Shown here piece by piece: positions 1 to 64,000 of a DNA stretch of 64,000 nucleotides; position 1 is the first letter of the stretch, and every line of letters starts with the position of its first letter. The notes below the pieces were generated by a model that was not told the origin of the DNA, ran no database searches, and worked only from the letters and a program-made list of their open reading frames with translations. This DNA comes from Takakia lepidozioides (lineage: Eukaryota; Plantae; Bryophyta): assembly GCA_030704615.1 (NCBI GenBank), contig CM060733.1:12834001-12898000 (forward strand), given 5' to 3'. Made by a program: the position numbers and the translations under genes.

Positions 1-2607
1 TCACAAGTTATCCATGCAGCTCAACCAGAAATAATTGATTTGGAAAGTGAAGGGTTAGATATTCCAACTACAGAACAGATAGTGGCAGAAATAGAGAAGG
101 GGGACCTTCTCTATGAATATTCTGGTCTGGTCAAGGAGACAGAAATCCCAGAGGTGCAACAGTTGCCCAAGGGAAATCCTGAGGTGCATATAATACACAC
201 ACCTGTGTCGGAGGTACCACAGGCGGAAGGTCATGACACTGTAGCACCGGTGATAGATGAAGTAGTTCAGGAAGAAAATCCGGTGGGACAATGGCCTGAA
301 TGGTTAGTGAGACATCACACTGTTGAAGATCAGGAGGAACAGCAGCAACCTCACCATGATGACCCTCAACAGGCAATGCTGATGAGTTCCATAGGCAGGA
401 CACTTAATTTGTTGGGGACTTATGTCAAATCCCATGTTCCAATTACCCAATTGACAGCCTTGAAAGAGGAACTCAGGAAGGAGTTTGAGGCTCGACTTGC
501 CACTGAGTGTGCAAACAAGGTCGATGAAGAGGTCACTCTCAAGATGAAGCAGGACTTGGGAAATACAGAAATGGCTTTGCAATTGGCCAAGCAACAATTG
601 ATTGAGGCAGGCCTCGCGCAAGACCAGTTGCACGAAGCACATAAGCAACAGCTATATCAAATGCAGGTGCAGCATGAAAGCAAGTTGCAAGAACTGAATG
701 CACTACATACGGAGTTGCAGACAGTGCATAACAGGATGGCGATACAATGTGCTACATTCACAACTATGCTTGACCAATCTACAAAAGAAATAAACAGTCA
801 AGCGGAAAAATGTACGAAGGCAGAAGAAGAGAATGTTGAGCAAATGAAGCTCATTGTAGATATGAAGAATACAATCTGTCGCAATGAAGATACTTTCAAG
901 CAATACAGGCAGATTGAAGCTGATCAAGAGAAGCACATCGTGGAGTTGCAACAAACCATCATGGCCAATAGAAATGAAATCGCGGTCAATAACAAGGCTT
1001 GGAAGGAAGCCAATAATCTACTTGCTGCTTATGCGCAATTGGTTGAACCTCAGGCGAAGCGCATGGAGGCTTTACAACAGCAGTTGGAATTGTACAAGCT
1101 AAGAGAGGAGCAAACTCTCAGGGGAACCACAAGCAACTTGGTGGATAACAGCCTTATGCAGGTCTGGTTAGCACAAGGGCCAGTAGAGGGCAAAGCACCA
1201 CGGAAGCTCACCCAAAGCGAGATGAATGAGCTCAGGCTGCAGGTGCAGAACATTGCCACAACTACTATAGACAGTGTCTATAGTAGGATAGCAGAGTTAC
1301 AAGAGGATGTAGACGGACTCCAGACTCAAGTGGAAGACCTCACTTCAAACATCGACCAAAGAGTCTGTATCCCTCAGGAACAGCTAATGGCTTCTTATTT
1401 ACAAGCCAGAACTTTGGCTTTTCAGTCTTCACAGGAGGTGCAGGAGATGCCAATGATACAAGAGCCAGTACCACCACCACCACAACAAGTCACTGTACCA
1501 GTAGCTGAACCTGTGGTTACTACAACCACACCACAGCCACCACAGCAGGAGGTATGGGGCAATGCCGCTTTTAACCCACCTAAAACTCCAGCTGCAAGGG
1601 AGTACAGTAGGGCTATGATTATGCCCTTCAACCAAATTCCCATCATGTTGGATTTGGCTTGGAAAGAATTTAGTCCTCCGCAGTCATTCGCACATTACTA
1701 CCAAATCATGCGTATTTGGCTGCCAGTGGCAACTAGGACTAAGGTTCTTCCGAACAATCGACACATTGAAGATCATCACTTTGCACAATACTGGCACGAG
1801 GCAGGTACCATGTTGAGGGAATTGATTGCTTTCCAGGTTGTACATGGACTCATTTATACCAAGACCAAGGAGATAGCAAGTATTGTCATGGGGTGCGGGT
1901 TATACTACGCTGCTTGTTTTCTGGTACGTTACCACATTGAGCAACAAAAGATGCAAACACGCTTTCAAAGTTATTCCAGTGGAGATCATTGGGTATTACC
2001 TTCGGTGCCACCTCATATGTACCTATATGACCCAAAAGTTATGATGCAAAAGGATTCTCAAATTCGTTCATGGTTTCAAGCGGCCTGCAACCATTTGTCA
2101 ACACAGAAATTCGGCATTGATGACATTTTCTATAAGGGACATGTGGCATGGAAGTACTTGCACGCTGCACCAGTAATTGGTACCCCACTCACCTGGACAG
2201 ACAAGGAGCTCAGTGTCTACACCAATTTTGCTGTTCAGCGGTTACACCATGTTGTAAAATACAAACTTCCAGACATGGTAGGACAGCATTGTATGCCCCA
2301 GATGATTACACAAAAAGTTCGAAAATTAAAACACCTGAGAGGCGATGAGGATTCTGATACAACTGTTTCTTCACCGAATTCTTTTGACATGGGAGAAGAC
2401 TATGCAATTCAGATGGAAGAGAAGAAGCGAAGGGGATCTCCTATGCCGGAAAGGTTACCTCGATATCAGCCTCCAGAGGGCCTCACTTATCCAGGTAGTG
2501 ATCAACCATCTCCGTCAACCAGAGACAGAGCTCGGGCTCGTACACACAGTCCGCCAAGAAATTCTCAACGTCAAGAAGGTGCTCACTCACAAAGGTTTGC
2601 TAGTTGA
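1..2607 (+). CDS. Large uncharacterised coiled-coil protein; probable extra (3') ORF of an LTR retrotransposon; 5'-truncated by the window
   Basis: Frame is open from base 1 to TAG at 2605-2607 (at least 868 codons). It has an acidic N-part, a long Q/E/L heptad-rich segment, a Pro-rich linker and an aromatic-rich C-terminal domain, with no RT/IN/gag motifs. It ends ~30 bp before a PPT and LTR. Confidence 0.75.
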   Translation, partial: SQVIHAAQPEIIDLESEGLDIPTTEQIVAEIEKGDLLYEYSGLVKETEIPEVQQLPKGNPEVHIIHTPVSEVPQAEGHDTVAPVIDEVVQEENPVGQWPEWLVRHHTVEDQEEQQQPHHDDPQQAMLMSSIGRTLNLLGTYVKSHVPITQLTALKEELRKEFEARLATECANKVDEEVTLKMKQDLGNTEMALQLAKQQLIEAGLAQDQLHEAHKQQLYQMQVQHESKLQELNALHTELQTVHNRMAIQCATFTTMLDQSTKEINSQAEKCTKAEEENVEQMKLIVDMKNTICRNEDTFKQYRQIEADQEKHIVELQQTIMANRNEIAVNNKAWKEANNLLAAYAQLVEPQAKRMEALQQQLELYKLREEQTLRGTTSNLVDNSLMQVWLAQGPVEGKAPRKLTQSEMNELRLQVQNIATTTIDSVYSRIAELQEDVDGLQTQVEDLTSNIDQRVCIPQEQLMASYLQARTLAFQSSQEVQEMPMIQEPVPPPPQQVTVPVAEPVVTTTTPQPPQQEVWGNAAFNPPKTPAAREYSRAMIMPFNQIPIMLDLAWKEFSPPQSFAHYYQIMRIWLPVATRTKVLPNNRHIEDHHFAQYWHEAGTMLRELIAFQVVHGLIYTKTKEIASIVMGCGLYYAACFLVRYHIEQQKMQTRFQSYSSGDHWVLPSVPPHMYLYDPKVMMQKDSQIRSWFQAACNHLSTQKFGIDDIFYKGHVAWKYLHAAPVIGTPLTWTDKELSVYTNFAVQRLHHVVKYKLPDMVGQHCMPQMITQKVRKLKHLRGDEDSDTTVSSPNSFDMGEDYAIQMEEKKRRGSPMPERLPRYQPPEGLTYPGSDQPSPSTRDRARARTHSPPRNSQRQEGAHSQRFAS

Positions 2608-2637
2608 AATCAGTAAACCGTGAGGACACGGCTTTTT

Positions 2638-2651
2638 GAGGGGGGAAGGGG
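2638..2651 (+). promoter_or_regulatory. Polypurine tract (PPT) of LTR retrotransposon
   Basis: GAGGGGGGAAGGGG preceded by TGAGGACACGGCTTTTT (typical Ty3/gypsy context) and followed by TAA|TGTTAG. Confidence 0.75.
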
Positions 2652-2776
2652 TAATGTTAGAGGACTGTCGGGGACTTAGACACTTATACGGGATCTGTAG
2701 GGTACCCTTAATTTTTGCACAGACTGAGACCAACAGGAGCCTTAGGGGTGACAGCAGCGCACTGTAGAGGGGGGTT

Positions 2777-2990
2777 ACACAGCCCGTCACAGCCGTCACA
2801 GTCGTCACAGCAGACACAGCCCGGCACAGCCAACACAGCCCGTCACAGTCGTCACAGCAGACACAGCCGACACAGCCGACACAGCCCGGCACAGCCACAC
2901 AGCCAGTCACAGCCCGACACAGCCAAACACAGTCGCACAGCCAGTCACAGCCCGTCACAGTTTCACACAGCCAGTCACAGCTTGACAGCT
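2777..2990 (+). repeat. Degenerate CACAGC(C)-based minisatellite inside LTR
   Basis: Recurrent (G/T)CACAGCC/CACAGTCG units of ~9-10 bp. Confidence 0.85.
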
Positions 2991-3134
2991 GTCATGATCA
3001 TAGGGAACGAAGAGTAGGACAGGGAACGACTGTGGGGAACAACACCTGCGAAGGGAACATGTTAGTTCACAGACGACGGTTAGTGAGGGAAACGGTTAGA
3101 ACCGCGGATAGGAAGATAAAGGGAGAAACGGGGG

Positions 3135-3252
3135 ATTCGGAGGGGGACTTCTTGGTGATAGATCATTCGGAAGGGGACTTCTTGGTGATAGATCATTCGG
3201 AGGAGGACTTCTTGGTGATAGATCATTCGGAGGGGGACTTCTTGGTGATAGA
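3135..3252 (+). repeat. 30-bp tandem repeat, ~3.9 copies, inside LTR
   Basis: ATTCGGAGGGGGACTTCTTGGTGATAGATC at 3135, 3165, 3195, 3225. Confidence 0.95.
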
Positions 3253-5134
3253 GGAGAGGGGATCGGGCAGAGATGAAGAACGGAAGTGAAGATAGAGAGA
3301 TGATGAATAGATGCTTGATATATGCAAGGCTGTAATGATATTGTAGAGGAGATTAGAGACACAATGGCTTCGGCCTGATACCTGATAAATCATAATCGGA
3401 TACTTTTACGATACAAACACACTGTGTAGAGAGATCTGAGTGAAGATGTGGAATGAATGGATGAGTTGATGGAATCCAATAGATTGATAAAGCAAACTGA
3501 TACTTAATTATCAATGGTAAGATAGTTAACATGAATACCAAAAGGGAAACAAATAGGAAACACCCCCATGATACACTAGCTGTAGGTCATGACTGATTGC
3601 TCTGCGCGGGCTGAGTACTTAGAGATTTCCAACTCTTCAATCTTGGAGTTTCTGCCTCGAATAGCGAAGGGATGGGTGAGTAAAAGCCGCGCGACAGGCT
3701 GAGGCACCCTTGAGTGCCCAAGGCACTCAGGGAAGCGGAGGCGCTCACTAGGTGGAGCCCCGCACACCGGGTTGCGGTGGGGGTGGCTCCACAAGGGGTG
3801 GTGGTAGCTTAGTGGGACTTAGTGGGGGTGGCATAGGACTCACCATGGGGGCGGAGACCTCGTGGTGGGAGTCGTGGGGAGTCTTGGGACTCATCACGGT
3901 CCATAGGGGCCGTGGTGAGCGGGCCAAGACTCACCGCGACTCACCACCGGGAATCGAGGGTCTTCGTGGTGGTTCGCCATAAAATGGCATGGCTGGTTGT
4001 GAAACCCCCGCGGACAGCTACAGAAGTATATATAGGGAGTAGTAACCCCGAGAACGGTGCAAGCCCGTTGGTGACCAAAAGCTAGTGAGTAAGCGAGCGA
4101 GCCGGAAAGCGACCAAAGAGTGGGGAGCTGTTCCGGACTGCCATTTACCAAAGGGAATTCTCCTAGTCCCAATTAGGTGGAGGGTTTTAGAGGGAAGCGA
4201 AAGGGGACCGTTATGTCCCGGTGAGCAGCCGAAGCTCCAAGTTGGCCCGGGCGGCCAGGTTGGGAGTCAGGCGCGCATCAAAGCGAGTAACTATGACTTG
4301 AAGGGGAGTTTACCGAAGTGGGGTGCGCGACACACGTGGTCTAGCAGTACTCCTGGCCGTGGTCTGCTGCTGAACTGATGTTATTGGTCTGCTACTTCCA
4401 CGGAGTCGAGTGTACTGTCTTGGTCTACCCCTGTACTGTATTGGTCTGTTTCATGTGGTCTGTGGTGTAGGTCTGTTCATTTTTATATATGATGTACACT
4501 TTTGTGGAACATTTCGTTAGTCTGCTGTTGTGGTCTACTGTCATTTGTGGTCGATGTTTTGTATTGAGTACTGCTCCACGTGGTCTGCTGGTGAACCGAT
4601 GTTATTGATCTCTCGATGTATGCAGTACTCCTCGCTGAGGTCTGCTGCTGAATTGATGTTATTGGTCTACTACCTCCACGAGGTGGACTTAGTTTGGACC
4701 ACGGTTGTTGGTCTGCTCCATGAGATAGTGGTATACTAAATTTGGTGGTCGCCTGAATGTGGGGCATAGGTCAGACCCATCATTAGTCGAGTGTACTGTC
4801 TTTGTGTACCCTTGTACTGTATTGGTCTGCTTCATTGAGCTATGTTTGCTTCATTACTCTACTACATTTGTTTACTGGTTCAGTTTGGCTCATTTATTGA
4901 CTTCACTGGTCTCCTTCATCAAACCTTTAAAAAGCACATTAAGGGAGTCGCAGATGCTCTGCCGCATTGGTCTACTACAAGTCAGTGCTGGTCTACTGTA
5001 GGTGATCTGCGATCATGGTCTGCCGCATTGGACAATTGCAGGTGACAATTGGTCTACCGCATTGGACAACTGCACGTCCTTTCCTTAGTTAGATTGATCC
5101 TTCTTTCTCAGTTCTGGACGATGAGACACCCGCC

Positions 5135-6566
5135 TCAGAGCCGAGTAAATATGGCTAACAGGGGGAAGGGCAGACACACGTTTCCCCTTAGTTTCATTTT
5201 CCGCCGAGCTTGAAAATGTTCCACAAAATCTTTTTTCCTCTTCAATGACATGTTGTTGTTGTCTTTTACACGATTGAACGCTCGTGCTGCAGCTGGGTGT
5301 AACATGTTGGAAGCTTTTTTGACGAGGATGTCCTGCATCTGCCCTCGGCAAACACGCACCGCAGACAACCAATGGTGTATAAGGGATGCGTCATTGTGTA
5401 CAAGGTCAAGCAGGTCGGTTATCTCCCGTTTCAAAATAGCTTCCAACAGGTCTGGCGTGAGCAACGACTCTGCCGTGTTCGGGGTTGCGCTTGCACGCAC
5501 ATTGTCGTTACCGCTTTCGATAACACATGCTGCCATGTCGTCGTGTTCGTCCAAATTCTCCAGCCCACCGTGAACAGTGCCGAGATGGGAACCACATGTC
5601 CGGACAATGAGACCGTCTTGCAGGTCTGGTTTTGGCAACTTTATGACCCGAACCTGGTGCTTGCACAGATTGTCTTTTAGCGCCCACGGGCAGGTGCAAC
5701 AGGCCCACTGCGACTCTGGATTGAACACGGTGTACGTTGTATTCGGATTGGAGGAGCTGATCACGTAAGCAGGCTGCCCAGGCGCTGCAGGCAAAGTCAC
5801 ACATGAAAGAGGTATGTCACGGGCTGCACATATTGCACTGGAAATGTGATTTTCCTGTTTATCGTTGCGAATAAACACATGCGTCTTCAGATGAATGCCG
5901 TACCAGTAGTGGACCAGTACACGCCTAGTCAACTCCCATATGAGCCAATTAGTTCTTCGACCGGTCATTTTGCCTTTGCCCATATTAAGTCTCGCCTTTA
6001 AGTTTCCGTGGTATGCCTCGATGCTTGCATTAGTATCTTGGCTTGCATGTGGAATGTTGCGGGCAGCCGTACACCACATAGCGATTTTGGGAACCCAGTA
6101 CACATGAATGTAGTGGAGGAACAACTGACCAGCAAGATATTTCTTTTTCATTGCCTTCAATTTTTTCTTAACCCACTTCACAGCTTCGTCTTATTTCTGC
6201 GGTCCACCTCTGCAGTACATAAGGTCGCCCATATCTGCCAACAGTTTCGAGGATGTTCCCGGATCACTGATTTTCTGGCATGATTGCTTGACCCAGGCCT
6301 TCCGTACATGCCAAAGGCAAAGGAAAATGCATACTCCTGTGAAAACAGACCTGCATGCGGCCACAAAGTCAGAAGTGCCTAAACCGGGCATTCGTATTCA
6401 GCACTGCCACAAGCGTGAGACCAAACATGGCAGACCATATAGCAGACCCTAGAGCGGACCATAAGGCAGACCATAGGGCAGACCATAGGGCATATCAAGC
6501 TCCCAGGGCACCTCACCCCTGTGCACCAAACTCGCTGGGAACCCTCGGCAAACACTCAATGCTGCA

Positions 6567-6624
<58 letters not shown>

Positions 6625-8490
6625 AGAGGGAGGGCCATAGGGCAGACCATAGGGCAGAATGAGATGTGGCATACCGGATTCAGTACCGCCACAAGCGTGA
6701 GACCAGACAGGGCAGACCTTGCAGCGGACCATATAGCAGACCATAGGGCAGATTGAGATGTGGCATACCGGATTGCATTGATTTCTGCTTCAACGTCGTT
6801 GACAATGAAGGCATTTGGCCCCCAGGTGGGCTTTTCCTGAAGGAGGGCATCACGCAATGCTAGCATCCACGGGATAAGGTCTGATGTTCGATTGCGTGCT
6901 GACAATATGTATGCAACCGGAATTCCGTTCAACCATTGGTTGAACACCATAAATGTGTACAAGGGGAACTGCATGAAATGACAATTTGTAGCAGACCAGT
7001 GTCGTACTGACAGGGCCTATTTTAACAGGGTGTACTAGCACAGGGTCTACTGCAATAGGGTGAAAACGCACATGGTGTACTGCAACTTGGTGAACACGCA
7101 CAGGGTCTACTGTAACAGGGTGAACACGCAAAAGGGTCTGCCCTAAAACAAAGTGCAGTGGAAGGTCTGCTGGAACAGGGTGTACTGGGACAGGGTCTAC
7201 AACAGTTAGGTCTATCGGGATTGAGGACGAATAAGCAATGCACCACAAGAGTGGGAGACCAATGTAGTATGCTATCATGCTAGCAGAAGCCCGTGGAGAG
7301 GGTCCATGGCAGACCTTGTGATGGTTAGTTCCAAATGTAGCGTCGCAAGCTACGATGCGCGCATGGCCCAAGTCCAACATCTTCTGCCGCTGCCAAGGAG
7401 TCTGAATCCCAATGGTGAAGGTCAAATCTCCATCAAAATGTTGAAATTTGGGTGCCAATGATTCTTCCTAATAGAAGAAGACCGAGTCCGGGTTTTGATC
7501 TTTCCACATACGCACGGATTGTGCGTCATTAGCGTGTTTTTTGAATGTCTGCCAGGCTCGTTTTTCAGCGAGATTTCGGACATCTTGCTTGAGGAGAAAG
7601 TCGTCGCGTGTCCATGCGTCTCCCAAGCCGCTGTTCTGCATGACGTGCTCCTTGTGTTCAATCATGACTTGGGCGACACTCAAGCCTCGAGACAAGCATT
7701 CCATGATCCACTTTTTGAGCTCCTCGCTAATATGTGAAGCATAAGCATATCGGCTGAAATGGAACTCAGAATATCCGCCATGAGAGGGTTTTCCGGACAC
7801 ATCCAGGTGTTGCATGTTGTTATAATATGTGATGACCCCAATGTCTGGAGCAAGATAATATTGCGAGACTTTGAAACAACAGAGATACCCACGCTTGTCA
7901 CCGTATTGGCTTTTCTTTCGTCTTGGACCTTTGTGACGATTACTGCTTCCAGCCCCAACGTCCGGACCTCCTCGCTTGACTTTAGGATCCGTGACAGTCA
8001 AATTGTTGGTGCGCTTGTCCTCTGGTCCATAGCAACACTGATACCTGGACAGGGTCGTATGTCATTGACACCCATGGAGTTCTGCAAGCATGTAAGACAG
8101 CCTAAACCCTATCTACATATGATGCATGTACATGTCCAGCAAGCACAAGCACAGGGCATGAACAAAGAGGCAGTGCGGGAATATGGTACATACATGACAG
8201 AGGTTAGATATGTGTTAGCTCTTGGAGCTCTTTGCGGTCCGGACTTCGCGTTAACATGCACATTTATGTAAAATTGGGTGGAACACCCGTCTCTACTCTC
8301 CTCTCCAAGTACAAAGTCGGGCACTCTCTGCCAGGGAATACAGGCCGTGCAAACCCGCACTTGAGAGCCCATGTATCCAGAGCGACTCTCGTTCTTTCAG
8401 TAAAGGTCTTTGCAAGAAAATGGCCCATCCTTTGGTGTTTGAAGACATTATCGTAGTGGACGTATAAGAATGCTTTCTGGTTGGGCATCG
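5135..8490 (-). pseudogene. Spliced MULE transposase with SWIM zinc finger (At1g60560-like family), inactivated
   Basis: Exonic motifs IPWQRVPDFVLGE, YQCCYGPED, IGIQTPWQ, ACDATFGTN|FPLYT, FIVNDVEAE, LCLWHVRKAW, DTNASIEAYH and SWIM CTCPWALKDNLCKH. Premature TAG at 7468-7470, frameshift near 6185, expected second catalytic D reads N. GT-AG introns, e.g. donor ~6767 and acceptor 6351. Confidence 0.85.
6570..6620. repeat. (GA)n microsatellite in MULE intron
   Basis: About 25 GA units. Confidence 0.95.
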
Positions 8491-9147
8491 ACGGCCGCTG
8501 CCATATACACTGCAGTACCCCTTCGCGCACTCGAAAGCACCTGCAATACGACTTGGAAAAGTGGAAGCAAAGGACGACAACACACATGTTCTTGGCAGGA
8601 CGGAAGCGCGTTGGCAGGAACAGACCAGAGGGAGGAAAAGATCGATGAAACAGTCTTCGCCCACGATTGGCGGCGGCTGCCATGCCCTAAATCCGGGCGG
8701 CTACGATAGCAGCGCGGCATCACAGTGAGATGGCGGCACATCATCTGGGATGCGTTTGGGTCTGCCGGATCGGGCTGCTTGGCGGCAGACCCAGCAGACC
8801 CAGCAGCGGGCAGACCGATCTTGGGCAGACCCACTGGGGATCCGATGGCGGGCGGACCCAGCGGCGAGGGCGGGCGGCTGCGGGGCTAGGCGGCCGCGGT
8901 GCGCGGCTGGCAGGTGGGGGTGGGCGGGGCGGGGGAGGGCGACCCCGCGTCCGTGCGCCCTGTCCCACACGCGTGACATAAACTCCCAATTATTCAAAAA
9001 TGAGAGGCTTTTCTTGTATGGTGAATGTCGCATTTGTATCATAGTGGAACCTTGCGTTGTCATGTAGTGGAGTTGTTGTTGGTGTATTGCGATCAGAACC
9101 GTGTGCAAAGTTTGTGTGAACTGTTTGAATATGGATGCTTAAGTTAA

Positions 9148-10357
9148 CCCCTAAAGGACAAGGGCCAATTTTTGCCAAGACCTCAAAAACTGGACCCTGG
9201 CCCTCTAAAACATTTATATCTTGAGATTTACTAAGGCCCTGTAAAACTAACCGTTGGAATATACTCTCAACTACCCCACCTACGACCACAAAAACCCTGT
9301 CTAAATCCAACCAGCAGATCCAAAGAATATAATGTCTAAAGTGGTGCAAAACAAAAACAACATGAAGTAAATAGGGAAAACAAAAGTGCTTTTTCTATCG
9401 AATTTCCCATCTGCAAACTGGTCTGACATGACACTCTCCAGAATCTGGTGCCCTGTCATATAAGACACCGTCCCTGCAAATTTCATCTTTTTCTGACATA
9501 AGATCAGGTGGGCCGCTTTGTATGCTAAAAATGGGGGGTCAAATTTGGGGTTTTCCTTCGGGCAGGCAAAAAGGTTTGTTCAGAAAATTGAGGAAAAAGT
9601 TTGAGCCGTTCAGTTGGCAATCGCTCCGGTGGGAATGTTGTGGGTGGGTATGGCTTTTCCGCAAAAAAATTTCGGGCCAATCTGAGTCTCCTACTAGGTC
9701 TTTTTACCCCCTGCCCATGAGACTTGCAATTGCACCTATGTGGGCCTATAATTTTTGGGCAGTAGCCCTCTCTTGTGGAGGGTTTTAGGGGGTGCCTCAT
9801 CCTACCCGTCCCTAAATTGATTAGGCCTCCACCCCTCCCAAGGCATGTCCACTCCCCCACCCAGGTTCGGTCTCGAGCTGCGCACCGCTGTGCATCAATT
9901 GAATCTCCTCCCACGCTCCCCCCCACAACAACAGGTTTGACACCAAACCACACCCGGAGCTACCATCACCATTGATTCCAGCTTGGGGATTAGGCATGGA
10001 GATCTTCGAGGCAGGTCGGCTGCGGGTGCCATTTAGGGGTAAGTGGCGCAATAAAGGGTGTTGGGAGACGCGCCACCCTCCCATGGGGGGTGCATGGAAT
10101 TTCACCCTAACCTGACCCTAGTTGCCACGTCATCCTCAGGGCAGGTTAGATGGTGGAAAGTGGCCTCAAAATCACGAATGTGGCGGACTCTACGCTCTCC
10201 ACGTGGCAATTGCCAGGTCGTATGACCAATTGGGAAATGCCACGTCATACCTGACTTGATTTCCAATCGAATGAGCCTATGTGGGCCCACATCAGGCTTC
10301 ACCAGCCTGTTTTCTAAACCCAACCGACCCAAGTTGGGTCGTTTTGACACTTAGGGG
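9148..10357 (-). mobile_element. Non-autonomous piggyBac-type element (1210 bp)
   Basis: TTAA at 9144-9147 and 10358-10361; termini CCCCTAA...TTAGGGG. Subterminal palindrome CGACCCAAGTTGGGTCG matches CCGACCCGAATCGGGTCGG of the 57563 element; the other end (CCCCTAAAGGACAAG) resembles that element's right end. Confidence 0.8.
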
Positions 10358-11946
10358 TTAAAGGAAACTGTGAGAGCAGGAATTCCCGCCATGTCTTATT
10401 TGTTTGGATGCAACTAGGCGAACAAAAATGAATATGCAGCGTAGTCCGTCAGGGGCATGGTATGAGGATTGTTGTAGGAGTATAGATCGGGGCTAAACTA
10501 GCTGAGGCGCTAAATAAAAAATTGAAAATACACATAAAAGGTGACAATATAAGGTTGCGACCTAAACAATAGCATGCAGTTGGGTATGTAGCAGAGATGT
10601 GCTAAAAAAAAGGCGGCGTTCCGCCCTCCTCTCTCCTCTCAGAAAGGGCGAATGGGTAATATTGACTTTGAAAAATGCACGGTGTTACGTGGTCCAAGCT
10701 CCGGCGCGGCGTGCCATGAGTTTTCATATTTTTCAATTTAAAATATGTAAATATTAATATGTTTTTTAAAAACCTTAATGAATTACATCTTATCAGGTGG
10801 CGGGGGTGCCAAGAAGCAAAAAAAAACATTACAGGGGTTCGGTGTTACACCGTTACAACACTTACTTCGAAGTGACCTCATGCGCCCCTGGTCAATAACA
10901 GTTGGCTTTCTTCTAATTGAAATCCGTTTTACACATCATGGTCTGCTGGAGGGTCTGCCAATCCGCTCGAAGGTGTGGAAAAACATGGAGACCCATCAAC
11001 GGATCTCAAGAAGCTAATCACCCTCTTCTTACAAATGTTCGCACCCTGAAGAGACAGGACCACCCCCTTTTGCACGAGGCTTGGGACTGGAACCCCCTAC
11101 CCCCCTGTACTATCTCCATCCTGCTTCTTGAGACACATTCAAGCTAATAAGATTTGGACACAGCAATTTATGCAAGACTGGTGTGCTAGGCAGGTCTTTC
11201 ACCTGTGTTGCCCAGAGAACACTCTTGTATGATCCTGTACAACTGAATGCATGCAGGCTCAGTGGCATAAGTGGAAGAGAGCACTGATAGAGGGTTTGGA
11301 GGTGTTATATCCATTTCATTCAGGGAAGGCATGCATATATCAGATCTTTACCCCAAAGCGGCAGTTTCGATCAAGTAACATGAATGAAATGCAGCTGCAC
11401 AGAGAGGGTCCATCTTCATGTCACTATTCCTCAGTGGGACTGAGATATATTCGTAAACCACATAGACTGGCCACAAAACATCACCGGTGGAAAGAGGCTA
11501 ATGCAGGGAAACTGCTCTGGGGCACTACAAATCTAAAAAGAACAGTTAGGATGAGAGGAACCAAATAGACTACTGCAGCCTCAGGCCGGTTTCAGATAGC
11601 TGTACACCTGGTATCTCCAAGACTAGGTTGCCTTGAGAGGTGCTAGACAATGGTATCCCTTTCCCCTCACTAAGTTTGAAAAGTGGCTAGAACATTTTAA
11701 TCAATTTCTTCCCACAAACCAAAGAAACACAAATCCATTGATTATTGAAGCTCGTCTGTCAGGCACATAAATCATAGTCTCCATTGCCCTGTACAGATCT
11801 GCTGAAATATATGCTCACAGCAAGAAATTATTTCACGCTGCAACAAGGACAAAAGATATTATTCTTGGGCCCACAAACCGAATCCTACCATGTACTTACC
11901 CATCATAACCACTTTCAAAAGATGCATGCAGGAGGCATAGAGGTAT

Positions 11947-14634
11947 TCATTTGCCCGCCTTGCCTTTACCACCCTTGCCACCACCCTTCTTGGCATCCAG
12001 TTTGGCCTGTATACGGGAGGCAGCAGCTGCTTTGGCTTCCTCTCTTTTTTTCTTATCTTCTTCCTTTTTTGCTGCAGCAAGATCTCTCTCCTTCCGGATC
12101 TCCCTATGACCGCACATCCCAAGTGAGCAGGATCAAAATCAGCTTGCATCAATGATGAAAAAGGTTGATGGTGACAATGCAAGCCACTAGTTTCACATTT
12201 GACGGTTGGGGTATGTGAAGCAACCTTTGTGGCAAATAAGCCCAATATAGAGTTACAGTTGACCTTGCAATACAGGACAGTCTTCAGGGTGACTGCTTAA
12301 GGAGAAGATGACTTGCTTCAACAACAAAAACGTTGAGGATTAGATATTTATGGCTCACATGGCCTGTGGTGTGTGACGGTAAATTGTCATGGACAAGGTT
12401 CACGCTGTGTTATGAAATTTAGTCCTTTGTTACATAAGACTGACGGGTAAGCTTCTGTTCATAAATTCTCCCCCATGTTCTTTGAAATGTGGATAGTAAG
12501 CACTTACTCGAGTTTTGCCTTCTCAGCTGCTACACTGTCGAGAGTGGATCCCTTGGGGGGCCTAGCAGCTAGAAGCTCAACCTCAAACACCAGAGTAGCC
12601 CTGCAATACAGGAAGATTTTGCAGCAAATTAGCCACAGGCCCCATAACAAGTGCCTACAGAATCAGGTTGCCATGGACAATATTATAGATCTTCACCCCT
12701 CACAACTACTTCCTCCCAAACATACATTGCCATAAATGACATTGGTTACTGGGGACTGCTGAAAGGTGTGAACAGATGAAATTAAAGCTCACGAAATGCT
12801 TACCCTGGGGGGATCTCTGGTGGTGCACCTGTTTTACCATATGCATAGTCAGGCTTGCAAGTGATGCGGGCAATCTCTCCTACCTTCATTCACAAACACA
12901 CAAATGTTAGCTCACTCAATCTGACCATGTCAACTCAATAGATTGAATATTCTGGAGACACTGTGCAGAGAGAAAATTGAGGCACCACAAATAGGGATAC
13001 TCCAAGCCTGCCTGAAATGATGACTTGCCTTAGGAGGAAAGTGAGGTGCATACTGATCCAGACACTTCACAATGGTCTTAAACCAACATTTTATGAATAG
13101 ATTTGTCTACATTTGACCTTGACTCACAGCCAAACCTTTGTCTACCTTTGCCGATGTGTAGTTCTTAGATCTCAATTCAGTTCTGAAGTTTTTTTGGCCC
13201 CAGAGATGCAGTACTCATCAGCATTGTGACTTAAGAGTTTAAACCAAGCTGGATAAACAAAGCGTATGGTGATTCTCAATTACACCACCCTGTTTCCAAG
13301 AATTTAAGAAATGACCAGCTACTCAGAAAACAACCCATGATCTAGGGCATACAGTCAGTGTCAGGACTGTTAAAAAAAAACCTGTGTCTACGTAGCAGCT
13401 AGGCACCCAACCTTTTGCAACAAATACAGAGAGACTGACTTCAAATCTAAGGGCGTTGTCCCAAGTGAGAAAGATACAGCTCAAACGTCTCAGTTGTTTG
13501 ACCCTCACTGCTTGGAGTCAAAATGCTCATTACCACATGGGAGGAAAGACAAAGATGTCAGTAATTCTATGTGGAGCCAAAGTTGCTGCCATGTTGGGGA
13601 AAACCAAGAACTTCACTTCTCCAGGAAAGCCCCTATAAGTCCTAAACCGTGCTTGAGAGAGCGCTCAGCACTGGCACATTTCATCATATCTTACTACTGC
13701 AGGCCTGTCCTACGCACAGGTGGGCCTCTATGTGGTATCCAACCCTTGACAGCAGGACTGTATGTGCTCGAGTGCCTGGGATGTAAGCCTTGCCTTTCTT
13801 GTTTAGGTTTATGACCACTCTGCCTCTCAAGGAGCAAGGAACAAGTCTAGAGTGGCACCCACCTGCATACTTTTGATCGCAATGTCCCAAGCGCGAATCA
13901 CACTCCCTGTTCCCACCTCAAATGTGAACACAGTATTGTCCTCACGAGTTGAATCAAAGACTTCACCTGTGTTGGCAAGCTTGCCCTCATATTGCACTGC
14001 ACCAATCACACCCAGCACGATGTAATCAGTATCTCTATGTATGAGTTAATAGACTATAGGACTCCAAGAAGTTTATATGAAATATATATACATGCCCTTT
14101 CCTCACCAGTTTTACCACTTGCGTCTTCCATTGCCATAAGTTTTTACATAAACCCAAAACTCGATGGTTTGAAACTCCCTTACAAAGCCAGTATGCCACA
14201 ACCTCCTTCCATCAGCCGCAGGCGTAATAACACAGTCACAAAACCAGGACAGGACATAATGGCATTCCACCTTACATACGTTAGCATTGGCTCAGTTGCA
14301 TACCACATGGAGAATGACTCGCATTCTCCCATGAAGAGATATTTGTCAGAGGAATGTCAAAATAACCAAAATTAGTGAAAGGGACATAAAAGGCTGTTCA
14401 GAATGTAACATTTTCTCAGTGTCTTATTCATCAAGAGGGTTGGAAACAGAGGTCTCAAGTGTCATTGGACAATACCCCAGAGTTCCAAGCTTGCACACAG
14501 AAGTTCCGTTCTAAGACGTGCTTACCATCAACATTGGGAAGGTTTTCTGAGGGGCGCAAGGCTCCGGCTTTGGGTTTTCGGAGGATCTTCTTCAAGACCC
14601 CTCCATCCCCCGTCAGATCTATTTCATCGCTCAT
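11947..14634 (-). CDS. FKBP20-1: FKBP-type peptidyl-prolyl cis-trans isomerase, FKBP20-1-like, 190 aa, 5 coding exons
   Basis: Exons 14634-14526, 13996-13863, 12883-12804, 12600-12508, 12103-11947 (573 nt, all GT-AG, in frame). MSDEIDLTGDGGVLK..VQYEGKL..FDST..GSVIRAWD..YAYG..IPPGATLVFEVEL and a Lys-rich tail. A 5'UTR intron acceptor lies at ~14657. Confidence 0.95.
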
Positions 14635-16910
14635 CTTAATTGAAGGCCCAGGAACTCTGTAGATATGCACAACATAAGCATCAGAAGGTACCTTTTCTGC
14701 TCCATATGCAACTTAACTCAACCTGTAATTTTCCCACTACAAGTACAAAAAACTTCCAATCTTCAATGAATATGATTCAAAGAGCACCAACAGCCATTAA
14801 CATCTATTGCAGAACCCTGACTATCACAACTGTGGTGGACTGTGGAAATTGGTTCTCATTCATGACGGTAGTGACAGTGAGGACCAAGGCCTTAAGACAA
14901 CGACAATGTTTTGACAATGCCAAACCAAATCCTGCCGCGTTTGTGGCAATCAGCAAGCAGTCTTCAGTCTGCATTACTATGATATATAAGTGAACAAGAA
15001 CTAAGCCAGATATCAATCGGTGAGTTAAGGGATAATGGGTCCAGCACTTTCTTTATCATCAGATCGCCAGTATTGAGGGGGCTTATTACGAACCAAAAAC
15101 GAGTCAGAGTCATCCAGGTCACCGTGTCTGCTCTGTCTGAGATGTAGTCTCTCAGATGGATAACGTCTCCATATTTGTTAGGACACTGGTCAATCAGAGT
15201 CTCTGAGCAAGCCCAAAGGCAGTTGGGGAAGGTCCCTTAGGGCCTAATACACCTGACCATTTGGCACTATGGCCTACTTTGTGGTTCGTCTGGATGATCG
15301 AATACATATAGCTTGCTATCTGAAACACTATGACTATCAACATATCAATAACCACATGACCCATAGATCAGACCCTTATTTCGTATCATCCGCCAAGCAC
15401 CCCAGTCACATCAGTCGTTGCTAATGAGAATCACAACCACATTCGACCCTAATAATTGTAGCCGTTAAACGTGTTACAAATCAGCGTTATAAACCCTTCA
15501 TCGTCAGCCACAGAGATGAGGAACTTTGTCTTCACGGATTTTCAAGTATGTCACTCCTACCCATACATCAGGAGGCATACACACTTCTCCAGGCCTCATA
15601 ATCATCTTCCATTAGCAGCACCTAAGAGAAAATTTAGCATGGCTCTGCAATCGCCACAACAAAAAATCTATTCTTCCGGCACATCAACCAAGACGCTGAA
15701 AAGCAAGTGAAACCCAAAACCCACCAGATAAGAATCTCAGTTCCTAGTCGTCTCCAACGGCTAAAGAGCCCGCGTGGTAACGAAAGCCAGACCTTCCGCT
15801 CCCTGGTTCACTTGGTGTCTCAGAAGCTTCAAAGGAGACAGGGTGCACACGGAACAATACGATTCGTGAAACTGAAAAGAGCGAAAGTATGTGAGCAAGA
15901 GCGCAGACTGATCCGCCATAGCCCGACGCACGCAGGCCACCTCGCGCGCTCTCTGCCGCCCTCCTTGCTGCGCTCTGTGTGTTGCTCTGCGCTCGCTCCC
16001 TTCCTCGCAGGGCCACACATTGCCCCACAGCGCCTGCCCGTGATTCCAAGGGCTCGCACCATCTGGCGATACCTACTCCCTCTGGCTATTCCTCCTTTCT
16101 TTGTTACTAATGCCAACCACCCTTGTCAATTTTGTCAGGACCGTTTTGCATTACTCAGTAGGCCCCGTTTTGCTTTAACCTCGTTGGTGGCGAAGGATGA
16201 TTTTTCTTTTTTCTTCTGGATTTGTTTTTGTTTTGTTGGCCCTGCCGGACTACGCAAAGGGTTTCAGCTGCTTTAGCACCGATACTTTCGATTAGACTTC
16301 CAATTCAATCGAGACAGTTGTCAAGAGTATATTCTGTTTTTTAATGAATGACATCCGTTCAACTGCCATAAATGAAAGTCCATCGGATATTACCTCGAGT
16401 GCCACCTGAGTGATTCAGGGCTCAAATCCTGTTACCTTGATATTTATTAATAGACTAATTATGTGATCTTCCAGATTTTTACTACCTATTCATAATTACT
16501 ATACGGCAGGCCTTGCATGAATTCCATGCATTTGTTTTGTTTGTTATTTTAAGGTGATTTGTTTTGTTTTCTTAAAGAAAGGGATAAAGCCCCTGAATTT
16601 TATTCTAGGAAAAAATAACTTTGGATTTGTAAGTTTTTCTAAATCATATTAGTAAAAGGCATGCCCTCAAGAAGTTGCGCTATGCCTGGGTGATATTTAT
16701 CCTATAATCTGATTCAACAAGTAATGCTGCATGCTACTCTTTCTGGCCTTGTTCACATCAGCACTCTAGATCTTTTGAACTTGACTGAAAATAAGCAAAT
16801 AAATAAAAGGAGTCATGGAAAAAAATAATCATGACATTAGGCAGCAGGAGTTGTTTTTTTTTTTTTTTTTTTTTTGGGGTATAAACAATTAGACAGTATT
16901 TTGTTTCTGA

Positions 16911-17103
16911 AGAAAAACAGTTAATTGGCTAATTATTATTTTTCGTTCAAATTATTGTTCTAAGTTCTGATAAATGAAATTTATAGCTCCTGTCGCGATC
17001 GATAATATTTAGAAAAACAGTTAATTGGCTAATTATTGTTTTTCGTTCAAATTATTGTTCTAAGTTCTGATAAATGAAATTTATAGCTCATGTCGCGATC
17101 GAT
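16911..17103. repeat. 100-bp tandem duplication
   Basis: AGAAAAACAGTTAATTGGC...TGTCGCGATCGAT at 16911 and 17011, nearly identical. Confidence 0.95.
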
Positions 17104-17599
17104 GCATAAATATTATGGAGTAATTTTCCTTAAACACCAAACTTCAATTGTTTTAAGGCATGCCATTAACTGAGATACAAGAAAAAAAATCTATGATGCA
17201 AAAGAAATTCATGAGCAATATCCAAGACAACATTTGTTGATGATAGCACCAGGGTTGTGTTGGAAGGCTTTTCAATGTCATGTAACTCTCTCATGTCCAA
17301 TTCAGTTTCACCAAGTAATGGTGGCACCATGATTTCCAACCATCGGGCTATTATGCACTATTCAACATCAAGTAGACATTGTCCATCAAAGATTACTTGT
17401 AGCTTCAAATCTAGGCTGCATTCTGGCTATGATGAGAAGATTGTGATCATGATTCAATGGGAAAGGGACTATATTTTGTCTCATCATCATCATCACTCCT
17501 ACCACACACATGCCCCCACCAACCACATGTAACGTCTCTCAAACCCTAATCACATGTATACTCTCGTGAAATAGATATATTGTAGAATTTGACTTGGTG

Positions 17600-19050
17600 T
17601 TTGATTGTTGTAATTGAGTGTTATATCTTGCTAGCAAGATTGCTACACTCAGACATGATATATTTCATCAGCTTCCAAAATCTCAATATGACAAGAATGT
17701 CCATACAAGTCTCTATTCATAGCCTTTGTTGTATGTGTTCTTGACGTTTCAACCCTGTGAGCATCCCACTTTGTCATTGTATTAGGATGTTTAAGACTAG
17801 CTTTATACTTGTTGTTTTTTCAAGAAGCTTTAACATTTCATTCCAGCACATCATTCTCTTAGATCAAAGAAAACATTGCTTAGAGGTTATGGAATCTCCA
17901 CCACCCACTGCTGCAAACCTAATTCCTTGTATCTTTTTCGATCTTGCACTTCATCTTTATTCCCATTCCACATTCACTAATAACCTTTCATGTTTAATAT
18001 CATGGGTCTTATGGTATGTGAATGCTTTGAAATGTCACTGTGGAGTGACAAAGATCAAACGCTTCAAACATATGATCTTCTTTTTTACCGTCGTCAAATA
18101 ACAAAGGATTATTAAATGCTTGTCATTTGAAGGGTTGCCCCTTCAACAACAACGTCGTAGACATAGTTAATATTGGATAGCTTACGGACATAGTAAAATA
18201 ATTTCCAAGTAGATTCTACATTGGCAAGTAGCTCTCCAAGCTCATTAAAATTGATGTAGTACTTGATTCATTTTTCCAACTTACTCTCATAGTGTCGAAG
18301 CAAGCGTAAATTATGGTGTCTCTTGACCTTGAAAGGCTCTGCTTTCTTGTAGAAAGGTGGACATCTTTTGACCCCCAATCAATGGGTTGAACCCACAACC
18401 ACTTTCAAGGTGATATGTGTTCATTACCGTTAGGACCTGGGCTACAACTTGATAGTCAGTAAAACTCAACAACTATCTCAGAGATGGGCTGAAAATGCAG
18501 TTGTCGCATCCGATAGGGAATCCACTTAGTGATGATATTGTGCAGTAGGTCTTCTAGTACAAACCCATAACGTCCGTGCTTTTATGAAACACGACTTGAT
18601 TGAGATATCTTTATCAACAAATTTCTGATGTGAGTATGTTCTTGGAGCTTGGCCAGCTTTAGAGCAATAAAAGGAGAGGCGTAAATGGATAATTTGTCCT
18701 TCCATAGTCAAAGAAATATTTATCCAAGTGTGATGTTTAGGCATATTACTAGTTTCGTCTATGTATAATTATGTTCTTCCATTGTCTCACATTCGTGCAA
18801 ACCATGGGGCTTAACAAGTTGTAGCAATTATTGTTTAGTTATCTCCATTTCTAGTCAAATTGGGATAAGCATTCGTTGTGGCCTTATAAATTCTACACAT
18901 TCATAACTATATGGTTCTCTCCCTCTTTTTGCTAATTGAGATATGAACAACCTAGCTTCCTCTTCATCTTCCTCCACATCATCTGACCATGGCCTAAATA
19001 AAGTATCAAAATCAAGCATTTTCCTAATTGTATCCAATGTTCATTTCTCT
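17600..19050 (-). pseudogene. Highly decayed coding remnant, possibly hAT transposase
   Basis: Broken minus-strand frames. KLVLNIL..VGC..KRQEHIQQRL.IETCMDILVI near 17690-17800 loosely resembles the hAT C-terminal dimerisation motif. Confidence 0.25.
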
Positions 19051-22000
19051 CTTTATTGGACAATTATATCCTACTCACAATGGATTCTACATGAACCCTA
19101 AACCTAAACCATAAACCCTAAACCTTATGCAAATTTGGTCAAATCAAGTGCAATCAGTTAGGAAAATTGGTTCCAAGTCTCATTATCCAACATGACCAAA
19201 TCTGCAGTGCAAAAATTATTCTCATCCTATTTGAAGCATAGGATCCAATTACGAAGCCCTGTAATGCAGATGTATCCGCATGAAGAACAGCCTGAGGGAA
19301 AGAAACAGAACTCAATTCAATAGACGCACCGATCCATTGCAAATCCTCGGCTTCATCCTGGACCTCACCGTCTTTTTCCTTATCCTCATCTTCATCCTCC
19401 CAGTCTGAGTACTTTGCAGGTAGATCCTCCACATCGTCTGAGCTTCCTTCTTCCTCTGCATCGTCTGCAGCGCCTGTCCCATCTACATTTCCACTCTGTA
19501 GACGCGCAATCTCTGCCTCTACTTCATTTCATGCAATGCAGTAAGAGATGTCATCTTGGAGCCACGACCAACAGTTCTCCTCGGGCCTGTCCTCTTCTCG
19601 CCCTCCGCTGCATTAGTCATGCCCGATATAGGAACATGTGTATTGTCCATTGTGTGTGCACCACAAAAGATGAAGAAACCCGGTGGCACTACAAACGCGG
19701 AAGTGACCTACTCTCGTAGAGCACCCTAGTGACACGGCAAATGTTACTGATGGTAGGAGGTGTTGGACTGCCGACACGTGGCCGGCAGCCAGACGCGTTG
19801 GACACGAAATCTCTTCCGCATTTTTGTTAGTTGGATGACCGGAAATCGCCTGCCCTTCTCCGGCCTTATTATAGTCGGCGCCGACTTCCTGATCCCTGAA
19901 AGTGTGTAGTCTGCGGCAACTACATTTTTTCTCATTTTCATGGAACTTGTTGGAATTTCACCCCCAAAAAAAAAAAAAAAACATCATCCACGGTTATAGA
20001 AGAGGGGTCTATTCCCGCGGTTGCTATTTTTATTGCACTATTGAGTTGTAATCGGTACCGACCTAAGTTCGGTGACTGCCAAACCTGGTTTGTCATGCCT
20101 GATCTTAAGGTTAATAAATGCCAAATCAATGTCAAATTTCGAGAATTTTCCTAGAATTGTGCTATGCTCATGGTATTTTTTGCTCATGCTCATGCTTAAA
20201 CCCGCTCACCGCTCATGCAACATACACACCCATGATTGCAGCTTAGTGGCACATTGCCATGTGTACTCATCCACTATCTCACATTTGACACCCAACCCAG
20301 TAACAACACCAAAATGCTTTTGCAATTCAATTTCCAAACCATCCCAATCCTCATGTGGATACATGTGTGCTTCATTAGAAACATACCAGAAATGTCAAAA
20401 GTTGACCATGATAGCATGACTGTTTTCAAATTAGCCTGTCTTAAAAATGGCAAGTGCATGCTACACATAAGGCCTACTAATTATATGCTTCAAAAGGACA
20501 AATTCTGATCAATCAATGTCCAAGAAACTCCCCAACGGGCACCCCCAAGGCGTCCCCAAGTAAAGTTTCGAAGGAAGTCATGGGCAGTACCTTTAGATAT
20601 CCCCTTAGACACATCACTAATGAGCTCAAACAATCCAAAAGACCAGCTTGTTGAATCTCTTGAGAGAGATCAATCAATTTTTTCCAACATGAGTTAGCCA
20701 AGCATTATTTCTAAGAGTATTCTTCCTCTCAAACACACTATTCCATTGTGGTGTCTTTGCTAAAGTAAATCATTTTCTTAAGCCATTTTCTTTACAAAAT
20801 AAATTAAGTTCATTAGAATTTATTCACCACCCCCAGCAGCCCTTAGAACCTCATCTTCTTACTTAGCCGATTATCAACTATTGTTTAACCTCTCAAAAAC
20901 CTTTGATTTTTGTTTTAACAAATAAACAACTGTGAACCTTGAAAAATCAAAAGTGATGAAATATCTAAACATGTGTGGGTGTATGCATCAATCCACAAAG
21001 GTCAATATGTACATATGTGTCAATATATTAGTGGATTGTACTGCAACCTCATGGCCTAGTGCCACCTGACGTTACCAAATCCAAAATGTGCAAACACCTT
21101 CAAATGTCCAAATAATGAGTGTACAAGATCTCTAGCCTCTCATTTGCATAAACAATAATCTGCCACAGTTGTATTATATGCGACAATATGAATGCCAAGA
21201 CATGCATTTTTAATTTCTTAGTTAAAACCAAAAAATCAGATAAGAAGCTTAACATAGAAAGTGAACTCCAATTGCATACCAAGATGACGTAACTCCAGAA
21301 AAGCTTTGTGCCAACATTTTAGCATATGAAGATAATTACTTTCATTGGTGTAAGAGTTCTGGATATTATAACAGTCTCATTTGAAACTAAGAAATCGAGC
21401 TACAGAGACTTTTCCTGCCAAATTCGCTTTGGTGATGTAGGCATCTGTAAGTTCCATTGGGTCCTCGGTGTGGAAACTCGTGTGCCACTCTTGACTTGCA
21501 TCTCCTAGTAGTATAAAAGCACCATCTGAAACATTCAAGTCTTGCTGATATCCGGTGAAATGTATTTCCCACGACCCCCCGTGTGCACCTGTCCAATCCT
21601 CTGACACGCCTTCTGTCGCGCATCCATCAACATGATCATCTAAACTTGTATTTTCAGTGAAACTTAAATGTAAGAACTCAAGAAATTTGGATATCTTGAG
21701 CGAGGAATGACTGCTGGAGTTTCATCTTTTGTTTATGTTCGTTTTCTAACATGTTTGTGAAGTTGTTCAATTGTTGCACACATGATTGTGTTGCACGATT
21801 TTTTCTCTGGTTCTCGATGGAGGCCCAAATGAAGCCAACCAAGCCAACCATCTGGCTCTCTACACCCGGCATGGGCCCATGGCTAAAAACTGCACTTAGC
21901 AGGGGATGCTGGATATTTCGGCCATCGTAGGTTATGCTTCCGCGCGTCCTGAGACCTCCTACATGCAAGCAAAGTAGCTTTCATGGGTATTGAAGGAAAT

Positions 22001-22218
22001 TTCCAGTCGCTCTAATCTCGTATCTTTCCACCTTGAGCCACACCATTTCCGCCTCGAGCTCCGTAATCCTTGCCTCCTGTCTTACTGCCCTCTGCATATG
22101 TGTTGCTGACCTGCATACCCTCTTACATTAGCTTAGGCTGAAACACCAAATTAGTGTCGTAGACAATTTGTAATTCAAACACTAAATTATATAAACTACA
22201 AGGGGTCAGTATAGGAGC

Positions 22219-23190
22219 GACCTCAATGGTGATGCCATTTGAGGAAGTAACAATTTTGCCTGGGTGCATGCCCTTACCACTTCTCACAACCTTGCATACA
22301 CATATGAAATGCATTGAGTCAATCCTCCTGGAACTGTTTGTCCAATCATCGATGTTGCTAATGTATGGATCTACCTCATGAGGCCCTTCTGAGACTTGAT
22401 TTGAAAAATTAGGCATCTCGAGTCTAAGAATCCTCTGCATAATTAGGTCTGGAGCAATTCATTTGTTATAAGGGAACACCTGAAGGCTTAGCGCTGGCAT
22501 GAGGAAATCCAATCTCAAGGCAACTTGTTGTTTATTCTCTTACCAAATGAGTACTTAAGAGTTACTAAGGACAACAAAAACAAATTATATACCTGAATAC
22601 TCATTGGTTTTAAAGCGCCAATGACAGCGGCTGTTCCTAGAGCTGCAACAACATCGCCCATGTCAGGCTTCATGAGCTCCACACCGGAGCCTGGTCCAAT
22701 CTTGATGTCAAAACACGTAATCGAGAAGTAGCCCCCATGCTTAGCATTCATGGCCTCCATGTTGCCGCATAAAGTAGACAACCAGAAGTCCCAACTGCAT
22801 GAATGATAGGAAAAAAAAAAAATTCCGACGCAGAGGAACTGAGCTATAGCTGTAGCCATGATGATTTCTTCCCCAAGTAAATTTGACAAGAAGCTCATTG
22901 CAGATGTTATGCTTAACAATAGACCAAACGCGAATAACAAAAGTTTATCTTGTGATATGAACAACTGTAGCAACTGTTGTCTACAATCTAAGACCCTAAG
23001 GTGTATTAAACCTCGTGGCTTAAGCATACTCACCCTTGCCAACAATCGCTACTTTCTTCTTAAAATTGTCATCTGGTGGGGTGTAGGTCATGTGTATGAA
23101 CTTTGGCTGTAGGCCAGAGGCGCTCGCCACCCCAAAAAATGCCCCCATTTTCAATTTCTTAACATCTATTGAATCCAATCCTTTGACCAT
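22219..23190 (-). pseudogene. Leucine aminopeptidase (M17) gene fragments
   Basis: KKLKMGAFFGVASAS..PKFIHMTYTPP..KVAIVGKG; DIKIGPGSGVELMKPDMG..ALGTAAVIGALKP; HFICVC..SGKGMHPGKIVTSSNGITIEV. These match consecutive plant LAP segments, with degenerate residues. Confidence 0.8.
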
Positions 23191-24986
23191 TAAGTTAGTT
23201 TGCATTTGTTGCATTCTGTGTTGGTTTGTATAATCCAATCTACCTTGTATGACCCAATCTACCCAATCTCAATCTTGTTAGTCTATAAGACAATTGACAT
23301 TGTCATGGATTGGGTACTTTGCCCTATAACATATTAGAGCTTTGTAGAATGTAAGTGTTAAGAAGGCACTTGACAATTGAACACATTTTCCATAGTTCAA
23401 GCAAATGTGATGTTCTTATTACCATGGAGAAAGATTGTTTTGATGGTGAGAAAGTTAATGATTTAATGCTTAAGGTGGAAGCAATGTTGAATGATGGTGC
23501 AACAATGAAGTCAATTGTCAATGCTCTCTCTTTTGATTATATACGAATATTGAAGATATTGTTATGATAATCTTTTCAAACTTCATCATCAATTGAGTGC
23601 TCAAGTCATGTACTTACAGATTCCACTAAAGAAGGTTGCAAAAGGTTTGGAAATCATCTCTACTTATCATTATGAGCGTAGGGGGAGGGCACTCTCAAAT
23701 CACAACAACTGCACTCACAAATTTATCACGTAAACAACAAACTCAAGAATGGGAGAGAGTAAGACATGGAGAGAAGGATCAATGACACGAGGTCCATATT
23801 TTCAAGTTTATGGTAAGGCAACGTGCAAAGAAAAACTTTAGTGCAGTGCCACGTCGTCTCGAAATCATAGTTTTAATGTATTCATATGACATTTTTTAAA
23901 TACACATAATATATGTTAATAAATTATTAAATATATATTAAAATTCAATTAAATTGCGCATTGAAATTGGATTCAATATATTTTTGGCACTTCAACAGAA
24001 TTGCTAATCAATCAATTGAATTTCAAGGATAAATCAATTGAATTGTGATTTTTTGGCATGATTTGTAACGCATTGCGAATCATTGTTTTTTGAAATAAAC
24101 TTGAGCAAAATGGCGTCAAACAGATTACACAATTGTAATTAGATGTTAGCCCATTAGGGGTTCATTGTGTCATGTAATATAATCATTGGTCATCACAGCT
24201 TGGACCAAAACGTTCAACTCGTCATCATTCATTCTACTATTAAGGTCGCAAAGATAGACGATGCAATTGAATCATATTGTGATTGTATATTGGGCATGTC
24301 CGAGGGAAGTATTGGAGTGATCGTGATGCCAGTCTAGTTGTCTATTTGTTGAGGAAGTGATAATACATGTATATGTCATTATGACCAATTTTCAGAATGA
24401 CTCAAATTTTGTAATTGTAGTTTGGCGAGAGTACGTGGAAGTGGTGGAAGGTCCACGTTACTTTGGCGGGAGAGTCTACACGTGAAATATGTGAGATGGA
24501 GAGCATGCCAGCAGCCAATACAACTTTGGTGAAGCGTAGAGGTAGTTTAAAGAAGGAACCCGGAGCAGACAAGAAATGACGAATTATAGTGCACAATTGG
24601 AGTGGTGGACAGGATCTCGGTCTGCTCGAACATTCGCAAAAGTTAATTCAAGGAGTGTATGGCAGGGTATTTTGGGATTGAAAGAAGTGGGAGCCTATAG
24701 CATTTGCATTTTCAAATGGTCATCAGGTTGTTAACAACGAATGTTATACATGCAAACAAATTGATCAAATCCTATTTGGGTTGGGACAAATGTCCGCCAG
24801 CTGGCCACACAATTATGTGTAAAAAACAGAATCAATATCGCTTACACACTTGGAAATGAATGTTTAGGTTACTATTGTAAGAGATTTTGGTCAACCTCAT
24901 TTTTCAGGTCTTCTATGAAGATGTGACTATGAAAAAAATGGAAGAATGAAAGGAGTTGTATGCTTTATATGAGAGTGCATACAACC

Positions 24987-25090
24987 AGCATGTAGCCCAG
25001 TGGTAATAGGCTGGAAGGCAGTAGCCCTTGTGGTGAAGAGACACCATAAGTTACGCTCCCTTCGGGAGGCGTCATTTTTTTTTATTTTAG
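24987..25090 (+). mobile_element. Possible tRNA-derived SINE remnant
   Basis: A-box-like GTAGCCCAGTGGTAA, degenerate B-box-like AAGTTACGCTCCC, T-rich tail. Confidence 0.3.
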
Positions 25091-26306
25091 AGTGCAGAGA
25101 AGAATCTTTTGTTTTACATCAACAAATGTTTTTGAAAGAACGTTCATTAATCATATACACGCACGACCTGGAAAGTGCCTGACAAGCTCCTTTATTAGTT
25201 GTTTGCTATCAATGTTGAAATCCAACAAATTTTATGCATCCGGAGCATTCTTGAGTAACAGAATGGATATTAGCAAATGTGAATCGCCCCGGCGGTCTAT
25301 GCTATTTCCAAAAGATACATGAATCGAAGCAATTAAGCAAATATTTTTTGATTTTGGTCTTCATTGCCTAACGATATTTACAAATTTCAATCCACCAGTG
25401 ACCTGCTTCATCTTTAATGTCGAACATACTACTGCATCTGCAGATGCTGTCGTCAACCAGCATAAATATATTCCATTGCACTATGGACCTGTGTAGCCCG
25501 ACGTATCTATTTTGTGACTCTTATTTTTTGATACTTCAATCTATGTACATATAAGTTTGCGTGGCCTTGTACATTAAAGGATGGTCCAACAATTAAGAAA
25601 AGGGAAGGAGTAAACGAGCAAAGGGACTTTCCAAAAAGAGACGATCAAGAGGGGTAGAATGGGGAATTGGCGGAGATGAGATTTATTCCAAGATGGTCAA
25701 TGAAATAGACCCAGTCGGAGCGGCCAATAGGGAGGATAGAAGCATAGGGTCAGTAGTTAATGTACACGTGTTAAGTGGTGGGAGTAGGGGTGACATGTGT
25801 GGAGCACTCTAAAAGGGTCCACGACAGCTTTTGGGGGCGGGCACCGCCCTCAGAGCGTACATAAAGGAGGAGCTCTCTCCTCCTACTGCCACCAACTACT
25901 TATCAAGTTAGTAACTACTTTAGAGGGCTCTCCCTATGGCCCCAAAAAAAATTCAAACATGAACCATAGCTAGAACTGCAGAGGCCTTTGCTAAAGGTGA
26001 AATTGCCTTGTGAATACAGAGGATGGAAGGCAGTTGTGGCATCATGAGAGCACCATGGAGGTATATACTATATCCATCTATCATGGACACCATTCCGCGC
26101 GCTGCTCATTCATCAACTGGATAAATATCTCGCATATTATATTGTGCTCATTACGCAACTGATCACAACCTTCACACAAATGGGAAACACAGTCTACGTC
26201 AATTCGATCACATCCACCTTCTGACATAGCTGTTGACTAAATGCGGCCCCTTGAACAAACGCAGCCTGGCACTTGAAGAAAACAGTGAGGGAAAGTGGAG
26301 CATACC

Positions 26307-29300
26307 TTACGACAATAAAGGTTGTTCAAGATCAGCAATCTTGGCAGGAGCACTCCTTAATTTTAACGAGGATGTAGCCCGTTTCAATCGGCGCTCGTGC
26401 CCTTGTCCAGAGACAACAAGATAGAGGCCAGCAACAGTCACAATGCCTCCCAAGATACTGCACACAACCCACGATCTCAGGAAATGAATTTGCTTGATCT
26501 CTCTCCCTCTCTCCCTCCATTGCTGGATTAAGTTTACTATTATGAGCTCATCAATCTTGATGATGCTCACATGTGATCCATGAAGCAATGCTAAGAAAAG
26601 GCGCTTACAAGGTACATCACTTGTAAATTGTCTTCTCTTGTTGAAGGTATATAGAAATGGCTATATCTTCATGACATGGATGTCTACCTGAAACCTTTTA
26701 ATTCGGTTGTCAAATAAATAGGTTGACTCATAATGATCCCCTTATACCCTAGCTGCCACAGTTAATGTACTATGCTGTAAACAGTTGGCTTTCCAAGGGT
26801 TAGCCATAACACCATAGACTGTGTGTGTGTGAGATATAAATGAAGTAAGGCACAAGTTCCCTGAACTTGTTGCCCGTTTGTGACATGGGTGAGGACCTTA
26901 AGGCTGATCTGAAGGGCACACCTATCCTCAGCACTAGACTGAAAGTTAAAATATAGCAGGAGTCTACCTTTGAACAATAAACGGACGCAGAGAGGAAAGG
27001 GAGATTGTGTGGGTGGGAGGACCATCGAGAACTTAGTCCCTGCACCTCTGTTAACCAACTTTCAAAATCTCCAGGCTGAGCCTAAAGCCCCTGTTGGGGT
27101 CTAAATGCTTGCAGCTCACAGACAGCAGATTGTGCCTGTGTGAAGGGCTTGTGAGAGGAAATTTGGAAAGCTCCAACCAGTTCTTTTATACCAAGGTAAT
27201 TCCCAATACTGGAGTGAGCCCCTCAAAAAGGGAGTGTCTGTTCCCTCTTGTTCCGCCCAAACTGGGTGCAGGGTCTATGTCCACAAGGAAGCAAACGTCT
27301 CATGAGTACGTTCCCTCTGTGATAAAAACAAATTGTTTATATCAGGGTGAGGCCACTTCTGGAGTGGGGCCCCTCACAAAGATAGTGTCTGTTCCCACTT
27401 CCTGCCCAAACTGTTTGAGGTCTATGGCCGCAAGGCTATGGCAAACAACATCTTATGAGTACTTTCTCTCTGTCCACATGCGTGGGATACATGGCATGTG
27501 AAGTCCGTGTGTGCAGTGTCCCAAGAAGCCAACCCAACAAGGCCTGGATTTGAACACCAAAGAAAAGGCTGAATTTTGTGCTTTGCAAGCAGTCATACTT
27601 GTCCCTGGGTTATTCGTAATTGGATTCAAGGATAGTTATACACTACGGTTGCTGTGTACTTTCCTCTGAAGTTGACAAGTGAATGCAACTTACGTCCCAA
27701 GGTAGAGAGATTCGCCCAGAAATAGAACTGACAACACAGCCACGACCACCATCTGTATAGGGGCTTGGACAAAGAGACAAACACATATCTGCATGGATCC
27801 AGTCAAATGGACAGGCAACCTGACGACAAGGTCGACAAAACAGGATGGCTAAATGTATGGTACCTGTAGAATAAGATAACCCGCCCATGATAGGCATTGC
27901 AAAATCAGACAAACTGCACCAAGATAAAATTTATTAATGGAGAAATTCAGGATATCTGCACCAAAATATCCACCCAGAGAACTTAAGGGTTGAATAGTGT
28001 CAACTTCAGGCTCGACAGTTACACCTGAAATGATAGCAGTCCCTTTGTACACTACCTTGAGAACTGCTCCCCCCACACAAATAACGGTGCCAACGACTTT
28101 GGCTATGCCATCCCTTCTCCTTATGCAAACTTCTTCCAACCTGTGGAGACATTCTTCACCACGTAAGTGTTCAATGGCCCATTTCAAGGAAAATAACTGA
28201 GACAAAACCTGCAACCAGCTGACTGGTTGTGGTCCAAGTCTAACTTATCAAAAGGATTGAAGAGCTGAGTGATATCGTTGCTGTCCAGTGAGCAGGGACA
28301 ACATAGAATTTGGGCTTTGTCCACCAGGTTTTATGTGAGCATTTCACATCAGCAATGGCCATATTAGAGGGTTCACTTTCATATCTAAGTAGCCAAGCAT
28401 ACATTGGAATCCACAAGTGTGTGAACTCTTGTGGATTCAACATCATTTTTAGAGATTTAAGACCTCAATCCCACAGGGAGGCCGTGCTCTAAATTGCAGT
28501 CAAATTTGCAGTGTGGTAACTCCGTGTCTTAATCCTTGTAGGGTCGTGAGTGCTCATGCAGCTGGCCTAGACCAATTGTGTGAAGAAACTCCAATAGTAC
28601 ACAACTTGGGATATAAATCTAAGCACCAATCCTATCTACAGACTGCAGAAAATCTTATGGTATGCCAGCTAAAACAAACACTGTTCAATTTGCAGTCATG
28701 AAACTGAGAACACCTAGGCCTGCATATGGTTGTGCTAATACACCACATTTAAATATATATGGAGGGAACAGACACAGGAGATCTGGTCATACCCAAATGA
28801 GGCAGCGATCACAAAGGTGAAGACTGGAATCATGTTTTGAGAGACAGCAGCAAACATGGGCGATGTTAATGACAGGCCTGTCATAAAGAGTTGTTGGGAT
28901 CCCACTATCCTGAACATGAGCCCATAACGATGAAGTTAGAGGTGGCATCCAGTAGAAAATTTGCCAACCACTCACACTTGCAAATGCTACATGATCAACA
29001 CTGGATGGAATGATCAATAAATTAGGACAACAATTCCAGCGAACAACCATCCCAATCCTGCATGTGTTGATCAGCTTTCTCAAAATTGCAGCTCTCTGTC
29101 TCATTTCAAGGAAAAACAAAATAACCTTATCTTCATTGAAGTCTGAAAGGACTCCTGTCATCTCCTCTAAATAAATCAAGAGTATATCTAAGTGGAGCGC
29201 ATATTAAGCCTTAATGCTCGAAGGTATACTGACGAAGCTCAGAATTTTCTACCCACTTATAGAGAAGACCCAGCATATAATAACTGTGTGTGCACAATGG

Positions 29301-30423
29301 CAAACGGACAGGTTTGACAGGTACAAATTTACGATCAAGGGACAGTACAGATCTGAAGTACAGTGAGGCTCTCACGTGAGGCTTCAACAGTATAAACCAT
29401 GGATCATATCTAGTACTGTCTAATACTTCCATTGAACAATTGTGAATCGTTTTCCAAAGAACGCATTCTACCAAGTTGTACATGCGTAGAGATACCAAGG
29501 TGACAACTTACCCCGTTAAAGCAAGAACATTGAACTGGAAGAAAGTTGAGACTGTGAAATTAGGCCTCTCCTTTCTGCACAACGAGAAACAAGATCTCAA
29601 TGTAATGCATGAAAATCCGCACATACACGAAAGCTCCAGTGTTCCAGATGGAGTTTTGAATTTCTCCTGGGGGTTACTTTTAAACTTGATCTCGTGTACG
29701 TAACCTCGGGGCGCTGCCCATACAGACTGCGGTGGAGTCGCTCTAGGTTACCAGTACTGAAGAACTTCACTGGTACTTCGGAGATTTAAGGAAGGGTTTA
29801 AAGGGACAAGAGTGGCCATTTCGATCCCGAGCATTCACACGATGTTCGACTGAGTGTCCAGAAGTCGGGTCGAACTTTGCGAGACTATACTTGAAGAAGA
29901 AGACATAAGAGGAATTACTAGTCGGGAAGAGAGAGCTACTGATCAGATCAACGCGGATTGTCCAAAGACACCAATCTCGGCTTCGCGCGAGCGAAAGAGG
30001 AGTCTAAGTTGTCCAATAGCAGAGTGGAATTTAAGTTGAACGCCCAATTCTGAGCTCAATCATGTTCACGACGTCGAGAGTTAGGGAGGGCTTGAAAAGA
30101 TAGAAACTGCTGAAGACACACAGCCTGTATGCGCGCATGCTCAAGTGATGTGCTCAAAGAGAAAGCATTTGAAATGACGAGTTCCCGAAGCTTTACCTCT
30201 CAATGAAGTAAGCGAATGGCGCTACCAGCACAAAAGCAATAAGATTTCGATAAATGGAGAAGACAAATGGACTGAGGCCGCTGGTGAGCGCCACTTTTGT
30301 GAGGACCTGACATCCTCCATAGCCTAATTGCACTAATGCAAGAGAAAAATGAACTCTTCTTATAGAGTATGGATTCTTCGGCGTTGGCGGCGAAAAGCCC
30401 TCGGCTTGATGACCTTCTGGCAT
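26307..30423 (-). CDS. WAT1-related/UMAMIT (MtN21, EamA) transporter with an internal deletion in the second EamA repeat (possibly pseudogene)
   Basis: Exons 30423-30197, 29574-29512 (63 nt), 28909-28793 (117 nt), 28140-27864, 27788-27694, 26457-26307 give a 309-aa open frame. Motifs VFSIYRNLIA, ERKERP, IPVFTFVIA, GIAKVVGT, FLGESLYLG, GLYLVV, LEQPLL. The usual exon 5 and start of exon 6 are absent. Confidence 0.85.
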
Positions 30424-31748
30424 GATATCCGAGGTTGAATGATCAATTCAGATGCGCTGCTAAGATTCTGGAAGGAAAAGCTTGTCGATCAAACGTGCCT
30501 GCACACCCAAAATGGCTCAAATCATGACACAGATCTAGTCTGCGGGTAATGTACAGCTACAGATCCATTCACAGAGAAGTCGGACGCCTGAAAATGCTAC
30601 TTCTTTCAGCTACCAGCCCAATTTCTCATTCAACTTCTAGGGAGTTGTAGCGTGAAGCGAGCGAGAGAGAGCGAACAATGATTTCGGCCACTGCGTAAAG
30701 ACAGACAATGGTTGGAGAGGGCGGAGGCCAGAACGGATTTCCCATTCTCAAATAGTACAAGCACTGGTAGGAAGGCAATTAAGGAGAAGACTTATAATAA
30801 TGTAATGCAGTGTTGCAGCCAACTTACCCGGCTCAGGAACTAGCAGTATTCTCCTCCCCACTAAAGTGATTTTTACTCCGATTAGGTACATCAAAGATCG
30901 GTACATCGTTCCAGCTAGTGAGTTACGGCTCTTCTCAAGATATTCATGGCGACAGAAATGTTTGGTGCCCCATGCATGGCTGTGGCCCACCGCACAGATT
31001 TGCATTTGCGTGTGTGGTGGGGCCAAATAGAGATGCCCTGGAGGGCTGGAGTAAAGGAGGAAAGGAGCAGCTCAGCCTCATCTTAAAGTACACAACCCGC
31101 ACGTGCTAAGTGAGGGATCCGTGATCAGACGTTCAGATGCTGCCATGCTGGTCATGCAACTCTGGCCTGGCCCCTACATTATCGGACCATGCTGTTCGCT
31201 AAAAGAAACAGTGAGGTACCTAACTTAGTGCTCAGGAGCTTGCAAGCTGCGATGCTAGTCTGGATGCTTGCAAGTTGCAGCAGTCCAGCTCGCACAGCAC
31301 AGGGTTCACCACTCTCACTTGTTTTCCTTGAAATTTTGAAATGGGTTTTTTTTTCACTTTTTGATTTACAAGCTTTGATTGTCACAGTGTGGTGTCACAT
31401 TCCCTTAAGTTGTTTATAGAAACCTCCAATGCGAGCACACTAGAAACTACTTACAAAGGTTTTTTAAAATGCTCTGGAACTTCTCATAAAAGATGTGTCT
31501 CCATTGGCACAAGGAGCTAATTGAACATTCCTTTGAGGAAAATTTGGCACCATTCCCTCTCAACTTGGTGTTCAACTACTCATCACAGGGAACTGTGCAT
31601 CACTGGGAATTTTGCAACTTCCCCGTATAGGTTAATGGGGGAAAAAATTCACTCAAATAGGGAGGATATATACTCAAGATTTCCCTCTTCTTCATAGAGG
31701 GTATCAATTTAGAATTTCCACTTCATCAATGTTGAAATCTTTGAGGAG

Positions 31749-31925
31749 ATGTTTATCGCATTCCATTCTTTGTTTCAACAGGAATGTTTATTGCATTCCA
31801 TTCTTTGTTTCAACGGAATGTTTATTGCATTCCATTCTTTAGTCTAAGAGGAATGTTTACTGAATTCCATTCTCTATTCAAGAGGAATGTCTATTGAATT
31901 CCATCATTAGTCCAACATGAATGTG
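31749..31925. repeat. ~34-35-bp tandem repeat (5 copies) with internal palindrome
   Basis: Units ATGTTTATTGCATTCCATTCTTTGTTTCAACAGGA; GGAATG-N7-CATTCC inverted repeat spanning unit junctions. Confidence 0.9.
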
Positions 31926-33479
31926 TAGGAAATGAAATGTTCATCCCAAAAGAATTGTACTCCTAATTGTCCTCATGTGTTGTCCTTTATGTTTGCAGCG
32001 CCGAGGCAAATCACTCCATCTCCCTCTACTACAACATCCACAAGAGTAATTCTCCCTCTTGGCGCCCACTCCACTACCATGTCTAAATCCTGCAATCGCT
32101 GCATATGGGCTGATAGCTTCTTTCCCTTGCCTTTCTTTCTGGCCACAGTAGACACTTGAACAACCATTGCAGAAATCCTAGGCAAGACATCATGGAGATT
32201 CTGTAAGCCCAACACATGCATAGCAATGGCCTTTTTTGAGCTGGGAGATAACCTTTCCAGGAGCTGCGCACATGTACAAGCAAGTTTAGAACTTAAATAG
32301 AAAAACTAGCACAACAATATACACCCATATCTTAACTCCACAACCTCCATTTGAACCCCATAATGCAACTTGATCTGTCCTCCTATTGATTATAAAGAAC
32401 CCAAATTTGAACCAGAAGTCAGCTTGCCAAGGATTCTCGTCACTAACTTTTTATCATATTTGGAAAAGCGAGCTCTTGTTGTGCCTTGGTCACTGTCCAC
32501 CTTGTCAGAGCTGCTGGAAACAATTTTGCTACCAAGGCAAGCCATTGAATTTGTACTACAAAGAACTTCATCACCAGGACAGCCCTTTGAATTTTTGCTA
32601 GATCCAGGTGCACGAACCTTGCAAGCAGTAGCCTTCTTGTTTTCAGATTGTAGTTCCTCCACTGGTTGGGATAAAACTTCCTCAGGTAAGATCTTCCATA
32701 GTGACAGTGCTCCTCCTTTGGTAGATTTGGGGGCCTTTTTCCAAAGATACACTCATAGCTTGGAGCAGGGATTTCTGACCCGTGGTACCTCTCAAGCAAA
32801 CCTTTACACCCAAAAAAGAATGAGAACGCTAAATACAAGAATAGCTAAAAACAACAAAGGCACCAAGAATATAGTTTATCAGCTAGACCACAGGTGTGTA
32901 TGTGCAAATCACCTGTACTTGTGGCTTGTGGTTGGAGTGGCTGGAGTACTGGTACTGGCTGTGGATGTGGGCACGACAATGGCATCATCTCCTCATCAGT
33001 ATGATACAATGTTTGCCACTAGGGTAGAGGGCAGGATTAAAGCTTTATTCTTTATACTCAAATCTGTAAATCAATAGAGTAACAACAAAATAATCTAGAA
33101 TGGTAAGTAGACACCTATGATGCATTGCATGCGGCAGATAACTTCCTGCCAAGATATGAGACCTATTCTACATAGGGTTCAGGTTGTTCCCTTGACCTTA
33201 TATGAAGACGGCGGAGAAATACAAAACCATTAGTAAGGCCATTTCTAATCCAAAAGCTAATTCTTACTGCAAAAATTTTGTTATAAAGGAGAAAAGAAAA
33301 GAAAAGAAAAGAGACAGGTGAAAAGAGATTATAACAGACAGTCGAGAGACCCACAAAGTAAAGCTGAAGCCGATGTGCTTACAAATTTTCGTGCACTGCT
33401 CCAAAAGTCGTCTCTTACGGACTTGCAGTTCTTAGTTACTACCTACAGTTTCACAACAAATTCAGAAGACAAACCAGAA

Positions 33480-35720
33480 AGGTGGGTGAAAATACCAGAG
33501 ATTTGGGAGCCGGGTTGCCTTCACACAAGGCTGACACTGTAGCATCAGTGACACCCGCAGCTTGGCCTGCATTCACAGCCTCTAGGGTGCCACACTGCCC
33601 TAATGCCTTCAGCCCTGCCTCACTCAGCTGGAAGACCCGCACCCCTTTGTCACTAACCTTCCTCTTCATATCTGACTCAGACTCCAAAAGACCGTCCAGA
33701 GAAAACTCATATATGAGGCAGAAACATTAGAGCGAGACACCCCCTAACATGGGCAGAGCTTGCCCTAATGGGGCATGGAGATAAGTTACACTCCCATGGC
33801 CACTCCCATGGTGGGACAGATGTTTACAGAAAGTACTTTGGCCTTCATTGACTCCCAAGAACTCTTTACCGCTGCCCTTTGGGACCTCCAATATTGCCAC
33901 CAGAAAGTTGTTTCAAAAACCTTCAACAGCCCTGGACCACATAGAGGGAGAAAGAAGAGAGAGAGAAAGGCAAGCAAAAACTTCTCAATGTAACTCATTA
34001 AATTAAAACTTTACCTGGCTGGTTCGTCACAGATTACTGCAAGTGTACATCCGCATGCTACTGTATGAATGTTTTCTCACTAACTACAGCCATAACTAGT
34101 GTGCCACAGTCGACCACACAAAAAGCTATCACTTACAACAGGCGAGATCAACCTCCCACTCAGACTATGATAAGAATCGCAGTTTTCCTGCTTTGAAAGG
34201 CCATCGTGAATCATGTACAAATCAGCCGCACTGGCCTTCACAGGGTTGTCACATTTTCCAAACGAAATGTGGCAAAATTGACCTCAGCACTCTGGTTGCA
34301 CTGCTAGGAACACTCACTGTGTGCAGGCAATGACATTTTAACGAATTGAAATACCTGGGAGGGCACAGGGACCATCGCTGCATTGCGTGGCAGTCCACAG
34401 TGAGCGCAAAATTTTGCCTCCAACAATCTAAACCTCTCCCCACAGCCCTCACAGAACGCAAGCATATTCTGATGAGGAAGAAGCCCGTGCTATGGCACCT
34501 GAGGTAAGGAGTTGTTGAGTTTTCTCCTCCTGCAGGCCATAGCCCCTCCAACCAGGTCTCCTTATCAGCAGTTCAATCATGAAAAACCCTAGACAGCTTC
34601 AGGAAAATTCACGTCTCAGGCATCAAGTAGGTAGGTACGTAGGTAGGTAGGTAATAGCAATGTTTCAATAAAAGCTTACATCTTAATTCAGCTACTACCA
34701 ATGGCCCCTGGAAAGCAAAGAGAACTCAGCTAGAGCTTGACACCATGTGCAGGCCGAAAGCACTAAGCATATGTCACCTATGCAGGTGTGGTGGTGTCTT
34801 GCAAATATTGGAAACCACCTCCTAAGTTCTGGTAATAACAGTAATGCATGGATGTCAACATGGCAGAGACAACTCACCCTTAATCCTGCAGCTTGTAGCC
34901 TTGCCACCTAGAGCTAAAGCCAACCCCAGCAGCCCGCTAGAATACATCAGTAGAGTGTCAGTAACATTTTCCTGACAGTGATCAAGTCTATGATATGCAT
35001 ACCCTACATAATGTTGAGCACCAAGGTCAGTCTGAAACAACAGGGGCAGTGACTACTTGACCTTACATACTTAGAATACCCGGAAATACTTAATGACCAT
35101 GATATATTCTACAGCAAGTAGAGCATGAAGGAGTGTCTGAATTAATATGAGCAGAGACTACATATAATCAGAAACCCCTGAGACACCTAACTGCTGAAAA
35201 GTAAAATTACAATGATGAGGGAGGGACATAGCTAGAGGGGGGCCGAGGTGGGGGGGAGGATGGAGGTGGAAGGGGAGGTGAAGCTCGCTCAACATACAGA
35301 TAAACGTCTTCTGGCTGGACATGCTTGGCCATAGTTCTGCTCATGCAACACGCTTTTATTTCATCATCTTAGAGCAGCTGCAATTCTCACAGTAGACAGT
35401 CAATCTAAGAATATGAGACAAGTAAACTATATCCTTGTTTATGAATGCAAACATACCATGGAAGCGGATAAGGGAATCGGGACTACGCAATTGAGCACTC
35501 TCCTTGGACCACATTTGGTTGATCCCTAAGGTTGAGATGCCATATGATATATCGACATGGCGTGGCAGTGAAAGGCTGCTAACTGCAATTATCTAAGACC
35601 AGCTTCTGTATAGTCACACAAATAAGGTGAACTGAGGGTGGAGGTGGTTAAGGTATAAAAGAGAGATCGCTCACCTCAGCTTCCATCGTGAACAGGCGTG
35701 CTTGAATCATAGGCGTGGGG
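33480..35720 (-). pseudogene. Possible decayed F-box/LRR (cysteine-containing LRR) gene
   Basis: RKVSDKGV, LSEAGLKALGQCGTLEAVNAGQAAGVTDATVSALCEGNP, LDHCQENVTDTLL and KLVLDNC in broken frames with splice-like junctions. Confidence 0.4.
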
Positions 35721-35926
35721 CTCTTCAACCTCATCTTCGTCTTCATCTTCGTCTCTCTCTGCCATGTTTACAAGGCTAACGCCTAAGGGATATATCCACA
35801 ACAAATCTGATTTGCGCACTACCCCCGAAGATCGAATCGCCTTACTGCAACAACATTGCTTGCGACCGCTCATGATGCCGCTTTTGGCATCACCTTGAGC
35901 AAGGGTTCACCTTGAACCCTTTTTGA

Positions 35927-37990
35927 CTAGGAAGATAACCTTGATTGCTTGTACCGGAGCAGTCCATTTTGCAAGTGAAACTGCGATTTAACCCCCATCC
36001 TCAAGTCCCGCATCACGGACTTTGCCATCTCATCCTTCCAGTAAGCCTTCCGGATCTTCCTTTGGATCGTCGTCTCGCCCCTGTATACCAACATGAGCTG
36101 TTTTTTTCTACTTAAAGTATCGGCCACCACATTGTCCCGTCCCGATTTGTACTGGATATCCACGTCGAACACCGCCAAAGTGTCTTGTCACTTGAGTTGT
36201 TTTGGAGACAACTTAGGCTGCGTGGCAAAATACTTCACCGTGATATTGTCCATGAACACCTTCACCGGGTTGGAACCAACATAGTGGCGCCAAAGCTCAA
36301 GGCAATGTACCACCGCCTTCATCTCTTTCTCGTGCGTTGGCCACCGTCGCTCCACTTCATTCAGTTTCTTACTTTCGTAAGCCATTGGACATCCATTCTG
36401 AAGAGCACAAACCCAATTGCGAAGTCCGACGCATCTGTATGAATCTCAAATGGATGGTCGAACTCCGGGATTTTCAAGATTGGAGCTTCTGTCATCCGCT
36501 GCTTCAACTCGGCAAAAGCTTGGCCACAAAAGGTGTTCCATACCCATACCTTGGACTTACACAGAAGGTCTGACAGCGGCCCCGCAATCTTGGCAAAATT
36601 TCTCACATACTTTCGGTAATAGGAGGCGAGTCCTAGGAAGGATCGCACTCCCAGGACCGAAGTCGGAGGCTCTCAATCCAAGATTGCCCTCACATTTCTG
36701 TCATCCATTTTGATCCCATCCTATGTAATCACATGCCCTAGGAACTCCACTTTTGTGACCCCGAATTCGCACTTTGAAGCTTTGGCATACAGCTTCCCTT
36801 CCCGCAATTTCTGGAACACCCTTTTGAGGTGCTCCAGGTGGTCTTCCTTTGTTTTCGAGTAAACCAAGATATCGTCGATGTACACGATCACAAAGTCATC
36901 CAACCACTCCTGGAAAAGGCTGTTCATTAGCGTGTTAAAGGTCGCAGGTGCGTTGGTGAGCTCAAAAGGCATCACCAAGAACTCATATGACCCATACCTT
37001 GTCTCGCACGCGGTCTTCTCCTCATCTCCTTCCGCCACTTGGATTTGATGGTAGCCGGAGGGCAAATTGATCCGGCTGAAATACTTCGCTCCTGCCAACC
37101 GAACGAAGAGGTCGTCGATCCTTGGCAAATGGTACCGGTTTTTTATAGTCACCTTATTCATAGCCCTGTAATCGACACACATCCGCAACGTCCCATCCTT
37201 CTTGTCTGCGAATAGCACCGGGGCTCCGTAGGGTGACTTACTCGGCCGGATGTACTGCTTTGACATTAGATCCTTGAGCTGAGCCTTCAGCTCGACCAAC
37301 TCTCTGTGGCTTAACCGGTAGGGCGCCTTGGCAGGCGGCTCCAATCCCGGTATCACCTCAATCTTGTGGTCAACTCCTCTTCGCGGTGGCAAACCGCTTG
37401 GTAAATCCTCCAGCATCACATCCTGGTATTTCTCCAAGATCCCCTTGATCCAATCGGGGCTCGGCTCCCTATCGACTTCTCCCTCCATTTGTCTCACGTA
37501 AAGCAAAAATTGGGGCTCGTGTGGCTTCTCCACGGCCCACTCCCTTGCTCACAGCAAGTTTATTCGCCCTCCCACGGGGTTGGGCGTTTCCGACACTCGT
37601 AAAACTTCACCACCATTCCCACACGGTAGCGTGACTATTCTCTTGCGGCCATCTATGACCGCTCCGGATTTGCTCAAAAAGATCATCCCCAAAAATGAGA
37701 TCCACTCCATCGATCTCGCAATTGGTGAAGTTCTCACGTCCCTCCCAACTCCCAAGCTGAAGAGGAACATCGAACGTCAACCTCGTCGCCAATTGTGGTT
37801 CTCCTTTGGCATAAGACACTTCAATAGAGGCCCCCACATCACTTGTCGGGAGCCCCAGCTTCCGTGCCGTTGCCGGTGTCATGAAGGAGTGCGACGCTAA
37901 TGTGTTCACCAACAACAACACGTTAGTTCCGGAAATTATCCCACTCACGAACATTAACTGACTCCCTTTTCGCAAGCGCCAGTTTCCTGA
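35927..37990 (-). mobile_element. Ty3/gypsy (chromovirus-like) pol remnant: protease, RT, RNase H, start of integrase region; frameshifted and truncated at both ends
   Basis: LLVNTLASHSF (protease), [80 protein letters not shown]. Confidence 0.95.
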
Positions 37991-37995
37991 CCGGG

Positions 37996-40900
37996 GTGAA
38001 ACATCGGAGAGACTGTCATGTATGTTGTCAAAAGTGTCATGTGTGTGGTAAACCCCGTAAAGATGTGTTGGCCTTTGAATACCGACCTTTGGGAGGTCTT
38101 CTAGCTAGCATGTGCAGAAGCCGTACATTATGCCACCATTTTCTAACTTTGTGGAGGAATAGGGATAAATGGATAGGGTTGCCCAAGGACCACAAACCAC
38201 ATAACATCAAGGAATTTTGGGATGGTGCTAAACTACGAGAATTGCAAGCATTTTGGGATCCACAGTCTGAATGGGAAGCCCTGTTATGTGCCCAAATCAA
38301 GCATGTCGACGTTGTTTCACAGCCTTTCCTTCCAAGTGCTCAAAATTAAGACTGAATTGGAATGTGCAACTTGAGCTATATTTGTTTTTGTGTCTTGAGT
38401 GCTCAACTCTTGTGGAGGCACCCAAGCAATTCAAGAAGGCAAGTAATATATTCCTCAACTTTTTCCTCATTCATGTATTGTTGATAAATTTTTACCATGT
38501 CTTCTTGTCTGGAATGGTGTTCTTCTTCTTCTACTTAGGACTGCCTTTAGGATGGCAATGAGGAGATAAACATGTGGAGAAAAATTGATTTTGGAAAATG
38601 GAACGAAGCTGGAGAGACCTTCAGACCAGTGATGGCATCATTGGTAGAGAGAAAGTGAGATGATGAATCTGGAGCAATTGCATGTTCATACAAGGGGATT
38701 GATACAGGTCATGTTGTTATCTTTGTACTAAGATAGATGTCCACAAAGGGATTGTTGTATTCGGGCCTACAAATTTGTCACAACAGAATTAGGGTTCTGG
38801 CTACATGGAGGGGGGGGAACTGTATAGTTTCTCTAAGGACAATATTCTAAAGTTTTATTCCAAAACTGATGCCCTAATTGATGATGAGGTGGTATCTTCT
38901 ATTGACAGGGAGATCCAAGACATTTTGCAATCCTAGGCCACTGGGATGGGTTCCAAAGTGCACGGACCCGGCAAAGGGATTGTTGGACACTGGAGGTGGT
39001 TGTTTTAAATGCTGGAAAGGTCTCTCCTATAGGTCCCATTCCCATCTTGTTCATTCCTGCTAGCTCCGACAAAATCATTAAACAGGCAGAGACAAGTATT
39101 CTCTCCGCGTTTGTGGAACCTTTTGTACAAGAATTAGAAGATGCCTTTATCAAGGGCATCAAGGTTACATATGCCTATCCAAGTCAGCTGATTAGTGAGC
39201 ATCTTCCTCTTCACCCTCTTGATGAGCCTATCATGTTACATGCCATCCCGATGAATTTTACAGGAGACCACCCAGCATAGTGTAAAATTGGAGGGCTAAA
39301 AGACGGTGGTTACTCGGGGTGTCGGCGACACAAGATTTTCCTCGAGTTGCAAATGCACCACCTATATGGGTTCGATTTATCTCTAGATCTCGTTTATGAT
39401 GTGATGCATACATTGGCATTGTGTGTACTCAAAAAATATGTTGGGTTGTTGGTTGACACGATGGAAAAACTTGGGCGGATGAAGGAGCTGGAGGAGGGTT
39501 TAGCAATTGCTTCAGCTCCAAGAAGAAGACCTAAAGGATTAGGTGGACGGTGGCCTCGGAAATTGTCATCCTTGGGATACTACAAAGTTGAAGAATACCA
39601 GCTTTTTGTGATGTGGTGTTTACCATGTATACTTGAGCATTTAGATTTGGGGAAGAATATTGTCTTGGGTGGTGTTGGCGTAGTACTTACAGAAATATGT
39701 CGACACTTTTATTCCCACTCTCGAAAGTATGGATGGACAGAGGAAGCAATGCAAGTTGCTCGTATGTTGCTTTCAGCGTGGCGTGTGAGATTAGAGGAGA
39801 GTATCGAATCCAATGCCTCGCCACTTGAGCATGTAGCAGGTGAATGGCTAATGACATGAGTACCCTACAAATTAGGAGATGGATAGTGTTGTGCCATAAA
39901 AGATGTCTTTGTTGTGAAAGAATATTGATATGGAGATTGTGGTAATAGATGGAGATGTATTATACAGGGGCTGGTGAGCTATTAGATGACGTCGTACCAT
40001 GCAAATTAGGAGATCTGCAGTCAAATGTTGTGCCATGAAATACATCTCAAGGTTTGTTGTGAGAAAATATTGACCGACAGTCAAACAATTTGAGAAGCAT
40101 GTTATTCAGGTGACAAGAATGTGACTACAGCTTACATTTGAGGATATGAAAGTTGTAGTAATGGAGATCTGTTTTACAGGGGCTGGAGAGCTGTATGATG
40201 ACGTCATCCGGCATGGCTGCCATGACATATATTGGTGTTATGCCTTTGAAAGGCAAGTCTCTAACTACATGGCGGTCCCAACCAACCAAAATCTGAATGA
40301 AGTATCCTACATGCAGTTCTTTGAAGGTCAATTTTTCACAATGACCTTTTCATATATTCAGTTGGATGATGATGGTATGTTGGCGCATGGTCGAGCTTTG
40401 AAAGAGCTTCATGAGTTTCTTCAGCCCCCCAGCAATGTCTATCGACCTGCGATCAGGGATCCCTCACAATGTGACGAGTGGCATAGTGGTTGTGTCATCG
40501 TTACACCTTCACAAGTTCTGGCAAGACACATGTCGAAAAAGGTACATGTATTGGAACCTTGCTGGTGCAGGAGCATGATAGAAGAGAAAGGTATTTTTGT
40601 GGGTCCAAAGACTCCAGTCTTAAAAAACGTGGGTCCTAGCACGAGCTTGTATCTGGAACAGTTTTGGAGAAACCGGTTGGCAATGACAGATGCAAACAGA
40701 CATCTTTTCAGCAAAGAAATATCGGAGGTGAGATTTTTGTTGAGAGAAGGCACATAATATCGAAAAGGTGATTTTGTGGTCGTAAAATCAGATACTGAAA
40801 ACCAAAACCATGCATGGATGTGGAAAGCCAAAATCTTAGGGTTTTTTCTTCATGAGTTTGACGGGTACATATGCGGCTTCTTTGAGGCAATTTACTTCGA

Positions 40901-41528
40901 ACAAAGAGTTGCTACGAATGACTCAACCTTGTCGTTGGTGCATGAGACAAGCGGTATGTGCATCCTGAATGTGCACCCCACTGAGACATGTGTGAGGCCA
41001 GTGAATCAATTGATGCATAAGTTCATGGCTTTGCCCTTGCGCTCGAGAACACGATCAAGTCATCTTCATTCAGGCCAATTCATCGTTGCGTATGAACTTG
41101 AAGATGTAAGGCCCAGAGTGCATTTGTTGGAGGATGGACAACCCGGGTGTTGCCCACCATTTCCGGAAGTGGGTGATGTGATGCTTGTGAAAGAGGAAAA
41201 TGGCACAGAGCAAGGTGCAAACATTTACGTTGTTGTACGCTGTGTCACTCCACCTAATCCTCGCGTGGAAAGAGATGTAATTGAGTTGGGTAGGGCCGTG
41301 GAAGAGGATGACCACTCCATTGGTACTATCCAAATGAGTGTACTGCATCCATTTAAGCCTCGTTCCAACCTATTTTATGCTTCTGCTGCTACAAACGTGG
41401 GTGTCGTGGCACAAACTCTTGAAGGTCATGCCAAACTTCCATGCAACAAAGTTCCTTGCTGGTACGCCTATAGAGTGGAGGAGATGCTAGTGCAATTAAC
41501 AAGGGGCTTCAGGTACTGTATTCTATGA
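37996..41528 (+). pseudogene. CACTA/En-Spm-superfamily (Tnp2-like) transposase, spliced and decayed
   Basis: KEFWDG, GHWDGFQ, FTGDHPA, YDVMHTLAL, EEYQLFVMWCLP, YWCYAFER motifs in order. Stops, frameshifts and introns are present; the 5' end is lost at the gypsy junction. Confidence 0.75.
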
Positions 41529-43060
41529 TGCCTAGGCCTCTTGATCACTGGCATAAAATGGAGAAATTTCTGGACATGAGCCTAAATGAACAACATGCTA
41601 TTGTATTTATCTCAAAGATGAGGTGGAAATTCAAGATCTAAAATTTTGCTGACTAGAGCATATTTGGCATTGCCATAGCTTTGCAGTGAGGGTGTTTTGG
41701 TGCTAGTAGCCCTCCATCATAAATCAAATCAGAGGAGGTGAAAATTCAAGAAGATTTAAAATTTTGCTAAATAGAGAATATTTGGCGTTCAGTGAGGGTG
41801 TTTTGGTGCTAGTGGCTCACAATCTTTCTGCAGTAGCGCTTGGCTTTGTTTGAGTGTTTTGCAAATAACAATGTAAAGCATTTGGTTGCTGTACAGGCCA
41901 AGCAAAATCCCAAGCAAACACCCACCAGGTTGAAGAGAGGGAAAAGCCAAGCTCTGAGCCCAAGGTCTATGTGCAGCAGAAATCTACCGAAAGGTGTGAA
42001 CGTGCTAGCAACATAATGGGCCATAATTCTGAGACTTGAAGAACTAGTCGACCATTGAGTAGCTGAAGACCTGCAGTAGACACCGACTGTCTCTGTGAGG
42101 GTTATCCTTCAAGAAACCATAGCTGTCTTTACTACTACAGGTGGTTCCAGAGGAAAAAGGGGACAAATGCTATCCAAGTTGTAAAAATTTGAATGCACAG
42201 GCACGCTTGTATACCCAAAGTGGCTCATAGCTCAAGTATAGCTCACATATATGGTGAAAACCACATCTAAGCACAGACAAGACCTAAAATCACCCAATTT
42301 GCCACTCTGCTTTGGAAAATCTCACCCTGGGATTGATACTGGTAATCATTAAGTGCCAATTTGTTATGGCTGCTGCCCTTGAAGGTTGAGACCCAACAAA
42401 TCTCAGTCTATTGGCGTCTCTGCACTTTCGAATTTGCTGTGTGCAAAGAATGATCCCACTCTGCAGTCTATTAACTCATCTTATTGGAAAAGAGCTTTGA
42501 GGTAAGTGGGGCTCATGGGGATAACACACCAGTTTACAGGCTGTTCTTTCCCCTTTTGTGGAGGTAAATGGAGCTCATCGGGCAAATACACTAGTTTTCC
42601 TGTTTACGTCCCCCGTTTGTTCAGGCGTCAAAGTAAAGGTCATAGGGGAAAGCAAAATGTCATTTTACAAAACTTTTCACACAAGACAAAAGCACATCGT
42701 TCCCTGTTGCTACACCGGGAACGTTCCGAAAGCTCCTTGTGTGGACCTTGGAAAGGCGTCACCCATCTCAAGCTTCTATAACTGGCAGCAGCTCCCTACT
42801 GTAGTTACTTTCACATTAATATTCGAAAAAGAACCACCATTCCTCCAGACCCTAGCCATCAGATGACTTACATCATCATCCGGAGTCCACAAATGCAAAG
42901 AGCGAGGGTGTCCAACTTGCAGGTAGACCCTATTTGATAGCCCCCAAAAAGGCCAGTACCCCCAAAGGGAAGTCTTATTAGTTACCGTAAGTCACATATG
43001 GTGTTATGACCGAATTAGTCACTATAGTAGTCCCTCTCGACTTCAACCCTTGCAACTTTA

Positions 43061-43434
43061 GAGCATGCCCAGCAGGCGCTGTAGCTGGCGCGCTATCGTC
43101 AAAATAGCGCGACCGCCGCTGTCGGACGGCCCCAACAGCGCTTTCACGCGCTTCAAAATGGTGAGCCTCACCAAGTTTCGCCCCCACTCGCGTGCGCGCT
43201 CTACACGAGTTTTGGTGTGTGGCATTCTCCCCCGCTAGCTACCACTTAGCCTCACATGTAATGACCTCGGGAAGGTGGTGGGGCCCACTCTCACCTCAAC
43301 GTGCACCATTACTCCCCTCTTGTTATGACGGGCTGCTGCTGAGGCTCTTGCCAACCATCTAGCTTGCGGGCCTCACCATACGCCTCCTTAACATAGTGAT
43401 GGGGAGGCAGTTTAGTGAGCCTCTGGGCATGCTC
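43061..43434. mobile_element. Tourist/PIF-Harbinger-type MITE (374 bp)
   Basis: TTA TSD on both sides; TIR GAGCATGCCCAG / CTGGGCATGCTC. Confidence 0.8.
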
Positions 43435-43722
43435 TTAGAGTCCATGAGTTCGATCACAAGCAACCGCAGTTTTGCCATGCTTGCAGGGCCCGCACACCAT
43501 TATACTGATTCTATTTTTCTTCCAAGGATTTTTTTTTTTTTTGATGATCTAATTTAAGTTTCCCTTGGGCCTTTGGGATTACTGTGAAAGAGGTTATTTT
43601 CTCCTCTCACTATAATTAAGGGTCCTGATTTGTGAGCTGTCGCTCCTAGGTATTTTCATTTAAAAAAAAATTAAGTTTCGTGAATAATTGGCAAAATGTG
43701 CCTCAGAGCATTGACCCATTTA

Positions 43723-44099
43723 GAGCAGTCTCCCATGTACCCTGCCCATCGTTGAGGGGAAGACACGGACCAAAATGGTGGGGTGCGCTTAGCACTTCCA
43801 TGTATGGGGCGGCAGGGCCCGGCCACCGAGTCAGAGCGTTTGTAGCGCAGCCTGGCGGACGGGTCCCTGTAAAATGGTTGCATTGAGTTATGACCTGCAT
43901 GTGCCGGTTGCATGCCCACCATAACCTGCTACAGGCAGAGTTTGATACAAATGTTGACATTCATACGTGGGTTACCTGGTGGTCTCCTGCACCACATCAC
44001 ACTAAGGTCCAAAATTACCACTTAGCCGCATGATTGTCAAGCACACCCTGCGAATTCCTAACTTTGTGGTCCAAGCGCCTCCCACATGAAAGGATGCTC
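43723..44099. mobile_element. Second, more degenerate Tourist-like MITE (377 bp)
   Basis: TTA|GAGCAGTCTCCCATGT ... ACATGAAAGGATGCTC|TTA. Confidence 0.55.
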
Positions 44100-45135
44100 T
44101 TAGAGGGTGGGCTTTATAATTTGATACCTAAACTATATTACCAATGTCTAGTAAACCGAAGGTGCCCACTAACCTATCCGTAGTTTAAGCAAGTATGTAG
44201 AACCGAAAATAAAAAATATATATATTTTTGCTCCTTTCTGTCTTCAACTCTTCCAAGCTTGGGGGGCGCTACACGCACATTTGTCTACAAAGCGAACAAA
44301 ATGGGCGTGTGTTGGACAATTAGTTAGCAGGGAAGCTTGCAAAGAAGCAAGCATATATATGTATATATCACATTATATATCACCATATTCTGTGAACTAT
44401 TGCAGCAGAGTGAAATCACCAACGTGGGCTAATGGCTTTGTGACACTGGGGCATAGCAATCCATCGTATCTTCCATCCATTGTATCAACATTCATCCACA
44501 AAAATGAGCCATAAAGAAAAAGGATGACGTCTTCCGAAGGCAATATAATTTATGGTGTCTCTTCGTCTGGAGGGACTACTCGCAACTATTGCTTTCCGTT
44601 GGAAGGTGGACACTTTGAACCCTATATCACCTAGTTTACACATAGGCAATGTACAAACTCCCAATCACCGGGCCACCCGCTACAGTACAAATGAACCATA
44701 CATATTGGTGGCTAGAGCCTACCTGGCGTTCACTCACCAAAATTGAGCCCAATTCACCCTGAAATCTGAGAAATTCTATTATCTTAGTTGAGATTTTCTT
44801 TAAAAAAAACCATGGTTTTTTTTATTTTTTCTGAGTGTTTCTTTCACAGTTTCCTAATGTGTGGTAGGAATGCTAAGTTTTCACCGAAAAGGAGGAAAAA
44901 ATGTCATGTTTAGCCTGGAGTTACTTTGTAGGTATTTTTGGAGGGTGGAAATTATCCTACGCAACATGAAGTCTTCAAAATACAAATCAAAATCCGTTTG
45001 GTGAAGGAGTGACTATGGTTGGTAGAATGTGAGGACACATGTGCACACAATTCACATGAGCATAGGAAAATGGAGTCGTGAGCACAAAATATGGCAATAG
45101 GGTACCAATGATAAATACGTACTAATGAAATACAT

Positions 45136-46898
45136 AGATAAATACATAGTTGCATTACAAAGCAGACTTACAAAGCCTAATGTATTTTTGGAACGCAAAC
45201 CAAAAGATATGCGTACGAATGCATTCAGCGGTCATTTGTGGCAACAAATACTTGATGCAATTCATTTCAGGTCCCTACGGAGCTGCTACATATTGTACAT
45301 CATATCTCACAAAAGTCGATAGTACCATTACAAAGGAATTACAAAAAAATCTTGCAATACTGAAGCAAATTATGCTCATCCAAGTTAAATTTATGTCAAT
45401 CATAATTGTTCAAATTCTCTATCTAATTGAGTGACCTATAGGTGCAGCCTCTTGCCTTAATAGCTTTATGATTCTTATACAATTACAGACTACATTGTTT
45501 TGGTACATATCTTGAGATATTTGTTTAAGCCTTTGGTGAGGAGTATAATCTGTTCATTGTCACTAGAAGAAGATGAGCCTCACTTAGCTCAAGATAGCTC
45601 AAGATTATTCTAGCTAGTTAACTATAATACAAATAATTTAACTTTAAATAACTAAAAAAATCATAGTTATCCATGATTAAGCACATGACAAGTGATTTCA
45701 ACTGCATTGCCATAGATGCACCTAATGTACCATGAAAACCTTAATACTTAACCAGACGCAACCTAACAACAAAATGAGTGGGGATCCACTTCTTATTGGT
45801 GAAGTTGTAGATTTACAGATGCAAATGTGTAAATTTTACCCATATTTATGCACTCGAATGATGAAAGTTCATGGAATTCTTGACATATCTATCAATTATC
45901 TAAATAATCATCGTACAATTAAGTTGCATACCTTTCGAACAAATGTATACATTCATGAAATCCCACAATATATATAATGAAGTCATACACAAAGTCGGAT
46001 GTCTAGTAGATGGGTTATCTACATAAGATAACCAACAAACTAGTTACAATTCATACATTATTTGGGATCAATAATAGATCAAATCAGCCTACGGCAATTC
46101 TGATTCATGTAAGAAAATCACCTACATTAATAGATCTGCTAATTCAAACATTATTCATACAAGCGGTTGAGCTTTTGCAAAAGTACTATAGAAGGCAACC
46201 TTCACCTTACTGATTGCAGTGGATGGGTAGTATGTTCATCTTTTGATCTCTTCCTTCAAGCATGTTGGATTAATCCAATCTTGATCTAATCTTCAATCTC
46301 AACCTGCTTCTTCGGCACCAAACATGGAATCTTTTTTTTCTCAACAAGTTTGGGATCACATGGGTCGGATGGAGCAGGGTTAAGGAGACGTCTACTTGGA
46401 AAAAATACAAGACTGTGGCGCAGGTTTATTGACCAAATCCATACTTGAAGCATCAATAGTCACAGACTCAACATCCTTAAGTGCAACGCAATGCACCACC
46501 ACCACTGCCAAAAGCAGCACACAAAACTTGCGTGCAACTTTCCCATTTCAGATCTTCTCACTCTTGTGACTTGACGAATCTCAAAACCTTCTCTCTCTCC
46601 TTTTATCCCTATGTAAAGGAGGTGCTAAAGATGATAATTAGGACATGATAACTATCCATATTTATATTGCGCCGCGTATACACAAAAACATGAAAATATC
46701 AAGGATGATGCTATCAATTAGTCACACTTAAAGATGCTACTTTTGACCAACTAATATTAGAGAATCTGTTTTGCGTTCAAAGATGATTCCAAAGTCCTAA
46801 ATATTGAACTATTTTCATGATTTTGTCAGGTCTGTGAGTCACAATCAAGTTGGTTCGTTCCCAAATTAAATGTATATTTGACTAGTAATATGTCAATA
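45136..46898 (+). repeat. Left arm of large inverted repeat (Helitron-derived segment carrying peptide gene copy)
   Basis: Reverse complement of 49101-50912. Begins with a Helitron Rep fragment (YIVALQSRLTKPNVFLERKPKDMRTNAF..GPYGAATYCTSYLTK) and ends near a hairpin plus CTAG|T at 46882-46886. Confidence 0.92.
46286..46546 (-). pseudogene. Frameshifted copy of the secreted peptide gene
   Basis: Same 261-nt span as 49443-49703, but a -1 indel after codon 7 gives TGA after 28 codons; a +1 indel follows later at ~46405. Confidence 0.8.
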
Positions 46899-47334
46899 AT
46901 GTAGTAGTAATATATAGTTTTGAAGCACACCACCCTCAAAAGGAGTCAGTAGCCAAAAGATAAAATGACGTTTAGTTACATCAGCTTTCGCCGGCATTTT
47001 TTTTGGGTTTTTTAATTGAAAACTTTCTTCGATGATTTTTAGGATGTTGATGTGGGCCAAGAAATTTGTGTATGCAATTGGAATATTTAACTCTATGATT
47101 GATTTTCACGTCGACGTCTACAATGTAGTGTGTCACAAATGTTGCAGCCAAAAGTTCACAAACACATTCTACGGGGAAAAAACTAACTTATTCTCATGTT
47201 TGTGGGTTGAACATGTGTCAAGTACTAAATATTTTTGCACTAATATTCAACTCGATGAAAATAACAATGTATAAATATCACACCAAAAATCATGTGTCCT
47301 TTTGCATGTATCAGCTTTATGTACCAAAAGACAA

Positions 47335-47549
47335 ATAAAGACACAATATTCCAGAAAAAACCAAATTTGTGGTGTTCATAAATTTCCAATGACAAAATAT
47401 ACTTGTAATTCAAAATCTCCTACACTGCAGGTTCAAAAATTATGAAACCGCCTTAATGCACCCCTACTCATTGAGGGATTTCCAACGGTATCAAGATTCC
47501 GGGCGGAAGCCTTACGGTTTGGGGGATCTCAACGACAAAACAAACAAAC
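47335..47549 (+). repeat. Inner inverted repeat, left copy (~215 bp)
   Basis: Reverse complement of 48888-49103 (e.g. AATTATGAAACCGCCTTAATGCACCCCTAC), visibly more diverged than the outer arms. Confidence 0.85.
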
Positions 47550-47562
47550 ATCAGCTTCGAAA

Positions 47563-48865
47563 CCAGTCACATAGTGGCAAGTTGGCCACTTTCAATGTTC
47601 ATTTGTTGAGGATTAGAGATGTGAGTGATGGGATAACTATAAAATATAGGGTGCGTAGAAGGGGTGTGGTGTATTTAAGAGACAATTGGAGGTTTTCTTT
47701 TAGGAAGTGGATATTATGATTATGCATATTTCCCCTGACACCTGCAATGATAATAGTGAGGGGACCGCATTCCATCCATGTTGGGGCGAAGGGCAAGTAT
47801 GAGCAGTTCATATTTTTCACGTGTATACCTAATCGATTGGTCTGGATATCTATCATGGTAGAATGTGATTTCTATAATATGAATTATGAAGGATGAAAGT
47901 GGGCATATGAGTTCAGCCACCGAGATTGAAAGCCAATGAATTAGTAAGATCTCCAGGCAGAGCCTTAGTAGTCAACAACAAGCATAATGGAGGCATATAC
48001 ATGGCAAAAGCTAGGGTGTATAGTGTGGTCTAGTGTTCATCTTTGGAACGCGCCTAAATTTATGTTGTTAACTATGAGGTTAACCCTTAAACGCACGCAT
48101 TCCTTGTTTTTAAACCCAAAAAAAGGGACCCGCTTCCCAAAAAAAACCCCGTAGTTTACTCATCGAAAAAAAATGACAGAAGATTCTGACGCCATATACC
48201 TACTGCATAGTCTGTCAAAATTAGAGACCAATTAGTGAAGCTCTCGCACTTTCCCACCGTTGGGTTTGAGGCCCGATTTTTGGCCAGGTCTAAAAAGAAA
48301 ATGATATATATATGGGCCTTTTGGAAATTTGGATGATGGGTTGGAATCGGATGAGGCTGTGGTAGGGAGGGTTTTATTTACATGACATCTTGCATCCAAC
48401 GAAGCAAGAATCATGCCAAATGGCCAAAATTTATGCTCATGATGGTAGCTCAAAAATAGGGGGGTCAAAATCGCAGATGTGAGCTCCACTACTTGGAGGG
48501 CAGTGTAATTTCCAGCAAAACGTGTAATACAAATCTGTTTCACTCTCATCTTTGCATCCCCACCCATTTGTGCCTCCAACCATCTTTGCATGGGTGGGAT
48601 TTGAACCCATAAAACTGCCCCTTTGGCAGCCCACACATGAATACATGGAGGGAGACTCCCCCCCCATGTGTGTACCCCCACTTGGAGAGGGGATACTTGC
48701 TATCATGATATTGCCAGCTGTAAATTTACATGCCAGGTGTTCACAAATTCTATACCATGGGTTGCAGCCAAAAAACCAAACGTAGAAATGACAAACAACT
48801 GCAAAATGCATTAGTGGTCATGACAACAAAGTACGTCATCTGTAGCTCCGATAGATATATAAAGA
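47563..48865 (-). mobile_element. Non-autonomous Helitron (~1.3 kb), copy 1
   Basis: On the minus strand: A|TCTTTATAT 5' end, AGTGGC-CAACTT-GCCACT hairpin, CTGG|T 3' end (A-T target). Homologous to 55317-56878. Confidence 0.7.
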
Positions 48866-48887
48866 TATTAGGCAAGGTAGTTTATTT

Positions 48888-49103
48888 TGTTTGGTTTTGT
48901 TTTGTCGTTGAGATCCCCCAAACCACAAGGCTTTCGCCTAGAATATTGATACCGTTGGAAATCTCTCGATGGGTAGGGGTGCATTAAGGCGGTTTCATAA
49001 TTTTTGGACGTGTGGTATGGGAGATATTGAATTACGTATTTTGTCATTGGAAATTTATGAAAACAGCAAATTTGGTTTTTTTTCTGGAATATTGTGCCTT
49101 TAT
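48888..49103 (-). repeat. Inner inverted repeat, right copy
   Basis: Reverse complement of 47335-47549. Confidence 0.85.
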
Positions 49104-50017
49104 CGACATATTACTAGTCAAAATTTGGCAACGTACCAACTTGATTGTGACTCACAGACCTGACAAAATCATGAAAATAGTTTAATATTTAGGACTTTGG
49201 AATCATCTTTGAACGCAAAACAGATTCTCTAATATTAGTTGGTCAAAAGTAGCATCTTTAAGTGTGACTAATTGATAGCATCATCCTTGATATTTTCATA
49301 TTTTTGTGTATACGCGGCGCAATATAAATATGGATAGTTATCATGTCCTAATTATCATCTTTAGCACCTCCTTTACATAGGGATAAAAGGAGAGAGAGAA
49401 GGTTTTGAGATTCGTCAAGTCACAAGAGTGAGAAGATCTGAAATGGGAAAGTTGCACGCAAGTTTGTGGGTGCTGCTTTTGGCAGTGGTGGTGGTGCATT
49501 GCGTTGCACTTAAGGATGTTGAGTCTGTGACTATTGATGCTTCAAGTATGGATTTGGTCAATAAACCTGCGCCACAGTCTTATGGATTTCCAAGTAGACG
49601 TCTCCTTAACCCTGCTCCATCCGACCCATGTGATCCCAAACTTGTTGAGAAAAAAAAGATTCCATGTTTGGTGCCGAAGAAGCAGGTTGAGATTGAAGAT
49701 TAGATCAAGATTGGATTAATCCAGCATGCTTGAAGGAAGAGATCAAAAGATGAACATACTACCCATCCACTGCAATCATTAAGGTGAAGGTTGCCTTGAA
49801 TTGGATACTATAGTACTTTTGCAAAAGCTCAACCGCTTGTATGAATAATGTTTGAATTAGCAGATCTATTAATGTACGTGATTTTCTTACGTGAATCAGA
49901 ATTGCCGTAGGCTGATTTGATCTATTATTGATCCCAAATAATGTATGAAATTGTAACTAGTTTGTTGGTTATCTTATGTAGATAACCCATCTACTAGACA
50001 TCCGACTTTGTGTATGA

Positions 50018-50051
<34 letters not shown>

Positions 50052-50912
50052 GGGATTTCATGAATGTATACATTTGTTCGAAAGGTATGCAACTTAATTA
50101 TACGATGATTATTTAGATAATTGATAGATATGTCAAGAATTCCATGAACTGTCATCATTCGAGTGCATAAATATGGGTAAAATGTACACATTTGCATCTG
50201 TAAATCTACAACTTCACCAATAAGAAGTGGATCCCCACTCATGTTGTTGTTAGGTTGCGTCTGGTTAAGTTTTAAGGTTTTCATGGTACATTAGGTGCAT
50301 CTATGGCAATGCAGTTGAAATCACTTGTCATGTGCTTAATCATGGATAACTATGATTTTTTTAGTTATTTAAAGTTAAATTATTTGTATTATAGTTAACT
50401 AGCTAGAATAATCTTGAGCTATTTTTTTGCTAAGTGAGGCTCATCTTCTTCTAGTGACAATGAACAGATTATATTCCTCACCAAAGGCTTAAACAAATAT
50501 CTCAAGATATGTACCAAAACAATGTAGTTTGTAATTGTATAAAAATCATGAAGTTAATAAGGCAAGAGGTTGCACCTCTAGGTCACTCAATTAGATGGAG
50601 ATGATGTATGGATGGAATTTATTGGAACTGAAAATTTTGATTGTGATTGATATAAATTTCACTTGGATGAACATAATTCGCTTCAGTATCGCAAGATTTT
50701 TTTGTAATTCCTTTGTAATGGTACTATCGGCTTTGTGTGATATGATATACAATATGTAGCACCTACATACAGGGATCTAAAATGAGTTGTATTTGTTGCC
50801 ACAAAAGACCGGCAAAATTGCCAAATGCATTAGTACACATGTCTTTTGGTTTGCTTTCCGAAAATACATTAGTCTTCGTAAATTTGTTTTTTAATGCAAC
50901 TATATAGTTATC
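49101..50912 (-). repeat. Right arm of large inverted repeat
   Basis: Reverse complement of 45136-46898; has an expanded (TA)n at ~50020-50048. Confidence 0.92.
49443..49703 (+). CDS. Small secreted peptide precursor (86 aa; signal peptide, RRLL site, 2-Cys C-terminal peptide)
   Basis: MGKLHASLWVLLLAVVVVHCVA signal-like N-terminus; SRRLL|NPAPSDPCDPKLVEKKKIPCLVPKKQVEIED; TATAAATA at ~49323; single exon. Confidence 0.7.
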   Translation: MGKLHASLWVLLLAVVVVHCVALKDVESVTIDASSMDLVNKPAPQSYGFPSRRLLNPAPSDPCDPKLVEKKKIPCLVPKKQVEIED

Positions 50913-51290
50913 TTTCTCTACTTGTAATAGTGACAGATAATTTTTGAATGAAATATCTTTCCCAAGACCCATTTTGTGTAATCCGTCAAAAATTTGTGAT
51001 ACAACATTTTGTAGTTCGTTTGTGTTATCACTTAGTTCTAGTATCGGAGTTAAAATTCTCGTTCGTTTCATTGGAGGCAACGGAAAATGAAATCGACATA
51101 TAGGCTTGTTGTGTTTTCGATAGTATGTCTTTGATGATAAAGCTGCACTTCGCAAATGTCTTAATTTGGAAGCAGTTCGCTATTGCAAATAGCAATTTAT
51201 CGATGAATGATTCTATTTCAAAGTCTTGTGCTACTCCAAATGAAATCCATAATGGTCCGTGAGTGCATTCAAAATCCATAATATTTCGTG
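50690..51290 (-). pseudogene. Helitron Rep (HUH endonuclease) fragment
   Basis: THGPLWI (HUH-like), SKTYYRKHNKPICRFHFPLPPMKRTRILTP, NAF..LLWQ..IQLILDP, A.YC.SY..K motif region; frameshifted. Confidence 0.8.
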
Positions 51291-52772
51291 ATTGTACGCC
51301 TTTCTGCGAGCCCGTGTCCCCTTAGGAAGAAAAGTAACACAATTGGGTCCAAGAGAGAGAGAGAGAAGAGTCCGGTCAGAGTTGGCATAACTAAGAGCAG
51401 CCACTCCACCTTACGGCTACTGTCCCCTTTCAGGGGTGGGCGAATTGGGTCCAATACTATCGATGGCTCACTCTTGTAGCGTTGAAGTGGATTATGGACA
51501 ATTTTTGGATATAGAACTATATAAATCTAGAAGTGTTAGTTCTACATTTAACATGGTCTGTTTGGGGAGCGGGAATTCGGACCATGGGATCTTTGTATGA
51601 GTACACGATGCTGATGGCGACAACGACTGCAGTGTTTGGCTGAATGGGCGATGAGCATCATGTACTGGCTATGGTGGAAACCTTACGAGAGTCGTAAGAA
51701 GAGAAGCCTTGAATGACACAGTAGGGGAGAGCAAATTGTGCTTAGATCCTACGCGTAGATAATGATATACTAATTCACTTCTACGTCCCAATAACTTTAT
51801 TCTAGACAGACAAATATCCATTCATGAGCTTGGGTCAACAACGCGCATTGCGCTCATGGACCTAGAGCTAGTAAGACAAGTGTTGATAATCGAGAATTCG
51901 TGCTACCAAACGTTTAATTATCCCAATGACATTTAGCAATCTATGGAAGGGAATGTTGTTGTCCTCACGAATGGTTGGTTTTGGAAGAAGCAGCGCAGAA
52001 TCCTGGACCCAGTTTTTATGTGAATCTTTCAGTTGGTTATCTATGTGACATGTCTACTCATTCCCTCTCTCTTCCTCTCCCACGCACCAGAAAAGGAAAT
52101 ACGTAGACTCCACGGAAGTGCAACACTTGTACGGCGATGCGACATGCTGCCCGCATCTCCTTCACGTGACTCTATTGCCACCCTGCCACTTGAGCACTGA
52201 ATCCTTCCGTTCATACACTCCCTCTGACTCAACTAGATTTGGCACCCAACCATCGTTCAAATCCTTGGAATAATTTGGGCAATCATGTTGGCATTCCAAA
52301 CCGAAAGTAATTTACACTAGGATGTTGATTGTATATGTTGAGGTTCCATTGAGAGAGCTTTCCTTCTCAACAGACATCGGCAACAGATCTGGGCTTGGAT
52401 AGGCTCTCAGAAGGAACTGCATGAAGATATATGATGCCCCTCCAATAGTTTGTCACAGTAGTATTCTACTGACATTAAACTGAGTAACTAGTGCCTTAAC
52501 GCTTAAATTGCCACATGGCCCATTTTGTGCTTCCACAATGATGTAAATCGGTGTGGAGATCACAGATGTCACTCAAACCTGGATATAAAAAATATACGGA
52601 GATGGGCTTCATGCGTAGGTCTCAGATCTGGAAGGAAATGCCATAATTTGAAAAGTAAGATGGGTAATCTCACTTTGAGTGAGAAGAGGTCACTGTCGGC
52701 CAGGTCCTATATTGTGTACTTATTTTCCTGCACTTTTCATTTGGCTCCTATGACTTTGCACACTTTCTTCAG

Positions 52773-52907
52773 CCAACCAATTTTCGGTTTATTTAGCGGA
52801 GACAAGCTGTTGAGGTGTTGGGCTAAGTCGAGCGGAGAGAAGAAGACAATCCATAGGGTTTCTCTGAGGAGGTGAATGACGTGCTGAGAGTTACTGTCTG
52901 GTCAGAC
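52773..52907 (+). pseudogene. Remnant of piggyBac accessory ORF (homolog of 58528-58995)
   Basis: PTNFRFI*RRQAVEVLG*VERREEDNP*GFSEEVNDVLRVTVWSD aligns without gaps to PVDFCFAFRRHVSLILGWKERRDEGNKEGFSEAVNAVLREDVWPD (24/45 identical). Confidence 0.85.
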
Positions 52908-53329
52908 TTTGGATCGCATTCTACCTGCAACCACGATAAGGCTGAGAGTTCTAGCGAGACAACTAGATAAGAATTTCATAACACCTGCATTTAATTCTAT
53001 TGAGGGGAACGATGAAGAACCTCCTAGAACTATGTCATTGTAGTGGATCTGAAAGAGCCGGTATAGATATTGCTGATCATGGTCAAAATGAAGAGGCTCT
53101 GGGTCCTCTGGGCCAAACTGTCAAGGTAAAAGTGGTTGATATGCACTTGGACATTGTAGGGGCATGTGAACTATTTTTTGTATCCTTTTCGGTGGAATTG
53201 GTGTTCACATTGTATCTTCCTTTCTCTATACTTTGCTCGATTTGGATTCTCAATTTCGTTGCTCGGTTGAAGAGATGATGGGGGTTGCTGCATCTATGGA
53301 TGATATGCCCAACTTTGATCATGATAGAG

Positions 53330-54993
53330 TTCGATGATGATGATTACGATCCAGGTAAAGAGGTCAATGCAGAGGGTGGTCATGATGTTGATCCCGACCT
53401 CTGAGATTTCTTTGACGACATTCGGAATACTAGTCGACAGCTGGGATTATATGATTTGCCTACTGGATGGGAGAATTGGGATGCTCATGACCTCTTTGCT
53501 GATGATATGTGGAACTCTAATGCAAAGACTATCCCTAAGATAATGTGGATTGGAGCAGACTTTGGTTACGATATGGAATTTGGTGATGATGCTTTACTTT
53601 ATGATTTTTTTGCTTTGTATTGGCTTTTTCTCCTTATGCGAAAGGTGGTTATGATGACCAACCTTTATGCCCAAACTGAACTCAAAAGGGAGATTAAGGG
53701 GGGGTCGTTCCTAGTATGTTGTCAATGTGGAAGAATTGAGGGCTTGGTTAGCAGTCCACATTTTGATGGGTATAAAAAAGGTATCCAACACCCACATTTA
53801 TTGGAAGGTCAACCATGAATTCTTCACATGTGCTTTTATTATCCGCATCATGAGTAGAAAGATGCGGGAGATAATTCTCAGATACCTCCATCTTGTTGAC
53901 AATATGACAATGGAAGTGGATACAACTAGATTTGCCTATGATAAGTTGGCTAAAACCCATTGTTTGTGGACGTTCAAAATTCATTAAATGTACGCAAAGT
54001 ACTGCAACCTTGAACAAAACCTAACTATAGACGAGATGATGGTAAAGTACAAGGGGAAATATGCTAAGATCCAATAGTACCTAGCTAAAAAAACCTGTAA
54101 AGTGGGGCAATCAAATTTAGTGCTTGGCATGTGCTACTTCAAAGTATGTGATGAGGATGAAGGGGGTTTTAGGCAGGGAAGTCACATTGGATCTGTGGCA
54201 CATGATATTAGTTATGAATATATTACTTAAAAGTCTATGAGGGGAAGATTCACATTATTATCATGGGTATTTTTTTTCCCAGCCCTTCGTTGTTCTTTGA
54301 CTCAGAAGCCAAAGGGATATATGCAATAGGTGTCATGGGTCCTGTGAAACCTGTGCGAATTGGCTTTCCTAGTTATTTGGACTATGGGGCTCGTGGAGAG
54401 AGGGGCAGACTAGATTACCGCATGCACATATCTAAGAAGTTAACAGCAGTTGTTTGGTTTGACAGAAAACTTGTTCACCTATTGAGTACTTCTTTCAGTT
54501 CTGTTGCTGATGACCATTTCACTATCAGGTGACACAATGGTGCCAACAGGTCTGTCCCTGTTTCCCATATTGTAAACACTACCTGCAACAATATAGGAGA
54601 GGTGTTGATGTGCAGGATCGACTAAGGGGGTACTACAGTGTGCAGACACGTGATCATAAGTGGTGTCACCGTCTTTATTTCTACTCTATAGATACGTCTT
54701 TGGTAAATCCATATTTTTTGTATGGGGCTTTCATGAGATCCCAAGAGAAAAGGCCACCGTCGCACATGCAAATGTTCAATATTGAGGTAGCGAATGGACT
54801 AACACGTGGTTGGGTTGGTCCTAGGAAAACAGTACAGGCAACAAATCCCAATGCTCTTCACTACTCCCTCAAGAGCAGTAGGAGACACAAGTGTGTTGAA
54901 TGTGGACAGAGGCAAAGGTATTTTTGTGCGTCTTGTAGGGATGTCCCAATATGCTCAGGGCGTTGTTTTTTGAAACATCACAGTGCACCTTGA
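53330..54993 (+). pseudogene. piggyBac (PGBD4-like, DDE_Tnp_1_7) transposase, frameshifted
   Basis: DFFALYW..TNLYA, EELRAWLAVHILMGI, LRYLHLVDN, YDKLAK, TIDEMMVKYKG, VVWFDRKLVHLLST, RGVDVQD, KWCHRLYFY and C-terminal Cys-rich CVECG..FCASC..ICSGRCFLKHH. Confidence 0.9.
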
Positions 54994-55316
54994 ATAATGT
55001 GAGTGGTAATTTCTAATGTGAATGTGTTGTTTGTGTAATGCAGAGACTTGGGGACTGAGCAGCAGGCAAGGGTATCTCCACTGAAGTTCTCATATAGGGT
55101 TGTTGTAGTCTGTCTTTTGTTGAATACACTAACATATTTGGGGATCACTGGTAATTTCATGCTGCCACTAACACTCAAAAGGTTGTACTAGTTGAGAGTT
55201 GTTTGGACCATGATAGGACCATGATACTAGATCAACTAGTCTAGATAGTCATTTGGATAGGAATTATGTCAACTGTTACTTGATTGGTTTAGGGATCATC
55301 TAAATTGTTGTTGTCA

Positions 55317-56878
55317 TCTACCATAGTTGCATGCAGAGAGAGCTATAGATGACAAATATACTTTGTTGTCACGGCCATTAATCCATTTTGCTGGTGCATG
55401 TCATTTGTACGTTTGGTTTTTTTGCTGCAGCAGTCCCTGCTGTCATTTGTTAACACCTCTCATTCCAATTTGAGATTGGCAATATCATAACAGCAGGTAT
55501 CCCTGCTCTTTGATGTGAAATTCTATACATGTTATGTTGCAATAGACAACTCCGTGCTGGTGGCATCTCTAGATTTACTTCGTTCGAAAAATTACTTGAA
55601 CTTACAATGGAAGACTCAATGTAGCAGACGGATGTTTTGTTTAGGGTACTCCATTCTTAGTGGTTAGAGCAATGTTGAGATCGTTGGTGTTTACTTTAGG
55701 ATAAGTATTAGTCCCCTTTCCAAGCGGGGCTGCACACATGGGGGGAGAGTCTCCCTCCATGTGTTCATGTGTGGGTTGCCAAAGGGGCAGTTTTATGGGT
55801 TCAAATGCAAAGTTGATTGCAGGCACTTATGGGCAGGGATGCAAAGATGAGAGTGAAACAGATCTGTCTTATACATTTTGCTGGAAATTACACCCCCCAT
55901 GTAGTGGGGCTCACATCTGTGATTTTGACCCCATATCTTTGAGCTGCCAACATGAGCATAATTCTTGGCCATTGGCATGATTTTTGCTTTGTTAGATTCA
56001 TACTGTCATATAGTGAAACCCTCCCTACTACGGCCCCATCTTATTCCAATCCGTCATCCAAATTTCCATATATATATATACCTGGCCATATACATATACC
56101 TCACCAAAAATTAGGCCTCAAACTCAATGGTGACAAATTGTGTAGCAGATATATGGCGTTAGAATATTTGGTCAGTTTTTTTGAGAAAAAAAAATACTAA
56201 TGAGCAAATTACGGGGTTTTTTCGGGAAGGGGGTCATTTTTTTCTAGGTTGATAAAAAAGGGAATGCGTGCGTTTAAGGGTTACCCTCATAGTTAACCTC
56301 ATAAATGTGGGCACATTCCTAGGATGACCACTAGACCACACTATACACCCTAGTTTCTACCACGCATATTCCTCCATTATCCTTGTTGATGTCTGGTAAG
56401 GCTATGCTTGGATATCTTACTAATTCATGGGCTTCCAATCTCGGCGGCTCAACCCATATGCCCAATCTCATCCTTCACAAATCATATTATAGAATTCACT
56501 TTCTACCATGATAGATTTCCAGACCACTCGATTAGGTATAAATGTGAAAAATACGAACAGCTCATAGTTGCCCTTCACCAACATGGATGGAATACGGCCC
56601 TTCACTATTTTACTACAAGTGTTATGGGAGGTATGCAAAATCATAATATCCACATCCTAAAAGAAAACCCCAAGTGTCTCTAAATACACCACATCCCCTC
56701 TGACCATTTACTTTATAGTTATCCCATCACTCGCATCCCTAATCCTCAACAAATGCAAGATTGAAAGTGGCCAACTTGCCACTGACTATTTACTTTATAG
56801 TTATCCCATCACTCACATCCCTAATCCTCAACAAATGCAAGATTGAAAGTGGCCAACTTGCCACTTATACGTGAGTGG
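55317..56878 (+). mobile_element. Non-autonomous Helitron, copy 2, nested in piggyBac B
   Basis: Homologous to the reverse complement of 47563-48865. A|TCTACC 5' end, same terminal hairpin, extra ~205-bp insert at ~55505-55710. Confidence 0.7.
56701..56864 (+). repeat. 82-bp tandem duplication of the Helitron 3' hairpin region
   Basis: TGACCATTTACTTTATAG...GTGGCCAACTTGCCAC at 56701 and 56783. Confidence 0.92.
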
Positions 56879-58120
56879 TTCCCATGTTGATATGGCCCAC
56901 CTATTTCTTAAAAAATTGTCATTTTTAGAACATTGTACATGTGCCATGCCACCACCAATTGGCTACATTCAATTCTCACATGTCACAATCTCTACAATTG
57001 CATAAAGACCTTACCTGATTTTTGTTTTGTATTTATTGTACCAATGAAAAACATAAATCTCGGCGGGACCTTACGTTGCGTGGAATGCCCTGGTAAACGG
57101 CACTATGCTTGGTCAGCGGGCATTACAAGCGGTATAAAAATCTAGGGGCTTTTTCCCTTTGTATTTGCAGGGACATTATCTGACGAAATATCATGTCAAC
57201 AGCTGGCAGGGACCTTATGTGTAAGATCCCGAGATCTTATGCCCTGTCATATTTTCTTTTCTATATTCGTTTATTTTATTTTACTTTTAGGGATATGAGA
57301 TCTGAGCCATCCACCCAGATCTTCAAGAGACAAGTGGCAGATTAGGCTGGCATTCTTTCCTAGATTTTCGGGCCTCCCCCTCGGCCACGTACAGGCTACC
57401 GCCTTGGGGGCTCGAAGCCCCGAAATCAGGAAGGGACCTTCACTTATACAGATTTGTATATCCTCAAAATTACAATGATTTACCATATCCAAGAAACCTC
57501 TGCTTTCTAGAGGCAATTAAGGGTTAATGCCCTTGGAAGCACCTAACTTCTTGGGCTATTAACCCCTAAACGACGAGCCGACCCGAATCGGGTCGGCCCG
57601 ATTTTTCATCCATTCGTAGCATGCACGGATGAAGTCCGATGAACAAGCGGCTTGAACAAAAAATGTAGCGCAGAACGAGTTGCACACGCAGGTCTTTATG
57701 GCGCCCCCAACAGAGAAAAACTCCGCTGTCAGGAATTTTTTGAAGTTTGGAAATTGCAGGATTTTGGGTGGAGGGGCACAGCAGTTGACCGTCGACGTGG
57801 CAGGTGGCAACGGCCACGCGGGTGGGATTTTGCGGCGGGGGGGGGGGGGCAAGCAGGGGTGATGAGGCACGAGTGCACGACACCCGCCATGATGGCACCG
57901 CCCGGCCCTTTGTGCACCCCCCGCCCGGCCCTGTCTTTCGCGCGCGTTTTGGCAACTCGACCTTCTTCTTCACAGCTCCCCGCCACCTCCATCTTGCATG
58001 CATTTTGTGGCTTGTGTTTGTGTGCGACAACATTTTGCGTTGGCACAAGGCCTTGTTGATTTCTGGCTGCTTGGGTACCCAACCCACAATTGCTGAGGTT
58101 TAGAGGCGGGTGGCGCGTCT

Positions 58121-58423
58121 GCGCATTCATGAATTCGCAGGCTGGGGGGAGCATTCTGTAGGCTCTATCATTGAAGCTAAGTCCCTTAGCTTGTTGCTTG
58201 TCTGTGTTCTCTGATATGCTTTGCCGCCTCTGTTGAATGTCCTTCAGTGCGTTCGTTTAGGGCGCTGATGCGCATTCATGAATTCGTAGGCTGGGGGGGG
58301 GGGGCAGTGCGCAGGCTCTCTCATTTATGCTAAGTGCCCTTAGCTTGTTGCTTCTTTGTGTCTTGGGATATGGCTGCCGCCTATGTTGAATGAGCTTTAG
58401 TGCATTCGTTTAGGGTGCTGCAT
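58121..58423 (+). repeat. ~150-bp tandem duplication in the 5' region of piggyBac A
   Basis: GCGCATTCATGAATTCG(C/T)AGGCTGGGGG...TTCGTTTAGGG(C/T)GCTG at 58121 and 58270. Confidence 0.85.
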
Positions 58424-58527
58424 CGCTTTATGCCTTGGCGGCCGTTGGTGTCATTTCTGCATTCTGTGTCTCCTCATTTGCATTGCTCGTACTTAGGGGG
58501 GTTTATAGGGTCTGGGCGCAAGATGCT

Positions 58528-58995
58528 ATGGGTCACAAGTGTAAGGTGTGTAATGCCTTGGAGCCACCAACACCTCCGCTGCACTATAAGAGGGTTGTTG
58601 AGGTGGTCACTCAGTGGGCGTTGATTGAGCAGCATTGTACTGAGGGGCAATTGAGGGACATTTTGGGTTTGTTGTGTGAGGAGTACTTGCTTTCTTTGCC
58701 TCAACCTTCGCGCGCGCAGCGGTGGCCGAAGCATCCTCGTCCTGTGGATTTTTGCTTTGCATTTAGAAGGCATGTTAGTTTGATTTTGGGGTGGAAAGAG
58801 AGAAGGGATGAAGGTAACAAAGAGGGCTTTAGTGAGGCTGTGAATGCTGTGCTTAGAGAGGATGTCTGGCCAGATGAGGACAGTCGAACAAATGAGGGAT
58901 GCAGCGCGCCAGAAGCGGGAAAGGCCTGCGGGCAAGGAGAATTCGCCTCCTCATCGACCACATGTGAGGAGAAGAATTGTGAGAAGAAGGAGTGA
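58528..58995 (+). CDS. Intact 155-aa accessory ORF of piggyBac A (CxxC N-terminus; unknown function)
   Basis: ATG 58528 to TGA 58995, ending 13 nt before the transposase ATG (59009). A homolog sits at the same position in piggyBac B. Confidence 0.75.
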   Translation: MGHKCKVCNALEPPTPPLHYKRVVEVVTQWALIEQHCTEGQLRDILGLLCEEYLLSLPQPSRAQRWPKHPRPVDFCFAFRRHVSLILGWKERRDEGNKEGFSEAVNAVLREDVWPDEDSRTNEGCSAPEAGKACGQGEFASSSTTCEEKNCEKKE

Positions 58996-59008
58996 TACGG
59001 GGTGCACA

Positions 59009-60888
59009 ATGGGCGGTAGCGCACAAATGCAATTCACCGCGGGTGACTGTGCGCCTCCCGCTAACTCCTACAGGTCTCCTCTTCGTGCGTTGTCTTTCAA
59101 TTTGCAGGGCTCTTCCCATGCGGGGCCCAATTTGGATGCTAGTGGTTTAGACTTGTTGGATTGTGGAAATGGGGATGTGGAGATGGGGCTTATGGAGGGA
59201 TATAAGGGCGATTCATGTGAGGAAATGGACTGGGAGAGTGATGGGCCTGCCGAGGAGGTTGACGAGGTGAGTGAAGAGGCTTTTGCAGCTTTGTTCGCTC
59301 CTGCAAGTTGGGAGTGCCGAGAAACTGCCTTTTGCAGTGATAGAGAAAAATTCACTAGTCCCCCACTTGGACCCATGCTGCGGCGGATTTTTGGGAATTG
59401 TTCCCTGTGGAATTGTTTTTCAAGTTGTTCTGGTCCCAAGCAACCTTGCTGCGAATTTGTCGAGAGACCAATCGTTACGCGGCGGAGAGGGTGACGTCTG
59501 GAACTCGAGGTGGTGCTTCTTGGAGGCCATTGGTTGTGCCAGAGCTACTTGCCCGGCTTGGTGTGTGTTTGTTCATGGGGATAAAGAGGCTGCCAAACAT
59601 CCGCTGCTACTGGCCGCTGCTACTGGCAGCAGATTGAGGTATTCTTTGCATGCCCTGTCATCATGAAGGTCATGACAAGAGATCGTTATGAAGTAATCTT
59701 ACGTTGCTTGCATTTGGTGGATAACTCGACGTTGGTGTCTGATCGTAGCAGTCCTGCATTTGACAAAATTGGGAAAGTGAGATTGGCATGTAAAGACATT
59801 GCCAGTGCCTGCAAACGGCATTGGAACCTGCACAAATTGTTGATAGTTGAAGAGATTATGATAAGGTGCAAGGGTAAGTATTGTGCTATACGACAATATA
59901 TGCCTTAAAAGCCATGCAAGTGGGGCATCAAAGTGTGGGCCCTTGCAGACGCAGTCAGTAGCTATGTGTATGATTTTGATGTCTACTGTGGCAAGAATGG
60001 GGGCCCCCTGGGCATCAGGAAGAAGTCTGGCAAAGGTGAAGGATATGATGTGGTTTGGAGGCTAGTGTCTCCATTGCATGGACTTGGCCATGTGGTGATG
60101 ACTGACAATTACTTCACATCACCAAGGTTGTTGTATGACTGTCAGGGTCAATAGAAAGGGATTGCCTCCTTCCTTGACATGCTTGTCCAAGTTCAAGACT
60201 GCCAAACAAGGGGACACATGGTGGCGTATGCACCGCAACCGACAAGTTGTTGCTTGTTTGTGGTGGGATAAGAAAGACATGTTCATGGTGTCATCCGCAT
60301 CTCGGCCAACATCTGGTCCGAATTCACCTGCGACGGTGCGAAGGTTTGTGGGGAATGCCAGGGTGCAGGTGCCTTCTGTTCCAATGCATGTTCAATACAC
60401 AAACTTACATGCGTGGTGTAGATGTACAAGACCAGATGCGAGCTAAATATAGCATGCAGTTGAAGACTCATAAATGGTGGCATAGAGTGTTTTTTTTCCT
60501 TGTGGACACCACGATTGTGAATTCTTACATCTTGCATGTCTATCACATGCGAGCGAGGGGGTCGCGTCCCCTGACCCATCTGGAGTTCTCGTTGGCCTTG
60601 GCACACGCTCTTACAGCTCCTGGCAGGCTGCCTGTGCGTCCGGTTCGTGCATCCGTGTTAGCGACAGAGCCTGCCTACTGGCATTCCACTTTGCACAGCT
60701 CGCTTCCAATATGTCTTGCTCGTTGGTGATTGGCCTCGGGTCCTGAAGCACACCGCGTATGTTGTCGAGAGCGTCGTGTGTGCATCCGCTATGGGTTGCG
60801 TACCCACTACTTCTGTCCCCAATGCGAGGATGCATTCATGTGTCTTGGCAATTGTTGGCGTGAGGCACGTCAACTCCGGGGTCGATGA
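59009..60888 (+). pseudogene. piggyBac (PGBD4-like) transposase, frameshifted
   Basis: LFFKLFW..ETNRYA, FMGIKRLP..YW, MTRDRYEVILRCLHLVDN, FDKIGKVR, IVEEIMI (first catalytic D reads E), KWGIKVW, VMTDNYFTS, WWDKK, MRGVDVQDQ, KWWHRVFFFLVD, CIRYG..FCPQC..MCLGNC. Several frameshifts and a premature TGA at 60727. Confidence 0.93.
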
Positions 60889-62339
60889 ACATGTGGGTGT
60901 GTGTGTGTGTGTAGGTGGGAACCGCATCTGCAGGTGTTTGATGATGCTATGCTGGCCTCAGGACATGGCGGATATAGTGTGTGGGTGTGTGTGTGTGTGG
61001 GGGGGAACTGTCTGCATATGTGGGCATATCAGGGGGTTCGACTCCCCCTAAGTCGGGCTTATCCCATGTCTGCTGAGTTCACCATGTCTGGTGGTAGTTG
61101 ACAAGTCCACAAAGAAGGAACCTGATAGTTAGAGTCGGGTGCTTGTGAGGCCCTCCCCAAAATGCCGAGGAACGTCGGGACGGCTCGAATGAGTTGGCCC
61201 TGGCAAATGATGGAAATCCCCAACGTGGCCCGAAAAACGTCGTCGGATTCAAGCGAAATTCCGGCCACCGATTGCTTGACCTGGAGGAGGCCGGAAATTT
61301 CACAAAATCCCACATCCCAAATGCAATTTAGAGTATTTTTGGGAAATTCTTGGGCAGGCTTGTGTAATTCTTGGCCTATGAGGGACTGACCGTTGGAATT
61401 CCCAATTGAAGGAGAATTTGGGGTCCCAATGGGGCTTATACCATTTCCTTTGCAAATTCTCTTTTTGGACCCCCATTCCAGTCACATACAAAGCACCCTC
61501 CCCCTTCCTTTTGGCAGATTGGGGTGAAATTTGGTGTGCTGGTTTGGGGTTGTGCACTTCACAGGAATATAGCTATTTTTCTCCCAGGAAAATTTGGGAT
61601 CATGGATATTTGCTTGGTCAAACATGAACTTTTGCTTTGTTTTTTCCATTTTCCAAAAAATGCACCATCTTCAAATGTTATAATCTCCCAAACTACACGG
61701 TGGAATCTCCCCAAATTTGGAGGACTTGTGCATCTGATAGGTAGAAAGCAGTTTGTACGGTTCATTTACGTGGATGAACGTTAGTGGGCAGGTAGCCGCT
61801 GACGTGTGAGGCTGGGTCCCAGAATTGTCCAAAAACCCAAAAACACCTCTCGTCTTTTAGGGGTTAAACAAGCCGCAAACCGCGAGGGTCTCTAGGCCCA
61901 CGCAAATGCACCTTTGCTCACTCCCGTTCGCCCGGTGAATTTGCCAACGGGAGGCCCCACGTCAGCGAAGGGCTGCACCAGGCACATGAGGCGAACGGTT
62001 GGTGGCCCCATCGCGTTTTTTCTTTTGGAGTTGGTTTTTACCAAAGCTCGGTGCTTGCCCTTACATGACAGGTGCGAGCCATTGCACGTTGATGTGCTTG
62101 CAATTACATGCTCAGGCTTATTTATCAAAACCAAGACTACAAAAATGGACGGAGCTCTCATGGGAAAGGTCTTCCTCATTTGGATGCTTCTTTATGTTAC
62201 CTTAGGAAACTGTGCAATGTTCAAGTCCGGAGTGAGGCATTTGTTTGCAGATAATGAACCGCCAATAGGGTTTAGCTTCCTTCCAATTTTGTGTGTCATT
62301 GCAAAGAGGAAGAAAAAGAACCTAGACAATACACGCATT

Positions 62340-62530
62340 GGGATCATGTAGAAAGAAACGCTACGGCATTCTACACCTGAAATACAATGCAAGAAATATT
62401 TAATGTTCTACAGAATGAGTTCCGAAGCTTTCAACAACTTAGTGGTAGAATTGACACCTTTCTTGCAATCTGGATGTCTTAATACTGTGAGGCCACAATT
62501 AGAGATCAGAAAAAATGTGGCCATTGTAGC
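62340..62530 (+). pseudogene. PIF/Harbinger transposase N-terminal fragment
   Basis: FYRMSSEAFNNLVVELTPFLQ...LEIRKNVAIV matches the FRMS..TF..L....P.L / VAI motif; truncated. Confidence 0.6.
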
Positions 62531-63909
62531 ACGTACAGTGCGGCAGGTCCTGCGCAGGTCGCAGCAGCAGGTGCGAGACAACGCAACTCCGTTTTTATTG
62601 GGTAAAACAGGATTTCTACTGCGCAAGATGAAAAAATAATTCACTTTACCTACAATTGGATTATGAATTGGAGTGAATCCAATCGGGATTCGTCAGGCAC
62701 CGAATGGTTCAGAACGCCTACCTTGTAAATGCAGCACGCTCACGACAGGTGAAAGGAAGGCACAACACGGCATTGTGAAGGCGTCAGGTCACTAGGTATT
62801 GATCACCAGGCCGTGATCTGTGTTGTGGATTTCATGAGCTCACGTTTTGTGGAAGCTTCAAGCACCTAACCTACTAATAACGATGGCAGCTACTTGCAGC
62901 CTGTTTCTGCCGGTGCAGCCTTAGCGTGTGACGATGCTTTGACTACAGCGACAATCCATCCCCGCCGCAGAGCTATAATGAAGACTAGACAATGGGATAC
63001 TCGATGGAAAAATACAAAACTACGCGCTGCATTCACACGAATTCCATGCGAGGATGGGAGTGATGATGAGCACGCTGGAAGGGGGCCCTGGTGCCGACTG
63101 CCGACCTCCGTCACCAGCAAACTGTAAAGTGCAGCGCAGGTTGCGTGTAATCGCGGAGTAACTAATCTCTCCATCGTGGACCTTCATTGTGCCGTCGTCA
63201 TCATTCCATCTTAAAGAACTTTAGCTTTCCACATTCCAACAAGTTTGACCACTGATTCTTTCAACTGCGGACAGTGCGGAGTCCACCAGATGATATGTAG
63301 ATCCCTTATTGTGTCCCTGGCTACGTGGACCTCGTGCAATGATACTTCTCCAGCTCTGTTTCCATTTCGCATAGACTTGAGCGCCGACATGAGAAATTGG
63401 CTATGGAGCCCACAAAATCGTTTCTCGCCCCCCTCTCTACTGTGTTGCCAACTTCCCGCATGGACCCCTTGGGCCGGCTCCCGTGGTTGCCGTAACAACA
63501 AAAGTTGTGATGTGACAATCGATTGGAGTCTGGTACGTTTGAGGTAACTGGGTCGGTGCTTTACACAGTTCCCAGCTTCCGATACAGTAAGTAATGCACC
63601 TGAGTTCTCCATCTGTCTTTCACTGTTTGATTTCTGTTTTGTGGTGGGCTGTGAGTGGTTCTTCGCTTTGTCGTGTGGGTGGTGTGTGCTCCAATAAGCT
63701 GGGTCGTCGTTCCTTTATTTTACAAGTTGCCATAGATGATTGGAGTCCAGCCTGCTCCGTATCCACATCGAAAACTGCTATCCTCCGAGGCCCCACCAGT
63801 GACTACGTATTCCCACATACTTTTTAGTTGAGGATGATCGTGGACTTAACTTTCAGAAGATCTTAGAACACCCAGACATCATATTTGTTAAAATTATAGC
63901 AGTACAATA

Positions 63910-63990
63910 GCCGTACTGGGCATCGAACCCACAGCTATTTCTCGTTAGACCTGTGCCATCCAATCCATCTACCAAACACTACCCATACTA
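63910..63990 (-). mobile_element. Possible tRNA-derived SINE remnant
   Basis: B-box-like GTGGGTTCGATGCCCC on the minus strand; no complete cloverleaf. Confidence 0.25.
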
Positions 63991-64000
63991 TTGGCATCTA

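Follow-up and report, generated by a model that had tools for sequence, protein, structure and literature searches.

The window analysed here, a 64,000-nt stretch of DNA from Takakia lepidozioides, contains two neighbouring decayed piggyBac elements, A and the older B, which lie 31 nt apart and comprise the following features.

57563..61863, + strand: element A, decayed piggyBac, with TTAA at 57559-57562 and 61864-61867
57563..57577, + strand: left terminal inverted repeat (TIR) of A, 15 bp
61849..61863, - strand: right TIR of A, 15 bp, one mismatch
58112..58420, + strand: tandem duplication of 153 bp (80% identity) upstream of ORF1 in A
58528..58995, + strand: ORF1 of A, KolX-like accessory gene, 155 aa
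58561..58872, + strand: conserved helical core of ORF1, about residues 11-115
58862..60888, + strand: transposase gene of A, broken, C-terminal Cys-rich domain present
58862..58995, + strand: probable overlap of the ORF1 tail (frame 0) and the transposase N-terminus (+1 frame), candidate ATGs at 58862, 58874 and 58892
52500..57523, + strand: element B, decayed piggyBac, with TTAA at 52496-52499 and 57524-57527
52770..52907, + strand: ORF1 remnant in B, C-terminal half of the core, three stops
53456..54993, + strand: broken transposase of B, with DDE pieces at 53700-54975 and a Cys-rich tail

Canonical piggyBac of the Trichoplusia ni type has a single gene. Elements A and B share with it the TTAA target-site duplication, which is present in both, the C-rich TIR ends, the DDE_Tnp_1_7 core and the C-terminal Cys-rich domain, whereas the plant lineage described below has two overlapping genes. 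Short TIRs starting with C's are clear in A and degenerate in B, where they are weaker (12-13 bp, one substitution and one extra base) but resemble the end of public locus L004. DDE_Tnp_1_7 pieces scored above the Pfam cut-off in both elements, and both transposases are broken, that of A by frameshifts near 59402, 59600, 60139 and 60399 and a stop at 59906. DNA similarity between A and B extends over no more than 42 nt and their TIRs differ, in line with the original prediction that they are not recent copies of each other. Family A is multi-copy, with many other flanks joining at 57558-57559 in a DNA read run. DNA contigs also join window positions 57763-57871 to 61128-61180, skipping about 3.3 kb, and read depth in the DNA run is about 10x higher at the ends of A than internally; this end-heavy depth and the internal-deletion joints represent abundant non-autonomous derivatives of family A. 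Element B has a tandem duplication of its own (82 bp, 96%; 56697-56860), and no tRNA or Rfam matches were found near A and B.

The start of ORF1 in A agrees with that of its closest relative, P0001 (residues 3-146 versus 3-143). As first described, segments 58741-58875 of A and 52773-52907 of B align without gaps at 24 of 45 identical amino acids, with three stops in B. This block was detected by tblastn within the window at E 1.2e-8, the next match having E 4.4. DNA identity at the three codon positions is 30/45, 30/45 and 21/45, and half of the identical residues are encoded by different codons. The claim of a homologous ORF in both elements holds for the presence of related sequence; B, however, has no ORF but only a remnant, in which the C-terminal half of the core is recognisable (profile positions 63-116) and the N-terminal half is not. 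The ORF of A, previously termed intact, is open over 155 aa but carries Cys at residue 76, which is Arg in 94% of relatives, so that the open frame does not imply function.

A phmmer search with this ORF against 1.84 billion representative sequences returned 169 matches, 39 of them at E 1e-10 or better; most family matches are unspliced gene calls from assemblies. Relatives have a median length of 180 aa, exceed 350 aa in only 4 of 150 cases and never contain a piggyBac DDE domain in the same chain. Matches span about residues 11-116 with variable tails, and in the AlphaFold model the core is helical and confidently predicted, most of residues 11-115 having pLDDT >90. R76, L87, W89, R110 (Arg in 89%) and P115 are nearly invariant, and there is no conserved cysteine, as no alignment column reaches 30% Cys. 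Core dN/dS is 0.17 in the closest pair, 0.22-0.28 in others and 0.26 between A and B, with synonymous sites near saturation in distant pairs, and this range of 0.17-0.28 indicates the purifying selection that had been anticipated. Searches with ORF A by a word-based method and in a metagenome scan gave no matches; profile versions of the former recovered 8 and 4 family members, none named, and a scan of the metagenomes with a narrow alignment recovered two loci. Atlas searches gave no usable match.

Wherever enough DNA follows, a transposase is found next to ORF1; L005, L009 and L011 end too soon to show one. ORF1 precedes DDE_Tnp_1_7, in the same orientation, in L001-3 (counted as one family), L004, L007 (a Ceratodon purpureus chromosome), L008, L010, L012, L013 and one contig, giving ten piggyBac-type cases with A and B included. 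An intact pair on one contig consists of a 185-aa ORF followed by a 931-aa DDE_Tnp_1_7 ORF, and L013 is complete, flanked by TTAA and bounded by TIRs that resemble the TIRs of A. The relatives thus occupy the expected position ahead of DDE_Tnp_1_7 and in its orientation, in L013 between TTAA flanks, and no ordinary host gene was seen next to ORF1 at any locus read. With 169 relatives, purifying selection, an own stop in every locus read and an adjoining transposase, the evidence agrees with the proposal of a separately encoded, selected and element-borne protein.

The ORF1 domain is common to two unrelated transposon superfamilies, piggyBac and Kolobok. It forms the first gene of a whole 5.8-kb metagenome element (L014:1688-7493) with TTAA, GG..CC ends and a PF20700 transposase. 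In Klebsormidium (L006:7771-15338) it again comes first, together with a PF20700 transposase, and the right end of this locus shares the L014 terminal sequence. TTAA plus GG..CC ends are the Kolobok signature (PMC9587614). The Kolobok-type members form one well-supported branch in a quickly built family tree that is unrooted, leaves many forks open and does not indicate in which direction transfer took place. L006 also carries a 390-bp inverted copy of its own 5' end. On the contig of relative P0008 (SRR18067594), a 1056-aa ORF at 1130-4300, with no Pfam family on record, lies in the +1 frame and shares 41 nt with the accessory ORF. Several plant piggyBac transposases (L013:3378-6653, L008:1234-2900, L012:1403-4383) have very long N-terminal extensions; intact ones measure 900-1100 aa or more and share a motif region without a Pfam match.

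The original prediction placed the end of ORF1 13 nt before the transposase ATG. An ATG does occur at 59009, but it was not confirmed as the transposase start. The transposase frame of A is open from 58844, and the N-terminal helix of the protein, which is homologous to that of L008 and L009 (shuffle p 0.001), begins at 58862-58892, inside ORF1. The transposase frame is +1 to ORF1 in six of seven tabulated pairs, and L012 was called with a stop/start overlap, yet its +1 frame is open too. In L001, L008, L009 and L010 an ATG seven codons past the last conserved Pro of the core starts the helix; in A and L013 the ATG lies three codons before this Pro. Directly after the core, dN/dS between L008 and L009 is 0.09 in the transposase frame versus 9.8 in the ORF1 frame. 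Helix homology, ATG positions and frame constraint make 58862-58892 the most likely start of the A transposase and place 59009 inside the gene. ORF1 stops fall 2 to 150 codons past the core. For B, the +1-frame helix was not demonstrable (p 0.26 or more). We consider the two-gene overlapping architecture of the lineage highly probable, and favour, with a probability of about 0.6, the overall reading in which A and B are dead copies of this plant (bryophyte-type) two-gene piggyBac lineage and ORF1 encodes a putative helper of transposition.

A 2.1-kb contig (58183-60303) crosses both genes unspliced and lacks several of the window lesions; it stems from a run that is only presumed to be RNA, and does not prove a single bicistronic transcript. 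This run covers only 58031-60606 plus small 3' pieces. The second ATG may be reached by leaky scanning or from a second start site.

The comparison with Kolobok KolX, introduced as an analogy, goes further, as the same domain occurs in Kolobok elements and resembles the KolX C-terminal half. The core is probably a zinc-less, C-terminal-half relative of KolX and of the P2X7 ballast. Like KolX of Kol0 Kolobok, the ORF1 product is the second protein of a TTAA-targeting DNA transposon, and the plant domain, which is found in the first gene of genuine Kolobok-type elements (L014, L006), has a similar C-terminal motif and arginine pair. Unlike KolX, it lacks the zinc-binding half and has no significant sequence match to it, and most plant-family members ride on piggyBac. 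The seven zinc-binding cysteines of KolX and ballast are absent from the plant family; they are also missing from the published piggyBac-borne KolX-like forms (PMC9587614). Likeness to the cytoplasmic ballast of P2X7 (PDB 6u9v) and Nanor consists of a weak structural match (rank 2 of 48,161, rmsd 3.1, 67 of 78 residues aligned) and of Arg76 and Arg110, which by eye, against the published alignment, take the places of R546 and R578. Of the GDP ligands, only these two are retained in every animal ballast domain. Sequence and profile comparison gave no significant match to the P2X7 C-terminus, and P2X7 was not among the matches from Pfam, PDB sequence or Foldseek searches. Matches to hemerythrin, SecE and HAD were judged chance.

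The ORF1 product is probably a shared putative helper of transposition. Gene 1 encodes a small separate protein with a four-helix core of ~105 aa and a variable, mostly unstructured tail. Comparison of the loci shows gene 2, the transposase, beginning in the +1 frame with an ATG of its own directly at the end of the core, so that the tail of gene 1 is written over the transposase N-terminus. Since ORF1 is shared by two transposase superfamilies, this helper would not be bound to one fold and would hence face the host. The two conserved arginines may bind phosphate, of a nucleotide or of nucleic acid, and host factors may dock on the tail, among them, in some lineages, Ku, which acts in end joining; we advance this specific mechanism tentatively.

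The motif [RK]x[LI]PxW is present in 7 of 147 tails (P0006, P0012, P0028, P0040, P0056, P0151 and P0152, from three parts of the tree), compared to a mean of 0.055 and a maximum of 2 in shuffles. It resembles the Ku-binding motifs of APLF, MRI and WRN, of which the minimal form is R-X-X-P-X-W (PMC4831024). In L008:1422-1445 and L009:463-486, changes in the motif block are silent in the ORF1 frame and not in the transposase frame. Motif peptides had no PDB match. A piggyBac-type transposase working with Ku is known from Paramecium, where domesticated PiggyMac needs Ku to cut (PMC4148214); the plant lineage would differ in using a separate element-encoded adaptor, and the motif is absent from the window copy, ORF A. 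Being rare, short and absent from A, this sequence motif is a lead only. A fuller scenario is more speculative still: a transferable module of piggyBac and Kolobok, from streptophyte algae to mosses and ancestral or sister to the P2X7 ballast, would bind a nucleotide or DNA end, recruit Ku and couple excision to end joining while being encoded over the transposase start.

Among the possible functions we rank this repair adaptor first, if tentatively, followed by three unlikely explanations. The product could be an anti-silencing or chromatin factor, comparable to VANC of VANDAL, which binds element DNA or RNA via its arginine-rich helix. A small, basic-surfaced helical protein in two unrelated superfamilies indeed suggests a transposase-independent, host-facing job, but a known DNA- or chromatin-binding fold was not found and neither A nor B has a conspicuous repeated target motif, which makes this role rather unlikely.

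Slightly less likely, the core might belong to a long transposase as its N-terminal domain, linked by splicing or by +1 ribosomal frameshifting at the core end, the stand-alone ORF being a by-product or minor form. The +1 offset is nearly universal, the end of the core is exactly where the transposase frame opens, and in a gene model from Klebsormidium (GAQ83852) the domain is fused to a Kolobok-type transposase. A fusion, however, would not need a Met codon at a fixed +1-frame place; there is no common slippery sequence, the room between core and helix is too small for an intron, the presumed-RNA contig is unspliced there, and in the more distal tail of L008/L009 the ORF1 frame shows constraint of its own.

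It is improbable that ORF1 serves mainly to limit transposase output, as an overlapping uORF that captures ribosomes and whose product inhibits the transposase. The overlap rules out simple re-initiation, and several ATGs lie between the two gene starts in most loci; yet their depletion there is mild, with some boundaries guessed, and such a brake would not account for a fold and near-invariant residues that are conserved from moss to alga. Finally, a captured host-gene fragment or chance similarity could be suspected from two dead window copies, of which B has only half the domain, but is very improbable given E 1e-8, the codon-position pattern, 169 relatives and no host-gene context at any locus.

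The helper reading touches on published work. One sentence of an earlier paper (Kojima 2022, PMC9587614) reports a KolX-like second protein in a few piggyBac families, namely piggyBac-2_GrCh and piggyBac-14_PI (PMC9587614, Data S6), which may derive from a red alga and an oomycete, to judge from their suffixes. Full novelty is therefore not supported: a KolX-like second protein in piggyBac was already known (PMC9587614), and what would be new is the plant family and the overlap. Compared by eye with these two families, the plant family is larger, has an extra N-terminal helix and usually a six-residue insertion, is without any conserved Cys and overlaps the transposase start. A literature search, with Repbase and most subscription journals outside its scope, found no description of the plant family or of the overlap. 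No function is known for KolX, from which the P2X7 ballast is believed to derive. The plant form is compact and zinc-free, and its intact natural two-gene copies (185 aa + 931 aa; L013) come from a group that includes genetically tractable mosses, which makes the KolX question testable. For piggyBac vectors, above all those used in plants, a helper common to two unrelated superfamilies that target TTAA could be relevant.

Elsewhere in the window, positions 45136-50913 form a large fold-back structure with 1.8-kb arms at 92% identity, for which the target duplication was not resolved. Its inner arms of 220 bp lie at 47335-47550 and 48888-49103, and its core (47550-48848) is ~79% like the 3' part of B (55340-56891), inverted. 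Judged by eye from translations, further transposon-like ORFs at 40-2607, 5135-8001 (-), 36721-37533 (-) and 39347-41528 comprise a long coiled-coil-type ORF, a Mutator/SWIM-like transposase, a Gypsy-type reverse transcriptase and a transposase-like region.
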